This document shows, one piece after another, positions 1 to 60,786 of a stretch of 60,786 bases of DNA. Numbering within the stretch: position 1 is the stretch's first letter; each line of letters starts with the position of its first letter. Below the pieces are notes generated by a model. It searched no databases. It had not been told where the DNA came from and worked only from the letters and a program-made list of their open reading frames with translations. A program made the translations under genes and the position numbers. Source of the stretch: an uncultured Candidatus Saccharibacteria bacterium (GTDB lineage Bacteria > Patescibacteriota > Minisyncoccia > Phycocordibacterales > JACOZG01). The stretch is taken from positions 1 to 60,786 of the forward strand of contig CAYNPK010000004.1 of NCBI GenBank assembly GCA_964399075.1, read 5' to 3'.

Positions 1-200
1 AATGAAGCGTCGGAACCAAAACCAAAAATTTTCCTTTCCATTTTTTGCCGGCTCCCCCCACACCCCCCGCCGAAAAAGGAATTGTAAGGAAATTTTTGGT
101 TTTGGGATCGCGACCGAAGGGAGCGTGCGAGGCGCAAATGTCATTCGTCAAAATCCTGCGGATTTTGCCCGAAATACATTCGAACTTCGTCCAATACACA

Positions 201-321
201 CCGCCAAAATTGGAAAACGGAATCAGAAGCCGAAATGGGGTCGGCGCGAAGCGCCGACACAAACGCATTCCCGCCAAAAATTCCTGAATCCAAAAGGTTT
301 TTCCACGCTCCGCGTGGCTCA
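201..321 (-). repeat. Left copy of 121-bp inverted repeat (attP-like arm plus core TTGGCGG)
   Basis: Reverse complement of 1722-1842 with one mismatch (aagg vs aaag), aligned by eye. Confidence 0.93.
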
Positions 322-342
322 CTCGTTTACCAATACAATTCT

Positions 343-1866
343 ATGAATAATCAAACCAAAAAGTTTTTCATATACACTCGCAAGTCTACGGACGACAAAG
401 ACAGACAAGTCCGCAGTATTGCAGACCAACTTTCAGAGTTAAAAGAGTTAGCGTTGAAAGAACAACTGGAAGTGGTAGATGTCTTTGTCGAAAAGCAGAC
501 CGCCAAAATACCAGGTCGCCCGGTGTTTGGTGAAATGTTGGAGCGAATGGAAAAAGGCGAAGCGTCTGGTATTTTGGCGTGGCATCCCGATAGACTTGCT
601 CGCAACTCGGTAGATGGAGGAAAAGTCATCTACCTCGTTGACACTGGTGTCATTTCAGAAATGAAATTCCCAACTTTTTGGTTTGATCCGACACCGCAAG
701 GCAAGTTTATGCTTTCAATCGCTTTTTCGCAGTCCAAGTATTATGTGGACAATTTGAGCGAAAATATTAAGCGTGGACATAGAAACAAAGTGAAAGAAGG
801 AATATGGCCTCAAATGTCGCCACTTGGCTATGTGAATAAAAACAAGCGTATTGTGCCAGACCCTGAAATTGCTCCACTTATTAAAAAGACATTTGAGGCA
901 TATGCAACTGGTAATTTCACTTTGCGACAACTACGAGATAAGTTTAACGAACTTGGATTGAAGCGAAAAAGCGGAAAGGAACTTGCGGTGTCGAATTATC
1001 AAAAACTTCTCAAAAATCCTATCTATACCGGATTGATGAAATATAATGGTGAGATTTTTGAGGGAAAGCACGAACCGATTATCACAAAGAAACTTTTTGA
1101 TTCTGTTCAGGAAGTGATGATGAGAAAATCTAAACCGAAGTCTCGCGGATTGAAACCATATTTGTATCGCGGATTTTTCCGTTGCGGAGAATGTGGTTGC
1201 TTCATTACCACCGAGACGCAGAAAGGTCATAACTATTTGCGATGCACCAAGCGGAAAAATCCTTGCTCACAAAAATATACTCGTGAAGAAATCATCACTT
1301 CCGAAATTCAAAAGGAAATCAAAAAAGTTTCTTTGCCAGACGATTGGGCTAAATGGATGTTAGCGGAAAATGAAAAAGACAAATTGGTGGAAGCCCAATC
1401 GTCTACGCTTTTTGCCGACAACACAAAATCCGAAATCTCTCTTTTGGATTCCAAGATTGAGAAGCTGATGAATGCGTATCTTGAAAGTGCGTTGTCGCTT
1501 GAAGAATATCGAGATATGAAAAATAAACTTGTGAACGAAAAACAGCTTCTCAAAGAGAAATTATCGGCTTTTGAGCAAAAAGCGAATAATCGGTTCGAAC
1601 TTACCGAAAAGTTTTTGAAATTCAATGTGGAATTGGCAAACGAGTGTATAAATGAAGAAAAACTTCATTTATACAAAAAAGTCGGTTCGAACTTTCAAAT
1701 TAAGGATCGAACCGTCTTTTTTGAGCCACGCGGAGCGTGGAAAAACTTTTTGGATTCAGGAATTTTTGGCGGGAATGCGTTTGTGTCGGCGCTTCGCGCC
1801 GACCCCATTTCGGCTTCTGATTCCGTTTTCCAATTTTGGCGGAGGGTAAGGGATTCGAACCCTTGA
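343..1866 (+). CDS. Large serine recombinase (resolvase + recombinase + zinc-ribbon/coiled-coil)
   Basis: N-terminal YTRKSTDD...S catalytic motif, PLGY and LLKNPIYTG recombinase motifs, CGECG...C...C zinc ribbon. Likely start is ATG 343; the ORF extension to 235 is repeat sequence. The 3' end overlaps tRNA-Ser antisense. Confidence 0.92.
   Translation: MNNQTKKFFIYTRKSTDDKDRQVRSIADQLSELKELALKEQLEVVDVFVEKQTAKIPGRPVFGEMLERMEKGEASGILAWHPDRLARNSVDGGKVIYLVDTGVISEMKFPTFWFDPTPQGKFMLSIAFSQSKYYVDNLSENIKRGHRNKVKEGIWPQMSPLGYVNKNKRIVPDPEIAPLIKKTFEAYATGNFTLRQLRDKFNELGLKRKSGKELAVSNYQKLLKNPIYTGLMKYNGEIFEGKHEPIITKKLFDSVQEVMMRKSKPKSRGLKPYLYRGFFRCGECGCFITTETQKGHNYLRCTKRKNPCSQKYTREEIITSEIQKEIKKVSLPDDWAKWMLAENEKDKLVEAQSSTLFADNTKSEISLLDSKIEKLMNAYLESALSLEEYRDMKNKLVNEKQLLKEKLSAFEQKANNRFELTEKFLKFNVELANECINEEKLHLYKKVGSNFQIKDRTVFFEPRGAWKNFLDSGIFGGNAFVSALRADPISASDSVFQFWRRVRDSNP
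1722..1842 (+). repeat. Right copy of 121-bp inverted repeat, ending in the att core shared with the tRNA-Ser 3' end
   Basis: Lies inside the recombinase 3' end; TTTTGGCGG is the antisense of the tRNA end CCGCCA. Confidence 0.93.
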
Positions 1867-1924
1867 TGCCTTTCGACATACACGCTTTCCAAGCGTGCGC
1901 ACTAGACCGCTATGCGAACCCTCC
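1837..1924 (-). tRNA. tRNA-Ser(GGA)
   Basis: GGAGGGT acceptor stem, CACGC-TTGGAAA-GCGTG anticodon arm, long variable arm, GGTTCGAATCC T-arm, encoded CCA. Confidence 0.96.
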
Positions 1925-1949
1925 TTTTTTTATGAACCACTCCAAAACA

Positions 1950-2834
1950 TCACATCCCTCGTAAGGCCTTTATTCTCTCGGTGGTGGGAGGATGAGTCAA
2001 GAACAGTTTATGCAGACCCTGTCGGGCAGAAGAGCCGAAGGGGTTAGAAATAAACAAGTGCGCAGTGGCATTGGAAGCCTTTCTAAGTGGAATATTTTGA
2101 CCACTGATTTTTTCCAAAGCGGAAGCTAGGCCATCTGGATAGCGAGTCAAGAGAGCGCCAGAAGCGTCAGCTAGAAATTCGCGCTTCCGAGAAATCGCTA
2201 ACTGAATCAACATCGCCACAATCGGAGTCAAAATCGCCAAGACGATGCCGATAATCAAAATTGCTCCACCACCCTTGCTATCACTCCGACCTCGACTGCC
2301 AAAAATTTGCGACCGCAAGAAGATATCAGAGAGAATTGCTACCATGCCCATCAAGACCACCACGACTGTCTGCAAGAGCATGTCCCTATTGCCGATGTGA
2401 GCAAGCTCATGAGCCACCACTCCCTCCAACTCCGAGCGATCAAGCAGTCGGAGCAGGCCAGTGGTCACCGCCACCACGCCATGCTTGGGATCACGCCCGG
2501 TGGCAAAAGCGTTCGGCGATGGATCATCAATAACATAAAGTTTAGGCATCGGCAAACCGGCTGTGATGGAGAGATTCTCGGCGACAGTGTAGAAATCAAA
2601 GAATTCTTGCCGATCGGCTGGTCGAGCGCCGGTTAGTTTAAGAACAATTTTATCCGAATACCAATAACTGAAAAAGTTCATCCAGAGGCTAAAGATAACC
2701 GCAATATAGAGAATCGCGCGAGTTTCGTAAATCTCGCTAATCACCCAACCCAAACCAATTACTAAGACTAGAAAGATAGTCATTAGCAACCAAGTTTTGC
2801 GAATATTTTGATCTTGATGCGTATAGAGGGTCAT
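1950..2834 (-). CDS. htpX: M48 zinc metalloprotease HtpX
   Basis: PNAFATG, HELAH (HExxH), REFLAD, LFLTHPP motifs; downstream of lemA. Confidence 0.93.
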   Translation of the reverse strand: MTLYTHQDQNIRKTWLLMTIFLVLVIGLGWVISEIYETRAILYIAVIFSLWMNFFSYWYSDKIVLKLTGARPADRQEFFDFYTVAENLSITAGLPMPKLYVIDDPSPNAFATGRDPKHGVVAVTTGLLRLLDRSELEGVVAHELAHIGNRDMLLQTVVVVLMGMVAILSDIFLRSQIFGSRGRSDSKGGGAILIIGIVLAILTPIVAMLIQLAISRKREFLADASGALLTRYPDGLASALEKISGQNIPLRKASNATAHLFISNPFGSSARQGLHKLFLTHPPTTERIKALRGM

Positions 2835-2843
2835 CTATTAGAA

Positions 2844-3392
2844 CTAGAACTTCACCTCCACAGGCTGACGAGTAGCGACTTCTTCCAATTCGAAGAACTC
2901 CCGAGTCTTGAATTTAAACATGTTAGCCACCACATTGTCCGGGAAACTCTGAACCCTGATATTAAGATCACGAACATTGCTATTGTAGAAGCGTCGTGAG
3001 GCTTGAATCTTATTTTCCGTATCAGACAACTCGCGCTGAAGCTCAAGAAAGTTCTGATTAGCCTTGAGATCCGGGTAAGCTTCGGAAACGGCAAATAGCG
3101 ACTTGAGAGCTCCGGTTAACATATTTTCCGCTTGGCCGTGCTCGGCCGGAGTTTGAGCTTGCATCGCCTTAGATCTGGCCTCGGTTACCTTCTCAAACAC
3201 ACCCTGCTCATGAGTGGCGTAACCTTTAACTGTGTTAACTAAATTGGGAATCAAATCATAACGACGCTTCATCTGAACTTCGATATCAGACCAAGCTTCT
3301 GTTGAGCGATTATTAAGACTAATAAACCGATTATAAGTAAAAACGAACCACAACACGACAACGACAACGATACCTAAAATAATGTAAGTCAT
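2844..3392 (-). CDS. lemA: LemA family protein
   Basis: N-terminal TM helix, WSDIEVQMKRRYDLIPNLV, EAYPDLKANQNF. Confidence 0.95.
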   Translation of the reverse strand: MTYIILGIVVVVVLWFVFTYNRFISLNNRSTEAWSDIEVQMKRRYDLIPNLVNTVKGYATHEQGVFEKVTEARSKAMQAQTPAEHGQAENMLTGALKSLFAVSEAYPDLKANQNFLELQRELSDTENKIQASRRFYNSNVRDLNIRVQSFPDNVVANMFKFKTREFFELEEVATRQPVEVKF

Positions 3393-3434
3393 GATAATAA
3401 TTAACTATTAAATAACTAATAATTTAAATCAACC

Positions 3435-4007
3435 TCACTGATCGGCAATACTGGCCGGATCAAAAGACTCGCCGTTTAGAAAATAGCGAACGCTCTGGAC
3501 GGAATCAAATTGTTTGACCAGCGCCTCAAGCTGGATCGCCGGCAATGGGTCGTAACAAGTACCAACGCCAGTTAGCGAACCTTCTAAGTAGATAGAAGCG
3601 ACGCCGTTCTCAATACTTGCCTGGAGATAACGCAGGGGAGGAAATTCCGTTTTAGTAATCTGATAACCGATAGGATTCTGATACGAGACGCCATCAATTG
3701 ATACCGGATCAGGTAGAGAAAAAAGCTCCATCAGAGTAGCGTCGATAAGCGAGATGCTTGGCGTTACCTCACGAGTAAGCCAGTTTAATTTTACCCCACA
3801 GACAATATCGCCACCTTCCGTAAAAAGTGGAATCTGAACTGAATCAAAAGTAACCACTTGACCACCGGGAGGTGTTACCGGAATCGGTAATTCTTCTTCT
3901 TGTTCAATCGGTTCAGTCGAACGAAAATAATAAGTACTGCCACCCAGAAGTAGCACGGCAACAACTAATAAAACTAACCCTCCCACCAAACCTGATTGTT
4001 TTATCAT
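3435..4007 (-). CDS. Membrane-anchored GerMN-domain protein
   Basis: N-terminal TM helix; C-terminal G.C...IQLEALVKQFDSVQSVRYFLNG resembles GerMN. Confidence 0.6.
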   Translation of the reverse strand: MIKQSGLVGGLVLLVVAVLLLGGSTYYFRSTEPIEQEEELPIPVTPPGGQVVTFDSVQIPLFTEGGDIVCGVKLNWLTREVTPSISLIDATLMELFSLPDPVSIDGVSYQNPIGYQITKTEFPPLRYLQASIENGVASIYLEGSLTGVGTCYDPLPAIQLEALVKQFDSVQSVRYFLNGESFDPASIADQ

Positions 4008-4039
4008 TAGTTAATTATAGCACGAGAATCTAGGAGATT

Positions 4040-5704
4040 CTAATAGTCCATCCCCATACCACCGGGCATTCCCCCACCCATACCACTGGGCATTGGCTTG
4101 TCTTCTTTAGGATCGTCAACAATAGCCACTTCCGTGGTGAGGAGAATAGCGGCGGCGGAGGCGGCGCGCTCAATCCCCGTCCTAGCCACCTTAACCGGAT
4201 CAATAATGCCAGCCGTAAACATATCAGCTACAATTTTATCAGCATTAGCGTCATAGCCCTCATTATTTTTGCCATTTCTAATCCGATCAACAATTACTTC
4301 GCCATCGTCCTTGCCGGCATTAATGGCAATCTGACGCAAGGGAGATTCTAGAGCTTTAAGCAAAATTCTAACACCAACTTGAAACTCATCGGCAATATCA
4401 GCTGATGGCGGTTTAAGAGTTTTACCGGACACAATGGCGCTCGCTCTCACCAGAGCTGTTCCGCCACCGGTAACAATACCTTCTTCAATCGCCGCCTTGG
4501 TAGCTTCCACAGCGTCTTCTATTTTTAATTTTTTGTATTTCATATCCGCCTCGGTAGCGGCGCCAACTTTAATTACCGCCACCCCACCGGAGAGTTTACC
4601 TAAACGTTCCTTTAATTTATCCTTGTCATATTGAGAATCTGACCGCTCAATTTGAGCTCTAATCTGGGTAATCCGCGTGTCAATGTCAGACTTTTTGCCA
4701 CTGCCACCAATAATCGTGGTGTTATCTTTAGTCGCCACAATGCGTCGCGCTCGTCCAAGCATTTTTATTTCAGCATTTTCTAATTTCAAACCAACCTCTT
4801 CAGAGACAACTTGCCCGCCAGTCAAAATAGCAATATCTTCTAACATTTCTTTGCGCTTATCACCATAGCCCGGCGCCTTGATTGCCAAAGTGTTGAAGGT
4901 GCCTCGAATTTTATTAACCACCAAGGTGGCTAGAGCTTCGCCGTCGATATCTTCCGCAATGATAACCAAATCCTTCTGACCGCGATTGGCTAATTTCTCC
5001 AACAAAGGCAAAACTTCTTTTACTGTTGAGATCTTCTTGTCGGTTAATAAGATAAAAGGATCGCGGTAAGTCGCCTCCATCCGCTCGGCATCAGTAATCA
5101 TGTAAGGCGACACGTAACCCTTATCAAACTGCATCCCTTCTACCAATTCTGACTCAACACCAAATGATTGGGATTCTTCCACGGTCACAACGCCGTCTTT
5201 GCCAACTTTATCAATCGCTTCGGCAATAATTTCGCCAAATTCAGCGGATTCGGCTGAAATTGTGGCCACTTGTTTAATCTCTTGTTTTTGTTTAATTGGC
5301 TTAGCTAGAGACTTAAGCGCTACCACTGCCTCGGCAGCAGCAGCCTCAATACCCAACTTAACCCCCATGGCGTTAACGCCAAGAGTGGTTTTCTTGAAGC
5401 CTTCATTAATCAACGCTTGAGTAAGAATTACTGCCGTGGTCGTGCCGTCACCGGCAATTTCATTAGTTTTGGAAGCGACTTCTTTAACAATTTCCGAGCC
5501 CATATTTTCAATCTTATCCTTCAGAGAAATTTCTTTAGCAATAGAAACACCGTCGTTAGTAATAGTTGGCGAACCGTAGCCCTTATCCAAAATAACATTG
5601 CGTCCTTTGGGACCAATGGTCACTCGCACGGCGTTAGCGGCGGCGTCAACGCCCCGCTTTAGCGCCTGCCTAGCCGTGTCACCGAAAATAATTTGTTTAG
5701 ACAT
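4040..5704 (-). CDS. groEL: Chaperonin GroEL
   Basis: [28 protein letters not shown]-rich tail. Confidence 0.99.
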
Positions 5705-5725
5705 AATTAAAAATTAAAATAATTA

Positions 5726-6043
5726 TTATTCAATTACAGCAAGAATATTGCTTTCGCTAATAATATAATACTCCTTACCGTCAACCTTAATCTCATCCGG
5801 ACCATACTTAGAAAAGATGATGGTCTCGCCCTTTTTCACCGAAACTGGAATTAATTTGCCATCATCAGTCAAACGACCCGGGCCAACGGCAATCACCTTG
5901 CCCTGTTCACCTCTCTCTTTATTAACGGTCTCCGGAATAATAATCCCACTGGCGGTTTTGCCTTTCTCATCTTGATTAAGCACCTCCACCAACACTCGAT
6001 CACCGAGGGGCCTAATAGAAGTTTTTTTACTTGTATTACTCAT
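5726..6043 (-). CDS. groES: Co-chaperonin GroES
   Basis: IRPLGDRVLV, TASGIIIP, GKVIAVGPG. Confidence 0.98.
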   Translation of the reverse strand: MSNTSKKTSIRPLGDRVLVEVLNQDEKGKTASGIIIPETVNKERGEQGKVIAVGPGRLTDDGKLIPVSVKKGETIIFSKYGPDEIKVDGKEYYIISESNILAVIE

Positions 6044-6080
6044 GAATATGCAATATATTTTAATCTAATAATGAGCCTCT

Positions 6081-6108
6081 ATTATAATGCTAAAAATGAC
6101 CGTGTCAA
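6081..6108 (-). promoter_or_regulatory. Sigma70-type promoter for groES-groEL
   Basis: TTGACA-16 bp-TATAAT on the minus strand upstream of groES. Confidence 0.7.
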
Positions 6109-6190
6109 TAAGAGTTTTAGCAAAACTTGCATTGTTTTTACAATTTGTTATTATTGACAGCAAGTTTAAGACAAAAAAATCACACTGTTT

Positions 6191-6418
6191 ATGAACATCC
6201 TCGCCAGTGTTTTACCTTGGTTGCAAATAATCTTTGCAGTCCTTCTGGTAACAACAATATTATTACAACAAAACGAATCCAGCTTGGGTAGCGCCTTCGG
6301 CGGTTCCAGTGGGGACTTCTCTCGAGCGAAACGAGGATTAGAAAAACAACTTTTCCACGCGACGATTGTCTTAGCTCTTTTATTTGTCACGGTTAGCATT
6401 ATTGTCTTGTTTATCTAA
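6191..6418 (+). CDS. secG: Preprotein translocase subunit SecG
   Basis: Two TM helices around LLQQNESSLGSAFGG...KRGLEK. Confidence 0.88.
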   Translation: MNILASVLPWLQIIFAVLLVTTILLQQNESSLGSAFGGSSGDFSRAKRGLEKQLFHATIVLALLFVTVSIIVLFI

Positions 6419-6513
6419 TTATCTAACTATTTTACTTTATTTTACTTGACCGATTCTATTTTCTTTCTTCTTTAATAAAATAAATTAAATTAAATTAAAT
6501 AACAAAAAACATC

Positions 6514-8253
6514 GTGAAATTATTACCGACTAGCAACGAGGTAGCTCTAACCCTACAGACCTTACCCAAGAAACACAGGGCTTGGCTAATTATCGCTGGG
6601 CTAATTTTTATCGTTGCCCTTTTGGGAATATTATTCCAATTCAGTCTCAACTTTTCCGAAACAGTTGCCGGACAAGGTGGCAAACTAACAGAAGGAATAA
6701 TTGGTACCCCAAGATTTATTAATCCCCTTCTAGCCAGTGCTGATGCTGATCGCGATTTAACAACCCTGATTTATTCCGGACTAATGCGCGTCTCTAGTGA
6801 CAATAATTTAATCCCAGATTTAGCCGAGCGTTACGAGGTGTCAGAAGATGGTTTAACCTACACTTTTTATCTACGCGAGAATTTATCTTGGCATGATGGC
6901 AAACCTCTAACGACCGATGATGTTGAATTTACTATTACTAAAGCCAAAGACTCGCTCTTACGAAGTCCGCGGAGAGGCAATTGGGAAGGAGTTGAAATAG
7001 AAAAAGTCAGCTCTAAAGAAATTAAATTTAAACTCTCTCAACCTTATACTCTATTTCTGGAGAATACCACGATTGGTATCTTGCCTAAGCACATTTGGGA
7101 CAACCTCTCAACCGATATCTTCACGGTCAGTCAATTTAACATTCAGCCAATCGGCTCCGGCCCTTATCAGGTCAAAAAAATCGCTTTAAACAATTTAGGT
7201 ATTCCTTATTATTACGACCTAGAACCATTTGACGGCTTTGCTTTAGGAAAACCCAAGATCGAACGCTTACGATTACGTTTTTACCCCAACGAAGAAGCCC
7301 TAATGGACGCTTACCAACATAAAGAAATAGATAATCTAAGCTCTGTTTCCGCTCAAAATATTAATGTATTAAATAACACCAGAACAAAAATCGTTGAATC
7401 TATCCTGCCAAGAACTTTTGCGATTTTCTTAAACCAAAACAAGGCGATAATCCTAGCCAATCATGAAGTGCGCGAAGCCTTAGATTTAGTCATAGACAGA
7501 CAAGAGATCGTAGATCAGATTCTCCAAGGTCATGGCAAACCACTAACTGGGCCATTGCCACTCTATGATAATGAGAATAATGAAATCGAGGCAGAACAAA
7601 TAACAACAGCAGAGCGACTGGAACAAGCGCGGACTCTACTCCAGAGACGAGACTGGGAATGGAACGAGGACGAAGCGGTCTGGCAAAAAGAAATAGATGG
7701 CAGTGTTACCGATTTGGCTATTTCTCTAACAACCGCTGAAACACCGGAACTGAAAGCAACAGCAGAAATGATTAAAGAGATTTGGGAGGAATTAGGAGTG
7801 AAAGTTACTTTAAATATTTATGAGATTGGCGATCTTAATTTAAATATCATCAGAACTAGACAATATGAGGCTCTCCTCTTCGGACAAATCATCGGACAGA
7901 AACCGGATCTCTTCCCCTTCTGGCATTCAAGTCAAAGACTAGACCCCGGACTCAACATCGCCCTCTACACCAACAGTCAAGTTGATAAATTACTAGGAGA
8001 AATTCGCGGATCAACTAGCGAAGAAACTGAAGTTGAAAATTATCAAGAAGTTATTAACAAAATTAATCAGGATATTCCCGCCATCTTTCTGTATTCCCCT
8101 CACTTTCTTTATGCCACTTCGACAAAAGTCAAACAGATAGCCGTTCCTATTATTAATAATCCAGCCGATCGCTTCCTTGCTGTCCACGAGTGGTACATCA
8201 ATACTGATCGAGTTTGGAAATTGTTCGTTAATGAAAATAATAAAACAAAATAA
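6514..8253 (+). CDS. ABC peptide/nickel-type substrate-binding protein (family 5), membrane-anchored
   Basis: LIYSGL, PDLAERYEVSEDGLTYTFYLR, WHDGKPLT, PIGSGPY motifs. Confidence 0.88.
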   Translation: MKLLPTSNEVALTLQTLPKKHRAWLIIAGLIFIVALLGILFQFSLNFSETVAGQGGKLTEGIIGTPRFINPLLASADADRDLTTLIYSGLMRVSSDNNLIPDLAERYEVSEDGLTYTFYLRENLSWHDGKPLTTDDVEFTITKAKDSLLRSPRRGNWEGVEIEKVSSKEIKFKLSQPYTLFLENTTIGILPKHIWDNLSTDIFTVSQFNIQPIGSGPYQVKKIALNNLGIPYYYDLEPFDGFALGKPKIERLRLRFYPNEEALMDAYQHKEIDNLSSVSAQNINVLNNTRTKIVESILPRTFAIFLNQNKAIILANHEVREALDLVIDRQEIVDQILQGHGKPLTGPLPLYDNENNEIEAEQITTAERLEQARTLLQRRDWEWNEDEAVWQKEIDGSVTDLAISLTTAETPELKATAEMIKEIWEELGVKVTLNIYEIGDLNLNIIRTRQYEALLFGQIIGQKPDLFPFWHSSQRLDPGLNIALYTNSQVDKLLGEIRGSTSEETEVENYQEVINKINQDIPAIFLYSPHFLYATSTKVKQIAVPIINNPADRFLAVHEWYINTDRVWKLFVNENNKTK

Positions 8254-8258
8254 AAAAT

Positions 8259-10022
8259 ATGCACCCACGTTCAACCAAACCAAGGCCAGTTTCTGGCCAC
8301 AGTAAGCCTGGTCAAACAACAGTAATGAAAATTCCGCCACTAGCCACTGGCGATATTCGGATTATTCCACTCGGTGGCGTGGAAGAGATTGGGAAAAATA
8401 TGACCGTAATCGAATTCGGTAATGACATTATCATCGTCGATGCTGGTCTAAAATTTGCTGATGAGGATACGCCAGGCATTGACTACCTCATACCCGACAC
8501 TACTTATCTGGAAGAAAATAAAGAAAAAATCCGCGGAGTAGTTATTACTCATGGACACTTAGATCACATCGGCGGATTGCCCTATATCTTGCCAAGAATT
8601 GGCAATCCGCCGGTTTATACCAGAAATTTAACTGGGATCATGCTTCAAAAGCGCCAAGAAGAATTCCCCCATCTACCTAAACTTCAACTCAATATTGTGG
8701 AAAATGAAGATAAGGTTCGTCTAGGAGAATTAACTTTGCGCTTCTTTAACGTTACCCACACTATTCCCGACGCGATGGGTATAATCGTGGAAACGCCCTA
8801 TGGCCTGATTGTGAATCCGGGCGACTTCAAACTCGAGCACGAGAATGGTGTCCCCACTGATCGAGAAGAAAAAAGTTACGAAATTTTCGACAAAGAACAA
8901 GTTTTGCTCCTAATGACTGACTCAACCAATGTGGAGAACCCGGGCTTTTCTATTTCCGAAAAAGAAGTCCACAAAAATCTGGAAGAAATAATCAAACAAG
9001 TTCAGGGTCGTTTATTTATTGGTTTATTTGCCTCACAACTAGAAAGAATTATTAAAGTGATTGAAATCGCCGAACGCTACGGACGTAAAGTGGTAGTAGA
9101 GGGACGAAGCATGAAAACGAATATTGAAGTGGCAATCCTAGCTGGACTTCTTAAAACCAAGAAAGACACTATCGTCGCCTCTTCAGAAGCCAGTGATTAT
9201 CCAGATAACAAACTATTAGTGTTAGCAACCGGCGCGCAAGGAGAAGAATTTGCCGCCATGATGCGAATGGCCACCAAAACTCACAAATTTTTGCGCTTCA
9301 CCAAGGGCGACACAGTTATCTTATCCTCATCAATCATTCCAGGTAACGACAAAATGGTAGAAAAACTTAAAGATAACATCGCCCGACAAGGAGCCAAGAT
9401 TATTCACTACCGCAGTTCCGAAGTTTATATCCACTCATCCGGCCACGGCAACCGTGAAGAAATTAGCTGGTTGCACAAGCGTTTGAAACCGCGCTTCCTT
9501 ATCCCCGTTCACGGCAACCATCATCGTCTGCGCATTCACGCCGATCTGGCAATCGAGAACGGCATTCCGGAAAAAAACATCATCGTACCCGACAACAGTA
9601 TGATTGTGGAGATCACCGACAAGGGACAAAAAATCGCCGCCCGGAAGGAAACCGCCTCCAACAAATTAATCATGGTGGACAATCTGGGATCAGACAGCGT
9701 TAAAGAAGTGGTCATTCGCGACCGACAAATGTTATCCCAAGATGGAATTTTCGTCATCATTACTCTGATCGATGTTAAAACTGGTAAAGTCCGCAAATCG
9801 CCTGATATCATTTCTCGAGGTTTTATCTATCTCAAAGAATCACAAGACTTATTGCGACAAGTCCGCATTATCACTAAGCGCAAAATTGAAGAGGCAACAA
9901 CTCAAATGCATCCAATCAATTTTGATTATGTGAAAAACATTATTCGGGAAGAAGTGGGTAAATACCTCTTCCAGAAAACTCACAACCGTCCAATTATCCT
10001 ACCGGTATTGATTGAAGTATAA
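8259..10022 (+). CDS. rnj: Ribonuclease J
   Basis: PLGGVEEIGKNM, THGHLDHIG, HSSGH, PVHG, RPIILPVLIEV. Confidence 0.96.
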   Translation: MHPRSTKPRPVSGHSKPGQTTVMKIPPLATGDIRIIPLGGVEEIGKNMTVIEFGNDIIIVDAGLKFADEDTPGIDYLIPDTTYLEENKEKIRGVVITHGHLDHIGGLPYILPRIGNPPVYTRNLTGIMLQKRQEEFPHLPKLQLNIVENEDKVRLGELTLRFFNVTHTIPDAMGIIVETPYGLIVNPGDFKLEHENGVPTDREEKSYEIFDKEQVLLLMTDSTNVENPGFSISEKEVHKNLEEIIKQVQGRLFIGLFASQLERIIKVIEIAERYGRKVVVEGRSMKTNIEVAILAGLLKTKKDTIVASSEASDYPDNKLLVLATGAQGEEFAAMMRMATKTHKFLRFTKGDTVILSSSIIPGNDKMVEKLKDNIARQGAKIIHYRSSEVYIHSSGHGNREEISWLHKRLKPRFLIPVHGNHHRLRIHADLAIENGIPEKNIIVPDNSMIVEITDKGQKIAARKETASNKLIMVDNLGSDSVKEVVIRDRQMLSQDGIFVIITLIDVKTGKVRKSPDIISRGFIYLKESQDLLRQVRIITKRKIEEATTQMHPINFDYVKNIIREEVGKYLFQKTHNRPIILPVLIEV

Positions 10023-10029
10023 TTAACTC

Positions 10030-11217
10030 ATGAATACTAATTTGAGTGTAAGTGTAAAGAAACGACTTCGACAAATCGTCTATCTGGCCGGCTTCTTCTT
10101 GACCCTCAACACTTCAATCACGGCCTACATCAACTCCTCTTTTCTCGAAACTTTCGTCGACCCAAAAATAGTCGGGTTGTTTTACGTTATATCTTCAATC
10201 TTAAGCATCGCTGGAGCCTTTGCTGTTAATAAGCTGGTTCATCAAATTGGCAGTAAACGCACTTTAACTATTCTTAGTCTGTCGATTATCAGCATTCTTA
10301 TTTTAACCCTAAGCCTCTTTGCTTATCCAATAGCTCTCTTGTTGATAATGCTCTATCTAATCTTCAATTACCTCTTAACTGTTAATTTAGACTTATACTT
10401 AGAACAAAACTCTGACGATGACACCACCGGTGGCGTAAGAGGAATCTTCTTAACTCTTGTCAACTTAGCCTGGCTATTCTCACCCTTAATCGCCGGAAGA
10501 TTGATTGACCTCTATGGTTTCCGCGCTGTTTATGTTTTCGCCGTCCTAGCTCTAATCCCCTTCTTCTTCTTGATTAGCCGACTTAAAAAAGTAGAAGTTG
10601 AACCATACACCGGTAACACGATAATTCAAACTCTCAAACATATCTGGAGTGGGCAACTGGAAAAAACCAAAAATTTGCGAGCAATTCTCGCCATCGACTT
10701 TATTCTCAATTTCTTCTTCGCCACAATGGTTATTTATAGTCCGATTTATCTTCATCAAGTCTTAGGGTTTGATTGGACCACTATCGGGATGATCTTTACT
10801 GTTATGCTTGCGCCTTATGTTGTCCTACAACTTGGCCTGGGCCATACGGCGGACAAATTAATGGGCGAAAAAGAGATTCTCATTGCTGGGTTAAGCATCG
10901 CCGGCTTATCGACTACTGCTCTGTCTTTTATTAGCACTCCTAGCCCAATAATTTGGGCTATTGTCCTCCTCTTCACCCGAATTGGCGCCGCCTCAATAGA
11001 AATAATGAAGGAGTCTTACCTCTTCAAACAAATTGACGATGGTGATATTAATACCATTTTTATTTCCAGAAATAATTGGCCATTAGCTTACATTATTGCC
11101 CCCTTAATTTTTTCGCCCTTCCTCTTCTTTTTCTCCTTTCGTTTCCTTTTCCTGGTACTTGGTCTAATTGTTCTACTAGCCTTAATCGTCGCCAGTCGCC
11201 TTAAAGATACGAAGTAA
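10030..11217 (+). CDS. MFS transporter
   Basis: About 12 hydrophobic helices with MFS-like spacing. Confidence 0.8.
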   Translation: MNTNLSVSVKKRLRQIVYLAGFFLTLNTSITAYINSSFLETFVDPKIVGLFYVISSILSIAGAFAVNKLVHQIGSKRTLTILSLSIISILILTLSLFAYPIALLLIMLYLIFNYLLTVNLDLYLEQNSDDDTTGGVRGIFLTLVNLAWLFSPLIAGRLIDLYGFRAVYVFAVLALIPFFFLISRLKKVEVEPYTGNTIIQTLKHIWSGQLEKTKNLRAILAIDFILNFFFATMVIYSPIYLHQVLGFDWTTIGMIFTVMLAPYVVLQLGLGHTADKLMGEKEILIAGLSIAGLSTTALSFISTPSPIIWAIVLLFTRIGAASIEIMKESYLFKQIDDGDINTIFISRNNWPLAYIIAPLIFSPFLFFFSFRFLFLVLGLIVLLALIVASRLKDTK

Positions 11218-11232
11218 TCCCATCTAGCTAAT

Positions 11233-14205
11233 TTACCTCCTCATCATTTTGTGGAGACGACAACCGGGGCAGTCAGAATCATTGCAACCTTTATATAAGA
11301 ATTTACCAGAAACAATTTCGTCTGATATTTCATTTAGTTTGATTTCTAATTCTACTACTTCTTGATTAGCAATTTCAAAAATCTCTTGTTTGTAAATTCC
11401 CCGATCGTTTGGTTCGATAAAGTCGATAATAGAATTTAACACTTCGAACTTCCCCGCTTCAAATCGCTCTAACAATAATTTATAAAAGATCAACTGTCGG
11501 TAGTAATTGCCAGTAGAACTCTTAGTCTTACCCATAATCTCATTGCGACTCATCGGCGCTCGCGACTTATAGTCAGCCATTTGAATTTGCTTGTCACTCA
11601 AGAATTCCAACTTATCAATTTTGCCAACCAGTTTCAAATTAGTTGATAAATGTAAACCGGGAATTTTGTATTCATTAAGAATGGTCTTAGACCAAGTGGT
11701 GTGATAATTCTGATACCAACCGACTAAAGCGCGCTCACCGCGCTTTAATGAAGCCTCAAAATCTCGCTCGCCAATAGGTTGATAAGCTAGAGAACGACTA
11801 AAATTAGCCAGAAGGTCTTGACTCCCAAGCGCTTCGCCCCCGCGGTAGCGATTGAAGAAGTCCTCCAGAGCCTTATGGATAGCGGTGCCATACATCATGT
11901 GCTTGTTGCGAATCTGGATTACTCGCAACAGGTTAGTAAATAAATAATTTAGAGGGCAAAGCAAATAAGCATTCAGTCCAGTAGCTGATAAACCCTGCTC
12001 ACGGAAACGATCAGCGATAAAATTCGGATCAAGAATCCTCACCCCCTGATGAACTCGAGGGGAAAAAATAATATTAGACTTATCGCCCAAACTCTGTTCC
12101 CATAATTCAGAACTAACCTGCTTAATCAGACTATCGTCGATTTCTTCTACAAATTGACTAGGAAGATTAAGCTTGTTCCCCTCACCCTCTTTAGCAAAAC
12201 TAATAGTCACTCCCAAACGCGCCCGAGTAAGCGCCACATAGAAGAGCCGTCGTTCGTCATCATTCTTATCACCATAAGCAGAAATACCAGAACGAGTGGG
12301 AATCCGAAAGTATTGCAAACTACGTCTATTGCCCCAATGACCATCATAAGCTTTCACAACATACACATAATCAAACTCCAAACCCTTAGCTTTGTGGGCT
12401 GTTAACAATTCAACTCCCAGCTCACCATAAGTTTGTCGTAAGGGAATAGTCCGATGGTGCCTAATTAGAGTATTAATAAAATTAATAAAGTCAGCCAAAC
12501 GAAAATTGTGATTATGGCGCGTCAATTTGAGTGCCTCGTCGTAGAGCGCGTGGAGTTTGTTAAGCCCCTCTCGCGCCTCCGGCAAGCGTAGGAGGTGATC
12601 CAAAAAACCTGATTCCTTAAGCACGATTCCATACAGATCGAGAAAAGTTTGATTAGCGGCCAGACGAGTCCAACGCTCCAGTGATTGATATAACTTCTTC
12701 AATTTCCGCTTGCGACTCGCCTTAAGCAATTCCCAGACGGAAACTCGTTTAGCTCGAGCGTCATCAATCAAGCGATAGATTTCCAAAATCTCGAAATTGA
12801 GAAAATCAAGATGTAAAAATTCTAATAAATATTTGTCTTCGCCATAATTATCAATCGTGCGGAAGATCAGCAAGAGCTTTTGAATTTCTAAGTCTTCTAA
12901 AATATTTGACTCTGATCGCACCACAAAAGGAATGCCAGCGCGCTCAAAGTAGTCAATAATTGGTCCAGCATCTTTATTGTCGCGATAAAGCACGGCCAAT
13001 TCAGACCAGGGCGTACCGGCCGTATGTTTGGCCTTGAGATCTTCAACCAAGAAGAGCAACTCGTGCTCCGGTTTAGTAAAAGCTCTAATCATAATAGGCG
13101 TTTGGGCACTAGCTACTGCCGAGGCTTGGAGCTTCACTAAACTTACTTGAGACAATTCCGCACTCCGACTAATTACTGATCTAGCAGCATCAAGAATAAT
13201 TTGCGTCGAGCGATAGTTATTAACCAGAGTAATTAATTTAGCTTGGGGAAACAACTTTTGAAAATAATTGAAGTTATCCAGAGAAGCCCCTTGGAATTGA
13301 AAAATCGCCTGCTTCTCATCGCCAACAATAAAGAGATTAGGGTTATCATGGAAGCTGGCCAATAATTCTAAGAGACTATTCTGCGATTGATTGGCGTCTT
13401 GATGTTCATCAGCCAAGATATAATGATACTCCTCCTGAAGTTGCAGACGGAAATCCGCATCAGTATTGAGTGCGCGGTTAACCTCCAAGAGCATGTCGCC
13501 GAAATCATACAAGCGACGACTAGCCAACTCCGCCTCATAAGCGCGATAAATTGTCAGTAATTCCTTGGCCTTGCCGACTTGCGTCAACAAAGTTTGATAT
13601 TTACCCTTAATCAAACCAGCGCGCTGACCCTTGCTGTGGCGCAAATCCTCTATTGCCTCAATCTTACTCTCTTCCGCGGTGATAATTTCTTCTAATTTAT
13701 TAGGCGAGATGTTCTCTCGCTTCAAGCGGTCAATCTCTTGCCCGACCGGATAGAGATAGAAAAATGGATCACCATAAGGTCGCAATAATTCCAATTCACC
13801 AGCCGTAATTACTTCTTCAAGAATACTAATCTGATCAATAGGCAAAGCATTCATCGCACCAATAATCCGCGGAAACTTCTCTGGATACTTGCTAATCACC
13901 TCGTTGGCGAAACTATGGAAGGTGTGGATAGGCACCCGATAGCCACGACTACCAACTAACTCCACCAAGCGCTTGCGCATAGCCATCACGCCAGCGTTAG
14001 TGAAGGTGAGAGCCAAGATAGCATCAGCCGGAGTATCAGTATAACGTAAAATATTCGCGATTCGCAAAGTAAGCACTTGGGTTTTGCCAGTGCCCGGTCC
14101 GGCAATAACCATCACCGGCCCCTCAATAGTGTCCACCGCTTCTCGTTGAGCCGGATTAAGCTTCCGGTAATGGGTGAGAAATTTGTCTTCTGTTGCCTTA
14201 GACAT
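11233..14205 (-). CDS. UvrD/PcrA-like SF1A helicase with C-terminal PD-(D/E)xK nuclease domain
   Basis: AGPGTGKT, ILADEHQD, VGDEKQAIFQFQGA, NYRS, TAHKAKGLEFD, YVALTRA; C-terminal GKIDKLE...DYK and cysteines. Confidence 0.92.
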   Translation of the reverse strand: MSKATEDKFLTHYRKLNPAQREAVDTIEGPVMVIAGPGTGKTQVLTLRIANILRYTDTPADAILALTFTNAGVMAMRKRLVELVGSRGYRVPIHTFHSFANEVISKYPEKFPRIIGAMNALPIDQISILEEVITAGELELLRPYGDPFFYLYPVGQEIDRLKRENISPNKLEEIITAEESKIEAIEDLRHSKGQRAGLIKGKYQTLLTQVGKAKELLTIYRAYEAELASRRLYDFGDMLLEVNRALNTDADFRLQLQEEYHYILADEHQDANQSQNSLLELLASFHDNPNLFIVGDEKQAIFQFQGASLDNFNYFQKLFPQAKLITLVNNYRSTQIILDAARSVISRSAELSQVSLVKLQASAVASAQTPIMIRAFTKPEHELLFLVEDLKAKHTAGTPWSELAVLYRDNKDAGPIIDYFERAGIPFVVRSESNILEDLEIQKLLLIFRTIDNYGEDKYLLEFLHLDFLNFEILEIYRLIDDARAKRVSVWELLKASRKRKLKKLYQSLERWTRLAANQTFLDLYGIVLKESGFLDHLLRLPEAREGLNKLHALYDEALKLTRHNHNFRLADFINFINTLIRHHRTIPLRQTYGELGVELLTAHKAKGLEFDYVYVVKAYDGHWGNRRSLQYFRIPTRSGISAYGDKNDDERRLFYVALTRARLGVTISFAKEGEGNKLNLPSQFVEEIDDSLIKQVSSELWEQSLGDKSNIIFSPRVHQGVRILDPNFIADRFREQGLSATGLNAYLLCPLNYLFTNLLRVIQIRNKHMMYGTAIHKALEDFFNRYRGGEALGSQDLLANFSRSLAYQPIGERDFEASLKRGERALVGWYQNYHTTWSKTILNEYKIPGLHLSTNLKLVGKIDKLEFLSDKQIQMADYKSRAPMSRNEIMGKTKSSTGNYYRQLIFYKLLLERFEAGKFEVLNSIIDFIEPNDRGIYKQEIFEIANQEVVELEIKLNEISDEIVSGKFLYKGCNDSDCPGCRLHKMMRR

Positions 14206-14259
14206 ACTTGCCTATTTTATCAGAAATTATCAGCTTACCGCTATTTTAGAATAAAAAGA

Positions 14260-14303
14260 GAGCCCCGTATCTCTCTGTGGTTAAACAGAAAAATACGAGG
14301 CTC
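14260..14303. terminator. Imperfect hairpin downstream of the 14.3-kb orphan gene
   Basis: gagccccgtat...atacgaggctc (one mismatch) with inner tctgt/acaga pairing. Confidence 0.45.
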
Positions 14304-14316
14304 AAGAGAGACAAAA

Positions 14317-14925
14317 CTACGCTACACGCACAGCCGCAGGGTTGACCTCACCCCACCCGGTATCGAGCCAACTATAGCCACAGCCCCACCTACCGCCACC
14401 CCAGCAAAGGCAACGAACAAAGAGACTGCCATCCCGGCCACGGTAAATGGTTCCCCAGAAGAAAACGGCTTTGCTCTTCCACTCCTCGGGGATGAGCCAG
14501 GGGTGCTTCAAGAGAAAGTCGAGCAGGTTGGTACTCAAGACTCTCTGGTTCTTGAGTGCCAGACGCAGGTTGTGGCCCCTGATGACCTTACCATTCTGCT
14601 GTCCCTTGTCGAGGTAGAGAGCAATCTTGGCCGGATCCCACTTCAGGACACCGCCCTTCTGGTGTTCTTCTACTCTCCAGCCCTCGGGGATGAAGGGGTC
14701 AGCATCGAGGTCGATGAGGTGGGTCCAAGTAGCGAGATACTCTTGGCCGAGGGATGTCAAAGTCTTAACGAAAGACTCCTTCCCCGCCTCGCAGAGCCAG
14801 CCAATGAAGGCCAGATCCACGCCCAGGCTCGCGAGAGTGTCACGCGCGATCGTGAACAGGTTGACCAACACCGACACGAATTGCCCCACCGCCTTCCAAT
14901 CCAACGCCTTTTTCATAGCACACAT
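14317..14925 (-). CDS. Hypothetical protein with DGR variable-region-like (CLec-type) C-terminus
   Basis: Ends WGTIYRGRDGSLFVRCLCWGGGRWGCGYSWLDTGWGEVNPAAV, the same W/G/V register as the VRs at 27.8-31.5 kb. The start may be ATG 14916. Confidence 0.7.
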   Translation of the reverse strand: MCAMKKALDWKAVGQFVSVLVNLFTIARDTLASLGVDLAFIGWLCEAGKESFVKTLTSLGQEYLATWTHLIDLDADPFIPEGWRVEEHQKGGVLKWDPAKIALYLDKGQQNGKVIRGHNLRLALKNQRVLSTNLLDFLLKHPWLIPEEWKSKAVFFWGTIYRGRDGSLFVRCLCWGGGRWGCGYSWLDTGWGEVNPAAVRVA

Positions 14926-15062
14926 CCTTTCTGGGCCTCCTCATTGCGATAACACATCGCTCCGACTTGGCTCCAAAGACCAGTTACTCCTCTTAGAGTA
15001 TGGCTAGATATTAGATTCTGTCAAGAGCTTTAGTTAGTTAAATTTTATGTTAAAATAGTGTC

Positions 15063-15515
15063 ATGACATTACATGAACAAATCAAAAGTGAATTAAAGAA
15101 AACCATGCTAGAGAAGAATCAAGTCAAGCTGGGAGTTATCCGCGGACTAATTACCGCTCTTACCAACGAAGCGATGGTTAAGGGTCATAAGCCTGACCAG
15201 TTTCTGACTGACGAAGAGACTTTAGCAGTGATTAGGCGACTGGCTAAACAGCGCAAGGACTCTATTGTGCAGTTCAAAGACGGCGGACGAGATGACTTGG
15301 CAACGAGCGAGCAAGCAGAATTGGTTTATATCGAAAGTTACCTACCTAAGATGATGGAACGGTCAGAAGTGGAGTTGGCGGTAAAAAAAATCATCAACAA
15401 AACAGGCGCCACCAAGTCTGATGTTGGCAAAATTATCGGCACCGTGATGAAGGAATTGAAAGGTCAAGCCGATGGAACAGAAGTTAAGGCAATAGTAGAA
15501 GAATTGCTGGGATAA
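15063..15515 (+). CDS. GatB/YqeY domain protein
   Basis: KQRKDSIVQF..GGRDDLA..EQAEL..IESYLPK, GKIIG.VMKELKGQADG. Confidence 0.92.
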   Translation: MTLHEQIKSELKKTMLEKNQVKLGVIRGLITALTNEAMVKGHKPDQFLTDEETLAVIRRLAKQRKDSIVQFKDGGRDDLATSEQAELVYIESYLPKMMERSEVELAVKKIINKTGATKSDVGKIIGTVMKELKGQADGTEVKAIVEELLG

Positions 15516-15537
15516 TATTTTTAAAAAACAAAAAGAG

Positions 15538-15575
15538 AAAACCGCTTGGTGGTTTGATAACCATCAAGCGGTTTT
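15538..15575. terminator. Bidirectional intrinsic terminator
   Basis: aaaaccgcttggtggtt-tgat-aaccatcaagcggtttt stem between convergent genes. Confidence 0.75.
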
Positions 15576-15599
15576 TGTTTTTTGGCTTGTGAGGAAGGA

Positions 15600-16046
15600 T
15601 CAAGGCCCGGTGGAAGACGCTTCCGCCGGCAGGGTGGCGGGATGGGTCAAATCCATCTCTCTGAAGTGGCGTGCCAAGGCCTGTACTACCCTCGTACAAT
15701 GAGGCAGATACAGAGAGGGGTCGTTTTGTCGCACAACCCCGAACACCTGCGGCGCGATGTTCTCCACCTCGCGCGGGTAGGGGAAAGACTCGGGGTCCGA
15801 GGACTGGAAGAGACAGATAAGCTCCCGCGATGGTCTCTGAACGATCACCGCAAGATGTTCCCAGTCTGGACCATTTGACTCTCCATACTTATAGATGAGC
15901 AGGTCGCCCGGCTCCGCCTCGTAGAGTTGGGAGAGAATGATCTTAGCGACCCTGTCTGGACCCGGAGGAACATGAAGCGCGTCCATGATAAGAATCACGA
16001 AACCCATGAGAACGAGTGCGATGATAACTTGACCCAAGGTCTTCAT
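15600..16046 (-). CDS. Hypothetical membrane-anchored orphan protein
   Basis: ATG 16046 preceded by GAGGAG; N-terminal hydrophobic helix; no family recognised. Confidence 0.6.
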   Translation of the reverse strand: MKTLGQVIIALVLMGFVILIMDALHVPPGPDRVAKIILSQLYEAEPGDLLIYKYGESNGPDWEHLAVIVQRPSRELICLFQSSDPESFPYPREVENIAPQVFGVVRQNDPSLYLPHCTRVVQALARHFREMDLTHPATLPAEASSTGP

Positions 16047-16115
16047 CTTATATTCTCCTCTTTTTTGACTTAAAGACCAGATTCCCAACAGCGACACAAT
16101 CGCTATTGTTCTCTT

Positions 16116-16144
16116 ATTATATACTATTGTGTTAAATAAGTCAA
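16116..16144 (-). promoter_or_regulatory. Sigma70-type promoter
   Basis: TTGACT-17 bp-TATAAT upstream of the orphan gene. Confidence 0.75.
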
Positions 16145-16151
16145 GAGCTGA

Positions 16152-16661
16152 TTATTTAAGCCTAAATCGCCAAGGTTTCTGGCTCCAAATTGGGCCGGCG
16201 TAAGCCACGCCAACTCGAGGCGAAGTAACAATTTCAGATTTTAGAATTTCAATCCTGCTATCTTCGAAACATAAACCACTACTGGGATGAGCTGGCTGGT
16301 TATTTAATTCATCAGTAATGTTGAGAATCTTAGTTAACCTGCCCGGTCCATTAATCCCCCGCACTCCCCTAAGAAGCACCGCCGCTGGATAATCTCGCTC
16401 TCCTGTCACGATATTTAACATCCAGTGTGTGCCATAACATAAGTAAACATACCAAACGCCACCAGATTGAAACATGGTTTCCGTCCGCCTCGTCCTGCCT
16501 CGAGAAGCATGAGAAGCTAAGTCTGCCACTCCGTCATAAGCTTCTACTTCGGTAATTAAATATTTAGTTATCTTACCTTGATGCTTCCTCACCAGAAATT
16601 TACCGAGCAAATCACGCGCCACAATTAAGGTCGGACGTTGAAAAAAATTGGTTTTTAGCAT
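16152..16661 (-). CDS. mpg: 3-methyladenine DNA glycosylase (MPG/AAG family)
   Basis: ARDLLGK.L, ITEVEAY, YVYLCYG.HWMLNIV, GPGRLT, SPRVGV; likely start ATG 16661. Confidence 0.92.
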   Translation of the reverse strand: MLKTNFFQRPTLIVARDLLGKFLVRKHQGKITKYLITEVEAYDGVADLASHASRGRTRRTETMFQSGGVWYVYLCYGTHWMLNIVTGERDYPAAVLLRGVRGINGPGRLTKILNITDELNNQPAHPSSGLCFEDSRIEILKSEIVTSPRVGVAYAGPIWSQKPWRFRLK

Positions 16662-16664
16662 AGG

Positions 16665-17351
16665 ATGACGCATGTGACTGATGATATCAAATACCCAATC
16701 CGAATCAATCGTTATCTAGCGTTGAAAGGTCTAGCCACCAGGCGAGAGGCTGACCAATTAATCACCAATGGCAAAGTTAAAATCAATCAGAAAATTGCTA
16801 AACTGGGAGAGCTAGTAAATAAAAATGATTTGGTTGTTTTAAACATTCTTAGGCCGAAAGTTTACACTTACTTGGCCTATCACAAACCTGTGGGCGAACC
16901 AACTAAAGAAAGATACCTCCAAAAGCTTTTTCCCCTTGGCCGACTAGATAAAGATTCAAGCGGTTTAATGTTACTAACTGACGACGGCCGTCTAACTGAT
17001 AGACTACTTAATCCAAAGCGCGAACACGAGAAAGAATATTTAGTCACGGTTGATAAATCTCTCAAACAAGGTTTGCTTAAATTATTAGCCCGTGGAATAT
17101 CAATAGAAGGTTACAAAACCAAACCAGCCAAAGTAGAATTAGAAGACCTTAATAATTTCCGCATTACTCTAATCGAGGGCAAACGCCACCAAATCCGACG
17201 AATGGTGGCAGCAATTGGTTATCAAGTAATTAATCTCAAGCGCCTAAGAATCGCCAATATCACTCTTAACAATTTACCAATAAACAAAACTCGCCCGATA
17301 ATCGGACGAGAATTGCTTGAATTATTAAGTCTACTTGGACTAGCTACTTAA
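16665..17351 (+). CDS. rRNA pseudouridine synthase, RsuA/RluB/E/F family with S4 domain
   Basis: RINRYLA S4 domain, GRLDKDSSGL catalytic motif, EGKRHQIRRM. Confidence 0.92.
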   Translation: MTHVTDDIKYPIRINRYLALKGLATRREADQLITNGKVKINQKIAKLGELVNKNDLVVLNILRPKVYTYLAYHKPVGEPTKERYLQKLFPLGRLDKDSSGLMLLTDDGRLTDRLLNPKREHEKEYLVTVDKSLKQGLLKLLARGISIEGYKTKPAKVELEDLNNFRITLIEGKRHQIRRMVAAIGYQVINLKRLRIANITLNNLPINKTRPIIGRELLELLSLLGLAT

Positions 17352-18129
17352 TCTCAAAGTGGAGCGAGACACCGATCACAACCTCGTTAGAGCCAGGTTC
17401 AATGGATGGTGGCTCGGCAGCCAACTTCGCATCACCGCCATAGCCGGGGGTGAGCATCGAACGCTCGTAATAAGGAATGGGACCGAAATCATTTTCGCTA
17501 ATAGAAATTAAACGCCCAAGACGAAAGTCGCCAAATTCAGCTATAACCTTGGCTTTCTCTTTAGCCTTAGCTACCGCCTCGGCTCTAGCTTGATTCTCAA
17601 CCATGGTTGGATCATCGACAGTAAAGCTAAGTTGAGAAACGGTATTAGCGCCCTGATTAACTACACCAGAAAGTAAGCTACCGGTCTTAGAGAAATCTCT
17701 CACCTTAACAGCGACACTCTGACGAATGGTGTAACCAATAATCTCCGGCGGTGGACAAACTTGGCTAGCCGTAACAAACCGACAATTACTATATTGATAA
17801 CGCGGTTCGATATTATAATTTTCCGTTCTAATATCAGCATCTACCACACCCTCGCCCTTGAGATAAGCAATAGCCTGATTAGACCGATTCGAATTTTGCT
17901 TCTGAAGTTCGGCCAAATCTTTCCCACCCTCGGTCACAACACTGAAAGTGAAAGTGGCAACATCAGGCACAGCGCTAGCGCGACCCTCGGCACTGACGGT
18001 AAAACTGCGATAACTCCCCGGCTCAACCATTTTGGAATAAGTTCGTACATAACCCAAGACGGAAAAGGCGGTTAATAACACCCCCACAATCAGGGCATAG
18101 CCCAGATAATTTCTTATTTTGTCATTCAT
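17344..18129 (-). CDS. SIMPL (DUF541) domain protein
   Basis: N-terminal TM helix, VSAEG...PDVATFTFSV, AR.EAVAKAKEKA, PGSNEV. Confidence 0.88.
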   Translation of the reverse strand: MNDKIRNYLGYALIVGVLLTAFSVLGYVRTYSKMVEPGSYRSFTVSAEGRASAVPDVATFTFSVVTEGGKDLAELQKQNSNRSNQAIAYLKGEGVVDADIRTENYNIEPRYQYSNCRFVTASQVCPPPEIIGYTIRQSVAVKVRDFSKTGSLLSGVVNQGANTVSQLSFTVDDPTMVENQARAEAVAKAKEKAKVIAEFGDFRLGRLISISENDFGPIPYYERSMLTPGYGGDAKLAAEPPSIEPGSNEVVIGVSLHFEIK

Positions 18130-18217
18130 TTGTTAATTATATCTATATAGAGGCAAACATACAAGAACCAATATTTTTTTGATTTTTACCCCCAAAAGCG
18201 GTATGATACCGATATCT

Positions 18218-18291
18218 TGCCGGGTCGTCTAATGGTAGGACCCATGACTCTGGATCATGGTATCTAGGTTCGAGTCCTAGCCCGGCAGCCA
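18218..18291 (+). tRNA. tRNA-Gln(CTG)
   Basis: TGCCGGG/CCCGGCA acceptor stem, CATGA-CTCTGGA-TCATG anticodon arm, GGTTCGAGTCC, CCA. Confidence 0.96.
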
Positions 18292-18323
18292 TATTAAAAT
18301 CTGCTATAATACGGAGTAGTTAT

Positions 18324-19112
18324 ATGAGTATAGTTTTCATTACCATTCCCGGCAATGATAAACGGGAGTTTGCAAATTTATTGCATCAAAAGACGGATAA
18401 TGGCGTGAGTTTGGTAATCATCCAACAACCAAAGCGTTATTCTCTTATTCAACGTCTCCGACGTTTCTATCGAGGAACTAGTTTGAAGAATTTACCAAAA
18501 GAAATTTGGTACGCCATCCTCTTGAGACTCCAAAAGAAGTTTAGACAAGCACTTGAACACTTTAGAGAAAATAGCGTCTCTAAAAAATCCGGATCTTATG
18601 TCACAAAAGTATTAGAGGTTGAATGTGTTAATGAAGATAAGGTGCACGAGATACTTCGAGAAATTAAACCTGACTTAATGGTTGTTTGGGGAAGCACCAT
18701 TTTGCAACCTAGAATTGTCGCGACAGCTAAAAAAGCAATCAATCTTCATTCTGGATATTGTCCTTATTATCGCGGAGCTCGCGCCAACCAGCACGCGCTA
18801 TTGAACAATGATCGACAACGAATAGGAACAACCATACATTATATCAATGGCAAAATTGATGGCGGTGATATTCTAGAGGCTACTACTGGAGATATATCTA
18901 AGCATCCCAGAGACTTTTTTCGAGAATTAAATGACCGTTCCCGAGAAAAATATCTTATGATCGCAACCAGACTTTTCCGAGGAGAAAAATTACCGACCGC
19001 ACGACAAGAGCATCTACCCGGACAAATTCTATTACTCAAACAATGGACTCCATCAATTCGATACAAGGTGGCAAAAAATATTTTAAATTGGCAAGAAGAA
19101 ATAGAGCAATAA
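18324..19112 (+). CDS. Formyltransferase-fold protein
   Basis: PDLMVVWG, INLHSGYCPYYRG, TIHYI...IDGGDIL motifs. Confidence 0.8.
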   Translation: MSIVFITIPGNDKREFANLLHQKTDNGVSLVIIQQPKRYSLIQRLRRFYRGTSLKNLPKEIWYAILLRLQKKFRQALEHFRENSVSKKSGSYVTKVLEVECVNEDKVHEILREIKPDLMVVWGSTILQPRIVATAKKAINLHSGYCPYYRGARANQHALLNNDRQRIGTTIHYINGKIDGGDILEATTGDISKHPRDFFRELNDRSREKYLMIATRLFRGEKLPTARQEHLPGQILLLKQWTPSIRYKVAKNILNWQEEIEQ

Positions 19113-19117
19113 CTATC

Positions 19118-19714
19118 GTGAAGATTTATAAAATTTTTTCTATCATCATCTTGGTCTGTTTAGGCTTTGTGTTATTTCTGACTGAAAAGGTGTTTTTTTA
19201 TTCCGACAAAAGTGAACCACTGCCACAACAAGAAATTATAGTAAAAGAAATTGAGGAAGTTGTTGTGGAAGAAAAAATCATAAAAAAAGTTGAAAATCCA
19301 CTCTTCATGGTAACGCGAGTGATTGATGGCGACACTATTGATGTGTCTATTGATGGTAAAATAGAAAGATTAAGATTGATTGGAATAAACACCCCCGAGA
19401 CAGTTGACCCCAGAAAACCGGTAGAATGCTTCGGCGTCGAAGCGTCTAATAGAGCTAAAGAACTGTTGAATGGTAAATTGGTTTCTTTAGAAAGCGATCC
19501 TTCACAAGGTGAACGCGATAAATATAATAGATTGTTAAGATACGTCTTTCTGGAAGATGGCACTAATTTTAACCTCCGCATGATCGAGGAGGGCTACGCT
19601 TATGAATATACTTATAACACGCCGTATAAATACCAAGCGCAATTTAAGCGAGCACAAATAGAGGCAAAAAATGCAGGAGCCGGATTGTGGGGAGATAACT
19701 GTCGGACGGATTAA
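19118..19714 (+). CDS. Membrane-anchored thermonuclease (SNase-like)
   Basis: VTRVIDGDTI, RLIGINTPET, DKYNRLLRYV, GAGLWG; likely GTG start at 19118. Confidence 0.92.
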   Translation: MKIYKIFSIIILVCLGFVLFLTEKVFFYSDKSEPLPQQEIIVKEIEEVVVEEKIIKKVENPLFMVTRVIDGDTIDVSIDGKIERLRLIGINTPETVDPRKPVECFGVEASNRAKELLNGKLVSLESDPSQGERDKYNRLLRYVFLEDGTNFNLRMIEEGYAYEYTYNTPYKYQAQFKRAQIEAKNAGAGLWGDNCRTD

Positions 19715-19739
19715 ATATTAACGTGATATAATTCACAAC

Positions 19740-20552
19740 ATGACTATAAATTTGTGGTTAGTAATTATTTGCCTCATCTTAATAAGCACTGCTTTAGTGA
19801 CAGCAATAATTTTTAGAGCCCGCTGGAAACAGCTAAAGAAAGATATCTTATCACGCCAACAATCAGTTAGCGTGGTGAGCCATAACCTAAGAACACCCTT
19901 GAGTCGAATTCGTTTCGCCACCACTTCCCTACTCAATGAAATCGTCAGTTTATCGCCGGAACAGCAGAAAAATTTCGAACCATTGGCGCGCCAAATTCTT
20001 ACTGATACTAATCGCCTAACTCGAGGTACTACGGTCCTCTTGGAATTCTCTGAAGTAGTCAGCCATGAACAAACAAGTAACTTTGACTTAACAGATGTTT
20101 CGCAAATTATCCACGAAGTGGTTAATGACTTTCGGCCGACAATGATTTATAAAAACCTAAACTTCAAGGTTGAAGTGCCACCCGAACGATTACCCAAAGT
20201 AACGATGAGCTACTTCTATTTAAAAACGATCCTGGAAATCATTCTGGACAATGCCCAGACCTACACCTCGCTTGGCGGAACAATTAATTTTTCTGTCAAA
20301 AATAACAAAAAGAATTTAATCTTTTCCGTTACGGATAATGGCATCGGCATCAACCAACAAGATTTGGAGCACATCTTCGATCGCTTATACATACCAACCC
20401 GATCAGTGGCTATCAGTGATAGTGGTCAAGGAATGAGTCTGTCGGTTGCTAAAGATATTATCGAGCGATACGGCGGTAAAATTCAAGCCAGCTCGGAGGG
20501 GCCAGGACGAGGAAGCACTTTCTCTTTCTTCTTACCACATGTGGATAATTAA
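19740..20552 (+). CDS. Histidine kinase (single TM, HisKA + HATPase)
   Basis: SHNLRTPL H-box, LDNA N-box, DNGIGI, IFDR, GPGRGSTF. Confidence 0.85.
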   Translation: MTINLWLVIICLILISTALVTAIIFRARWKQLKKDILSRQQSVSVVSHNLRTPLSRIRFATTSLLNEIVSLSPEQQKNFEPLARQILTDTNRLTRGTTVLLEFSEVVSHEQTSNFDLTDVSQIIHEVVNDFRPTMIYKNLNFKVEVPPERLPKVTMSYFYLKTILEIILDNAQTYTSLGGTINFSVKNNKKNLIFSVTDNGIGINQQDLEHIFDRLYIPTRSVAISDSGQGMSLSVAKDIIERYGGKIQASSEGPGRGSTFSFFLPHVDN

Positions 20553-20621
20553 GTGGCGCAATAATCATTTTTAACTCATACTTAGAGAGTCGGTCGATTA
20601 TAAAAAAATAATTAAACAATT

Positions 20622-20825
20622 ATGAAACTAGGTACAATAACTTTCGTTCTTTTAGTCATTGGTGGTCTAAACTGGCTTTTGGTTGGCATAACTGGTTATT
20701 GGGATATTGGCACACTATTAGGTGGCATGGATGCCATCGTGCCAAGAATTATCTACGTCCTCGTTGGTTTGTCAGCGATTTATCAATTATTTGGTGGTAA
20801 AAACAAGAACGAAGCATCAGTCTAA
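20622..20825 (+). CDS. DUF378 small membrane protein
   Basis: LLVIGGLNWLLVG...RIIYVLVGLSAIY. Confidence 0.85.
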   Translation: MKLGTITFVLLVIGGLNWLLVGITGYWDIGTLLGGMDAIVPRIIYVLVGLSAIYQLFGGKNKNEASV

Positions 20826-20836
20826 GTGCTATAGAA

Positions 20837-23548
20837 TTATACCGGGGATCCCCAAGCAAACGCCCTCTTAATCAAGGGCGTTTGCTTTAGTCTACTAATT
20901 AACTTCCTAATCTCTTCAGTCACGACAATCATCAGAGCAACTCCAACAATAATAGACCAGTCGTTTAGATCAAGCGGAACGGTACGGAAGACGCTTTGCA
21001 TCGGCGGCCAATAAACAACCAGCAATTGCAAAGAGGCAGCAATAATACTAGAAATAATTAACCACCGATTAGACCACCACTGACGATTGAAAATGGACCG
21101 AGATTCCGATCGACAATTCCAGGCGTTAAACCATTGGAAAACTGCCAGAATTGTTAGAGCAACGGTTTGAGCCCTCAACACATCAACGGTATTATACAAA
21201 CTAAACAAAGTGAGAGCGCCAATGGTCATAATTGATCCCATCAAGACCATCCGACCAAACATTAACTTATCCACTAACCACCCTTGTGTCTGTTGCCATT
21301 GTCTATCAAGCACTTGACGACTCTTTGGCTCAGCCGCTAAAGCTAAAACCAAGAAACCATCGGTTACCAAATTTAACCAGATTATCTGACTAGCGGTTAA
21401 AGGTATCGGATAACCCAAAGCAATAGCGCCACCAATAGTTAAGACTTCACCCAAACCGGTGGAAAAAAGGTAGAGAACAACTTTTTTAATCGTTCGATAA
21501 ATATTTCGTCCCTCTTCAATCGCATCAACAATACTACCCAAATTATCATCTAATAAAATAATATCGGAAGCTTCTTTAGCCACTTCAGTACCAATCTTCC
21601 CCATCGCCACACCCAAGTCAGCAGCGGCTAGAGACAAAGCATCGTTAACCCCATCACCAGTCATAGCAATAATTTCCCGACGAGACTTATAAGCTTCAAT
21701 AATTTTTAATTTATGTTCCGGAGTTACTCTAGCGAAAATAGTAACCTTATCCAATCTGGCAGCTAATTCTGGTATATCCATGTTCATTAATTCCACACCA
21801 GTAATAGCCTCGTCCCCCTCATGATAAATACCAGCCTGAACTCCAATAGCCTTAGCGGTAATCAAGTGATCGCCAGTAATCATCACCACCCGCACTCCAG
21901 CCTGATGTGATTTAGCCACGGCTTCAGCAACTTCAGCCCTAATTACATCACTCATACCGATAAAACCAACCAGGCACAAGGAACCGGGCTTATTGGTTTT
22001 CAAAACTTTATGAGCCTCGTGTTCAACTGCTAGGGCTAAAACTCGATCGCCAGCGGCTAACATTGACTCTAGAGTCTCCCGCAATCGTGACCTAGTGTTA
22101 TGATCAAGCGACAAGTGACGACCACTAGACCAATAGGTATGACACATGGCCAAAATAACCTCTGGAGCTCCAGCAACAGACAGAATAACTCGACCGTGAT
22201 TGTCCTCATTAACCATAGCGTGATATTGAGTCGTTGAACTAAATGAGAGCTCGAGACGGAGCGGATTATCTTGCAGAAGCTGATCACGCTCGTAAGCTAA
22301 CTTCTGACCAAAAACTAAGAGAGCCGCATCGGTGGGATCGCCGAATTGTCGTTGCCACTCCTTCTCATTTGGATCATAAGCAATATTAGCGTTAGCCAAC
22401 AGGGTAGCAATTTTCCCAGCCAACAATAGGTCTGGATGATCAGGATAATTAATTGCCCTGCCTTCTAAAGTAATATCGCCCTCTGGCGCGTAACCACTGC
22501 CACTAACTTTATATAATTGACCACCAACATATAGACGATTAACCATCATTTGATTCTTGGTAATAGTGCCGGTTTTATCAACCGCAATAACCTTAGCCTG
22601 ACCAAGTGCCTCAACTGCCTGCAAACGTTTAACGAGAGCATTGTGCTTGCTCATTCGCCAAACTCCGGTGGCTAAAATCACCGTAATCACCACTGGCAAA
22701 CCCTCAGGAATTAAAGAAACCGATACCGCGACGACAATAATAAACATTTCGGCCAAGTCAATCCCCCGCCATAACCCTAAGGTTAAAATAATCACCCCAA
22801 AAATAGCAACTAGAATCATCACCAGCCTAGACAATTGACGAATATTCGCCTTAAGTGGCATCTCGGCATCTATTTGCTCAAGAGCTTTAGAAATTTGACC
22901 AATCATTGTTTGTTGACCAGTCGAAACAACCAGAGCCTTGGCTGATCCAGCAAGAACATAAGTGCCACGGAAGATCATGTTCTTTTGTTCCGCTGGTAAC
23001 AGCTCTTTTGGTTCTAAGTCATCAATAATTTTAGTAACTGGTTCAGACTCGCCGGTCAAAGCCGCCTCGTCAATCTGGAGAGAGGTAACTTCAATCAAGC
23101 GAGCGTCAGCTGGCACTTTGTCGCCATCGTTTAATAAGAAAATGTCACCCGGGACCAACTCACGGTCGTCGAGAACGTACTCTCGACCATCGCGAATTAC
23201 CCGAGCACGAGTGGAAACAAAACGACGTAGAGCCTGCAAGGTTTGCTGGGCCCGACCCTCTTGGATTGAGCCGATAGTGGCATTAAGTAATAAAACAAAA
23301 ACAATCACCGCGCCATCAACCCACTCGCCAAGAGCCAGAACGATTATCGCGGCAATCAATAAAACATAAATCAGAGAACTCTGAAATTGCTTGACGAAGA
23401 TTTTGAAAATTGAATCGACTGGCGTCTCCGGCAAAGAATTCGGACCATAAACTTTAAGTCTGTTTGCAACCTCAATTTGAGTCAGGCCAACTTCTGAAGA
23501 TTGGAGATCTTGATAGACTTCAGTTAACTTTTTTTGATACCACAACAT
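20837..23548 (-). CDS. P-type cation (Ca2+-like, type II) ATPase
   Basis: LTGES, IPEGLP, DKTGT phosphorylation site, MITGD, TGDGVND. Confidence 0.95.
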   Translation of the reverse strand: MLWYQKKLTEVYQDLQSSEVGLTQIEVANRLKVYGPNSLPETPVDSIFKIFVKQFQSSLIYVLLIAAIIVLALGEWVDGAVIVFVLLLNATIGSIQEGRAQQTLQALRRFVSTRARVIRDGREYVLDDRELVPGDIFLLNDGDKVPADARLIEVTSLQIDEAALTGESEPVTKIIDDLEPKELLPAEQKNMIFRGTYVLAGSAKALVVSTGQQTMIGQISKALEQIDAEMPLKANIRQLSRLVMILVAIFGVIILTLGLWRGIDLAEMFIIVVAVSVSLIPEGLPVVITVILATGVWRMSKHNALVKRLQAVEALGQAKVIAVDKTGTITKNQMMVNRLYVGGQLYKVSGSGYAPEGDITLEGRAINYPDHPDLLLAGKIATLLANANIAYDPNEKEWQRQFGDPTDAALLVFGQKLAYERDQLLQDNPLRLELSFSSTTQYHAMVNEDNHGRVILSVAGAPEVILAMCHTYWSSGRHLSLDHNTRSRLRETLESMLAAGDRVLALAVEHEAHKVLKTNKPGSLCLVGFIGMSDVIRAEVAEAVAKSHQAGVRVVMITGDHLITAKAIGVQAGIYHEGDEAITGVELMNMDIPELAARLDKVTIFARVTPEHKLKIIEAYKSRREIIAMTGDGVNDALSLAAADLGVAMGKIGTEVAKEASDIILLDDNLGSIVDAIEEGRNIYRTIKKVVLYLFSTGLGEVLTIGGAIALGYPIPLTASQIIWLNLVTDGFLVLALAAEPKSRQVLDRQWQQTQGWLVDKLMFGRMVLMGSIMTIGALTLFSLYNTVDVLRAQTVALTILAVFQWFNAWNCRSESRSIFNRQWWSNRWLIISSIIAASLQLLVVYWPPMQSVFRTVPLDLNDWSIIVGVALMIVVTEEIRKLISRLKQTPLIKRAFAWGSPV

Positions 23549-25199
23549 TCTTTTTTACATTTTTCATAGCAGCTTTAATAAAAGATAAGAATAGCGGATG
23601 AGGTTTAAGCGGAGCCGATTTAAATTCCGGATGAAATTGACAACCTAAGAAAAAGGGGTGAATCGACTTAGGCAACTCAACAATTTCCATTAAACGACCA
23701 TCCGGCGAAGTCCCCGAGAACACCAAACCGGCAGAGGTAAGCAACTGAATAAACCTTGGATTAACTTCGTAACGATGGCGGTGACGCTCGTTAATTTGCA
23801 ACTGACGATAAGCTTGATAAGCCAGAGTGCCACGCTTAATAAGGGCTGGTTGAGATCCCAAGCGCATCGTGCCACCAAAGTTCTGATTACTAACATTTTC
23901 CGTTTGCTCTAACATCAGATCAATGACCGGAGACTTTGTTTCCAGATCAATTTCTGTAGTATGTGCATCCGGCAAACCAGCAACGTGACGAGCAAATTCA
24001 ACAACCGCTAATTGCATGCCATAGCATAAACCCAAATAGGGAATGCCTCTCTCGCGAACATACTTAATTACATTGATCTTACCGGCCACACCACGCTCGC
24101 CGAAACCGCCAGGGACTAGAATTCCGTGATACTGATCGAGATTCTTAAGTTGCTTCAGACCAGCGGAAGACTCGTAGTCACCAGCATCAAGCCAATCGAG
24201 TTCTAGACGACGATTTAGGGCACCAGTGGCGTGCTTAAGCGATTCAATAATCGAAATATAAACATCCGACAAGACGAAATCGCCAGTCTTAAAATATTTA
24301 CCAACGATACCAATCCGCACCGGCTTGGTGGCTCGCCTCATCTTGAGCGCCATTGCTTGCCACTCCTTCATGTCAGTTTGATTAGTCTTGAGTTGGAGTA
24401 AACGCAAAACGGTCGAGCTCAAATTATCAGCCTCAAAATTTAGCGGAATATCATAAATATTATCCACATCGGGAGCAGAAATAATGTGCTCAACAGGCAC
24501 ATTGCTGGAGAGAGCAATTTTCTCTTTGCGCTTCTTGTCAATCAGTCTATCACTGCGGGCAATAATAATATCAGGATGCACACCGTAAGAATTAAGGGAG
24601 CGAACGGCGTATTGAGTTGGCTTGGTCTTCATCTCCCCAATCTTAGACGGCACCGGCAGATAGCTAACCAGAACAAACAGCACATCAGTCGGATGTCTTA
24701 ATTTTAGAATGCGAGCTGCTTCAATAAAAATGGCGTTCTGATATTCGCCAACGGTTCCGCCGATTTCAATCAAAGTAACATCCGCTTTTGTTAGATCAGT
24801 AGAGGCCTTGATGCGTCGCAAGATCTCGGCAGAGATGTAAGGCACTGGATCGACGCACTTACCACCATAACCCAAGGCGCGCTCCTTATCGATTACATAC
24901 TTATAAACCATCCCACTGGTCATATAATTCTCAGGCGGAATACTCTGACCAAGAAAACGCTCATAGTTGCCCATGTCTTGATCGCACTCCAAACCGGAAT
25001 CTAAGACGAAAACTTCGCCATGCTCAATTGGATTCATCGTCCCAGCGTCGACATTGAGATAAGGATCGATCTTCATCGGGTTAACAACCAAGCCACGCGC
25101 CTGGAGAATCTTGGCGATAGAGGCGGTAGTGATGCCCTTGCCAACGCCAGACATTACACCACCGATAATAAAAATGTATTTATGTTTGCTTGCTGACAT
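23520..25199 (-). CDS. pyrG: CTP synthase
   Basis: GGVMSGVGKG, KIDPYLNVD, KTKPTQ, PGGFGERG, LGLCYGMQ, QFHPEF. Confidence 0.98.
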   Translation of the reverse strand: MSASKHKYIFIIGGVMSGVGKGITTASIAKILQARGLVVNPMKIDPYLNVDAGTMNPIEHGEVFVLDSGLECDQDMGNYERFLGQSIPPENYMTSGMVYKYVIDKERALGYGGKCVDPVPYISAEILRRIKASTDLTKADVTLIEIGGTVGEYQNAIFIEAARILKLRHPTDVLFVLVSYLPVPSKIGEMKTKPTQYAVRSLNSYGVHPDIIIARSDRLIDKKRKEKIALSSNVPVEHIISAPDVDNIYDIPLNFEADNLSSTVLRLLQLKTNQTDMKEWQAMALKMRRATKPVRIGIVGKYFKTGDFVLSDVYISIIESLKHATGALNRRLELDWLDAGDYESSAGLKQLKNLDQYHGILVPGGFGERGVAGKINVIKYVRERGIPYLGLCYGMQLAVVEFARHVAGLPDAHTTEIDLETKSPVIDLMLEQTENVSNQNFGGTMRLGSQPALIKRGTLAYQAYRQLQINERHRHRYEVNPRFIQLLTSAGLVFSGTSPDGRLMEIVELPKSIHPFFLGCQFHPEFKSAPLKPHPLFLSFIKAAMKNVKKNVVVSKKVN

Positions 25200-26116
25200 C
25201 AGACTCGGAGATGCCGACGAATGGCCAGGAAACTAGCGACCATGCCCAAGACCACACCCGACACCAACAAGATCAAGAAAATAGAAGCAAAGTGTTCAAG
25301 GAAATAAGAAGTTAGATTAATGCCACCATAGACGCCGGCGGTTTTAGTTCGAATCCAAATCGTCGCTGGATAGAGCAAGACAACAGCAATAATCGAAGCA
25401 ATAAACCCGGAGATAACTCCCTCAATAATGAAGGGTCCTCGGACATAATTATTACCAGCGCCAACTAACTTCATTAGAGAAATCTCTTCGCGAGAAATAT
25501 AAATGGCCAGAGAAATAGTGTTAAAGGTAACAATAATAGAAGTGAAAATGAGAACCAGAGCAATTGCCCAACCGACAGTTTTAGAAGTATTAATAATTCT
25601 AATCAATCTATCGATCACGTCTTTCTTAAAACTAATTTGGTCGATAATTATTTCGCCACTAGAAGAACGGGAGCTATCACTCTCGAGAAACTTAGCTACA
25701 TTCTCATAACGCCCAGGGTCAGTTGAGATAATATTGAGACGAGCGCCAAAGGGGTTACCAATCTCATCTAGTGAACGAATGACTAAACTATTATTCTCGT
25801 TACGCTGACGGAAGTCGGCCAACTCCTCTTCGCGCGAGCTGTAGTGAACTGACTTAATTTCAACCAAAGACTCCAGAGTTTTCTGTAACTCCAAGACCTC
25901 GGTCTCCGGCACTTCGGGATAGAAAGAAACACTAATATCGACCTTCTCTTGAATCGCCAGCAGTGAAGAATTAAAGAAAGCGCCAGATAAAATGAGAGCA
26001 CCAATGACAAACAAAGTTACGGTAATCGTCACAATAGAAGCTAGAGAAACAATAGGATTACGCCAGAAGCTAAGCAACCCCCAACGAAAAATTCTTTTAA
26101 GATTAATTAGCAACAT
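25199..26116 (-). CDS. ftsX: Cell division permease FtsX
   Basis: FNTISLAIY..REEI..MKLVGA...VRGPFIIEG; follows ftsE. Confidence 0.92.
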   Translation of the reverse strand: MLLINLKRIFRWGLLSFWRNPIVSLASIVTITVTLFVIGALILSGAFFNSSLLAIQEKVDISVSFYPEVPETEVLELQKTLESLVEIKSVHYSSREEELADFRQRNENNSLVIRSLDEIGNPFGARLNIISTDPGRYENVAKFLESDSSRSSSGEIIIDQISFKKDVIDRLIRIINTSKTVGWAIALVLIFTSIIVTFNTISLAIYISREEISLMKLVGAGNNYVRGPFIIEGVISGFIASIIAVVLLYPATIWIRTKTAGVYGGINLTSYFLEHFASIFLILLVSGVVLGMVASFLAIRRHLRV

Positions 26117-26121
26117 AAAAA

Positions 26122-26802
26122 TTACAAAATATATTTACCAACTTTATTATCACGAGTAATACGACCGTTCTCCAAAGTGATCACTCTCTTGCCCAAAGAA
26201 TCAATGACTGACTTATTGTGAGTGGTTAAAATCACCGTGGTGCCGACTTCGTTTATTTTACGCAAAATTTCAATAATTTCAAAAGTATTAATCGGATCAA
26301 GATTACCAGTCGGCTCATCAGCTAATAATAAATCTGGCTGATTAACAATCGCTCTAGCAATCGCCACTCGCTGACGCTCGCCACCGGATAATTCACTGGG
26401 GAAACTCCACATCTTGTGGCTTAGGCCAACCAGATCCAAGACATGAGGGACATCGGCTTCAATCTCCTCATCATTACGACCGGAGGCCTCCATCACGAAG
26501 GCGACATTCTCAAAAATTGTTTTAGCCGGCAAGAGGCGAAAATCTTGAAAGATGCTCCCAATCCGACGACGTAAACGAGGCACCTGATTCTTCGCCAAAG
26601 AATGAATATCTGTAGAGTTAAAAAAGACTTTACCGGAACTTGGCCTCTCCTCGGCCAGAATCATTTTGAGAAGTGTACTCTTGCCAGCGCCGGAATGGCC
26701 GACAATAGAAATAAATTGCTGAGGCTCAACAGTGAAAGTGATGTCATCAAGAGCGACAGACTGATCGCGATAGACTTTAGAAACTTTATCAAAAAAAATC
26801 AT
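26122..26802 (-). CDS. ftsE: Cell division ATP-binding protein FtsE
   Basis: GHSGAGKS, IFQDFRLL, LSGGERQR, ADEPTGNLD. Confidence 0.93.
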   Translation of the reverse strand: MIFFDKVSKVYRDQSVALDDITFTVEPQQFISIVGHSGAGKSTLLKMILAEERPSSGKVFFNSTDIHSLAKNQVPRLRRRIGSIFQDFRLLPAKTIFENVAFVMEASGRNDEEIEADVPHVLDLVGLSHKMWSFPSELSGGERQRVAIARAIVNQPDLLLADEPTGNLDPINTFEIIEILRKINEVGTTVILTTHNKSVIDSLGKRVITLENGRITRDNKVGKYIL

Positions 26803-26811
26803 TTGGTTTAA

Positions 26812-27684
26812 TTAAATTTTAGCAGTTAGAAAAATGTCAATTTGTCCAGCCATCACCGCTTCCACATCATGAGTTTCTACACCGGTGCGATGATCCTTAA
26901 CCATTTTGTAAGGATGGAAAACGTAAGAACGAATCTGACTACCCCACTCAATCTCTGTCGTCTTACTGATGTACATGCCCTGCTCTTTAGCCAATCTCTC
27001 TTCCTCCTGTCGTTTGTACAACTTGCCCTTCAGAATCACTAGGGCTTGATCACGATTACGCTCTTGAGTGCGTTCATTGGAGGAATGAGCGGATAAATTG
27101 GTTGGCAGGTGGACAATCCGCACCGCTGTTTCCCGCTTGTTGACATTCTGCCCCCCGGGACCGCTAGAGCGAGAGAACTCAATCTTCAAATCAGCGGGGT
27201 CAATAGTGACCTCTTCACCCTTCTTAAACTCCGGAATGACTTCGACTAAAGCAAAAGAAGTGTGACGCAACTTCTTGGCGTTGAAGGGAGAGATCCGCAC
27301 GAGCCGGTGGACTCCCGACTCACCCTTTAATATACCATAAGCCTTAGATCCTTGCACCAAAAAAGTGATATTGCGATAACCACCATGATCATTCTGATTC
27401 TGGTGAAGCAAAACAATAGTCAAACCGGCCTTCTCGGCCCAATGCCAATACATTTCGCACAAGAGACGCGAGAAATCTTCCGCATCATCCCCACCGGCGC
27501 CAGCAAAAATAGTAATAATCGCATTACCGGAATCATATTTCCCCTCACCGGCCAATTGCCGTTTCAACTCATTAAATTCGGCCACCTTCTCCTGCGCCTC
27601 GCGTTTATCAGACCAGAAGCCGGGCAAGCCCATTTCTTGTTCCAGTTGTTTAATTTTCTGCGTGAGTTCTTGCTTATTCACCAT
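26812..27684 (-). CDS. prfB: Peptide chain release factor 2 (compact)
   Basis: GESGVHRLVRISPF (SPF), SSGPGGQNVNK (GGQ), WGSQIRSYV. Confidence 0.92.
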   Translation of the reverse strand: MVNKQELTQKIKQLEQEMGLPGFWSDKREAQEKVAEFNELKRQLAGEGKYDSGNAIITIFAGAGGDDAEDFSRLLCEMYWHWAEKAGLTIVLLHQNQNDHGGYRNITFLVQGSKAYGILKGESGVHRLVRISPFNAKKLRHTSFALVEVIPEFKKGEEVTIDPADLKIEFSRSSGPGGQNVNKRETAVRIVHLPTNLSAHSSNERTQERNRDQALVILKGKLYKRQEEERLAKEQGMYISKTTEIEWGSQIRSYVFHPYKMVKDHRTGVETHDVEAVMAGQIDIFLTAKI

Positions 27685-27741
27685 AACAATCTAATTCAGG
27701 ATTTTCCATAACCCTAATTTTATCAAAAATTCTTAATCTCA

Positions 27742-27770
27742 ACCACCCCAGCTTAGGAAGCTGGGGTGGT
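27742..27770. other. Perfect 13-bp hairpin 3' of VR (candidate DGR cis element)
   Basis: accaccccagctt-agg-aagctggggtggt, 9 bp past the stop codon, no U-tract in the coding direction. Confidence 0.6.
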
Positions 27771-27779
27771 AATCAAGGT

Positions 27780-28601
27780 TCAAATCTCAAGAAGAACGAC
27801 CCGATCATCGGCACCCCAAGCACTGCCGAGCCAGCCAGCGCTACGGTGCCAAGCCGACCCATTCCAGTAAGCGTAAGGCACACACCAGCTGCCATAGGAG
27901 TCACGGAGGAGAGAACCAGGGAAGTAGAACCAAGAGCTTTTGTCTTTTAAGATGTCTGGAGTTTTGTCGGGGTTCTTCTCTAGCCAATGCCAGTATTCTA
28001 CTCCAGGCAAGTGGTGGGTGTTGGCGTAGGTGTCAGTGATATATTGGAAGACTTCTGATCGTGGTTTGCCATTGTAAGCAGAGAGATCGGGAATGAAGAT
28101 TTTAGCTTGTTCGAAGTCCAGAGCTTGAGTCTCGGGGTTTAAGGTGTATTCACCGAATTTGGTTTTGTCTATGTCTGTTTTCAACGTCTCGTAGTCTTGA
28201 TCTTCGGGTTTGATGAGAGTGGGAGTAAAGCCAGTTTCTGGGGTACCGAAGATCTTGAGGTCGTCTTGGTATTGCTCATTGAGAGCTTCAAGGTCTAGCT
28301 CTGGTTCTTGAGGTAGCTCCTCACCAGAGTCTAGAGTAGCTTGGAGACTGTCGAGACGGTGGTCGGCTCTCGAGAGTTCTCCTTGCAGGCGGAGTTTCCT
28401 CGCTTCACCACTGCCTGGTTCTTCTCCTTCTTGGTCTTCGAATTCACCTTGGGCCAGTTTCTCATCATAGATATCCAATCTAGCAAGAGTTTGTTGACGG
28501 AGCTTGGCGATGCGTTGAGTGAGAGCTTGACGGAGAGCCTCTTGAGTTTGAGGTTCTCTCTCGTTTGCTTGAGCCAGCTGGTGGAGGGATTCTGGGATCA
28601 T
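27780..28601 (-). CDS. DGR target-like protein, copy 1 (acidic coiled-coil N-terminus, CLec-type variable C-terminus)
   Basis: C-terminal ~130 aa paralogous to the AAA+ protein C-terminus; ends GSLLRDSYGSWCVPYAYWNGSAWHRSAGWLGSAWGADDRVVLLEI. Confidence 0.85.
   Translation of the reverse strand: MIPESLHQLAQANEREPQTQEALRQALTQRIAKLRQQTLARLDIYDEKLAQGEFEDQEGEEPGSGEARKLRLQGELSRADHRLDSLQATLDSGEELPQEPELDLEALNEQYQDDLKIFGTPETGFTPTLIKPEDQDYETLKTDIDKTKFGEYTLNPETQALDFEQAKIFIPDLSAYNGKPRSEVFQYITDTYANTHHLPGVEYWHWLEKNPDKTPDILKDKSSWFYFPGSLLRDSYGSWCVPYAYWNGSAWHRSAGWLGSAWGADDRVVLLEI
27787..27917 (-). repeat. DGR variable region (VR), allele A
   Basis: 131 bp; 13 differences from 31390-31520, all at positions 1-2 of NNY codons. 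Confidence 0.88.
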
Positions 28602-28610
28602 ATTATAAAT

Positions 28611-30461
28611 CTATAAATCTTGTAAATGTTCTTTTAATAATTCTCCCAACGCCAAGGGCAATCTGGAGACATCTTCGACGACCAAAGCATTAGGAGCATA
28701 AGTTGATAAGACTGGCGAACCACCACTAGTCAGACCAACCCCGAGAGCAACCACGCCCTTGTCTCGCAAACTCTTCAAAACCGCCTGGACTCTAGTCGGA
28801 TCATCACTGCCACCGTCGGTGAAGATAATCACAATTTTCTTCAGCTCGCCGATTTTTATCTTTATCTTCGTCTGGTCATCTAGATTGGCGTCAATAGCTT
28901 CTAGAGAATTGAAATCGGTGGTCGTTCCGGGCAAATGCCCCAAACTCTTCAACACCTCCACCCTCTCCGCCTCGCCAAGCTCGGCGGACATTTTCTTCAT
29001 CGGCGTCCTATCCTCGCCGGCACCAAAGCCGTAAATCTCCGATCTAACCTCCAGTGGCTTATCAATATTTATTTTTTCCGCCTCGCATAATTCAGCAAAC
29101 TCCTTAAGCACCTCCATCATCAGAACGGCTGACTTCTTCTGCTCCTCCGCCTTCTTGCCCCCGTCCGCCGCCATAGAGCCAGACCTATCGCACACCAGAG
29201 TAATATCTACCTCGCCAAATTTCTCACCCCGCTTCTCCTTAATTTCCGTATCTTCCCAAACTTTGGGCTGGAGATTGCCGGCCTTCACCTCCGCAACCAA
29301 TTGGGCCGGATCTACCAAGTCATCGCCCTCCTCCACGGGATACTTCGGCGCCAACATTTGCTTGAGTCTCTTAGAAATAATCCGCGAGAACAGATCTCTT
29401 AACTCTTTAAGAATGTTCACGTCCGTTTCTGGATTAACCAGCTTGTCCAACTTTTCCACCATCTTCCGATAATCTTGCAAATCCTGCTTCTCCACGCCAA
29501 TCTTGCTAGCATAATCCTGATCAGCTTGGTCAGCATTATTTTCTCCAGTCTGCGCCTCTTGCCATTCTTTGAAAGCTTTCTCTATTTCCTCCACCGGCAT
29601 CGCTTCGGGAAATTTCTTTTCCGCCTCGGCATATTCCTTCGCGAAAATTTTATTAGGGTCAGTTTCTTCGTCCTCCACTTTTTTTCCACCAGCTTCGCCT
29701 TTTTCACCCTCACCTTTTTCTGACTCTTGCTTTTCCCGCTCTTCTTCCTTTTGCTTCCGCCTATCTTCAAGATCCTTCTCCAAGAGCGCCTGCACCTTGG
29801 GCCAGATATATTTATCCTGCAACTTCAGACGCATAGACATAGTCGTTTCCGGATTAGTCATAATGTCTAGCAAACCCTCCACTTGGGCCACCTCATCCAG
29901 CGCTTGTCTTACTTCCGGCGCTACCTGGCAAGTCTCGCTCGGCACTCGCGCCTCGCGCAACAGCGCCTGGCTAAATTGAATGTGTTTGGGCTCGGCGCTA
30001 AAATCAGTCCCGGGAAATAAATTTTCTTGGTAAATCTTCGTCTCCAACTCACCCATGCCCGGATTAGTTTTAGCCACCACGGTTCGATTTTCTCTAACAT
30101 CTGCGACACAATTATCCATGAGAGAAAAAGCTTTAGAAGTCTTGATCCGTTTAAGAAATTTCTCAAACACTTTCTCCCCACCATCTTCCGACAACAGACG
30201 CGACTTTTCCATAAAGTGCTCCAACTCGTGCAAAATAGCGAAAACCGTCTTCTCTTCCGACAAGCCAAACTCGGCATAAAACATGGAATTGACATAGATA
30301 GTGTTCTTTTCTAAATCAAAAGCAAAAGTATTTAACCCCGCCGGTGCTGGCTCAACTTTAATTTCGCCTCGAGCATAGTGCTCAAAGAAGTCTCGATGTT
30401 TCTCTACTAGAGCCACCGCTTCAGCATGTTCCCTTGTCTCAATACCGCTTGGTTGTTCCAT
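28611..30461 (-). CDS. vWA-domain protein with N-terminal HExxH metallopeptidase-like motif
   Basis: ILHELEH motif; acidic linker; MIDAS DRSGSM...T...FTDG. Confidence 0.85.
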   Translation of the reverse strand: MEQPSGIETREHAEAVALVEKHRDFFEHYARGEIKVEPAPAGLNTFAFDLEKNTIYVNSMFYAEFGLSEEKTVFAILHELEHFMEKSRLLSEDGGEKVFEKFLKRIKTSKAFSLMDNCVADVRENRTVVAKTNPGMGELETKIYQENLFPGTDFSAEPKHIQFSQALLREARVPSETCQVAPEVRQALDEVAQVEGLLDIMTNPETTMSMRLKLQDKYIWPKVQALLEKDLEDRRKQKEEEREKQESEKGEGEKGEAGGKKVEDEETDPNKIFAKEYAEAEKKFPEAMPVEEIEKAFKEWQEAQTGENNADQADQDYASKIGVEKQDLQDYRKMVEKLDKLVNPETDVNILKELRDLFSRIISKRLKQMLAPKYPVEEGDDLVDPAQLVAEVKAGNLQPKVWEDTEIKEKRGEKFGEVDITLVCDRSGSMAADGGKKAEEQKKSAVLMMEVLKEFAELCEAEKINIDKPLEVRSEIYGFGAGEDRTPMKKMSAELGEAERVEVLKSLGHLPGTTTDFNSLEAIDANLDDQTKIKIKIGELKKIVIIFTDGGSDDPTRVQAVLKSLRDKGVVALGVGLTSGGSPVLSTYAPNALVVEDVSRLPLALGELLKEHLQDL

Positions 30462-30561
30462 GTGACTATTTTACTCTTTTTATTCTGTTTAACAAAAATC
30501 GTCGCAAAACACAGCAAACCCAAACCACCCCAGCTTAGGAAGCTGGGGTGGTAATCAAGGT

Positions 30562-31383
30562 TCAAATCTCAAGAAGAACGACCCGATCATCGGCACCCCA
30601 AGCACTGCCGAGCCAGCCAGCGCTACGGTGCCAAGCCGACCCATTCCAGTAAGCGTAAGGCACACACCAGCTGCCATAGGAGTCACGGAGGAGAGAACCA
30701 GGGAAGTAGAACCAAGAGCTTTTGTCTTTTAAGATGTCTGGAGTTTTGTCGGGGTTCTTCTCTAGCCAATGCCAGTATTCTACTCCAGGCAAGTGGTGGG
30801 TGTTGGCGTAGGTGTCAGTGATATATTGGAAGACTTCTGATCGTGGTTTGCCATTGTAAGCAGAGAGATCGGGAATGAAGATTTTAGCTTGTTCGAAGTC
30901 CAGAGCTTGAGTCTCGGGGTTTAAGGTGTATTCACCGAATTTGGTTTTGTCTATGTCTGTTTTCAACGTCTCGTAGTCTTGATCTTCGGGTTTGATGAGA
31001 GTGGGAGTAAAGCCAGTTTCTGGGGTACCGAAGATCTTGAGGTCGTCTTGGTATTGCTCATTGAGAGCTTCAAGGTCTAGCTCTGGTTCTTGAGGTAGCT
31101 CCTCACCAGAGTCTAGAGTAGCTTGGAGACTGTCGAGACGGTGGTCGGCTCTCGAGAGTTCTCCTTGCAGGCGGAGTTTCCTCGCTTCACCACTGCCTGG
31201 TTCTTCTCCTTCTTGGTCTTCGAATTCACCTTGGGCCAGTTTCTCATCATAGATATCCAATCTAGCAAGAGTTTGTTGACGGAGCTTGGCGATGCGTTGA
31301 GTGAGAGCTTGACGGAGAGCCTCTTGAGTTTGAGGTTCTCTCTCGTTTGCTTGAGCCAGCTGGTGGAGGGATTCTGGGATCAT
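30562..31383 (-). CDS. DGR target-like protein, copy 2
   Basis: Translation identical to 27780-28601; start overlaps the AAA+ stop (ATGA). Confidence 0.85.
   Translation of the reverse strand: MIPESLHQLAQANEREPQTQEALRQALTQRIAKLRQQTLARLDIYDEKLAQGEFEDQEGEEPGSGEARKLRLQGELSRADHRLDSLQATLDSGEELPQEPELDLEALNEQYQDDLKIFGTPETGFTPTLIKPEDQDYETLKTDIDKTKFGEYTLNPETQALDFEQAKIFIPDLSAYNGKPRSEVFQYITDTYANTHHLPGVEYWHWLEKNPDKTPDILKDKSSWFYFPGSLLRDSYGSWCVPYAYWNGSAWHRSAGWLGSAWGADDRVVLLEI
30569..30699 (-). repeat. DGR variable region, allele A (duplicate)
   Basis: Same sequence as 27787-27917. Confidence 0.85.
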
Positions 31384-33707
31384 ATTTTTTCAAGAAGAAC
31401 GACCCGACCATGGGCATCCCAAGCATTGCCGAGCCAGCGAGCGCTACGGTCCCAAGCCGACCCACCCCAGCCAGCGTAAGGCACATCCCAGCTGCCATAG
31501 GAGCCACGGAGGAGAGAACCGAACTGGTAATAATAATTTCCATCTTTAAACTGGGTGGGGACTTTATCCGGATTTTCTAGTATAAACTTCCAATATTCAA
31601 TCCCGGGCAACTTATATCTGTCAGAATAAGTATCAATCAGATGTTTAGCCACTTCTGCTAGAGGTTCGCCTTCAAGAGCCGAGAGGTCCGGTATGTAAAT
31701 CTTGTCTCTAAGCGCCTCCCAATCTAAGTTCTGGGTATCAGGATTTATGGTAAACTCTCCAAATTTAGAAATATCAACATCAGCCTGACGAGTTGGATAG
31801 TCTATAGTGTCTGGATTGATAATTTCCGTCTTAATAGTGACATTGTTAATTTTATCAGCCTCTACTCCCCATTTTCCATAAGTTTCTTTAAGAAAGGGGG
31901 TAAATTCAATGGTGGGGTCCTCAACAACCCCTAATTCTCCTCTCAATGACCGACTGAAGTCATCAACACCGCCTACTTGTTCATTACCCAGAAGCGCTTC
32001 GGCTTGGTCTCTTAATAAGTTAGCTCTCCGACCGAAGGGATCAAGCATCGCCACCTCCTTAAGCGAGAGGTGCTTGGTGTCACCAGATTTGGCTTGGAGC
32101 TCTTCTACGGCCTCGGCGCCTCTCAACCTCTTGATCGTGTTGAATTGGAAAATGTCCTCCGGTAAATCTAAATCTTTTTTGGCATCTAAAGTCAGCAAAA
32201 AGCCTTTCGAGGCCAGAATCTTAGCGACTAAGATTCTATCTTCTTTTGGATATTCCTTAAAAGTCAAAGCAGTCTTAAATCTTTCATCTAGAAATTCGGC
32301 GAAACTTCTCTCTTTTTTACCAGTTTGTTTTTCGATAAGCCAGGAAGACAATATCGCCTCCACCGAACCTTGGGTCATCACAAACTTTTTCAAAGAATAC
32401 ATCTTGCCGGAAGCATCCATTGCCCCCGACCGTCTTGCCACCTCTTTATCAGTTTCATTAGTATAACTTTCTTGAATTTCTGACATCACTCGGCAAAGAT
32501 TCGGAAGTGTCGTGTTGAGATCGTGAAAAGACATATCAAGAGAGCCGTCGCGATTCAGAAGTCTAGCCAGTATGATGTCATAGGCCTCATCAGGAGGGGT
32601 ATATTTAACTTCCAAATTGTTTTGCTCGAATTCGCGAGCGATCTCGGGTGGTAAATCTTGTCGTTCGGGATTCTTTTCCGACTTCAAGTTAGCAGTGAAG
32701 ATCATTTGGAAACCGGGGGCAATTTCCACTATACCGTTACCAACAATGTTTATCTTATCGCCCACCCTGGCGTTAAAAACACCCTTGATGAAAACCATTT
32801 GCTCTTTCGGCAAAGCCGTAAATTCATCGAAAATAACCGTCTTACCCTCTGCCATGGCCTTAGCCAAAGGTCCATAAATTTCCACCGTTTCTATCGCTCC
32901 ACTCTTAGTCGGCTTGATACCGGTCTTACCCCAAACATTTGATTCTTTAGTCTGCGGATTACAAAATACCATCTCCGGATCTTTACCAGTGAAGTGCCTG
33001 GCGGCATAACGCGCCAAAGAAGTTTTTCCCGTACCGGTTGGACCATGCAGAAACATCGGTTTGCCGGTCAACATTCTATCGCCGATTGCTTCTAAGTCTC
33101 TTTCCACACTTGGCGTAATGCAAATGTGACCACTCTGCGCCAAATTTTCTTTATATTCCACAATTTCAGCTTGACGTAGCACGACCATGTCCACTTTTGA
33201 TAATTCTTTTTCACTTTTTTCGATTTCTTCATTTATTTTCTTTAAACGCCCTTCGTGTCTTTTTTTCTTAGCTTGTGATGTGTCCGAACTCAAAATCTCT
33301 AGCATTATTTGCACTCTATAATCTTTTAACGAAGCGATGTTTGCCAATAAATCTTTCGGCTCTTTAATTTCTGGCGATTCCTGTAAGATAGAATCGTAAT
33401 CAATACCACTTAATTCGTCTAAGATTTTCTGTTCATATTCACTTTTTTGTTTATTTAAAAAAGTTTTTGCCCCACTTAACCCACCATAATCAGCAACTTT
33501 AAAAGCATCCGCTTGCTTATTTTTTTCTTCCAAAGAATCAATCTCATCGGCGACAAGAATTTCTCCCGAAGATTTTTTCAACTTCCCCTCCTTGATCTTA
33601 TTTTTAAGTCCAGAAATAACTTCTCTGAACTCCCTTCTTTCTTCAGAAACCTCATGAAAATTGGTCGGATTTTCTGGTTCCGGACTTACTTCAGGTATTT
33701 TTTCCAT
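31380..33707 (-). CDS. MoxR/dynein-related AAA+ ATPase with C-terminal DGR-variable (CLec-type) domain
   Basis: Walker A GPTGTGKT, Walker B VIFDE, FQMIFTAN; C-terminal VR. Likely start ATG 33707, 6 nt after TGTTATTAT. Confidence 0.9.
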   Translation of the reverse strand: MEKIPEVSPEPENPTNFHEVSEERREFREVISGLKNKIKEGKLKKSSGEILVADEIDSLEEKNKQADAFKVADYGGLSGAKTFLNKQKSEYEQKILDELSGIDYDSILQESPEIKEPKDLLANIASLKDYRVQIMLEILSSDTSQAKKKRHEGRLKKINEEIEKSEKELSKVDMVVLRQAEIVEYKENLAQSGHICITPSVERDLEAIGDRMLTGKPMFLHGPTGTGKTSLARYAARHFTGKDPEMVFCNPQTKESNVWGKTGIKPTKSGAIETVEIYGPLAKAMAEGKTVIFDEFTALPKEQMVFIKGVFNARVGDKINIVGNGIVEIAPGFQMIFTANLKSEKNPERQDLPPEIAREFEQNNLEVKYTPPDEAYDIILARLLNRDGSLDMSFHDLNTTLPNLCRVMSEIQESYTNETDKEVARRSGAMDASGKMYSLKKFVMTQGSVEAILSSWLIEKQTGKKERSFAEFLDERFKTALTFKEYPKEDRILVAKILASKGFLLTLDAKKDLDLPEDIFQFNTIKRLRGAEAVEELQAKSGDTKHLSLKEVAMLDPFGRRANLLRDQAEALLGNEQVGGVDDFSRSLRGELGVVEDPTIEFTPFLKETYGKWGVEADKINNVTIKTEIINPDTIDYPTRQADVDISKFGEFTINPDTQNLDWEALRDKIYIPDLSALEGEPLAEVAKHLIDTYSDRYKLPGIEYWKFILENPDKVPTQFKDGNYYYQFGSLLRGSYGSWDVPYAGWGGSAWDRSARWLGNAWDAHGRVVLLEKI
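31390..31520 (-). repeat. DGR variable region, allele B
   Basis: 118/131 identical to allele A, while the flanking paralogous sequence is far more diverged. Confidence 0.88.
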
Positions 33708-33763
33708 AACCACATAATAACACTATCAAAATGTTTTGAAAAACCAGGAGATTACCCGAGATT

Positions 33764-33839
33764 TGGAGCCACCTCGCGGGGTTGAACCGCGGACCCCCAC
33801 TTTACGAAAGTGGTGCTCTACCAACTGAGCTAAGGTGGC
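33764..33839 (-). tRNA. tRNA-Thr(CGT)
   Basis: CCACT-TTCGTAA-AGTGG anticodon arm; cloverleaf with CCA. Confidence 0.95.
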
Positions 33840-33849
33840 CTGACACCTA

Positions 33850-33925
33850 TGGAGCCGATGCGCAGAATTGAACTGCGGACCTTTCCCTTACCATGGGAGT
33901 GCTCTACCAACTGAGCTACATCGGC
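33850..33925 (-). tRNA. tRNA-Thr(GGT)
   Basis: CTCCC-ATGGTAA-GGGAA anticodon arm; cloverleaf with CCA. Confidence 0.95.
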
Positions 33926-33946
33926 TTTGTCTCCTTCACTAACAAG

Positions 33947-34020
33947 CGCGACCGACCGGACTTGAACCGGCAACCTCTCGCGTGACAGGCGAGTGCTCTA
34001 ACCAGTTGAGCTACGATCGC
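33947..34020 (-). tRNA. tRNA-Asp(GTC)
   Basis: CTCGC-CTGTCAC-GCGAG anticodon arm; CCA not encoded. Confidence 0.95.
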
Positions 34021-34044
34021 AATATTAATCTAATTAAAGACCGG

Positions 34045-34118
34045 TGCCGGCGGGTGGAATTGAACCACCGACCTTGGGCTTATGAGTCCCACGCTCTAAC
34101 CAACTGAGCTACACCGGC
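34045..34118 (-). tRNA. tRNA with CAT anticodon (elongator Met or Ile2)
   Basis: TGGGA-CTCATAA-GCCCA arm, paired 1:72; Met vs Ile2 cannot be resolved by eye. Confidence 0.9.
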
Positions 34119-34163
34119 GCCAAATTATTGTAGCAAAAAGCTCTAAGAAGATAAAGACTAAAC

Positions 34164-34237
34164 TGGTTGCGGGGCCGGGATTTGCACCCGGGTCTCGAGG
34201 TTATGAGCCTCGCGAATTACTGTTACTCTACCCCGCG
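34164..34237 (-). tRNA. Initiator-type tRNA-Met(CAT), atypical D and T loops
   Basis: C1:A72 mismatch, A11:U24, CTCATAA loop, CCA. Confidence 0.88.
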
Positions 34238-34277
34238 ATAGAAGATATCCTTATTATACCAAGAAAGGCAAAATTAT

Positions 34278-34835
34278 TCAAATATAACGGAAATCCTCGA
34301 AAATCCGTTGATAATACTGGATGGCTCGGCGAGCTTCGCGGGCGCTTAAGTCATAATTGGGCTCATGGGCGATCCGGTTACGCACCTTGTGCGCCTCCCA
34401 AGCCTTATCAAGATCGGGGAAATCGCTAGGCTCTATCTTCTTCAACCTCTCACCTAAATTATCACCGAAATGAGGATAGAGACCAGCAATCATCTCATCG
34501 AGCATAGCATCGGCCTCCAACACAGCCAACTTCCAATCAGAGGACTCGCTAGAGGCAATCTGTTCGCAAATTCTATCCCAATGTTGGCGGTTAGCGTTAG
34601 GCGGTGGGATGTTAGTAGTCAGACTATGATCGGCAATTATTTTCTGCTCACGATTTAATTTGCTTAAACGACGATAGACGCGAATAATGCCAAAGAGAAA
34701 GATAGGAACCAGAAGAGACAGGCCGACCATGATGATGACACCAAGCGCTTTTAATTTAACGAAGAGCCAAGACCAGTCGCCAACAAGCAATTGATAAGCT
34801 TTGAAATAAAGAAATTCTAAATTAAGAAAGGACAT
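34278..34835 (-). CDS. Hypothetical membrane protein
   Basis: TM helix then WKLAVLEADAMLD...GERLK...AWEAHKVRNRIAHE; likely start ATG 34835. Confidence 0.7.
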   Translation of the reverse strand: MSFLNLEFLYFKAYQLLVGDWSWLFVKLKALGVIIMVGLSLLVPIFLFGIIRVYRRLSKLNREQKIIADHSLTTNIPPPNANRQHWDRICEQIASSESSDWKLAVLEADAMLDEMIAGLYPHFGDNLGERLKKIEPSDFPDLDKAWEAHKVRNRIAHEPNYDLSAREARRAIQYYQRIFEDFRYI

Positions 34836-36218
34836 GATCAAAAAGTTGTTTACCAAGGGAAAATAATCTCTCCTCTTGGAAATGTGGAGCAATGATTTGC
34901 AGACCAAAAGGCAAATTGTTTTTATCTCTCCCACTCGGGATAGATAGGGCCGGTACGCCGCTTAAATTAACCGGCACAGTGAAGATATCCTCCAAGTACA
35001 TTTGCAAAGGATCAGCCGTCTTCTCGCCGAAACGGAAAGCGGTGGTCGGCGCTGTAGGAGTGATGATCAAATCGATTTGCGAAAAAGCGCGCTGTAAATC
35101 TTGTTTAATCAATTTCTGAACTTGTTTAGCTTTAGCATAATAAGCGTCATAATAACCGGCTGACAAGACATAAGTGCCGAGAATAATCCGCCGCCGCGCC
35201 TCCGCACCGAAGCCCTCACCACGAGTTTGCAAATAATCAGCTAATAAGCTATCTCCTCCTCGATGCAGGCCATAACGAACACCGTCAAACCGCGCTAAAT
35301 TAGAAGAGACTTCCGCGGGCATAATGACATAGTAACAAGCTAAAGAATATTGGAAGGCTGGTAAATTAATTTCTACAATCTGATGACCAAGAGCTTCTAT
35401 TTTCTTGAGGTTAAGCTCAAAGTTGGCTAAGACTTCCGGATCAACACCCTGATTCAAGAAACTCCTAGGCACGCCGATTGTTAGTTTAGATTTGGGAACA
35501 GTTGTTGATGTTGGCAACTCGACGGAGGTAGCGTCGAGAGAATCAAGGCCACTAATTATCTTAAATAAAATTTCAGCATCAGCGACGGTTTGGGTTAGAG
35601 GGCCAATTTGATCTAGCGACGAAGCCATCGCAATTAAGCCAGAACGCGAAACGGCGCCATAAGTTGGTTTGAGACCAACCACTCCGCAAAAACTAGCCGG
35701 TTGGCGGATAGAACCACCGGTATCGGAGCCAAGAGAAGCGACGCACAAATCGGCGGCGACAGCTACCGCCGAACCACCAGAAGAACCACCGGGAACTCGC
35801 TCCAAGTCATGGGGATTCCTAGTCGGTCCGTAGGCGGAATTTTCCGTAGAGGAACCCATGGCAAATTCGTCCATATTGGTCCGACCGAGAAAGATCGCTC
35901 CGGCCGATTTCAATTTCCTGATCACGGTCGCATCATAGCTTGCTTCGTAATTCTCCAACATTCTGGAAGCCGCGGAAACTCGACGACCCTTGATTAAAAT
36001 ATTATCTTTAATCGCCAGTGGCACACCCAGGAGAGGCGATTTGTCTCCTCGCTTTAATTTCTCATCGGCTAATTTAGCTTGTTCCAGAACATCGGGGAAA
36101 ACTTCCAAATAGGCGTTGAGTTTAGGATTATTGACGGCAATTTTAGCCAAATAAGTTTCCGCCAAATTGCTGGCGCTTAATTTGCCTGATTGTAGATTAG
36201 CAGATGCCTCGGCAATAG

Positions 36219-36222
<4 letters not shown>
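34822..36222 (-). CDS. gatA: Asp/Glu-tRNA amidotransferase subunit A
   Basis: GRTNMDEFAMGSS, PGGSSGGSA, SDTGGSIRQPA, RRRIILGTY. Confidence 0.97.
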
Positions 36223-38572
<2,350 letters not shown>

Positions 38573-38577
38573 TTATT

Positions 38578-39132
38578 TTAAAGATTGCCAATCGTCACAG
38601 TCCTTTGGATAGTTCTATCAGAAACCGGATAACAATGTTCATCGGGATAAGAATCGTCATAATTATTATAACCATCAGCAGTGATAGTATAAAGATCCGC
38701 CTTCGTGTCTTTCTTAATTGTTACTTCCGCGCAAGTTGATCTATCTGAATCATTATAAACAACCGTAAATGCAGTAATTTGATAATCCCCAGACTCGCTG
38801 TACTCAGGAGCGCTTGTTGAATTTCCGCAATTTACAGAAACAGCAGTGTCCGGCAATGTCCACACTGATGTAGCTGGACTTGATACCGTGGTACCAAAAT
38901 AGCCAAAGGGGTTTCCTAATTTAGAACGCAGCTTGTGTTTATTGTAATATTGAGTACATTCCGCAGCGCTAGAGGCGGTGTAGAAGGCCAGTTGAGAATC
39001 TCGGGCCAAGAGGGAGAGAAGGATTTGTTTGTAGGTAATGTTCATCAGAGAAAGGCTAATGGTGAGAACAATGCTCACGAGAAGAACCGAGAAGAGGATG
39101 GCGACACCTTGTTGATGATTTTGTCTTAACAT
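38578..39132 (-). CDS. Minor pilin, PilX/GspK-like
   Basis: QQGVAILFSVLLV class III signal without E5; AFYTASSAAEC. Confidence 0.75.
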   Translation of the reverse strand: MLRQNHQQGVAILFSVLLVSIVLTISLSLMNITYKQILLSLLARDSQLAFYTASSAAECTQYYNKHKLRSKLGNPFGYFGTTVSSPATSVWTLPDTAVSVNCGNSTSAPEYSESGDYQITAFTVVYNDSDRSTCAEVTIKKDTKADLYTITADGYNNYDDSYPDEHCYPVSDRTIQRTVTIGNL

Positions 39133-39135
39133 AAA

Positions 39136-39603
39136 TTATTTATACAAATAAGTTTGCAAAATTAGAGAACGAGAAGCTAATCTATTATACCAATCAACCT
39201 GAACTCTTACTTTAGCTTGATGAGTCCCGACCATTTCAATAAAAATTTTACGACCAAAATTAATACCGTTGAGTTCATAAGAACAAGGAGAGGCGTCACA
39301 ATCGCTAAAGGTTAAATTATCAATATTGATGTCACAACCATCATCAGTATCGCAATCAAAACCATCAAAACCAGATTTACCAGCGAAAATATTATTTTGA
39401 TTAAAATTAGTAATTAATTCCAAAGCCTCTTGAGCTAGAAAGTTGGCGGCAATCTGGTTGCGAGCAAATAAGCCATCGGCAATACCCCGACCCAAAATAG
39501 AGAGGGGTCCGACAACGCCAATCAAGAGAATAGTAATTGCCACCATCGCCTCAACTAGAGTGAAACCGGATTGATGACTTGGAAGATGACGAAAATTAAA
39601 CAT
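39136..39603 (-). CDS. Minor pilin, PilV-like
   Basis: SGFTLVEAMVAI prepilin motif; AANFLAQEALE. Confidence 0.82.
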   Translation of the reverse strand: MFNFRHLPSHQSGFTLVEAMVAITILLIGVVGPLSILGRGIADGLFARNQIAANFLAQEALELITNFNQNNIFAGKSGFDGFDCDTDDGCDINIDNLTFSDCDASPCSYELNGINFGRKIFIEMVGTHQAKVRVQVDWYNRLASRSLILQTYLYK

Positions 39604-39609
39604 AAATAA

Positions 39610-40185
39610 TTATTTTCCAACGCGCGCTGAAATAACAGTTTGAATTGAGAAAGGTACTTTCTCTTGACCGACCTGAGCCTCACCTGTGACAGAGATAGAC
39701 GCTCGGGGGATACTACGCAACTCAGGAGAAGGTGGCGGTAATGAAGGATTAGGTGAATCAAAAACACGGACACTGAAATCAGAGATCTCAATATTATCCG
39801 CAATAATTTGTCTTGCTGTTTCACTATTCTTCCTATACATCAACTTATCTGCTCCTCCAACACCGCCTAACCAATAATAAAGATCCTGATTATCTTCAGA
39901 TTTGAAAGTAACACCTTGATCACTGCAATTACCATCAGGGCCTGGATAAGTAACACCTACTCCACCGTTTAAACAAGCATAAGCGTTCCCGCGCTTCATT
40001 TTGATAGAGATACTATCTAGGGCAAAATTGAGATTATCCATCGCCAGCTTGATCGCTTGAGCGCGTTGATTAACTCGATGCGCAGTGAGGAGAGCGCCGA
40101 TACAGATAGTGGCCACGATGACGAAGATAGAAATCGCTACCATAATCTCCACCAAGGTAAAGCCGTCTTGAGACTGTTTGACCAT
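39610..40185 (-). CDS. Minor pilin, PilW-like
   Basis: DGFTLVEIMVAI prepilin motif. Confidence 0.82.
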   Translation of the reverse strand: MVKQSQDGFTLVEIMVAISIFVIVATICIGALLTAHRVNQRAQAIKLAMDNLNFALDSISIKMKRGNAYACLNGGVGVTYPGPDGNCSDQGVTFKSEDNQDLYYWLGGVGGADKLMYRKNSETARQIIADNIEISDFSVRVFDSPNPSLPPPSPELRSIPRASISVTGEAQVGQEKVPFSIQTVISARVGK

Positions 40186-40216
40186 TATTTAATTATAGCA
40201 CAAGATCTAACTTGAT

Positions 40217-41776
40217 CTATTCAATATCCCAATTAGGGGCGGAGTAGAAAAGACTAGCTGGAACACTCACGACGTCATTGCCAATCGTAATTGTCATTGG
40301 GCTAGCACTTCTTAAGTCTGCTCGACTTTCTGGCTCTGGAACAGCAATACGCAACTTAAGGATCTCGTCTGGATTAAGAGTTACCTGCACATCATCGCAG
40401 GGTTGGTTGTCTGGGGTATCCGAATCTCCGATTTGAGTTACGCAATAAGGTGGTTTGTCTGATTTGAAATTAATCGCATCAAGTTCCGGGGAGATTATCT
40501 TGATATTTCTAACCGCTTCTACACCATCATTACGAACGAACAGCGACAAGTCACCTTCAGTAACTGACCAAGCAGAATAAAGATTTGGCAAATGGCCATC
40601 GATATACATATTAGAGTCACCTTCTATCACGAGACTAAATTCATCGCCAGGTTCTTCTTCATCAGTGACGGTAACTACATAATTACAAGAATCAGTAACA
40701 CCATCAAAATCAGTAACTTGAATTAAGCCTAAGTATGTAGCTACCGTAGAATAAGAACGAGGAATAAATGTAGGATCATCCGAGTCAATGTCAGAAGTAG
40801 ACCCCTTCCAATTACTAGATGAGGTATTTCTTGGCTCATACCATCTAAAAGTGTAAGTTGGAACACCGCCAGTGGCCTTGGCTCCAACATTAATATTAGC
40901 ACCCGGAGTAGTGTTATAACTACCGTCGCCTAAACATTGAATACTCAATTCAGCCGGTTCTGGGTCTGATTGTAATTCTATGTTCGCATTACAAGTACCA
41001 ACTCGCCCACCACTATCAGTTAAATTGAAAGTAGCCGTTTTATTTCCAGCTGTTGTGTAATTTACTGACAATGAACTCCAGGGGAAAGAAGTCAAATTAG
41101 AAACAGTTCTTTCAGAAACGCCATCAGCACTCCAAGTCAAATTATAAGGCCCAGTACCATTAGATACGCTAGTGACTTCCCAAGTTACGCTAGTTGGAAC
41201 CACAAGATTGTCATCGGTTGCTTGAGCTTCACAATTAACAGCTAGAGTTTCTGTACCGTCAATCGTGGCGTTGAAACCTATCCAGCCGAGCATGGGTCCC
41301 CAAGCCTTGTGGCTGTTTCCCGACTTATCGCTAGACAATACGCCGTCGGCGTGATGAACGCCGTAGCCGGTGCCAGACAGGCTAATCCAGCCGTCCCAGC
41401 CTTGGCTCGCGCCAGCAGCTCCAGTTAGAGCCCGAGCCCAACCAATAACCTTATCGCCTGATATTTTCGCATTACTAGCAGAAGTCCCCGGTCCGGAAGG
41501 GAAATCGGACAAACCGCCGAATTTGATCCAACCAATATTATTATTCCAAGCGTGACCAACAAGAGAGCCGTCGGCTGTCTTAGACACGCCATAGGCGGGA
41601 GCGTCCTCATCATCTTGAGGGGTGTGCAAACTAATCCAACCAACATTAGAACTCCAAGCCCAACCCCGAACCGGTAAATCTCCGACTTCTCCGATAGCCA
41701 GAGAAGGGGTTAATAAAAAAGCCGTGAGAGTCAGGGCCAAGGCGCCTAGGAAAATTGAAATTGTTTTGTGGTTCAT
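40217..41776 (-). CDS. Secreted multi-domain protein (Trp/Gly-repeat N-domain, PKD/Ig-like repeats), candidate pilus adhesin
   Basis: Signal peptide; repeated GWAWSSNVGWISL / GHAWNNNIGWIKF / GWDGWISL; Thr/Ser-rich beta modules. Confidence 0.65.
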   Translation of the reverse strand: MNHKTISIFLGALALTLTAFLLTPSLAIGEVGDLPVRGWAWSSNVGWISLHTPQDDEDAPAYGVSKTADGSLVGHAWNNNIGWIKFGGLSDFPSGPGTSASNAKISGDKVIGWARALTGAAGASQGWDGWISLSGTGYGVHHADGVLSSDKSGNSHKAWGPMLGWIGFNATIDGTETLAVNCEAQATDDNLVVPTSVTWEVTSVSNGTGPYNLTWSADGVSERTVSNLTSFPWSSLSVNYTTAGNKTATFNLTDSGGRVGTCNANIELQSDPEPAELSIQCLGDGSYNTTPGANINVGAKATGGVPTYTFRWYEPRNTSSSNWKGSTSDIDSDDPTFIPRSYSTVATYLGLIQVTDFDGVTDSCNYVVTVTDEEEPGDEFSLVIEGDSNMYIDGHLPNLYSAWSVTEGDLSLFVRNDGVEAVRNIKIISPELDAINFKSDKPPYCVTQIGDSDTPDNQPCDDVQVTLNPDEILKLRIAVPEPESRADLRSASPMTITIGNDVVSVPASLFYSAPNWDIE

Positions 41777-41862
41777 AAAAATTTAGTTTTGCTAATCCTT
41801 ACATTGTAACAAGTGACGACTAAAATCACACCAAACTTATCCACAGGAGGCTGTGGTAGAGT

Positions 41863-42474
41863 TTAATCCACATAAATGTGGCCAGTGTTCCAAACATGAA
41901 TAGTCTTGGTGGCCGGATCTGAACTTTCATTATTCTGAAGAGTGATTTCATAAGAACTGGGGGAACAGTGAGGGGCATTACCTGAAACAAAATAGGCGTC
42001 AGTTTCCGGTCTGACAAAAGAAATGTGGACATAATCTTGTTCAGGACAATTAGGACTAGGGCTAATAATTTTAGCAATCTTAATAGATTTAGGTAAGGTA
42101 AATTGCTCTAAACATTCTGAATTTGTTTGACCGCAAGCGGTACCATTATATTTTTTATCTACAATTTTATCAGCAAAAAGGATTAGAGTATCGGGGTCAG
42201 GGTCACCTTTTTTAAAATAAACCCCGTAGGAGGGAAAATTGGTGGCGCTACCGAAGGCGCGAGTGCTGGTGGTGAAAGTTTGCGCCTGGCGCACCAAGAG
42301 GGCGACCTCTTGGGCGACTAGATCTAGACGAGTCCGCTCCCGGAAGCGCGGGAGAGAAGAGAGAACAATAGCGGTGATGATCACGAAGATGGCGATGACC
42401 ACCATCATCTCAATGAGGGTGAAGCCAGATTCGGATTGAGTTTGAGTTTGTTTAGCTTTAGAAGGGTAAAACAT
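41863..42474 (-). CDS. Minor pilin, FimT/GspH-like
   Basis: SGFTLIEMMVVIAI; likely start ATG 42474. Confidence 0.8.
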   Translation of the reverse strand: MFYPSKAKQTQTQSESGFTLIEMMVVIAIFVIITAIVLSSLPRFRERTRLDLVAQEVALLVRQAQTFTTSTRAFGSATNFPSYGVYFKKGDPDPDTLILFADKIVDKKYNGTACGQTNSECLEQFTLPKSIKIAKIISPSPNCPEQDYVHISFVRPETDAYFVSGNAPHCSPSSYEITLQNNESSDPATKTIHVWNTGHIYVD

Positions 42475-43258
42475 GGAAGTTGTAAAAAATAACCAAGACC
42501 AGACCGGCGATGATAAACGGGGCGAAGGGTACCTCACTCTTGAAGCCGAAGGCTAAACCGCGTGGTTTCAACTTAGCCACCGCGATTAGCGCCAGGCCGA
42601 CGATGGCGCCAAGCCAGAAGGCCAAGACCAGAGCCGAAATGCCACCATTGAGACCGGCGAATAAACCAACGCCGAGGGCCAACTTAACGTCGCCGAAGCC
42701 CATCCACCGACCTCGGCCCAAGGCCCAGAGAAGCCAAAGGAAAAGGGCCGGAATCGCTCCAGCCAAGAGCCCGTAACTGAGAGCCAACCAAGCCACAGAG
42801 AGTGGTGAGAAAGAAACTGTCTGTATCAAGAGATTGAGGAGGGCGAGAGCGATGAAGCTGAAGACGAAGGCGTCAGGAATAATTTTGTGACGCAGGTCAT
42901 AAGCAGTAATCACTACTAAGAGGCAGAAGCTAAGGTAGTACAAAATAGCGTTAGGTAAAGGTAATTGGAGATTCCAAATGAAAACGAAGAGGAGGCCGGT
43001 GCCAAGCTCAACCAAGGGGTATTGCCAGGAGAGGATACTGCCACAACGCCGACATTTGCCAAGGAGGAAGAAGAAACTAAACACCGGCAGGAGTTCAAAC
43101 CAACGTAAAGTTTGGCCACAAGATAGACACTGGGATCGTCCGCCGAGCGCCTGCCAGAGGCTGGGGCCGGTGTGGTAGCGATAGATGACGACATTGAGAA
43201 AACTGCCAATGATCGCACCGAGAATAAAAATTAAGACTATCGGCAATTCAATAATCAT
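42458..43258 (-). CDS. pilD: Prepilin peptidase
   Basis: GSFLNVVIYR, RSQCLSC, CRRC, YDLRHKIIPD, MGFGDVKL, VPFAPF. Confidence 0.95.
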   Translation of the reverse strand: MIIELPIVLIFILGAIIGSFLNVVIYRYHTGPSLWQALGGRSQCLSCGQTLRWFELLPVFSFFFLLGKCRRCGSILSWQYPLVELGTGLLFVFIWNLQLPLPNAILYYLSFCLLVVITAYDLRHKIIPDAFVFSFIALALLNLLIQTVSFSPLSVAWLALSYGLLAGAIPALFLWLLWALGRGRWMGFGDVKLALGVGLFAGLNGGISALVLAFWLGAIVGLALIAVAKLKPRGLAFGFKSEVPFAPFIIAGLVLVIFYNFHVLPF

Positions 43259-43276
43259 TGGAATTATTATAGCACA

Positions 43277-43546
43277 TCAGAAACGATAAATGTCTTTACG
43301 ATGTCCAATGGCAAAGAAAACGGCGATAGTTTTATCCTGGAAATAAAAAAGGCAACGATAGCGACTGGTTAAACGGAAAGAATAAGCGCCCTCTAATTCC
43401 ACCAAACGCTTCAAATGAAGTCGCTTATCCAAGCGATTGCCAATAAAAATCTTTTCTTGTTTGGAGAGACGAACGCCTACTTCCCTTGGTAATTTTGCTA
43501 ACTGTTTGCGGAAGCCTTCAGTTTTAATTATCTTCATTATCAGCAA
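43277..43546 (-). CDS. RelE/ParE-family toxin-like protein
   Basis: Small basic protein: F.KQL.KL...LHLKRL...YSFRLTSRYRCLF...AIGHRKDIY. Confidence 0.7.
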   Translation of the reverse strand: MLIMKIIKTEGFRKQLAKLPREVGVRLSKQEKIFIGNRLDKRLHLKRLVELEGAYSFRLTSRYRCLFYFQDKTIAVFFAIGHRKDIYRF

Positions 43547-43709
43547 GTGCTAAATTAGGATGTTGGCCTATCGCCTGTTTGTAAGCTTGGATGATCAACT
43601 TTTGATTGCGGTATTCATTGATTGATTCCGGAGGTAAGACAACAGCCAAGTCTTGGCGCAAAGATTGGATTTCTTTATAGATTTTTTCTAAAATCTGATT
43701 CATTTGCAC
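43524..43709 (-). CDS. Putative antitoxin
   Basis: 61 aa, upstream of and overlapping the toxin-like gene. Confidence 0.5.
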   Translation of the reverse strand: MQMNQILEKIYKEIQSLRQDLAVVLPPESINEYRNQKLIIQAYKQAIGQHPNLALADNEDN

Positions 43710-43756
43710 ATTTTAACGCAAATCGTCTTCTTAAGCAAGCAATCTTTGCCCCACCG

Positions 43757-43790
43757 AAAACCACCCCCGCCAATCGGTGGGGGTGGTTTT
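43757..43790. terminator. Intrinsic terminator downstream of major pilin
   Basis: aaaaccacccccgcc-aatc-ggtgggggtggtttt. Confidence 0.8.
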
Positions 43791-43812
43791 GCAGAGAAAC
43801 TAGAAAAATAGA

Positions 43813-44184
43813 TTACGATTTGACACAACCAGAGATGGTACAAGTAATCGTAGCTGAATCTCCAGTACTGGTAGCCGAATAACTAAAAGCGCCAGCTGTA
43901 CCATTAAAACCAGTGGAACCATAAGTCCAACCAGTGGGTAATGTTGGCCAAGATGCGCTAATAGGAAGAGTACACATGTCATCACCAACAACAGGAGTTG
44001 TGAGCGTTGAATTATCTGTACACATCACAGCACCCGCAATTGTACCAGCTAAAGTAGCTTGGGCTGCGGCGACTCTTGCCTTTGTTCGCGCTGTGCCTAA
44101 GCTGGTCAACACAATACCGGACAAGATACCAATGATGGCGATAACCACCAAGAGCTCAATTAAGGTAAAACCTTTTTGTTTCAT
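43813..44184 (-). CDS. Type IV pilin, probable major pilin
   Basis: [20 protein letters not shown]; short, own terminator, C-terminal Cys pairs. Confidence 0.88.
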
Positions 44185-44276
44185 ATTATCTTTTCTTTTA
44201 TCTTTATCTCTAATAAATTAATAACCTATCGACTTTATTTAATAACCCTCCAATTATAACACACCCTCCTCACCAA

Positions 44277-44540
44277 TCAATCCACAACCCCCGCCTGTTT
44301 CTCCAAACGACTAATCCGCCGTTCGTGAGTCGCCATGGTGTCAAGCCGTCTATCAATTGCGGTGAAGCGATGATTAACCTTCTCAAATTTTTCCCCGGTT
44401 TCATTCTGGAAGACGAGAATCTGATTACGAAGAGAAACATAGTGCGTTTCCATCTCATCTCGCAAATCCACAAAGCCATGCTGAACCATTCGAGCTAGTT
44501 TATCCAAGGTCATTTTGTTAACTGATTTCCTTTCGGCCAT
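44277..44540 (-). CDS. Small coiled-coil hypothetical protein
   Basis: Heptad-like pattern; TATAAT 8 nt before ATG. Confidence 0.6.
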   Translation of the reverse strand: MAERKSVNKMTLDKLARMVQHGFVDLRDEMETHYVSLRNQILVFQNETGEKFEKVNHRFTAIDRRLDTMATHERRISRLEKQAGVVD

Positions 44541-44607
44541 TGGACTTGATTATAAACCAAGCCAGCGAGGTTAGCCAATGGCGAAAAATTAAAGAAACTG
44601 GGGATAA

Positions 44608-45813
44608 CTAGAATCCGGAAGCCAAGTTATAAATTGGCACGAGAACGGACGTTAGCAAGAGGCCAACGCCTAAGCCCAAGAAGACGATCAATACTGGCTC
44701 GATCAAGTCAACTAGAGTGTCCACGGCATTGTAGACCTCGCGCTGATAGAAGCGCGAGAGAGTTTCTAGAATGAAACCGAGCTTACCGGTTTCCTCGCCC
44801 ACCTTGATCATCTGGATCATGATGGCGGGAACTTCCGGATATTTGTAGAGAATAGAAGAAATGTTCCCACCGGATTTAACTCCCTCGCTGGTGTCTTTCA
44901 AAATGTTTTTATACACCTCATTGCCGACGACATCGGCGGTGATTTCTAGAGAACGCACCATCGGGATACCAGAGGTGAGCATGGTACTTAAGTTATCAGA
45001 AATGCGCGAGAGATATAACTTCTCGTAGAGATTGCTGAAGTAAGGCACAGATAATTTAAATTGTGACAAGGCGAGCTTGCCCGGACCGGTGCGAATATAA
45101 CGGAAGAGGAGGAAACCGCCAGCAATCACAAAGAGCAAGAGGAAAATGCCGTAATTAACGAAGAAGTCGCTAATATTGATAATAACTTTGGTATAAATCG
45201 GTATTTCTTGACCAGTTTCTAGCAAAATCTCGCTTAATTTAGGAATCACATAGGTGAGCATTAAAATGATAACGACAACGAAAGAGAAAATAATAAAAGC
45301 CGGATAAATAAGTGCGTTTCGAGCTTTAGAAACCAGAGCGTGAGTTCGCTCCAGATAATCGGCCAGATAACGGAAGGCTTCAGAAATTTTACCAGTCTCC
45401 TCACCAGCCCTAATCATGTTGACATAGAAATCAGAGAAGGCCTCTGGATGTTTAGAGAGAGCCTCGGAAATTAGAACGCCAGAGTTGATATCATCCACCA
45501 CCGCTACCAGAACTCGGCGTAAAATCGGATTATCTGATTCTGCGGCCAAGAGACGGAAAGCGGCCAAAGCCGAGACTTTGGCCTCGAACAAAGTAGAAAT
45601 CTGCCGTGAGAGAATCACCACATCTTTGAATTTAGCTCGCCTGGAGAAAGCCAGACGCATGTCCCAGAAGGAATTAGTCTCGGCAGACTTGATATCCAAA
45701 ATAATCAAACCCCGACGCTGGAGCGAGCTAATCGCCAAATCAATATTAGGCGCATCGATAGTCCCCTCTTGGGTACTACCTTCTTTGCTGGTGGCTTGAT
45801 AAGTGAAAATCAT
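44608..45813 (-). CDS. pilC: Type IV pilus platform protein PilC
   Basis: FYVNMIRAGEETG, ALIYP, QMIKVGEETG, EPVLIV. Confidence 0.93.
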   Translation of the reverse strand: MIFTYQATSKEGSTQEGTIDAPNIDLAISSLQRRGLIILDIKSAETNSFWDMRLAFSRRAKFKDVVILSRQISTLFEAKVSALAAFRLLAAESDNPILRRVLVAVVDDINSGVLISEALSKHPEAFSDFYVNMIRAGEETGKISEAFRYLADYLERTHALVSKARNALIYPAFIIFSFVVVIILMLTYVIPKLSEILLETGQEIPIYTKVIINISDFFVNYGIFLLLFVIAGGFLLFRYIRTGPGKLALSQFKLSVPYFSNLYEKLYLSRISDNLSTMLTSGIPMVRSLEITADVVGNEVYKNILKDTSEGVKSGGNISSILYKYPEVPAIMIQMIKVGEETGKLGFILETLSRFYQREVYNAVDTLVDLIEPVLIVFLGLGVGLLLTSVLVPIYNLASGF

Positions 45814-46877
45814 TGCAACATTCGCGACAAGGCTTTGGGATTAAGCGAGTAGCGATAAGCGGTCTCTTGACTGACGTCGCCGGAGCGAACCATCTCGGTG
45901 AGCGAGTGATTGAGATTAACCATCCCTTCGTCAGAACTGGTCTCGATGACGACATCAATCTCGGCGGTGCGACCCTCGCGAATCAAGTTAGCCACGGCGT
46001 TATTGTTAATTAACAATTCGTGAGCCGGAATCAAACCGCCGGAGATGCGGGGCAAGAGGCGTTGAGAGAAGATGGCAATTAAACTACCGGCTAATTGAAT
46101 CCGAATTTGATTTTGCTGATTGCCGGGGAAGGAGTCGATGATGCGATCGATGGTTTGGGAGGCCGAGTTGGTGTGGAGAGTGGAGAAGATCAAGTGACCA
46201 GTCTCAGCGGCGGTAACGGCGGTGGCAATAGTACCGGGACTACGCATCTCGCCAATCATTCCCACATTAACATCCTGACGGAACATCGAGCGGAGCGCTG
46301 ACTGGAAATCGTGAGTGTCGAAGCGTACTTCGCGCTGATCAATGATTGATTTATTGGAAGTAAATAGATACTCAATCGGGTCCTCGATGGTAACGATATG
46401 TTCCGAGCGTTCGCGGTTGATTAGCTCAATCATGGAAGCAAGAGTGGTAGACTTGCCTTGACCCACCGGACCAACGACGAGGAAGAAACCCTGCTCGCGT
46501 CTAGTGAATTCGGCCAAGATGGGAGGCAAGCCTAACTCATCAAGACTGCGAATTTGATTCGGGATTAAACGGAAAGCGGCGCCAACCACCCCGCGCTGGA
46601 AGAAAGCGTTACCACGGAAGCGAGTGCCATCAGCCGTCATGTAAGAAAAGTCTAATTCTTTGTTCTGATAGAAGAGCTCCTTATTAGCCGGAGAAATAAT
46701 TTCCGCCACCAAGCCAGCCGTATCCTCCGCGGTGAGCACCGGCTTCTTGACGATAGGAATAAGGTCGCCGGAGATCCGAATCGTTGGATGACGGCCGGCG
46801 GTAAAGTGGAGATCAGAAGCACCCTCTTTGGTGACAATATTGATTAGCTCGGCTAGTTCTTGTTTATAATCTTTCAT
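45810..46877 (-). CDS. pilT: Pilus retraction ATPase PilT
   Basis: ASDLH, GPVGQGKSTT, TIEDPIEY, IDQREV, AETGHL.FSTLHT. Confidence 0.93.
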   Translation of the reverse strand: MKDYKQELAELINIVTKEGASDLHFTAGRHPTIRISGDLIPIVKKPVLTAEDTAGLVAEIISPANKELFYQNKELDFSYMTADGTRFRGNAFFQRGVVGAAFRLIPNQIRSLDELGLPPILAEFTRREQGFFLVVGPVGQGKSTTLASMIELINRERSEHIVTIEDPIEYLFTSNKSIIDQREVRFDTHDFQSALRSMFRQDVNVGMIGEMRSPGTIATAVTAAETGHLIFSTLHTNSASQTIDRIIDSFPGNQQNQIRIQLAGSLIAIFSQRLLPRISGGLIPAHELLINNNAVANLIREGRTAEIDVVIETSSDEGMVNLNHSLTEMVRSGDVSQETAYRYSLNPKALSRMLQ

Positions 46878-46894
46878 ACTTTAATAAAAAATAA

Positions 46895-47287
46895 TTAGGC
46901 TTTGGGCTTTAGTTTGTGAGTGGCAATTTCTAAAGTCTGACTAACCACTTCTGAAGGGGTAGCCGAAGCTTTAATGATGTAACCGTCCACTCCCAAACTC
47001 AAACCCTTATCCACGTCCTCCTTCTGTCCCAAGTTGGAGAGAATAATAACAGCAGCTGTTTTATCTAATCCCCGCTCTTTAATCGAAGTCACCAATTGGA
47101 AACCGTCCATCTTGGGCATCAGAATATCAGCCAGATAAACATCGGGACGCAAGCCGGCCTCAATCTTCCCTAGAGCATCCTCGCCATTCTCCGCCGTTGT
47201 CACCTCGAACTCACGCTCGCTAAATTTAAGCGCATACATATCCAACAAGAACTTATCGTCATCAACAATCAAAATTTTGTAACTCAT
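46895..47287 (-). CDS. Single-domain response regulator
   Basis: ILIVDDD, ADILMPKMDG, YIIK receiver motifs. Confidence 0.92.
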   Translation of the reverse strand: MSYKILIVDDDKFLLDMYALKFSEREFEVTTAENGEDALGKIEAGLRPDVYLADILMPKMDGFQLVTSIKERGLDKTAAVIILSNLGQKEDVDKGLSLGVDGYIIKASATPSEVVSQTLEIATHKLKPKA

Positions 47288-47322
47288 AGTATTTATAGTA
47301 TAACACCGCTACTAAAGTAGGT

Positions 47323-48897
47323 CTACAATTTGGCCACTTCCTCAAAGGCGATCTGACCGGCGAGCGCCTTCAGTAGAGCATCTTCCTTCATGGTCAGAAA
47401 ACCTTTTTGTCTAGCCAGAGCGTAAATCGCCTCCTCCGTCGGCTCTTTTAACAACAAACTCTCAAAATCTTTATCCATTTCCAGAACCTCCATCACCGCC
47501 AGCCGACCGCGAGTACCACCCGGGCAAGAAGGAGTCGCCTTGGACCTATACACGACACCGGGTAACACAATTTTTTCTCTTATTGCCGGCGGTACTTCTA
47601 CTAAATATTTTTCAATCAAAGCTTGGAGAGAGCCGTCTAGAGGAACGGACTCTTTAGACTCCTCACAGAGAGTTGGCACTAGACGTTGAGCCACAGTCAT
47701 AATTAGAGTTGCGCCAATCAAGAAGGGATCGATGCCCATATCAATCAGACGGGGAATCACGCCAGCAGTATTATTAGTGTGGAGAGTAGATAGCACCAAG
47801 TGACCAGTCAAAGCGGCCTGAATCGCCAGCTTGGCCGTTTCCGAATCGCGGATCTCACCAACCATAATAATATCCGGATCTTGACGCAAGATACTGCGCA
47901 AGCCGTTAGCGAAAGTGTAATCAATTTCTGGTCTCACTTGAGATTGGCTAACGCCCTCAACGCTGTACTCCACTGGATCTTCCAAACTGACGATATTATT
48001 GCTCTCATGATCAAGAGCCTGGAGCATGGCATACAGAGTAGTAGTCTTACCCGAACCAGTCGGACCAGTCAGCAAAATCATCCCGTAAGGACGTTTGATC
48101 GCCCGCTCAATCGCTTCGCGATTGCTTGGCGTTAAGCCAATCCGATCCATATCCAAGCGCGATCGTTCCGGATCGAGAATACGAATCACCACCTTCTCGC
48201 CATAATAAGTCGGCATAGTTGAGACACGAAAATCGATTTTGCGACCCTCAATCCGAGCCGAGAAACGACCGTCTTGTGGTTTCCGGCGTTCGTCTAACTT
48301 CATATTAGTTAAGATTTTAATTCTAGCCACCACAGCGTCGTGCACGGCCGAAGGCAAGAAGAGACTGGTGTATAGAGCGCCATCAACCCGAAAGCGAACC
48401 TTGAAGTTCTCCGGCCCGGGCTCGATGTGAATGTCAGAAGCGTTGCCAGAAGAAGCGTGTTGGAGAATCACGGCCACAATCTTAGTCACCGGTGCGTCCT
48501 CAACAATTTTAACATCCTCCGGCTTGATCCCCATCCGCTCACTCTCCGGACGCTTCTCCTCCTCCTGAATTTCTAAATCTAAATCTGATAAGGCCTTAGT
48601 CACCTGACTCGTCAGACCCTCATAACTCTTCAACACCTCGTCAAAATCGGTTTGCGAAATAGAAAAAATCTTGAACGGCAAACCGATTTTGGAAGCGATA
48701 AATTGGAGTGCGTCGCGCGCGTCGATGTTATCCGGATCAAGCATTCCCACCTCCAAAACGCCGTCTTTAATTTTGAGCGGAACGAAACTATAATAAGCCG
48801 CCGAATTTCTCGGAATATATTTAAGAACCTCCGGCGGAATCTTCTGATTCGGCTCTAAAGTAGCGACTGGGACATCAGTGACACTATCCATAATCAA
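47323..48897 (-). CDS. pilB: Pilus assembly ATPase PilB (GspE family)
   Basis: ASDIHIEP, RFRVDG, GPTGSGKTTT, LRQDPDIIMVGEIRD, AALTGHLV. Confidence 0.93.
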   Translation of the reverse strand: MIMDSVTDVPVATLEPNQKIPPEVLKYIPRNSAAYYSFVPLKIKDGVLEVGMLDPDNIDARDALQFIASKIGLPFKIFSISQTDFDEVLKSYEGLTSQVTKALSDLDLEIQEEEKRPESERMGIKPEDVKIVEDAPVTKIVAVILQHASSGNASDIHIEPGPENFKVRFRVDGALYTSLFLPSAVHDAVVARIKILTNMKLDERRKPQDGRFSARIEGRKIDFRVSTMPTYYGEKVVIRILDPERSRLDMDRIGLTPSNREAIERAIKRPYGMILLTGPTGSGKTTTLYAMLQALDHESNNIVSLEDPVEYSVEGVSQSQVRPEIDYTFANGLRSILRQDPDIIMVGEIRDSETAKLAIQAALTGHLVLSTLHTNNTAGVIPRLIDMGIDPFLIGATLIMTVAQRLVPTLCEESKESVPLDGSLQALIEKYLVEVPPAIREKIVLPGVVYRSKATPSCPGGTRGRLAVMEVLEMDKDFESLLLKEPTEEAIYALARQKGFLTMKEDALLKALAGQIAFEEVAKL

Positions 48898-48903
48898 AAA
48901 ATA

Positions 48904-49374
48904 TTACAACAAATCTAAAAGATCTCTCGGTAAAGGCGAAGGTGACGGTGACGGAGATGGAGGTGGGGGCGGTGGGAGTGGGGTGTCTGGTCCTGTTTCA
49001 GTTTCCGGTTCATCGTTAGTAACTATTACTGATCTCTCCGCCGGATTAATTTCTGCAAAAGGATTAGCTCGTCCCGGAGTTTGGCTGGGCAACACTGTGC
49101 TAAAGTCCCGCAAATTAGTCAGGATGGGGAAAATATCCGTCTTGAATTCCAGACTGCGCAAGCTTAACAGGATTTGCAAAAATTCATCTCGCGACTCCGC
49201 TTGGCCGGGTGAAGCAAGGAACCCCACCGGTGACAAGCCTTCTGAAGCCGTTTCCTCCGTATCATCCGGAGCGATAAACTGGCGATAAGCAAAGAAGAGG
49301 GTGGCGATAACAACGATGACCAAGATTAAATTGCTGATGATTTTTTTGTTAAACATGATAATTATTTTAACCAA
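48904..49374 (-). CDS. Membrane-anchored pilus accessory protein (PilP position) with Pro/Ser-rich tail
   Basis: TM helix, GRANPFAE motif; position in the pilMNO operon. Confidence 0.55.
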   Translation of the reverse strand: MVKIIIMFNKKIISNLILVIVVIATLFFAYRQFIAPDDTEETASEGLSPVGFLASPGQAESRDEFLQILLSLRSLEFKTDIFPILTNLRDFSTVLPSQTPGRANPFAEINPAERSVIVTNDEPETETGPDTPLPPPPPPSPSPSPSPLPRDLLDLL

Positions 49375-49907
49375 TAAGTCTGTAATTCAACATTGTAATC
49401 ATAAGAACCGGTTTCGGCAGTAGAAAAACTAACCGAGGCAATATCGACCAAGCGTAAACTGCGAGACAAATCCGCCATGAAAGCCTTAAAGTTAGAATAA
49501 GGGCCAGTCACGGAGAAACCAAGCACTACCGAGCCCTTGCGCTGGGCGGATTCTTCTCTGATCACACTACTCTCCTCCTCACCCTCTTCGGTTTTAATCT
49601 TGATATCGCGAATACTCATATTGTAAGGCCGGGCAATATTATTGATATCAATAATCAAACGAACATTATCAATGCTATCTGGCACAAGCTTATTGAGGCG
49701 ATCTTTATCAGCGGTAGTAAAAGAATTATAAGCAGTCAAGAGATCATTCTGAACTTGGCGCAATTGCTTGGCATGATCCAAACCCTGATTAAGAATCGCT
49801 TGTCGGTCGCGCAGACCGTCCATCTCCTTCAAGATCGGATCCGTAAATCGGAAGAAGCCACCAACGGCGAGAGCGGTAATAAATAAAGGTAAAATAAAAT
49901 TAATCAT
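49362..49907 (-). CDS. pilO: PilO-like protein
   Basis: TM helix plus coiled coil; FSVTGPYSNFKAF...SLRLVDI. Confidence 0.8.
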   Translation of the reverse strand: MINFILPLFITALAVGGFFRFTDPILKEMDGLRDRQAILNQGLDHAKQLRQVQNDLLTAYNSFTTADKDRLNKLVPDSIDNVRLIIDINNIARPYNMSIRDIKIKTEEGEEESSVIREESAQRKGSVVLGFSVTGPYSNFKAFMADLSRSLRLVDIASVSFSTAETGSYDYNVELQTYWLK

Positions 49908-50476
49908 GGATTTTGATTTTTAAGGAAAGAGAAAATGTCAGACTCCGGAATAATAGTTAATTTAAAAATAACATTCCCCTCTCTATCTAGGTCCAAATCA
50001 GAAAAGATAAAACTTTTAATCCGACGTTCATCTTTGGTAAAAATATCACTCTGAACAGCGATATCTTCGTATTTTGTCGCCTGACCGTCGATCACCAAAC
50101 TATCTTCAGAATAACTAAAGCGAGTGTAACCAACCGTGGGTAAAGTTAATTCTTCCAACATTTTGATTGCCGGCAAAATCGTGTTGTGCTCGGCCAACAA
50201 ATCTTTAGCAATGCGCAACTTGCTATCGAAATTCTGGAAAACCAAAATAGTGGCGCGATCCAAGTTTTTCTCCTCACGCTCCACCGCTGCTTCTAAATCC
50301 AAAACGCCTTGATTAAGGCGACTCTTCCAAAAGATCGCGCCACCAAAGAAAGCCCCCGAGAGGATTAATAACAAGAAAGAGATCATCAATAATAAATTAC
50401 TAGACTGCCGTTTAGAGCGTTCCGGTTTATCTAAAACTCGTTTGGGAATGAAGGACGTAGTGGAAGGTTGATTCAT
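49904..50476 (-). CDS. pilN: PilN-like protein
   Basis: Cytoplasmic TSFIPK, TM helix, between pilM and pilO. Confidence 0.7.
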   Translation of the reverse strand: MNQPSTTSFIPKRVLDKPERSKRQSSNLLLMISFLLLILSGAFFGGAIFWKSRLNQGVLDLEAAVEREEKNLDRATILVFQNFDSKLRIAKDLLAEHNTILPAIKMLEELTLPTVGYTRFSYSEDSLVIDGQATKYEDIAVQSDIFTKDERRIKSFIFSDLDLDREGNVIFKLTIIPESDIFSFLKNQNP

Positions 50477-50505
50477 AATCTTTATTCTCTATATATTATC
50501 GTATG

Positions 50506-51615
50506 TTAATCAAAACTTTGCAAATGTCTTAAGGCCAAACCGATGGACACGGCGAATCCGGGACCGGCTTCTGACAGCACATTAGTCAAGAAAGCTGGCG
50601 CCTCAACCTTATCGAAAGGTTTACCCAACTCCACTGGTATTTCGAAACTGTTGTTAGCAACTTCCAATAGGCCTCGCAGTAGAGCGCCACTACCAATCAA
50701 AATTATTTTATTCACCGAGCGCTGTTGCTTTTGTTGATAATCAGCAATCACTCGATTAGCTTCGGAAAAAATATATTCCAAAATACTATTCACGGTCGGT
50801 GCCAAATCCTGACCATCAAATCGTTCTACCAAGCCAACCTTGCGCTTAATTTCCTCAGCCTTGGTGAAGTCCACGCCAAGCGAGCGAGACAAAGCGAGAG
50901 TAATGTCCTGCGCCCCCTTGGCAATCGTGTGCGACAGGCGCACAACGCCATAATCAATAATTGCTAACTTACTAGTGGCGGCACCGAGATCAATCATCGC
51001 CGTGGCCGACATCTCACCGCCAAAGACTGAACGAATGGCACTGAAAGTCTCAATTTCAAAAAAGTCCGTATTCCAACCAAGCGATCGCGAAAAGTCTTGA
51101 GACTGGTTAATCATCGAGTTGTGGATAGCGACAACCAGCACTTGCAAAACATTTTGAGTCTCATCCAAATTAAGTTTCTGATTAGGGATCGCCCACCAAT
51201 CCAAAGCCACTTCGGAAATCGGCACCGGAATATACTTACGAGCTTCAATCGGCACAATCTTTGCCAACATCTGATTGCTCACTTTAGGCACTTCAATAAT
51301 CATCAACAGACTAGAGCTCAAGGGAATACCAATAGAAGCTTGATTAGTCGTAATATTAGCCTCGCGAGTTAAATCTTTAAGCGTTTCCACTAATTTGTCG
51401 GGCGACAAAACCGCCGCTTGTCCAACGGCTAAGTTGCGGTAGGGTCCGGTGGCAATCTCCCCGTAAGTTTCCAGAATCGCCCGACCTTTGTCTCGGCGTA
51501 ATTGAATAATTTTTACCGATGAGGTTCCGATATCCACTCCAATGACACTGCGATTCTGTTTTTGCCAAAGACCAAGCTTGCGAAAGTTAAAAAGATCTCC
51601 CAAGAAGTTGGCCAT
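50506..51615 (-). CDS. pilM: Pilus assembly protein PilM
   Basis: IGVDIGTSSVKI, EARKYIP, IDLGA, GSGA.L.GL actin-like motifs. Confidence 0.93.
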   Translation of the reverse strand: MANFLGDLFNFRKLGLWQKQNRSVIGVDIGTSSVKIIQLRRDKGRAILETYGEIATGPYRNLAVGQAAVLSPDKLVETLKDLTREANITTNQASIGIPLSSSLLMIIEVPKVSNQMLAKIVPIEARKYIPVPISEVALDWWAIPNQKLNLDETQNVLQVLVVAIHNSMINQSQDFSRSLGWNTDFFEIETFSAIRSVFGGEMSATAMIDLGAATSKLAIIDYGVVRLSHTIAKGAQDITLALSRSLGVDFTKAEEIKRKVGLVERFDGQDLAPTVNSILEYIFSEANRVIADYQQKQQRSVNKIILIGSGALLRGLLEVANNSFEIPVELGKPFDKVEAPAFLTNVLSEAGPGFAVSIGLALRHLQSFD

Positions 51616-51674
51616 AAAAAAAATTAATACTTGCTGACAGATTTAGTATATCATAAGGATAAGAAAACGATTAG

Positions 51675-52343
51675 ATGATTAAGAGACTTATCCACAGTTG
51701 GCAAAAAATTTGTAATCTGATCTTCCCACCACGTTGTCTTAATTGTCAGGCGCCAGAAACTTATTTGTGCGCCAATTGCGCCTCGACTATCCCCCTGGCT
51801 GATAATTCTGAATTAATAAACAGCCTAGCTTTGTTTAACTATAGTGATAAGCGCGTTAAAAAATTAATTTGGCTATTGAAGTATCGCGGAGCGCACTCAA
51901 TTGCGCCAACGGGCGCGAAATTGTTGTATGAGATGCTCTTAGAACAATTGTCTGATTGGCAAATGTTTGACGGCGGAGATCAGAATCCCTGGCTCTTGAT
52001 TGCTATCCCCTTAGATGCTCGCCGACAGAAAGAGCGGGGCTTTAATCAATCAGGCAAGCTGGCTCAAGCCCTAAGAGATTGCAATCCCAAATTATTTGAT
52101 TATCAAGCGCTGGCTTTAACTAGAATTAAGAGCGTCCCCAGCCAAGTCTCCGTCGCCACGCGCGCTAAAAGATTGAAAAATCTCCAAGGCGTCTTCCGCG
52201 CCGATCCTGCCACGGTCCGCGGGCGCCGAGTGATTGTCATCGACGATGTGATTACCACCGGCGCCACAATGACAGAGGCGCGACGAGCGCTAAAGAAAGC
52301 CGGCGCCCGCTCGGTGCTGGGACTAGCCATCGCGCATGGGTGA
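51675..52343 (+). CDS. comF: ComF-family phosphoribosyltransferase-like competence protein
   Basis: PPRC..C...C..C, ERGFNQS, VIDDVITTGAT. Confidence 0.9.
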   Translation: MIKRLIHSWQKICNLIFPPRCLNCQAPETYLCANCASTIPLADNSELINSLALFNYSDKRVKKLIWLLKYRGAHSIAPTGAKLLYEMLLEQLSDWQMFDGGDQNPWLLIAIPLDARRQKERGFNQSGKLAQALRDCNPKLFDYQALALTRIKSVPSQVSVATRAKRLKNLQGVFRADPATVRGRRVIVIDDVITTGATMTEARRALKKAGARSVLGLAIAHG

Positions 52344-52539
52344 AAAAATTAAATGTCCTAGTAATTTTCTCGATCATATTTTTTACTTTATTAAATCATC
52401 ACCATACTACTTCCAACCTTGATTTTTCGAAATGTGATTCTTGGCGGTGTTTTTTGGATGAAGTTCGAACTTTCTTTGAGCGAAAAGACCGATGATTGCC
52501 CCACCACTGCAAGGCGCAAAACCGAAGCGCTCACATTCG

Positions 52540-53052
52540 TCACATTTTCCGGCTGTCATACGCCCAGTGCAGAACCGCCTGCCTTTGCGTCGGCCGGCAA
52601 GTTAAATCTTTTGGCCGGCAATTCTTCTTGATCTGCGATACGTGCCGGCAAATGACAATCCAGCGCTTGATCTGTCGTTCGTCTTCGCCCGGAAGCCGTC
52701 TGCCCATGTAGTAGCGGCAATACCACTGGAACCAACCGCGAGGATCGTGCTCCTCATTGATCCATCCCTTTTCCTGCCAGACTTCCAGCGGCTGGCTGGC
52801 ATGTTTATGGAAAAAGTTGAGCGTGTCGTCGTGATGTTCGGGCGAAAGTTTGGCGCGGGTAAACCAGTCTTTTGGAAACTCCTTTTTGCAATCGGTCATA
52901 TACTTGCCGCCAAAGACGCCGAGCGCGAGCATTTGTTTTGGCGTAAGCTCCGGTTTGAAATCCGGATGAAAATTCCGTCCTACCGGCTCGGTAAGCTGGT
53001 ATTTGTAACCCTTCTGAAACTTATCGTTTACTTTTACGGTCTTTTTTCTCAT
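52540..53052 (-). CDS. Conserved hypothetical protein
   Basis: FKPELTPKQML.LGVFGGKY, DPRGWFQWYCRYY.GRR, RQ..LHWAYD; family function unknown to me. Confidence 0.75.
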   Translation of the reverse strand: MRKKTVKVNDKFQKGYKYQLTEPVGRNFHPDFKPELTPKQMLALGVFGGKYMTDCKKEFPKDWFTRAKLSPEHHDDTLNFFHKHASQPLEVWQEKGWINEEHDPRGWFQWYCRYYMGRRLPGEDERQIKRWIVICRHVSQIKKNCRPKDLTCRPTQRQAVLHWAYDSRKM

Positions 53053-53061
53053 AAATATTTG

Positions 53062-53541
53062 TTATCGGCTTACAAGATACACAACCAAGAGAAGCAACCC
53101 TCCCCACCAGCCGATGTCGGAAGCAATGAGACTCGCCATGATTTTCTTTTGCCAAGAAGCCGGCAAGAGTTCTCCGGACCGCCCTTCTTCCTCACGCTTC
53201 AATAAAAACGGGCTGACTTTGAAAGACAGAAAATAGCCGTTCAAGATGAGAGCGAGCGCGATCACCGCATGGATGAGCGGAATGCCAACAAAGCTTTGCG
53301 CGCGGTAGAAAATCAGGCCGCCTAAAATGACAAGCATAATACCGGCCCAGATCATTGGCTTGGTCACTTTGTGTGTGCGCGTGGTGGCTTCGGTCCAATA
53401 CGATGACTTTCGTCCAAGAAAACCGTGAATATCAATGACCGTCACCGCGCCAAGGCCGATTACAAAACCGGCGAGGAATATGAACAACCCAATAACTTCT
53501 ATCCAGATTGATTCAAATAACATATTTTTATTCAATCTCAA
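53062..53541 (-). CDS. Hypothetical integral membrane protein
   Basis: Four hydrophobic segments. Confidence 0.65.
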   Translation of the reverse strand: MRLNKNMLFESIWIEVIGLFIFLAGFVIGLGAVTVIDIHGFLGRKSSYWTEATTRTHKVTKPMIWAGIMLVILGGLIFYRAQSFVGIPLIHAVIALALILNGYFLSFKVSPFLLKREEEGRSGELLPASWQKKIMASLIASDIGWWGGLLLLVVYLVSR

Positions 53542-54160
53542 TCATTACTTCGTTTCTATAGAGCCACGGGGCGGTAAATGGCGCATTGTAGCCGGCGTAT
53601 TCAGGTAATCCTTTCGGTTTAATAGAATCTCTTTCCAAAAATTTGGACAATTCTTGTTTTTTACCTGCGACACGTAGGTCGTTTCTAAACCAAGAAAACC
53701 TAAGTACCGCTACTTTTCTTGCCTCTTGCGGGACAATCTTCACTTCGGGATTATTTGGTTTCGGAAGCGTCTCAAGCGTATATTCAAATGGCATAACAAA
53801 TGAAATAATTCTTTTTTTATTATCCCCGGTTTCAACTACTGGCGCCATCATAGGCAAAACCTCGCTTTCTTTTTCCACCACAGGCGTAGTCATGGCAATA
53901 CCAGTTTGTTTCGTGTTATTGCCGAAAATATAATCAGCCAGAAGACGAAAGCCCTGATTCATTGCTTCATCATAAGTACCGGATACTTCAACTTGAGCTA
54001 TGAGGTATGGTTTATACGAACGTATTTCGTACCCTTCACTCTTCTCTACGACAGTATATTCAGGTGTCTTTACTGAGCGATTGAAAAAATAACTAATCGC
54101 TGTCCACACGAGAAGTATGGCGACGATGACCAAAAGTATTATGTACATGTTTTTTTTCAT
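53528..54160 (-). CDS. SOUL heme-binding family protein
   Basis: YEIRSY, GFRLLADYIFGNN, IAMTTPV, ISFVMP, RNEVMIEI; likely start ATG 54160. Confidence 0.88.
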   Translation of the reverse strand: MKKNMYIILLVIVAILLVWTAISYFFNRSVKTPEYTVVEKSEGYEIRSYKPYLIAQVEVSGTYDEAMNQGFRLLADYIFGNNTKQTGIAMTTPVVEKESEVLPMMAPVVETGDNKKRIISFVMPFEYTLETLPKPNNPEVKIVPQEARKVAVLRFSWFRNDLRVAGKKQELSKFLERDSIKPKGLPEYAGYNAPFTAPWLYRNEVMIEIE

Positions 54161-54162
54161 AA

Positions 54163-54585
54163 TTATTTTATTGTTATTAAAATAGCGCCGAAAGCCATTA
54201 TGATTGCGCCGATAGATGTCTGCCAACTAAGTTTTTCTCCTAGAAAAACTGCCGCCAGAACAATAACAAAGACCAAACTTAGCCTGTCTATGGCCGCCAC
54301 TTTGCCAGCCATTCCTTCTTTAAGCGCGTAAAAATAAAAGAGCCATGAAATAGCTCCCGCGATACCCGCCAAAGCAATCAACAGCCACTCTTTTTGATTA
54401 AATGAGGAAAGACTGAAACCTTGAAATTTTTTTAAACTAAACGCGGTTAAAAATAAAAAACCGGCCATTATAATAGAACGGATAGTTGTTGCCAAAGTTG
54501 GATCAATATTTTTCAAACCCATCTTGGCGAATATTGCCACTAGGGCCGCCGCAATAGCGGATAAAAAAGCATAAACTAACCACAT
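54163..54585 (-). CDS. EamA/DMT family transporter
   Basis: AIFAKMGLK.IDPTLAT.IR, SWLFYFYALK.G, IDRLSLVF. Confidence 0.88.
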   Translation of the reverse strand: MWLVYAFLSAIAAALVAIFAKMGLKNIDPTLATTIRSIIMAGFLFLTAFSLKKFQGFSLSSFNQKEWLLIALAGIAGAISWLFYFYALKEGMAGKVAAIDRLSLVFVIVLAAVFLGEKLSWQTSIGAIIMAFGAILITIK

Positions 54586-54604
54586 ATTGAATTTATTATA
54601 ACAT

Positions 54605-54892
54605 CTATTTTAGATAACTATCAAAATAAACGGCATGGCAAGTATATCCGCTCGGATTTTTTTGCAAATAATCCTGATGATAATCTTCCGCCGGATAAAA
54701 CACATCCAAAGGCTCTAAAGAAGTCATCACCAGATCTTTCCAGCGTTTGGATTTGTTGACCACGCCAATAAAATTTTCCGCTTCTTTCCTTTCCTCTTTG
54801 TTTCCATAAAAATCGCCGAGCGATTCTTCCAGTCCCCAGAAGCAACCCCCGGCTAAAACTATTTTTTTAGACATATTATTATTTTCCTTCAA
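54605..54892 (-). pseudogene. msrA: MsrA with large in-frame internal deletion
   Basis: Retains GGCFWG and FYPAEDYHQDY but lacks the central conserved block. Confidence 0.75.
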
Positions 54893-55241
54893 TAAATTTC
54901 ATTGAAATAGAGTTGACGCAGTGACGGATGTTTTTGTCGGTCAGATGTTCGCCTAGAAACACGTGTCCCAAATGCCCTCCGCAACGAGCGCAGGTAATTT
55001 CGGTTCTGATTCCATCGGCATCAAGAGTGCGCTTCACCGCACCATCTATCTCATCATCAAAGCTCGGCCAACCGCAAGTGCTTTCAAATTTATCTTTGGA
55101 ATTATAGAGTGGCGTATTGCACTGCCGGCACACATATACGCCATGGGAGGTATTGTTCACATACTCACCCGCAAAAGGCGCCTCCGTGCCCTTGTCAATT
55201 ATCACCCGCTTTTCTTCGGGAGTTAGTTTGTTTAAGTTCAT
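54879..55241 (-). CDS. msrB: Methionine sulfoxide reductase B
   Basis: GTEAPF.GEY, C..C, CGWPSF, RTEI.C..C.GHLGHVF, RHCVNS. Confidence 0.95.
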
Positions 55242-55275
55242 CGGTTTAATTATACATTAAACACTTGATGTAAGG

Positions 55276-55395
55276 ATGTAAGACAGATTGCTCCAAGGTG
55301 GTGAAGTCGGAGGCGGTGTGGGTTTGGGCTTGCCGGAGGTCTTGGACTTTTGCCAAAAGCACATCCAGCCGTGCCACGATCTCTTTTTGTTTTAG
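55276..55395 (-). pseudogene. Relic of type I R-M specificity subunit (HsdS) C-terminus
   Basis: My translation LKQKEIVARLDVLLAKVQDLRQAQTHTASDFTTLEQSVLH fits the HsdS conserved helix pattern; not in the ORF track. Confidence 0.65.
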
Positions 55396-55410
55396 CGAAA
55401 TTCGGGCGGG

Positions 55411-56280
55411 CTAGGATTTCTGAAGAATTTCAAGAATTGTTTTGTCTTGAGCTACGACGAAACTTTCACAATTTTTTGAAATTCTTTCGTTTATCTCCCT
55501 TTCTTTTTCTTCTGTAATTTTAAATCTTTTTTCCTTTAATTCGTCGCTCGTTAAAACAATACAAATTTTTGGAGTGAGTGGAAACATACTAAAATAGTTT
55601 AAATCGCCCGTAACAAAACTTTTTCCCTCTAGAAATAACCAATTATAGTTTTTGATAAATCGTTTCCACTCATGTATGTTCTCACCAAATGCAACAGTAA
55701 GTTTCTTATTTTTAGTTAAACTGGCTTCAAAATTTACCGAATCGATATTATTCATTCCATCTTGAAGCTGTTCGATGCTAACTAAATTACCGGTATCTGC
55801 CAAATATTCTTTTTGTATTTTTTGTAATTCTTCTTCCGAGTATTTTTTTGATTTAATCTTGTTTTTTATGTGCGGAAGAACAGAATCATTTAAAATTTTA
55901 TCTACGAAGTTTGAAAATTTATCTATGTGACTTGGTTTCCTAAAGATCGCAAGACTCATAAAGAGAGCAATGATTTCTCTGTCATCTACTTTTAAATCTA
56001 TATTATTTTCTACTTTCTCCCGAATAATTTTTAAAAAATCTGCCTCAACTTCTCCAAGTTTTTGTTCAAGATCAGGATAAACTGATTTTCCATTATCGTC
56101 TTCTAATAAATAATAATTAGCTGGCTTATTGGCAATATTTTTTGGATCTTTGTTTTTTATTTGTTTTGTCTTTAAATCAAGCTTCCATACATAAGGGCTA
56201 TCTTTCACTGTATTTTTAAATGGACGATTTGGATCTGCCCATTGTTCCATGTATGCACGATTTACCCAATGAAGATCCAC
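55411..56280 (-). CDS. DUF4238-like protein
   Basis: HWVNRAYMEQW N-terminal motif, FVTGD, FPLTPKICI. Confidence 0.65.
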   Translation of the reverse strand: MDLHWVNRAYMEQWADPNRPFKNTVKDSPYVWKLDLKTKQIKNKDPKNIANKPANYYLLEDDNGKSVYPDLEQKLGEVEADFLKIIREKVENNIDLKVDDREIIALFMSLAIFRKPSHIDKFSNFVDKILNDSVLPHIKNKIKSKKYSEEELQKIQKEYLADTGNLVSIEQLQDGMNNIDSVNFEASLTKNKKLTVAFGENIHEWKRFIKNYNWLFLEGKSFVTGDLNYFSMFPLTPKICIVLTSDELKEKRFKITEEKEREINERISKNCESFVVAQDKTILEILQKS

Positions 56281-56282
56281 TT

Positions 56283-56879
56283 TTAAACACCGCTGGTTAG
56301 GTTGCTAAAAACTTTAAGTGCTTGATTTTGCTTTGAAGAAAATTCTCGTCTGAAAATTAAAAAATTTTCTTCATTGTCTGGTAAATTATGAATTATTAAA
56401 ATTAATTCTTTCCATAGTTTTTCTAAACCAACAGGAACCTCCTTGCCATGTTGAAGATTTGTAAAATAGTAATCAAATTTATTATTTTCTAAATTTAAAA
56501 TATTTTTTAATTTATCCCTTAACTCTTCTTTATTTTCTACTCCTGAATTTATCAGATCATGGAGTGTCCATATCATAAAAATAGAATATAGATTTTTCAT
56601 ATCGTTCTGGTTATATTCTTTAATTGTTCCGATAAGTGAATTTGGTCCAGGTTTGAAAAACAAATCAATCATTTTTTGTGCTACACCCTCTAAAGCAAAT
56701 ACACCAAAAAAAGATTCCTCCATCCCGCTACATGTTTTTTGAATGTTTCGACTGATTTCGTTATAAACAGGCACAGTAATACTATTAAAATAACCAACTT
56801 TTCCACTTAACATATCAAATATGCTCATATAATTTTTATTTATTTTGCTTTCGGCCGTATCTAACAAACCAATAAGCAA
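56283..56879 (-). CDS. Hypothetical protein
   Basis: Long AT-rich ORF in tandem with neighbours; true start may be downstream. Confidence 0.55.
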   Translation of the reverse strand: MLIGLLDTAESKINKNYMSIFDMLSGKVGYFNSITVPVYNEISRNIQKTCSGMEESFFGVFALEGVAQKMIDLFFKPGPNSLIGTIKEYNQNDMKNLYSIFMIWTLHDLINSGVENKEELRDKLKNILNLENNKFDYYFTNLQHGKEVPVGLEKLWKELILIIHNLPDNEENFLIFRREFSSKQNQALKVFSNLTSGV

Positions 56880-57039
56880 ACATTATTACTAATAATATAC
56901 CGCCAAAGAAAAGTGTATCGAGAAATAAAGAGCCGAAAGCACTCTCCTTTTCTGATTGGATAAAGAGTTTGGAAAACGCCAAAAGTAAAAACCACCAATT
57001 GCGACCTAAGTAATTTTTAAAAGTATATTTTTCGTTCAT
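56836..57039 (-). CDS. Small membrane protein
   Basis: 67 aa, two hydrophobic segments. Confidence 0.5.
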   Translation of the reverse strand: MNEKYTFKNYLGRNWWFLLLAFSKLFIQSEKESAFGSLFLDTLFFGGILLVIMFAYWFVRYGRKQNK

Positions 57040-57043
57040 AAAT

Positions 57044-57706
57044 TTAATTATTGACTTTTACTCCCAAAGAAATTGCACCGTCTAGTAATTTTTGCGGAAC
57101 AACTGACAAGGGTCGGATTTCTTTCTCATATCCTCTTATAATTTCTTCTCCGTCATTCAAAATTTGATCCAATGTAGGAATTGAATCTACTGCCAATACC
57201 GCCTTTTGATATTCTGGCAGTTGGTCTCTCTGTCTTTTTTCATTTGCTGAATAATAATTTTTGAAATTATCAGAATTTACTAAGCCCCACATTAAACTTT
57301 CATAGCAATATACTTCTAACGCATGTTGGATGTCTTTATCTTTCAATTGCTTCATGGTTATCACTTTGGTAGTTTTGGAAAACTTTACTGGTTTGACGGC
57401 CTCTCTTGGATTATTACTATTTCCTCTTTCAATCCATTGCTTTTTCAGATTTTCTGTTTCCGCACTAATGTCCAATGCGTCTTTGCTGTTCCAGTCCATA
57501 TCTCTGAACATACTAGCGATAATTTGCAAAGCAACGTTAGGACGGCATGCGCCAATACTTGCAGACCAATCAATCATTTGGTCAATCGCAGAATCAAGTA
57601 TGAGACTATCAACCACAGCTTCCGAGCTGAATAAACCACGTCTTCGTGGCCAACCCATGTGGCTCAAGAGTCCTACAACATAATAAAATCCGAAAATAGA
57701 TTGCAT
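57044..57706 (-). CDS. Hypothetical protein
   Basis: 220-aa ORF directly downstream of the XRE gene. Confidence 0.6.
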   Translation of the reverse strand: MQSIFGFYYVVGLLSHMGWPRRRGLFSSEAVVDSLILDSAIDQMIDWSASIGACRPNVALQIIASMFRDMDWNSKDALDISAETENLKKQWIERGNSNNPREAVKPVKFSKTTKVITMKQLKDKDIQHALEVYCYESLMWGLVNSDNFKNYYSANEKRQRDQLPEYQKAVLAVDSIPTLDQILNDGEEIIRGYEKEIRPLSVVPQKLLDGAISLGVKVNN

Positions 57707-57718
57707 AAATATTGAAAG

Positions 57719-57916
57719 TTATTTTAATAATTCCTCAATAGAAACGCCTAACGACTTGGCGATTTTTTGGATTGTTTGAACGCTTGGTTTGGTAACAACA
57801 CCACCCTCAATTTTTGTAAGGGTAGAGTATTTGATGTCCGCTTTCTTCGCCAAGTCGTCTTGCGTCAATCCTTGTTTTGCTCGTATTCGCTTAATGTTCT
57901 GTGATATAGTTGCCAT
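57719..57916 (-). CDS. XRE-family HTH regulator
   Basis: NIKRIR...GLTQDDLA...STLTKIE.G...PSVQTIQKIAKSLGVSIEEL. Confidence 0.92.
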   Translation of the reverse strand: MATISQNIKRIRAKQGLTQDDLAKKADIKYSTLTKIEGGVVTKPSVQTIQKIAKSLGVSIEELLK

Positions 57917-58059
57917 AGTATGCTACTTTTGATAGTATAGAAATATGAGTCATTACTTTCTTTGCTCACAAAACAATGATAGCAAAAATTATGGATTTTA
58001 TCAATCTGTATTTTCTGATTTTGTAGCCGCCGAATTTCCGAAAACCCCCAGTCCGAAAC

Positions 58060-58151
58060 CCGACCGCATTTTTGCTTCCGATTCCGATTTTCAATTTTGG
58101 CGGTACCTTTTGGTTGAAATTCTAACCTTTTTTGAACAGAACCCCGACTGA
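58060..58151 (+). pseudogene. Recombinase 3'-end / attP-like scar
   Basis: 58060-58103 is 38/44 identical to 1799-1842; reads SDSDFQFWRYLLVEILTFFEQNPD*. Confidence 0.7.
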
Positions 58152-58251
58152 CCACGCGCCGAGCGCGTGGTGGCTCTGAACGAAATCTTACGCTCCGAGA
58201 AAACTGGTAATTCTGTTGGTGCGTTTCCGCTTGCCTCCGCTTTGCTACGAC

Positions 58252-58347
58252 AAACCAAAACAGAAATTTTTTCATTACATTTTTTATTTTTTTCTGCCCC
58301 CCATTTTTTTCTTTTAATTGGAGATGAAAAAATTTCTGTTTTGGTTT
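58252..58347. repeat. Perfect 24-bp inverted repeat within a multi-hairpin non-coding tract
   Basis: aaaccaaaacagaaattttttcat / atgaaaaaatttctgttttggttt; also a 12-bp IR (58221-58232 with 58364-58375) and a 15-bp IR (58389-58441). Confidence 0.85.
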
Positions 58348-58480
58348 TCTCTTAATCAGAGAAAAGCGGAAACGCTCTAATCTTAATCGCAAAAGGGCAA
58401 AAATTCCTTCCCCCCAACCCCCTTCCTTTTTGCCCTTTTGCTCTTCGGGCTCCGCCCGATTTTTTTCGGCGGGTGGGCAA

Positions 58481-59536
58481 TTATAGAGAATTAAGATATC
58501 CTTCAATATCGTCCGCAACGGCTTCATCAAATTCATCGACAAATTCTGCATCAATAACCTCACCAAGATATTCGTCGCCCTCCTCATAGTATACAGCCGT
58601 TGGCACACCAACATAACAACCTTGACCATCTACGGCTAATCCTCCCGAATTGCCACTAACAATTTTTGCAGAAGTAATAATATAGCCATCTTGAGAATAT
58701 AAACTACTTATTAAACCATCGGTGATTGTGAGAGATCCACCGCTGAGAGGAGGATATCCAACGACAAACAATTTGTCTCCAAGCTGAATGGGGGTATTAA
58801 AACAATCCTCTGTTATTTCAAAATAAGAAAATAAACCATTTGATATTTTGTCATAATATCCATAGACATTGTAATCCTCGTCAAACAAGGGTTCCTCTAT
58901 AGATAGATAAGCTAGATCATGACCCGTAACATTGTCCTTATCAATAATTGGAGTTGCCCAATATGCTTCTTTTATCAAACCAGTTTCAGGGTCAGGAAAT
59001 CCTATAACACATCTACCTTCTACATCTTCAACGATATGTAAGTTTGTAAGGACATAACCATTACTATCAAAATTAGTACCTGAACCGAAATAAAAATAAT
59101 CAAAATCTTCGCAAACTACTTTTACTACCGAACTAAATATTTTTCTTTGATTTGGAAATTGAAATTTTGTCTCATCAAATAAAGGGTTAGCATCTTCAAT
59201 CTCATAATATTGGAGGTGTGAGAACCATTCTTCATCGCTGATACTTTCTGATTCAAAAAGATTCGGATCATCGAAATAACCTACTGGCTGAATACTGGGG
59301 TCAAGCTCGTCTAGGAAAGAAGATATGTAATCATCTTCGGGGGCGTAATCACCAAGATAAGTAAATGCGTATAAGCCAACCGCTACTATGATTGCCAATA
59401 CAAGTAAGATTTTCCAAGCATAACTACCCCAACTTTTCTTTTGTTCTGTTGGCATTTCTGGTGATAAAACTTGTCCACAAAAATTACAAAATTTATTACC
59501 TTCTTTTATTTCTTTTCCACAGTATTTGCAAAACAT
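58481..59536 (-). CDS. Zinc-ribbon + TM + trypsin-like serine protease
   Basis: MFCKYCG...FCNFCG, TM helix, triad motifs TNLHIV, HDLA, SGNSGG. Confidence 0.82.
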   Translation of the reverse strand: MFCKYCGKEIKEGNKFCNFCGQVLSPEMPTEQKKSWGSYAWKILLVLAIIVAVGLYAFTYLGDYAPEDDYISSFLDELDPSIQPVGYFDDPNLFESESISDEEWFSHLQYYEIEDANPLFDETKFQFPNQRKIFSSVVKVVCEDFDYFYFGSGTNFDSNGYVLTNLHIVEDVEGRCVIGFPDPETGLIKEAYWATPIIDKDNVTGHDLAYLSIEEPLFDEDYNVYGYYDKISNGLFSYFEITEDCFNTPIQLGDKLFVVGYPPLSGGSLTITDGLISSLYSQDGYIITSAKIVSGNSGGLAVDGQGCYVGVPTAVYYEEGDEYLGEVIDAEFVDEFDEAVADDIEGYLNSL

Positions 59537-59538
59537 AT

Positions 59539-60408
59539 TTAGTAAGCGTTAAACTGCGTTGGGTCTACAGAGCTTGTCTCTGCCGTTCCTCCGACTACTG
59601 GATGGAGAGTTACTTCAAATTCAGGGTAGTAAATGTATTGATAGTCCTCGGTTGTCGTAAAATCAAAAGTTTCGTCAAAAGATGAGTACTGGATATTACG
59701 CCTAAATTTTTGTGTCGTTGAATCCCAATCTAGTCCTTGTGCAAATGCAAGCCAATAAATTCCATCGGATACGCCGGTTATTGTATAGTTGCTGTTGGCT
59801 TTTATATAGACAGTAAACACCGAGGAGCCACTACGAATAAGTTTCGCCACAGCGTCCAAGCTCGTTCCATTTTTTATATGCAGTTCCCCATCTCCATAGA
59901 GATAGGCAGTATTCTTTTTAAGAATTGTCCCGTTAGCAAGCGAAACAGCAGGAGTAGTTGGAGTAAATTCAACAATATCTTCAGAAACTTGCTGAACTGG
60001 CGCAGGAAGAGGAGCTTTTGTTCCTCCGCTGTTGTATGAAGAATCATCACTAGCCGCTATCCAAACAATAAAGATTACTCCAACAAGAATTGCAACATAT
60101 TTATTCAATACGAGTTTTGAATAATTTACGCTCTTTATCCAACTGATAAATTTAGCCATACCACTTTTTTTGATTGGGCTATGAAATTCGGGAGTATGAC
60201 TTTCATGTTTTTGACTTGATGGAATTGTTTCAATCAATACTCGCTTACAGTTTGGACACTCTTTGCTATCAAAATCTATCTCCGCTTTACAAAAGGCGCA
60301 ACTTTTTGTTTTGGTAGAAAAATTGTCCTTTTTTGTCTTTGCTTCTGCACCACAAAATCCACAATATTTTCCCAACCCTATTTTATTGCCACAATTTTTG
60401 CAAAACAT
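59539..60408 (-). CDS. Zinc-ribbon + TM + extracellular beta domain protein
   Basis: MFCKNCG...CGFCG...CAFC...CPNC, TM helix, GELHIKNGT...YWLAFAQG. Confidence 0.75.
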   Translation of the reverse strand: MFCKNCGNKIGLGKYCGFCGAEAKTKKDNFSTKTKSCAFCKAEIDFDSKECPNCKRVLIETIPSSQKHESHTPEFHSPIKKSGMAKFISWIKSVNYSKLVLNKYVAILVGVIFIVWIAASDDSSYNSGGTKAPLPAPVQQVSEDIVEFTPTTPAVSLANGTILKKNTAYLYGDGELHIKNGTSLDAVAKLIRSGSSVFTVYIKANSNYTITGVSDGIYWLAFAQGLDWDSTTQKFRRNIQYSSFDETFDFTTTEDYQYIYYPEFEVTLHPVVGGTAETSSVDPTQFNAY

Positions 60409-60411
60409 ATT

Positions 60412-60786
60412 CTAAACTTTCTTAAATTTATAGTAGTTTATTGAATACCGAATAATATTATTCAATAAAATAAACGGTGTGATTATAAACGATATCACTC
60501 CCCACCATCCCAAAAACAATGTTTTTAATGTGAATTTCCAAAATACAAACTTCTGACATTCAAAGCACAATGATCCTTTAATTTGTTTGTGATACCTGAC
60601 TACAAGCGCGCCGACATTCTCATATAAATCTATATAGTGCGTCGGCTTATTTTGTAAACAGATTTCGCATATTGAATTTACTCCTGCAGATGAAATATGA
60701 TCATTTTCTTGACTCTTCTTCACCGGCTCAATCCCAACTTTTTGCCCGCAATTTTGGCAATAACTAGAATCCGATTCAATTTTTGT
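60412..60786 (-). CDS. Zinc-ribbon membrane protein (5' end outside the window)
   Basis: The frame of ORF 60412-60723 stays open to the window edge, adding IESDSSYCQNCGQK; contains CEIC/CFEC and a TM segment. Confidence 0.7.
   Translation of the reverse strand, partial: TKIESDSSYCQNCGQKVGIEPVKKSQENDHISSAGVNSICEICLQNKPTHYIDLYENVGALVVRYHKQIKGSLCFECQKFVFWKFTLKTLFLGWWGVISFIITPFILLNNIIRYSINYYKFKKV

Follow-up and report, generated by a model that had tools for sequence, protein, structure and literature searches.

A conserved CPR operon coupling a MoxR-type ATPase to an HExxH-vWA protein, in a copy without a DGR cassette in cis

Results

Organization of the operon

The window, by which we mean the whole 60,786-bp contig analysed, carries four co-directional genes on its minus strand, all of them intact ORFs under apparent constraint. 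The ORF list gives a MoxR-type AAA_5 ATPase gene (33713-31380), a gene for a 273-aa protein (copy A, 31383-30562), a gene for a 616-aa protein with an HExxH and a vWA domain (30461-28611), and a second gene for a 273-aa protein (copy B, 28601-27780), the same order as in an earlier note on this DNA. The ATG of copy A overlaps the stop codon of the ATPase gene (ATGA). A Kyte-Doolittle scan of the operon proteins revealed no TM-like segment (maximum 1.24), agreeing with the earlier note's statement that TM helices are lacking, and the N-termini are hydrophilic; the proteins look cytoplasmic.

The ATPase comprises 777 aa from the GTG at 33713, or 775 aa from the ATG at 33707, as in database protein P0121. 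Its proposed assignment to the MoxR-type AAA+ class is borne out by a Pfam AAA_5 match to residues 220-345 (2e-13), and the sequence has its Walker A motif, GPTGTGKT, at residue 224 and its Walker B motif, VIFDE, at 293. NorQ is the nearest solved ATPase by sequence (9qh4, 8e-6), GvpN is the best NCBIfam match, and more than 100 homologues occur in Patescibacteria MAGs at 46-75% identity. The C-terminal 147 aa (31383..31823, translation checked) form the variable, or binding, domain, which had no Pfam or PDB match by sequence and shares 56% identity with the C-terminal 145 aa of the small protein, as expected from the suggestion that both proteins end in the same domain.

In the 616-aa protein, an N-terminal HExxH domain (about aa 1-250; 29712..30461) contains HELEH at 30216-30230 (H78, E79, H82), and a vWA/MIDAS domain (aa 417-616; 28614..29213) contains DRSGS at 29175-29189 and matches Pfam VWA over residues 419-580 (1.2e-7), so that this architecture, too, had been read correctly. 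There are more than 400 homologues, the best 120 at 61-77% identity. Among 50 of them, the MIDAS residues D425, S427, T514, T515 and D549 are invariant and S429 is present in at least 90%. The HExxH motif, whose conservation the earlier note's reading required, is invariant in sets of 50 and 30 homologues, and among 131 representatives at 50% identity or less the first His, the Glu and the second His are retained in 129, 129 and 113. Ala replaces the second His in 16 of the 131, and some members may therefore be non-catalytic.

No Pfam family was assigned to the HExxH domain in any of 50 members. An exhaustive profile search found the domain in only 304 clusters, with full-length matches mostly of 600-780 aa, and seven of ten distant members scanned had a C-terminal vWA. 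Two independent routes suggest a zincin-like fold: selecase was the only PDB sequence match, a weak one (E = 0.046), and the best eight Foldseek matches were all selecase (E from 0.065, probability up to 0.89). The domain thus appears to resemble minimal gluzincins weakly (E about 0.05; model pLDDT 64). The AF2 model of the whole protein has a mean pLDDT of 75.8, and 64 in the N-terminal part. With the vWA model, Foldseek returned the MIDAS domain of Rea1 as the top match (6qt8, 2.4e-7) and also matched the NorQ-NorD VWA complex (9qh8).

Variable regions and small proteins

Copy A (30562..31383) encodes a conserved N-terminal module followed by the variable domain. Its 32 homologues are all unnamed and without Pfam domains, and the N-terminal motif GEFxDxxGExxGSGExR is kept (alignment A6). 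A perfect hairpin with a 13-bp stem and a 3-nt loop lies about 10 nt past the stop codon (30524..30552) and may serve in target recognition by a diversity-generating retroelement (DGR), as a terminator, or in both roles; the same hairpin follows copy B (27742..27770).

A 131-nt 3′ block, the variable region (VR), is 90% identical between the ATPase gene (31390..31520) and the small genes (copy A, 30569..30699; copy B, 27787..27917), and the identity breaks off sharply upstream. All 13 mismatches fall at codon positions 1 or 2, spread over 10 codons, for which our arithmetic gives a chance of (2/3)^13, or about 0.005; seven of the 10 codons align with Asn codons in the template repeat (TR) of L005, a related locus with the same VR type. 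The sharing of the variable region is far beyond chance, and the 131-nt segments bear a DGR signature. A TR serving the window VR would match GGTTCTCTCCTCCGT..CGGGTCGTTCTTC.

The hypervariability ascribed to this locus was not borne out in the window. The 60,786-bp contig contains no TR and no fourth VR-like copy, no YxDD ORF indicative of a reverse transcriptase (RT), and no tblastn match to the relatives' RT or Avd proteins below E = 0.6. The unique spacer upstream of the vWA gene (30462..30523) includes a promoter-like site (30495-30468), and nothing of a TR-avd-RT cassette, nor any RT or Avd remnant, was found in it. The window copy is without the reverse transcriptase that would keep its variable domain variable.

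Related loci

The linkage of these genes was counted in those related loci, 14 in number, that extend 5 kb or more to both sides of the vWA gene. All 14 have an AAA_5 homologue, 12 have a DGR RT, 12 have Avd and 10 have one or more small proteins, so the survey of gene neighbourhoods that the earlier note had called for supports a recurrent unit. In most relatives, the vWA gene is separated from the ATPase or small gene by a TR-avd-RT cassette, and 12 of the 14 loci have the cassette inside the operon. L001, L003 and L005 each combine one TR with two or three VRs, the mismatches falling almost only at TR adenines; in most relatives, the DGR cassette rewrites the last ~44 codons of the binding domain in all carriers.

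The operon family is widespread over Paceibacteria-type lineages. For five of the seven genome pairs compared, the vWA protein and the core of the ATPase are conserved at or above the level of RF2, FtsE and FtsX; for L003, as an example, identity is 77.6% for the vWA protein and 75.7% for the AAA core, against 57.3% for RF2, 66.8% for FtsE and 40.0% for FtsX. The window and L001, L003, L009, L017 and L051 have the locus in synteny with prfB-ftsE-ftsX. Neither this synteny nor such high conservation is typical of a mobile defence island. No relatives were found in IMG/VR viral contigs, and PADLOC gave no specific match. TA-type genes (AbiEii, PemK) lie within the loci of some relatives.

Distant relatives without a DGR follow the same plan but use another binding module. 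In L058, the vWA gene is followed by AAA_5 and then by four full-length paralogues of ~250-320 aa and a 114-aa fragment, the repeat domain of the paralogues being 36-49% identical to the C-terminus of the L058 ATPase. In L060, an ankyrin protein array adjoins the vWA gene.

The four-gene operon is real, comes from an ultra-small (CPR) bacterium and belongs to a widespread, largely undescribed family. The locus represents a conserved, chromosomally encoded operon found in CPR bacteria of the Paceibacteria type. Two proteins make up its constant core: a MoxR-class AAA_5 ATPase, and a protein in which a zincin-like HExxH domain is combined with a vWA/MIDAS domain.

State of the window copy

The two small genes are exact duplicates, VRs included: 27741..28604 equals 30523-31386 base for base, as direct 864-bp arms, each beginning 3 nt before the ATG and ending at the outer edge of the hairpin. 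The second small protein, which had been taken for a distinct gene, is a copy of the first. It is improbable that this reflects an assembly artefact in which two distinct paralogues were collapsed and one sequence used twice. Graph assemblers do merge near-identical repeats, the boundaries of the 100% identical segment are sharp, and where relatives have a pair of small genes, these are 75-82% identical in DNA (L001 and L053 have two similar, distinct paralogues); identical segments of a similar kind also occur in other MAG loci. However, both junctions yield intact genes with sensible spacing (copy A overlaps the ATPase gene by ATGA, and 9 nt separate copy B from the vWA gene), the duplicated unit stops exactly at the hairpin, and the flanks have only about 10 nt in common, too short for a chimeric join. 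Chances are even that the window copy is a frozen relic that lost its cassette, whose small gene was duplicated or homogenized by gene conversion and whose VRs are now fixed alleles. As well as the absence of TR, RT and Avd across 60.8 kb and the identity of the two small genes, this reading draws on the nearest relatives with context (L023, L040), in which a TR-avd-RT cassette sits between the ATPase and vWA genes, where the window has the duplicated small gene. No inverted repeat was found downstream of the ATPase VR, whereas all three VRs of L005 precede an identical GC-rich hairpin (10 bp, 4-nt loop), and RT-less loci elsewhere have identical or near-identical paralogue VR segments (L020, 98%; L051, 100%). 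Against a frozen relic stand the intact, apparently constrained ORFs and the perfect hairpin kept at both small-gene VRs; moreover, DGRs are able to act on remote targets, and this contig is the only part of the genome seen. With the cassette absent, a small gene in its place and no hairpin at the ATPase VR, the copy is either frozen or relies on an RT from another part of the genome. The specificity of the window copy may thus be frozen for want of a DGR engine in cis, and the reprogrammable specificity that had been proposed is not demonstrable in the source organism from a window without TR, RT and Avd.

Discussion

A proposed sensor-transducer-protease switch

The best joint explanation of our data, to which we give about half of the probability, is a conserved CPR operon copy without its cassette that would act as a sensor-transducer-protease switch. 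Our analysis suggests that such a switch, with programmable recognition, is the most likely mode of action, rather than a processive unfoldase. We derive the mechanism by analogy with MoxR-vWA pairs, NorQ-NorD, RavA-ViaA and Rea1 among them. The variable domains of the ATPase ring and the small adaptors would bind a cytoplasmic ligand, and the MIDAS face of the vWA protein would dock on the ATPase or on the acidic segment of a partner. ATP hydrolysis would then remodel the vWA protein and so expose or activate the zincin domain, which would then cleave, to a limited extent, the bound ligand, a regulator or itself.

The earlier note had read the operon as a cytoplasmic machine that recognizes, unfolds and cleaves phage or other invader proteins, the AAA+ ring threading the target and the HExxH domain degrading it. 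We consider this unlikely, although an AAA+ protein with variable binding domains does adjoin a conserved HExxH domain, the proteins look cytoplasmic, and AbiEii and PemK lie inside some relatives' loci. The MoxR/AAA_5 proteins NorQ, CbbQ, RavA and GvpN remodel their clients through vWA adaptors and are, to our knowledge, not known as threading unfoldases. Published proposals do assign DGR-linked MoxR-vWA systems to conflict (PMC7159879, PMC10907252), but our searches found no phage link, neither in PADLOC nor in viral contigs, and the stable site by prfB-ftsEX in several lineages and conservation that in most pairs equals or exceeds that of housekeeping genes are unlike patchy defence islands. 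These same two features, together with the wide spread of the family, would suit a housekeeping or host-interaction role for a MoxR-vWA pair that matures or remodels an essential complex or processes proteins acquired from the host cell, its variable domain tracking a fast-evolving partner such as host molecules. Known MoxR-vWA pairs are indeed maturation factors. This role is more doubtful still: signal peptides or TM segments for surface exposure are absent, no candidate client complex is encoded nearby, and we know of no precedent for the diversification of a housekeeping chaperone.

The earlier description was right on the anatomy of the locus and wrong on a distinct second small gene, and the hypervariability it named is not demonstrable in the window; its interpretation keeps the recurrent unit, the conserved HExxH and the cytoplasmic look, and is limited by the absence of a DGR engine in cis and by the systems already published.

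Comparison with known systems

AAA-fused CPR DGR targets and, elsewhere, DGR-linked MoxR-vWA systems are already published. AAA-ATPase/CLec fusions are the commonest CPR DGR target, according to Doré et al. 2024 (PMC10907252, citing Paul et al. 2017), and the 'UVR4/Midasin' group of Wu et al. 2018 (PMC5758913) consists of CPR DGR target ATPases with a variable C-terminal domain. DGR-linked MoxR-vWA ternary systems were described by Kaur et al. 2020 (PMC7159879). The label 'candidate new system' needs tempering, as both kinds of system have been reported (PMC7159879, PMC10907252). The present operon shares with the CPR targets its lineage, an AAA_5/Midasin-like ATPase with a VR at the extreme C-terminus and, in relatives, an avd on the opposite strand beside TR and RT and several targets served by a single TR; unlike them, the window copy has no DGR. 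PMC5758913 and PMC10907252 treat the ATPase as an isolated target and do not describe an HExxH-vWA partner, small co-diversified proteins or DGR-less relatives with other modules, which Paul et al. 2017 may mention.

Sensor-transducer-effector logic has been proposed for the VMAP ternary conflict systems (Kaur et al. 2020, PMC7159879; Doré et al. 2024, PMC10907252), which are often DGR-linked and resemble our operon in being cytoplasmic and in combining a MoxR-type ATPase, a vWA protein, a peptidase component and a DGR-diversified binding domain. In VMAP systems, however, the FGS/CLec variable domain is fused to the vWA protein and a trypsin- or caspase-like peptidase resides on a separate VMAP protein, whereas in our operon the ATPase and small proteins bear the variable domain and the vWA protein has the zincin-like domain at its N-terminus. 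Pfam detected no VMAP domain in the operon proteins or in 50 vWA homologues, and VMAP systems are enriched in multicellular bacteria, while this operon occurs in CPR.

Of the canonical MoxR-vWA systems (NorQ-NorD, CbbQ-CbbO, RavA-ViaA, GvpN), NorQ and GvpN provide the closest ATPase matches and NorQ-NorD a vWA fold match, and the adjacent vWA gene with an intact MIDAS is a common feature; in those systems, a variable domain, a DGR and an HExxH domain on the vWA partner are all lacking, and the clients are defined enzymes. Rea1/Midasin likewise has AAA_5-type modules and a MIDAS domain after a charged low-complexity linker, and its MIDAS is the best structural match to our vWA part; in Midasin, six AAA modules and the MIDAS belong to a single giant eukaryotic polypeptide, whereas the operon has one AAA module and the MIDAS on separate proteins. 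Lastly, the top fold matches of the HExxH domain are minimal gluzincins (selecase MJ1213) and signal-activated zincins (the BlaR1 M56 domain, IrrE), and a β-strand and the following HExxH helix align in sequence, albeit with weak statistics. The third ligand of selecase is a His seven residues past the HExxH motif; this His is absent from the operon's protein, in which N117, D121, N125, Y144, H160 and Q162 are conserved instead.

Operon organization and genomic setting

The operon lies on the minus strand and comprises four ORFs: an AAA_5 ATPase of 777 aa (33713-31380), a small protein of 273 aa (copy A, 31383-30562) whose ATG overlaps the ATPase stop codon (ATGA), the 616 aa HExxH-vWA protein (30461-28611), which follows after a gap of 100 nt, and a second small protein of 273 aa (copy B, 28601-27780), which begins 9 nt past the vWA gene. 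Residues 220-345 of the ATPase match the Pfam family AAA_5 (2e-13), and the protein carries a Walker A (GPTGTGKT) and a Walker B (VIFDE) motif; a match to bpMoxR in the Pfam scan falls under the cut-off of that family, and NorQ is the solved structure nearest to the ATPase by sequence. Residues 419-580 of the vWA protein match VWA (1.2e-7, Pfam), and its minus-strand gene encodes the MIDAS motif DRSGS (29175-29189) and the HELEH motif (residues 78-82, 30216-30230). The small protein has no Pfam match. The earlier note on this DNA, made from the sequence alone, described the anatomy of the operon correctly, but the two small genes prove to be exact duplicates and the machinery of a diversity-generating retroelement (DGR) is missing from the contig. 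The same note reported no transmembrane helices, and a hydropathy scan agrees, finding no membrane-like segment in the operon proteins, all of whose N-termini are charged.

The window takes in the contig from end to end. The same-strand flanks are housekeeping genes, with prfB, ftsE, ftsX and pyrG downstream, and five tRNAs, gatA, gatC and ligA on the upstream side. The tRNA genes (Thr-CGT, Thr-GGT, Asp and two Met-CAT) form a cluster on the operon's strand immediately upstream (33764-34237). The prfB gene of the window (26812-27684) is one unbroken ORF of 290 aa, which is short for RF2, and the usual programmed frameshift is not seen; the prfB products of relatives are 287-291 aa long, with PCRF and RF-1 domains. 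Near both ends of the contig lies a 44 nt direct repeat (1799-1842 and 58060-58103, 86% identity), one copy of which overlaps the 3′ end of a tRNA-Ser by a few bases.

The second small protein had been taken for the product of a separate gene; it is instead encoded by a base-for-base copy, 27741-28604 being identical to 30523-31386 over 864 bp. This direct duplication includes the small gene and its downstream hairpin: each arm starts 3 nt ahead of the ATG, extends 39 nt beyond the stop codon and ends at the far edge of the hairpin. The duplication could be recent, could result from gene conversion, or could reflect assembler collapse of near-identical paralogues. A simple chimeric misassembly at the junction of the ATPase and small genes was rejected, because the flanks share only ~10 nt.

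Variable regions and the search for a DGR

The ATPase and the small protein end in one homologous domain of ~145 residues. At the nucleotide level, the 131 nt block that the ATPase gene carries at its 3′ end (31390-31520) shares 90% identity with that of the small genes, and the identity drops off immediately upstream of it; the variable domain that the earlier note had seen as common to the two proteins is thus borne out. All 13 mismatches between these variable regions (VRs) fall at codon positions 1 or 2 and are spread over ten codons, seven of which coincide with Asn (AAY) codons in the template repeat (TR) of L005, a homologous locus in another genome with the same VR type as the window. 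The homologous loci L001, L003 and L005 each contain one TR and two or three VRs, with mismatches almost only at TR adenines. Because these TR-VR mismatches are almost all adenine-specific and seven of the ten variable codons of the window align with Asn codons of the L005 TR, we regard the VR interpretation as sound: judged by sequence comparison, the mismatch pattern between the ATPase and small genes is the putative footprint of DGR mutagenic homing from an AAY-codon template.

The C-type-lectin label for the variable domain is an expectation from DGR biology. Among relatives there are at least two unrelated variable-domain types, that of the window ending in RVVLLE and the other in LGVRPSRSFF; profile searches found no Pfam match and no PDB sequence match for either, and hhalign found nothing between the two. 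The small protein begins with a distinct conserved module of ~130 residues, which contains the motif GEFxDxxGExxGSGExR.

A perfect 13 bp hairpin lies ~10 nt after the stop codon of each small-gene copy (30524-30552 for copy A and 27742-27770 for copy B), and there is no hairpin downstream of the ATPase VR. In L005, every VR is followed by an identical GC-rich hairpin with a 4 nt loop. A TR for the VRs of the window would match GGTTCTCTCCTCCGTAAC...CGGGTCGTTCTTC, carrying A wherever the VRs vary. Degenerate pattern searches of the window (up to three mismatches) and word-7 blastn gave only the three VRs, and no TR; an exact-pattern scan of JGI metagenome contigs gave zero matches and is uninformative, as the window's own contig is absent from that collection. 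A regular-expression search of the window found no ORF with the YxDD motif of a reverse transcriptase (RT), and tblastn searches of the 60,786 bp with five RTs and three accessory proteins (Avds) of relatives gave nothing under E = 0.6.

The HExxH-vWA protein

In the N-terminal half of the vWA protein, H78, E79, H82 and E85 are invariant in 50 close homologues, and the HExxH motif is invariant in 30 homologues with identity down to 45%. The earlier note had named beforehand a lack of conservation of this motif among vWA homologues as grounds for refuting its reading; across the 131 representatives that cover the motif, H78 and E79 are each conserved in 129 and H82 in 113, with Ala in 16. In the same comparison, conservation was 129/136 for N117, 133/138 for D121, 121/138 for N125, 128/138 for Y144, 133/135 for H160 and 134/135 for Q162. 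An exhaustive profile search with the HExxH domain against 1.84 billion cluster representatives retrieved only 304 clusters; most full-length matches are 600-780 aa long, and a scan of ten distant members showed a vWA domain at the C-terminus of seven.

No Pfam family, including the peptidase families, matched the HExxH half in any of 50 members, and NCBIfam and PADLOC gave nothing for the domain. The expected DUF2201_N and VMAP families did not match. A profile search of PDB sequences gave a single match, the minimal gluzincin selecase (MJ1213, E = 0.046), which covers an edge strand and the HExxH helix. In a full-length AF2 model (pLDDT 75.8), HELEH sits on a helix (residues 69-91) that follows strands at residues 35-57. 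The full-length fold search returned only vWA matches, and the N-terminal domain (residues 1-255) was modelled separately with AF2, at a lower confidence (pLDDT 64). With this lower-confidence model, the top eight Foldseek matches are selecase, with E from 0.065 (probability 0.85) and a probability of up to 0.89, and the BlaR1 M56 domain and IrrE come next. D121, H160 and E85 are candidate third zinc ligands. Two independent but weak lines, the PDB profile and the Foldseek matches, therefore point to a predicted small zincin.

In the vWA half, the MIDAS residues D425, S427, T514, T515 and D549 are invariant in 50 homologues, and S429 is present in at least 90% of them. The best fold match of this half in the full-length model is the MIDAS domain of Rea1, and the NorQ-NorD vWA complex was also matched. 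Pfam searches found no VMAP domain in the ATPase, small or vWA protein, nor among the 50 vWA homologues. In PADLOC, the ATPase matched generic P-loop models and nothing more, and neither the vWA protein nor the small proteins matched any model.

Relatives of the operon

Homologues of the vWA protein number more than 400, of which the best 120 (61-77% identity) come from Patescibacteria MAGs, for example Paceibacterota and Taylorbacteria, and are named at most ‘VWA domain-containing protein’. The homologues of the ATPase are likewise in Patescibacteria MAGs, and the 32 homologues of the small protein are all unnamed. The earlier note had proposed a gene-neighbourhood survey, and we scored 50 further loci from GTDB species representatives by phmmer, counting components in the 14 loci that extend 5 kb or more to either side of the vWA gene. 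An AAA_5 homologue co-occurs with the vWA gene in all 14, a DGR RT in 12, an Avd in 12 and at least one small protein in 10. In the window, the ATPase gene and its adjacent vWA partner lie in the same operon, and distant zincin-vWA members keep the AAA_5 neighbour without any DGR.

Two gene orders were found, AAA-(small)-TR-avd-RT-vWA-(small) and vWA-AAA-TR-avd-RT. L001 and L002 have the order AAA_5, small gene, bAvd on the opposite strand, RVT_1, vWA and small gene; L003 and L004 have the same order minus the first small gene. The RT ORF of L005 (7435-8034) encodes no more than about 190-200 aa and lacks a Pfam match, yet the TR and Avd are intact, as are the three VRs with their flanking hairpins; this RT may be decaying, or the ORF may reflect a frameshift or assembly error. 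TA-type genes (AbiEii, PemK) lie between operon components in L003 (7582-8244) and L005 (9495-9887). An Avd-RT-vWA arrangement at 43% identity on a 3.6 kb contig binned as a Woesearchaeota archaeon (PXDW01000041.1) represents either misbinning or the presence of the system in DPANN archaea.

The window belongs to an RT-less minority of loci, together with L020, L030, L038 and L051. Its nearest relatives with genomic context, L023 (75% identity) and L040 (78%), both have TR-avd-RT between the ATPase and vWA genes, at the site that the upstream small-gene copy occupies in the window. In two RT-less loci, the VR-bearing segments of the ATPase and small genes are almost or fully identical (98% in L020, 4026-4325 and 7059-7358; 100% in L051, 4877-5026 and 9020-9169), whereas in RT-carrying loci the VRs have diverged. 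The identical VRs of the RT-less loci may reflect homogenization after diversification stops, or a recurrent assembly effect.

Other modules take the place of the variable domain in two DGR-less relatives. In L058 (10841-18737), the ATPase gene is followed by four full-length paralogues of ~250-320 aa and a 114 aa fragment; the repeat domain of the paralogues is 36-49% identical to the C-terminal ~160 residues of their own ATPase, and consists of repeats of ~22 aa with an L-x-L pattern and no Pfam match. In L060 (1-10595), five or six ankyrin-type proteins with a common conserved N-terminus of ~35 aa precede the vWA gene; this lineage is UGA-recoded, with 52 in-frame UGA codons when read in code 11, against one stop in code 4 or 25. 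Because these loci keep the plan with other modules, the comparison indicates that the ATPase and zincin-vWA protein are the constant part, and that the binding module, whether carried by the ATPase or by a free small protein, can be exchanged and is diversified by a DGR or by gene arrays. The ‘adaptor’ role suggested in the earlier note draws stronger support from these DGR-less relatives than from the window itself.

Constraint on the operon was compared with that on its neighbours (window 28611-33713 versus 25199-27684) in loci that also carry prfB, ftsE or ftsX. Identities to the window proteins (vWA, ATPase core, RF2, FtsE and FtsX, in that order) were 72.6, 73.5, 58.0, 64.2 and 45.1% in L001, and 77.6, 75.7, 57.3, 66.8 and 40.0% in L003. 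For L009 they were 74.1% (vWA), 60.1% (RF2), 68.6% (FtsE) and 43.0% (FtsX), with no value for the ATPase core, and for L017 65.2, 64.6, 54.4 and 63.3%, with none for FtsX. L051 gave 62.6, 65.1, 58.2, 63.1 and 42.9%; L030 gave 55.1% (vWA), 52.5% (ATPase core) and 36.4% (RF2) only; and L037 gave 50.9% (vWA), 46.2% (ATPase core), 66.4% (FtsE) and 44.6% (FtsX), with none for RF2. In five of the seven genome pairs, the vWA protein and ATPase core thus equal or exceed all the compared housekeeping genes in conservation; the exceptions are L051, in which vWA (62.6%) falls just short of FtsE (63.1%), and L037, in which FtsE is well ahead of both. The operon adjoins prfB-ftsE-ftsX in the window, L001, L003, L009, L017 and L051.

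Discussion

A phage origin was rejected, as no vWA relatives occur on IMG/VR viral contigs and the variable domain has no match in 50,697 phage genomes. Because constraint equals or exceeds that on housekeeping genes in five of seven genome pairs, synteny with prfB-ftsE-ftsX is kept in several loci and no relatives were found on viral contigs, the locus looks, from these comparisons, less like a mobile defence island than like a function under strong selection that is inherited vertically, even though the loci of some relatives have TA-type insertions.

The sequences establish which parts there are and that they are linked, as well as the DGR footprint and how well the residues of catalytic type are conserved. 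The earlier note proposed a machine that would recognize, unfold and cleave its targets, possibly phage or other invader proteins. Known AAA_5/MoxR proteins act as remodelling factors, and for this reason we prefer a switch model over processive unfolding. By analogy with MoxR-vWA pairs and Rea1, the MIDAS face of the vWA domain would dock either on an acidic stretch of a partner or on the ATPase itself, the variable domains would capture a ligand, ATP hydrolysis would couple this capture to a conformational change, and the change would activate the zincin to make a limited cut.

More broadly, we offer the tentative proposal, which we hold to be possible but on balance doubtful, that the AAA_5 and zincin-vWA pair is the engine of an unrecognized, vertically inherited ‘programmable recognition’ machine that is near-core in Paceibacteria-type CPR. 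Such a machine would display a swappable binding module both on its ATPase and on separate adaptors, with diversity supplied by a DGR embedded in the locus or by arrays of paralogues (LRR-like, ankyrin), and ATP-driven MIDAS remodelling would turn ligand capture into a proteolytic signal. If true, organisms with minimal genomes would possess a surveillance or host-sensing system that works by somatic diversification.

The window locus and its relatives place the commonest CPR DGR target in a three-part machine (ATPase, MIDAS and putative protease) with free adaptors, under a constraint that rivals that on translation and division genes in most genome pairs compared. The residues of catalytic type are conserved and mutable. 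Together, this turns a vague ‘ligand-binding target’ into testable biochemistry, and RT-less copies such as the window are natural controls for halted diversification.

Parts of this picture have precedents. For one VR class of CPR, Wu et al. 2018 (PMC5758913) reported matches that are Midasin-like. Roux et al. 2021 (PMC8144416) described CPR targets without recognizable domains and left undecided whether these are genuine non-membrane-bound targets. Doré et al. 2024 (PMC10907252), who cite Paul et al. 2017, gave fusions of an AAA-ATPase with CLec as the most frequent DGR target in CPR and suggested the ATPase as a transducer. Kaur et al. 2020 (PMC7159879) described MoxR-vWA-VMAP systems that are linked to DGRs and have their variable domain on the vWA protein. 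The literature searched makes no mention of a HExxH-vWA partner, co-diversified small proteins or DGR-less variants; Paul et al. 2017, which lay outside that search, may mention them. The unit singled out in the earlier note is real and conserved, as is its HExxH motif, but ‘new system’ was an overstatement given the published DGR-linked MoxR-vWA systems and AAA-ATPase/CLec fusions of CPR.

One comparison is with the VMAP ternary systems of Kaur et al. 2020. Those systems have a third component with VMAP domains, whereas the window operon has no VMAP family; and they fuse the variable FGS/CLec or effector domain to the vWA protein, whereas the vWA protein of the window is without a VR, and the VRs are on the ATPase and small proteins. 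The window locus and its relatives suggest that ultra-small symbionts have a counterpart, independent and wired in another way, to the MoxR-vWA-DGR logic described for multicellular bacteria.

Follow-up and report, generated by a model that had tools for sequence, protein, structure and literature searches.

A probable orphan array of DGR target genes in a MoxR-vWA module of a CPR bacterium

Gene content and assembly of the module

The window is the whole 60.8-kb stretch of DNA (60,786 nucleotides) that we analysed, and the module described here lies on its minus strand. The ATPase gene (31380..33713, minus strand) encodes a MoxR-like AAA_5 ATPase, assigned with Pfam, that carries a C-terminal variable domain of ~148 aa. 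The protein is 777 aa long when read from a GTG and 775 aa when read from the ATG at 33707, and the 775-aa form is the one recorded in NCBI and Logan. It matched the Pfam AAA_5 model with an E value of 2e-13 (51 bits vs a cut-off of 22), and a weak match to the bpMoxR model was also obtained (18 bits vs a cut-off of 27). The C-terminal 147 aa of the ATPase are 56% identical to the C-terminal domain of a small protein of 273 aa that is encoded twice, by copy 1 at 27780..28601 and by copy 2 at 30562..31383 (both minus strand). The two copies are identical, and each consists of an N-terminal helical/coiled-coil part, with helices at 20-50 and 64-92, followed by a variable C-domain. The ATG of copy 2 overlaps the stop codon of the ATPase gene (ATGA), forming a 4-nt stop/start overlap. 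The remaining gene (28611..30461, minus strand) encodes a VWA protein of 616 aa, assigned on the basis of Pfam and of synteny with the VWA gene in the module of relatives. This protein possesses an N-terminal HExxH motif, an acidic/lysine-rich linker and a VWA domain (Pfam VWA, E 1.2e-7; 32.6 bits vs a cut-off of 23.8) with the MIDAS-type motif DRSGS. Both members of a MoxR-type AAA+/VWA pair, an AAA_5-class ATPase and an adjacent VWA protein with a MIDAS motif, were therefore found in the module, and all of its target ORFs are intact. Pfam and PADLOC revealed no VMAP, peptidase, TIR or other effector domain in the module proteins.

Each variable domain ends in a 131-nt variable repeat (VR) on the minus strand. 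The VR of the ATPase gene (31390..31520) ends 8 nt short of the stop codon, and those of the small genes are located at 27787..27917 (copy 1) and 30569..30699 (copy 2). In addition, an exact 864-bp repeat (copy 1, 27741..28604; copy 2, 30523..31386) spans the entire small gene. Because both small-gene VRs lie inside this repeat, they represent one VR sequence present twice and do not constitute independent evidence.

The identity of the small-gene VRs, or even the whole arrangement, might be an assembly artefact: hypervariable paralogous repeats assemble poorly, one VR path could be threaded through both copies, and the small protein is absent from the Logan assembly records. However, three Logan contigs from separate runs (SRR11845627/8/9) are exact matches to the window and terminate 30 nt (k-1) within each of the four repeat boundaries, which is the pattern of a true two-copy repeat, and an independent Logan assembly shows the same junction between the ATPase gene and the small gene. 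An artefact thus seems unlikely to us, and the comparison of the ATPase VR with the small-gene VR is unaffected either way. The ATPase VR is unbranched in Logan contig L043, as is the VR of a second target family (described below) in Logan contigs. Together with the identity of the small-gene VRs, this gives no sign of ongoing diversification, and no variant members were present in the protein clusters of the ATPase, VWA and second-family proteins.

Substitution pattern of the VRs and the templates of relatives

The two small-gene VRs are 100% identical over 131 nt, and they share 118/131 nt with the ATPase VR. When read in frame on the minus strand, the 13 differences fall in ten codons (GAC/GGC, TGT/GAT, TAC/GGC, AAT/GGT, CAC/GAC, GGC/CGC, AGT/AAT, GGT/GAT, GAT/CAT and GAT/GGT), and all of them affect the first or second position of an NNY codon. 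Both positions have changed in 3/10 of these codons, there are no synonymous changes, and third positions differ between the ATPase and small-gene VRs at 0/43 codons; the probability that 13 random differences would all miss third positions is 0.004. In the paralogous domain just upstream of the VR, nucleotide identity is 56.6% and 68/99 third positions differ. A third-position A was found in none of the 43 codons of either VR, vs 28-31% upstream (P about 1e-7), and one copy retains A at 8/13 variable sites in a sequence that is otherwise A-poor. Direct comparison thus bore out the initial annotation, which had reported three 131-nt copies sharing 118/131 nt between gene types, 13 differences restricted to positions 1-2 of ten NNY codons, a lack of third-position A in the 43 codons and an upstream paralogous domain of only loose similarity. 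A VR at the extreme C-terminus of an ORF, with variation at positions 1-2 and no third-position A, is what characterizes a DGR target.

Homologues of the module all come from Paceibacterota, Taylorbacteria, Kaiserbacteria and similar groups, and our census of the family covered 30 loci from GTDB species genomes together with loci fetched earlier. In these Patescibacteria, the module comprises an ATPase with a variable tail, a VWA protein and small proteins with variable tails, and the template (TR), Avd and RT lie right behind the ATPase gene; in nearly all relatives this core directly adjoins the ATPase VR. The order in L001, for example, is ATPase VR, TR (4825-4960, N-rich), Avd (minus strand), RT, small VR gene, VWA gene and second small VR gene. 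Avd and RT are present in L004, L007, L016, L018-L020, L027, L031, L035, L037, L040 and the P0005-bearing contig, and a TR was found in these loci wherever DNA was available. In the relatives, one TR with AAT/AAC codons at the corresponding positions, located beside Avd and RT, is the source for the ATPase tail and the small-protein tails alike. The homologues in L001, L003 and L004 are targets of a TR-RT pair with A-specific differences; TR adenines account for 16/16 and 16/16 of the TR-VR differences in L004 and for 23/24 and 19/19 in L003. In L001, in which the RT is broken, the VRs depart from the TR at 4-7 non-A sites, part of which lie at the repeat ends. The core of the relatives also occurs in several states of decay: the RT has internal deletions in L001 and L026, L033 keeps only a remnant of the RT C-terminus, and L006 lacks the core altogether; the target genes remain intact throughout this series.

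The 13 in-register TRs of the relatives gave 29 consensus adenine sites, which include every one of the 13 window-variable sites (hypergeometric P = 2.9e-10). The mean TR adenine frequency is 0.85 at the window-variable sites vs 0.17 elsewhere, and the stretch of homology between the window VRs has the same limits as the TRs of the relatives. The initial annotation had proposed that a template be located and its adenines confirmed; the TRs of the relatives, serving as a proxy, place adenine at 13/13 sites, but no TR was found in the window itself. As a point against the DGR reading, the two window VRs agree in a non-A base at 10 of the other 16 consensus adenine sites, and 4 further adenines are unmutated in both. 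This means either that the TR of the window differs from the family consensus or that selection acts. In alignments of homologous proteins (25 and 125 sequences), the scaffold is invariant and alternating positions are hypervariable. Across ~125 homologues, only the same alternating positions vary.

Absence of a core from the window and the origin of the VRs

A repeat search of the window returned the three VRs and a 59% match at 14349-14443, which belongs to a different target family. This unrelated second orphan DGR-type target occupies 14317-14925 and has no core in the window; its homologue in L024 adjoins a TR and an Avd gene. No TR was found in the window as a fourth repeat copy, either by blastn with a word size of 7 or by a 3-mismatch pattern search. 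No RT was detected in the window by a YxDD/SQ motif scan or by tblastn with two family RTs (best E 0.16), nor was Avd by tblastn with two family Avd proteins; the RT and Avd queries were taken from L003, L004 and L001, and nothing appeared at E < 0.1. A 45-nt VR/TR pattern with N at the variable sites had zero matches in public genome, metagenome and viral contig collections, and a search with the inferred TR peptide yielded no candidate, a result that carries no information, TRs being rarely called as genes. RT, a matching TR and Avd are thus all absent from the window, and the canonical core site after the ATPase gene is taken up by the 4-nt overlap with the small gene. The TR, Avd and RT are missing both from this site and from the 60.8-kb window. 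We consider it very probable that the VRs were written by DGR mutagenic retrohoming and that the locus is now an orphan target array, and we infer the existence, now or in the past, of a TR carrying adenine at each of the 13 sites. The earlier claim that two genes are being diversified from one template is strongly supported by the homologous TR-Avd-RT loci in its core, an adenine-mutagenesis fingerprint written into both genes from one TR, but not in its present tense and its locality.

Under this explanation, the VRs would be the C-terminal ends of a receptor-like domain of ~148 aa carried by the ATPase and by two small coiled-coil proteins, with the VWA protein as a further member of the module. 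Reverse transcription of a TR transcript with about ten AAY codons would insert random bases opposite the adenines, and the mutagenized cDNA would replace the 131-nt VR. One TR would have served the ATPase gene and the small genes alike, which would account for VRs that are identical save at the former adenine sites in a domain that otherwise stands at 57%. The ATPase may transduce ligand binding, by analogy with MoxR-vWA sensor systems.

A similar pattern might arise without any DGR if gene conversion homogenised the 131-nt tract and positive selection subsequently acted at ten ligand-contact codons. Conversion of whole domains does occur in this module, as seen in the C-domains that are 100% identical between genes in L004, L006 and L027 and in the exact 864-bp repeat of the window. 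However, the shared tract ends exactly at the TR boundaries of the relatives, three of the ten codons differ at two positions each with zero synonymous changes, the 13 sites all match TR adenines of the relatives (P = 3e-10), and at 8/13 sites one copy still has A in an A-poor sequence. We therefore regard conversion followed by selection as highly improbable. Given writing by a DGR, a remote core that still rewrites the VRs and a recent loss of the core that left them frozen appear about equally probable. A working TR-Avd-RT core located elsewhere, >27 kb off or on another contig, and acting on the three VRs in trans has nearly an even chance of being correct. The 118 non-variable VR nucleotides are free of differences in spite of a flanking domain with no more than 57% identity, while the VRs of L001, with its broken RT, already show the non-A-site differences noted above; the ATGA overlap also resembles an established operon junction and not a fresh deletion scar, and non-adjacent or remote targets are known for 45/372 DGRs (PMC5758913). 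Nevertheless, in nearly all relatives the core directly adjoins the ATPase VR, CPR DGRs are reported to favour a single adjacent target (PMC5758913), and VR heterogeneity is absent from the assemblies. In the one relative tested for remote targeting, a stand-alone domain gene on a separate contig (L022) did not prove a clean target of the L019 TR of the same MAG, with 14 A-site vs 15 non-A-site differences.

Recent loss of the core from the canonical site, with the VRs frozen at the last retrohoming and the proteins left with fixed specificities, is also a serious possibility, though short of an even one. The decay series at the same site in relatives (L001, L026, L033 and L006) shows such losses, the second target of the window likewise stands without a core, unlike its L024 homologue, and the paralogue VRs are identical and assemble unbranched. 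On the other hand, the VRs show no ordinary drift and the target ORFs are all intact, so that the core must have disappeared very recently unless the VRs are kept clean by gene conversion and selection. The series of cores at one site (intact, with an internally deleted RT, as an RT remnant or absent) bears on the fate of DGR targets once the mutator is gone, namely whether they persist as proteins of fixed specificity.

The variable domain and comparison with known systems

The C-domain alone, modelled by AlphaFold with 125 sequences, reached a pLDDT of 97, whereas in the full-length small protein modelled with 25 sequences its pLDDT was below 50. Against PDB, Foldseek gave no match at E < 0.1, and the recurring weak matches were C-type lectin-like (TM 0.31-0.42). 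Against the BFVD viral library there was likewise no confident match, with one weak C-type lectin protein at TMq 0.37. Thirteen C-domains had no match in Pfam, including the FGE-sulfatase models, a PDB profile search returned only coiled-coil noise, and PADLOC gave nothing relevant. The domain therefore combines a confident predicted structure with the lack of a close structural neighbour. The variable residues alternate along predicted beta-strands in an x-S-x-G-x-W-x pattern, and this alternation suggests that one exposed face of the modelled sheet is probably the ligand-binding surface.

A class of CPR DGR targets in which an AAA ATPase is fused to a C-terminal CLec-type variable domain is already published (Paul et al. 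2017, as reported in PMC10907252), and the DGRs of CPR/Patescibacteria belong to RT clade 2 of Roux et al. 2021 (PMC8144416). The window resembles these systems in its taxonomic group and in its AAA_5 ATPase with a C-terminal VR, and its relatives do so in the arrangement of the core, with Avd on the minus and RT on the plus strand, and in their A-specific TR-VR differences. It differs from them in the lack of TR, Avd and RT and in having three targets, two of them exact duplicates, whereas CPR DGRs are said typically to have just one, adjacent target (PMC5758913). DGR-associated MoxR-vWA (VMAP ternary) conflict systems have been described in cyanobacteria and gammaproteobacteria (Kaur et al. 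2020, PMC7159879; Dore et al. 2024, PMC10907252), with the variable domain proposed as sensor and the ATPase as transducer. As in those systems, genes for a MoxR-like AAA ATPase and a vWA protein occur alongside ligand-binding domains diversified by a DGR. However, the variable FGS/CLec domain of the ternary systems is located on the vWA protein, whereas the window carries its variable domain on the ATPase and on free small proteins; the third component is VMAP in the former and a small coiled-coil variable protein in the latter, and the RT clade of the CPR relatives differs from the RT of the ternary systems. The locus thus extends the link of MoxR-vWA modules with DGR-diversified binding domains by a CPR variant. 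In Treponema denticola, TvpA and its paralogues are remote DGR targets (Wu et al. 2018, PMC5758913), and there, as would be the case here, the VR-bearing genes are distant from the RT and one TR serves several targets; the TvpA system has a known TR that matches its targets, whereas for the window remote targeting is one of two possibilities.

It is possible, but rather doubtful, that the module is a CPR MoxR-vWA sensor system in which a DGR-written receptor domain sits on the ATPase and on two free adaptors, with a remote core keeping the array clean. If this is true, a three-gene array would be serviced in trans in a lineage described with compact single-target DGRs, and the variable domain would represent a new fold variant. 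The locus also illustrates that DGR-written genes are recognisable from the comparison of paralogues alone, with no retroelement nearby, and RT-first surveys would miss it.

The fingerprint in the window resembles that of the Bordetella phage BPP-1 DGR (Mtd, TR, bAvd, bRT), in which AAY codons at the C-terminal end of the target are mutagenized specifically at adenines. A possible further resemblance is an IMH-like end of the VR: its last ~20 nt, the final repeat base excepted, are A-free, and a GC-rich inverted repeat lies past two of the window VRs (compare PMC3240598). Unlike BPP-1, the locus is cellular and not phage, and its variable domain is not recognisably Mtd-like. The inverted repeat of small gene copy 1 is a hairpin with a 13-bp stem (27742..27770, minus strand) that begins 12 nt past the stop codon, and an identical hairpin follows copy 2 (30524..30552, minus strand). 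Its folding z-score is -7.1 and it was also returned by the terminator scan; it may serve as a terminator or as the inverted repeat of a DGR target site. An Rfam scan of the window detected only tRNAs. In contrast to BPP-1, the hairpin starts ~19 nt past the end of homology, and none follows the ATPase VR. Hairpins past the VRs vary among the relatives, and a role of the post-VR hairpin as a conserved element of DGR target recognition was rejected as a feature of the family, since it occurs inconsistently after the VRs of relatives and consistently after their TRs.

The gene module and its variable repeats

The module genes and prfB all lie on the minus strand, and in the order of transcription they encode an AAA_5 (MoxR-like) ATPase of 777 aa (31380-33713; Pfam), a 273-aa small protein (30562-31383) with an ATG start that overlaps the stop codon of the ATPase gene (ATGA), a VWA protein of 616 aa (28611-30461; Pfam), a second 273-aa small protein (27780-28601) and PrfB (26812-27684). 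In the VWA protein, the N-terminal domain contains an HExxH motif (AILHELEHF, approximately residues 75-83); the protein also has a long acidic/lysine-rich linker as well as a DRSGS motif of the MIDAS type, and it may join a metallopeptidase-like domain with a VWA domain. Directly upstream of the ATPase gene are five tRNA genes (Thr-CGT, Thr-GGT, Asp, Met and Met; 33764-34237, minus strand), and these genes are what a repeat finder had reported as short direct repeats at this place. At several loci of Patescibacteria/CPR relatives, a PemK-family toxin gene is inserted ahead of the module VWA gene (L001 7423-7815, L004 3427-3741, L008 120-515 and the contig of the homologous protein P0005), and an NYN nuclease gene is additionally found in the L004 module; neither gene is present in the module of the window.

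A 131-nt repeat (GGTTCTCTCCTCCGTNNC...CGGGTCGTTCTTCTTG) occurs three times in the window, as the variable repeat (VR) of each small gene (27787-27917 and 30569-30699, which are identical) and of the ATPase gene (31390-31520, with 13 differences from the other two). The identical VRs are not independent, because both lie inside an exact 864-bp direct repeat (27741-28604 and 30523-31386) that covers the whole small gene, the VR, a downstream hairpin and 39 nt past the stop codon. Independently assembled Logan contigs (SRR11845627/8/9) reproduce the window sequence exactly over 31357-33913, 28575-30552 and 21845-27770, and each of them ends 30 nt (k-1) inside an 864-bp repeat boundary. Thus, the two-copy repeat is real in the reads and all four of its junctions are confirmed; no record of the small protein itself was recovered from the Logan assemblies.

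Read in frame, the 13 differences resolve into the ten codon pairs listed in the initial annotation, each of them in the first or second position of an NNY codon. Its further statement that third-position A is absent also proved correct for all 43 codons of either VR, compared with 28-31% upstream (P about 1e-7), and the paralogous domain immediately upstream is indeed only loosely similar (56.6% identical), with differences at 68 of 99 third positions. Within the VR, third positions differ at 0/43, three codons are changed at two positions and no change is synonymous. An A is present in one of the two VR sequences at 8 of the 13 differing sites, and the remaining five (T/G, T/G, C/G, G/C and G/C) need a third template state.

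Template repeats in relatives and the origin of the VRs

Searches for small-protein homologs returned about 30 with a single sequence and about 137 with a C-domain profile, all of them from Patescibacteria/CPR metagenome bins (Paceibacterota, Taylorbacteria, Kaiserbacteria and others). Their alignment has an invariant scaffold, GSLxRxSxGxWxVPxAxWxGSxWxRxAxWLxxxWxxxxRVVLLE, in which x is hypervariable. In the L001 locus the repeat is present four times, at the end of the ATPase gene, at each of two small-gene ends and as a non-coding copy (4825-4960) that is rich in asparagine codons and constitutes the template repeat (TR) of a diversity-generating retroelement (DGR). This TR comes directly after the ATPase gene; next in order are bAvd, the accessory gene, on the opposite strand and then the reverse transcriptase (RT) gene. 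A tblastn census covering 30 loci from GTDB species genomes and the loci fetched earlier revealed as the rule either ATPase(VR)-TR-Avd(minus)-RT(plus)-[small]-VWA-small or VWA-ATPase(VR)-TR-Avd-RT. Where the RT is intact, TR-VR differences fall at adenines in 16/16 and 16/16 cases in L004 and in 23/24 and 19/19 cases in L003, and this specificity is slightly degraded in L001, where the RT carries an internal deletion (16/20, 19/26 and 16/22).

When 13 in-register TRs of relatives were aligned codon by codon with the window VRs over 129 sites, all 13 window-variable sites coincided with consensus TR adenines, of which there are 29 (hypergeometric P = 2.9e-10). Mean TR adenine frequency was 0.85 at window-variable sites, 0.17 elsewhere and 0.02 at third positions. 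In addition, at both the 5' and the 3' end, VR-VR identity in the window stops where TR-VR homology stops in the relatives (ending ...CTCCTCG). The adenine specificity and this alignment together indicate that variation among relatives is not spread over all codon positions, which the initial annotation had named as evidence against its reading. It had also proposed to locate the template and confirm its adenines; the window holds no TR, but by proxy the relatives' TRs have the expected consensus adenine at 13/13 sites, which speaks against the other finding that it had named as refuting, a template with bases other than adenine there. Of the 16 other family-consensus adenine sites, 10 carry a non-A base that the two window VRs share, and four further adenines remain unmutated in the two sequences. 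This implies that the TR has fewer adenines than is usual in the family or that these residues are under selection.

We consider it highly probable that mutagenic retrohoming wrote the VRs from one TR carrying AAY at each of the ten codons that differ, in which case a single template would have diversified both the ATPase and the small genes. That gene conversion and selection made the pattern with no DGR at all is very unlikely, because double-position codon changes occur with zero synonymous change, the homogenised tract shares the boundaries of the relatives' TRs and its differing sites are the adenines of those TRs. Thus, both the adenine-mutagenesis origin and the use of one template for two gene types, as first proposed, are borne out.

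Gene conversion is indicated elsewhere in the family. The ATPase and small genes of L006 are 100% identical over the full 520 nt of the C-domain, a pattern that points to gene conversion and not to DGR homogenisation. Identity of 100% over the C-domain, including the VR, was found between the ATPase and small genes of L006 (4106-4537 and 7139-7570) and L027 (5700-6146 and 10403-10849; core intact) and between two module genes of L004 (2641-3090 and 7235-7684; core intact). These three relatives suggest that recurrent gene conversion (concerted evolution) is added to DGR homogenisation. The exact small-gene duplicate of the window fits this process and says little about DGR activity.

Among 17 partial copies of the repeat, 16 of which are TRs adjoining Avd (for example L004 about 650-690, L007, L031 and L040), 16 have a strong hairpin (median -17.8 kcal/mol). 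This hairpin begins 3-25 nt beyond the homology end, overlapping the convergent Avd gene at its 3' end, and may be either a terminator or a piece of the DGR RNA spacer. Hairpins 3' of VRs are inconsistent among relatives. One small-protein homolog (P0013, locus L012, Candidatus Taylorbacteria) has its VR in a shifted frame (...AGLHLASELSCCAPRDLIFDRPPFRRRAP...), which probably reflects either a target pseudogene with a frameshift or an error of sequencing.

The missing core and possible continued rewriting

In the window, a blastn search for a TR (word size 7) matched only the three VRs, a motif scan found no RT context, and tblastn with family proteins detected neither RT nor Avd (best E 0.16, spurious). 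Because all three components are absent, the window is a set of DGR targets and not a DGR; the initial reading stands for the origin of the pattern and the shared template, the ongoing diversification that it describes is a possibility, and the template itself is absent from the window. The canonical core position is occupied instead by the 4-nt stop/start overlap, and this ATPase-small junction is not an assembly quirk, as it is the same in the Logan contigs. In relatives, a decay series with RT pseudogenes was observed at the core site: internal deletions remove the catalytic centre of the RT in L001 (5396-6295) and L026 (10144-10566), only a C-terminal RT remnant is left in L033 (10515-10688), without Avd or TR, and L006 has no core. 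The window, likewise without a core, can be placed beside L006 in this series.

There is nearly an even chance that an active core located elsewhere still rewrites the VRs. Ordinary drift is absent at the 118 scaffold nucleotides, while the VRs of L001 already differ at non-A sites; other DGRs have documented remote targets (PMC5758913), and the ATPase-small junction resembles an established operon overlap. Recent loss of the core we regard as possible at somewhat less than an even chance. In its favor, nearly all relatives have the core next to the targets, its decay at that site can be observed among them, and the window contains a second DGR-type target, unrelated to this family, that is likewise without a core. 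Moreover, the ATPase VR and the VR of this second family assemble unbranched, and in the one relative tested, a stand-alone domain gene (L022) is not a clean target of the TR of its genome.

The variable domain, known systems and a second target

An AlphaFold model of the 148-aa C-domain (125 sequences; pLDDT 97, pTM 0.89) consists of two helices followed by beta-strands 114-121, 126-132 and 141-147, which bear the VR. The i, i+2 alternation along the modeled strands suggests that the diversified residues would form one exposed sheet face. Pfam, PDB-sequence and PADLOC searches with the C-domain were negative, and Foldseek found no significant neighbor in PDB and BFVD, the sole recurring theme being a weak resemblance to C-type lectin-like domains (TM 0.31-0.42).

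An AAA ATPase with a C-terminal DGR-variable domain is the commonest type of CPR DGR target according to a passage of PMC10907252 that cites Paul et al. 2017, and CPR DGRs have an RT clade of their own (PMC8144416). The target architecture is thus already known, and the one unusual aspect of the window is its orphan state. VMAP ternary systems of cyanobacteria and proteobacteria are also MoxR-vWA modules with DGR-diversified domains (PMC7159879, PMC10907252). However, in those systems the vWA protein bears the variable domain as a fusion, and effector domains occur, whereas in the window the variable domain is carried by the ATPase and small partner proteins, and no effector was found.

The second target is a 202-aa protein (14317-14925, minus strand) that ends in a different VR-like tail (...GTIYRGRDGSLFVRCLCWGGGRWGCGYSWLDTGWGEVNPAAVRVA). 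In L024, the homologous VR (13702-13836) is accompanied by a TR of its own (14168-14284) and by an Avd-like gene (14349-14711, minus strand), while neither a TR nor an Avd for this target is present in the window; it is thus a second orphan DGR-type target, of a different family. The 202-aa protein, including its VR, is also found in a Logan assembly.
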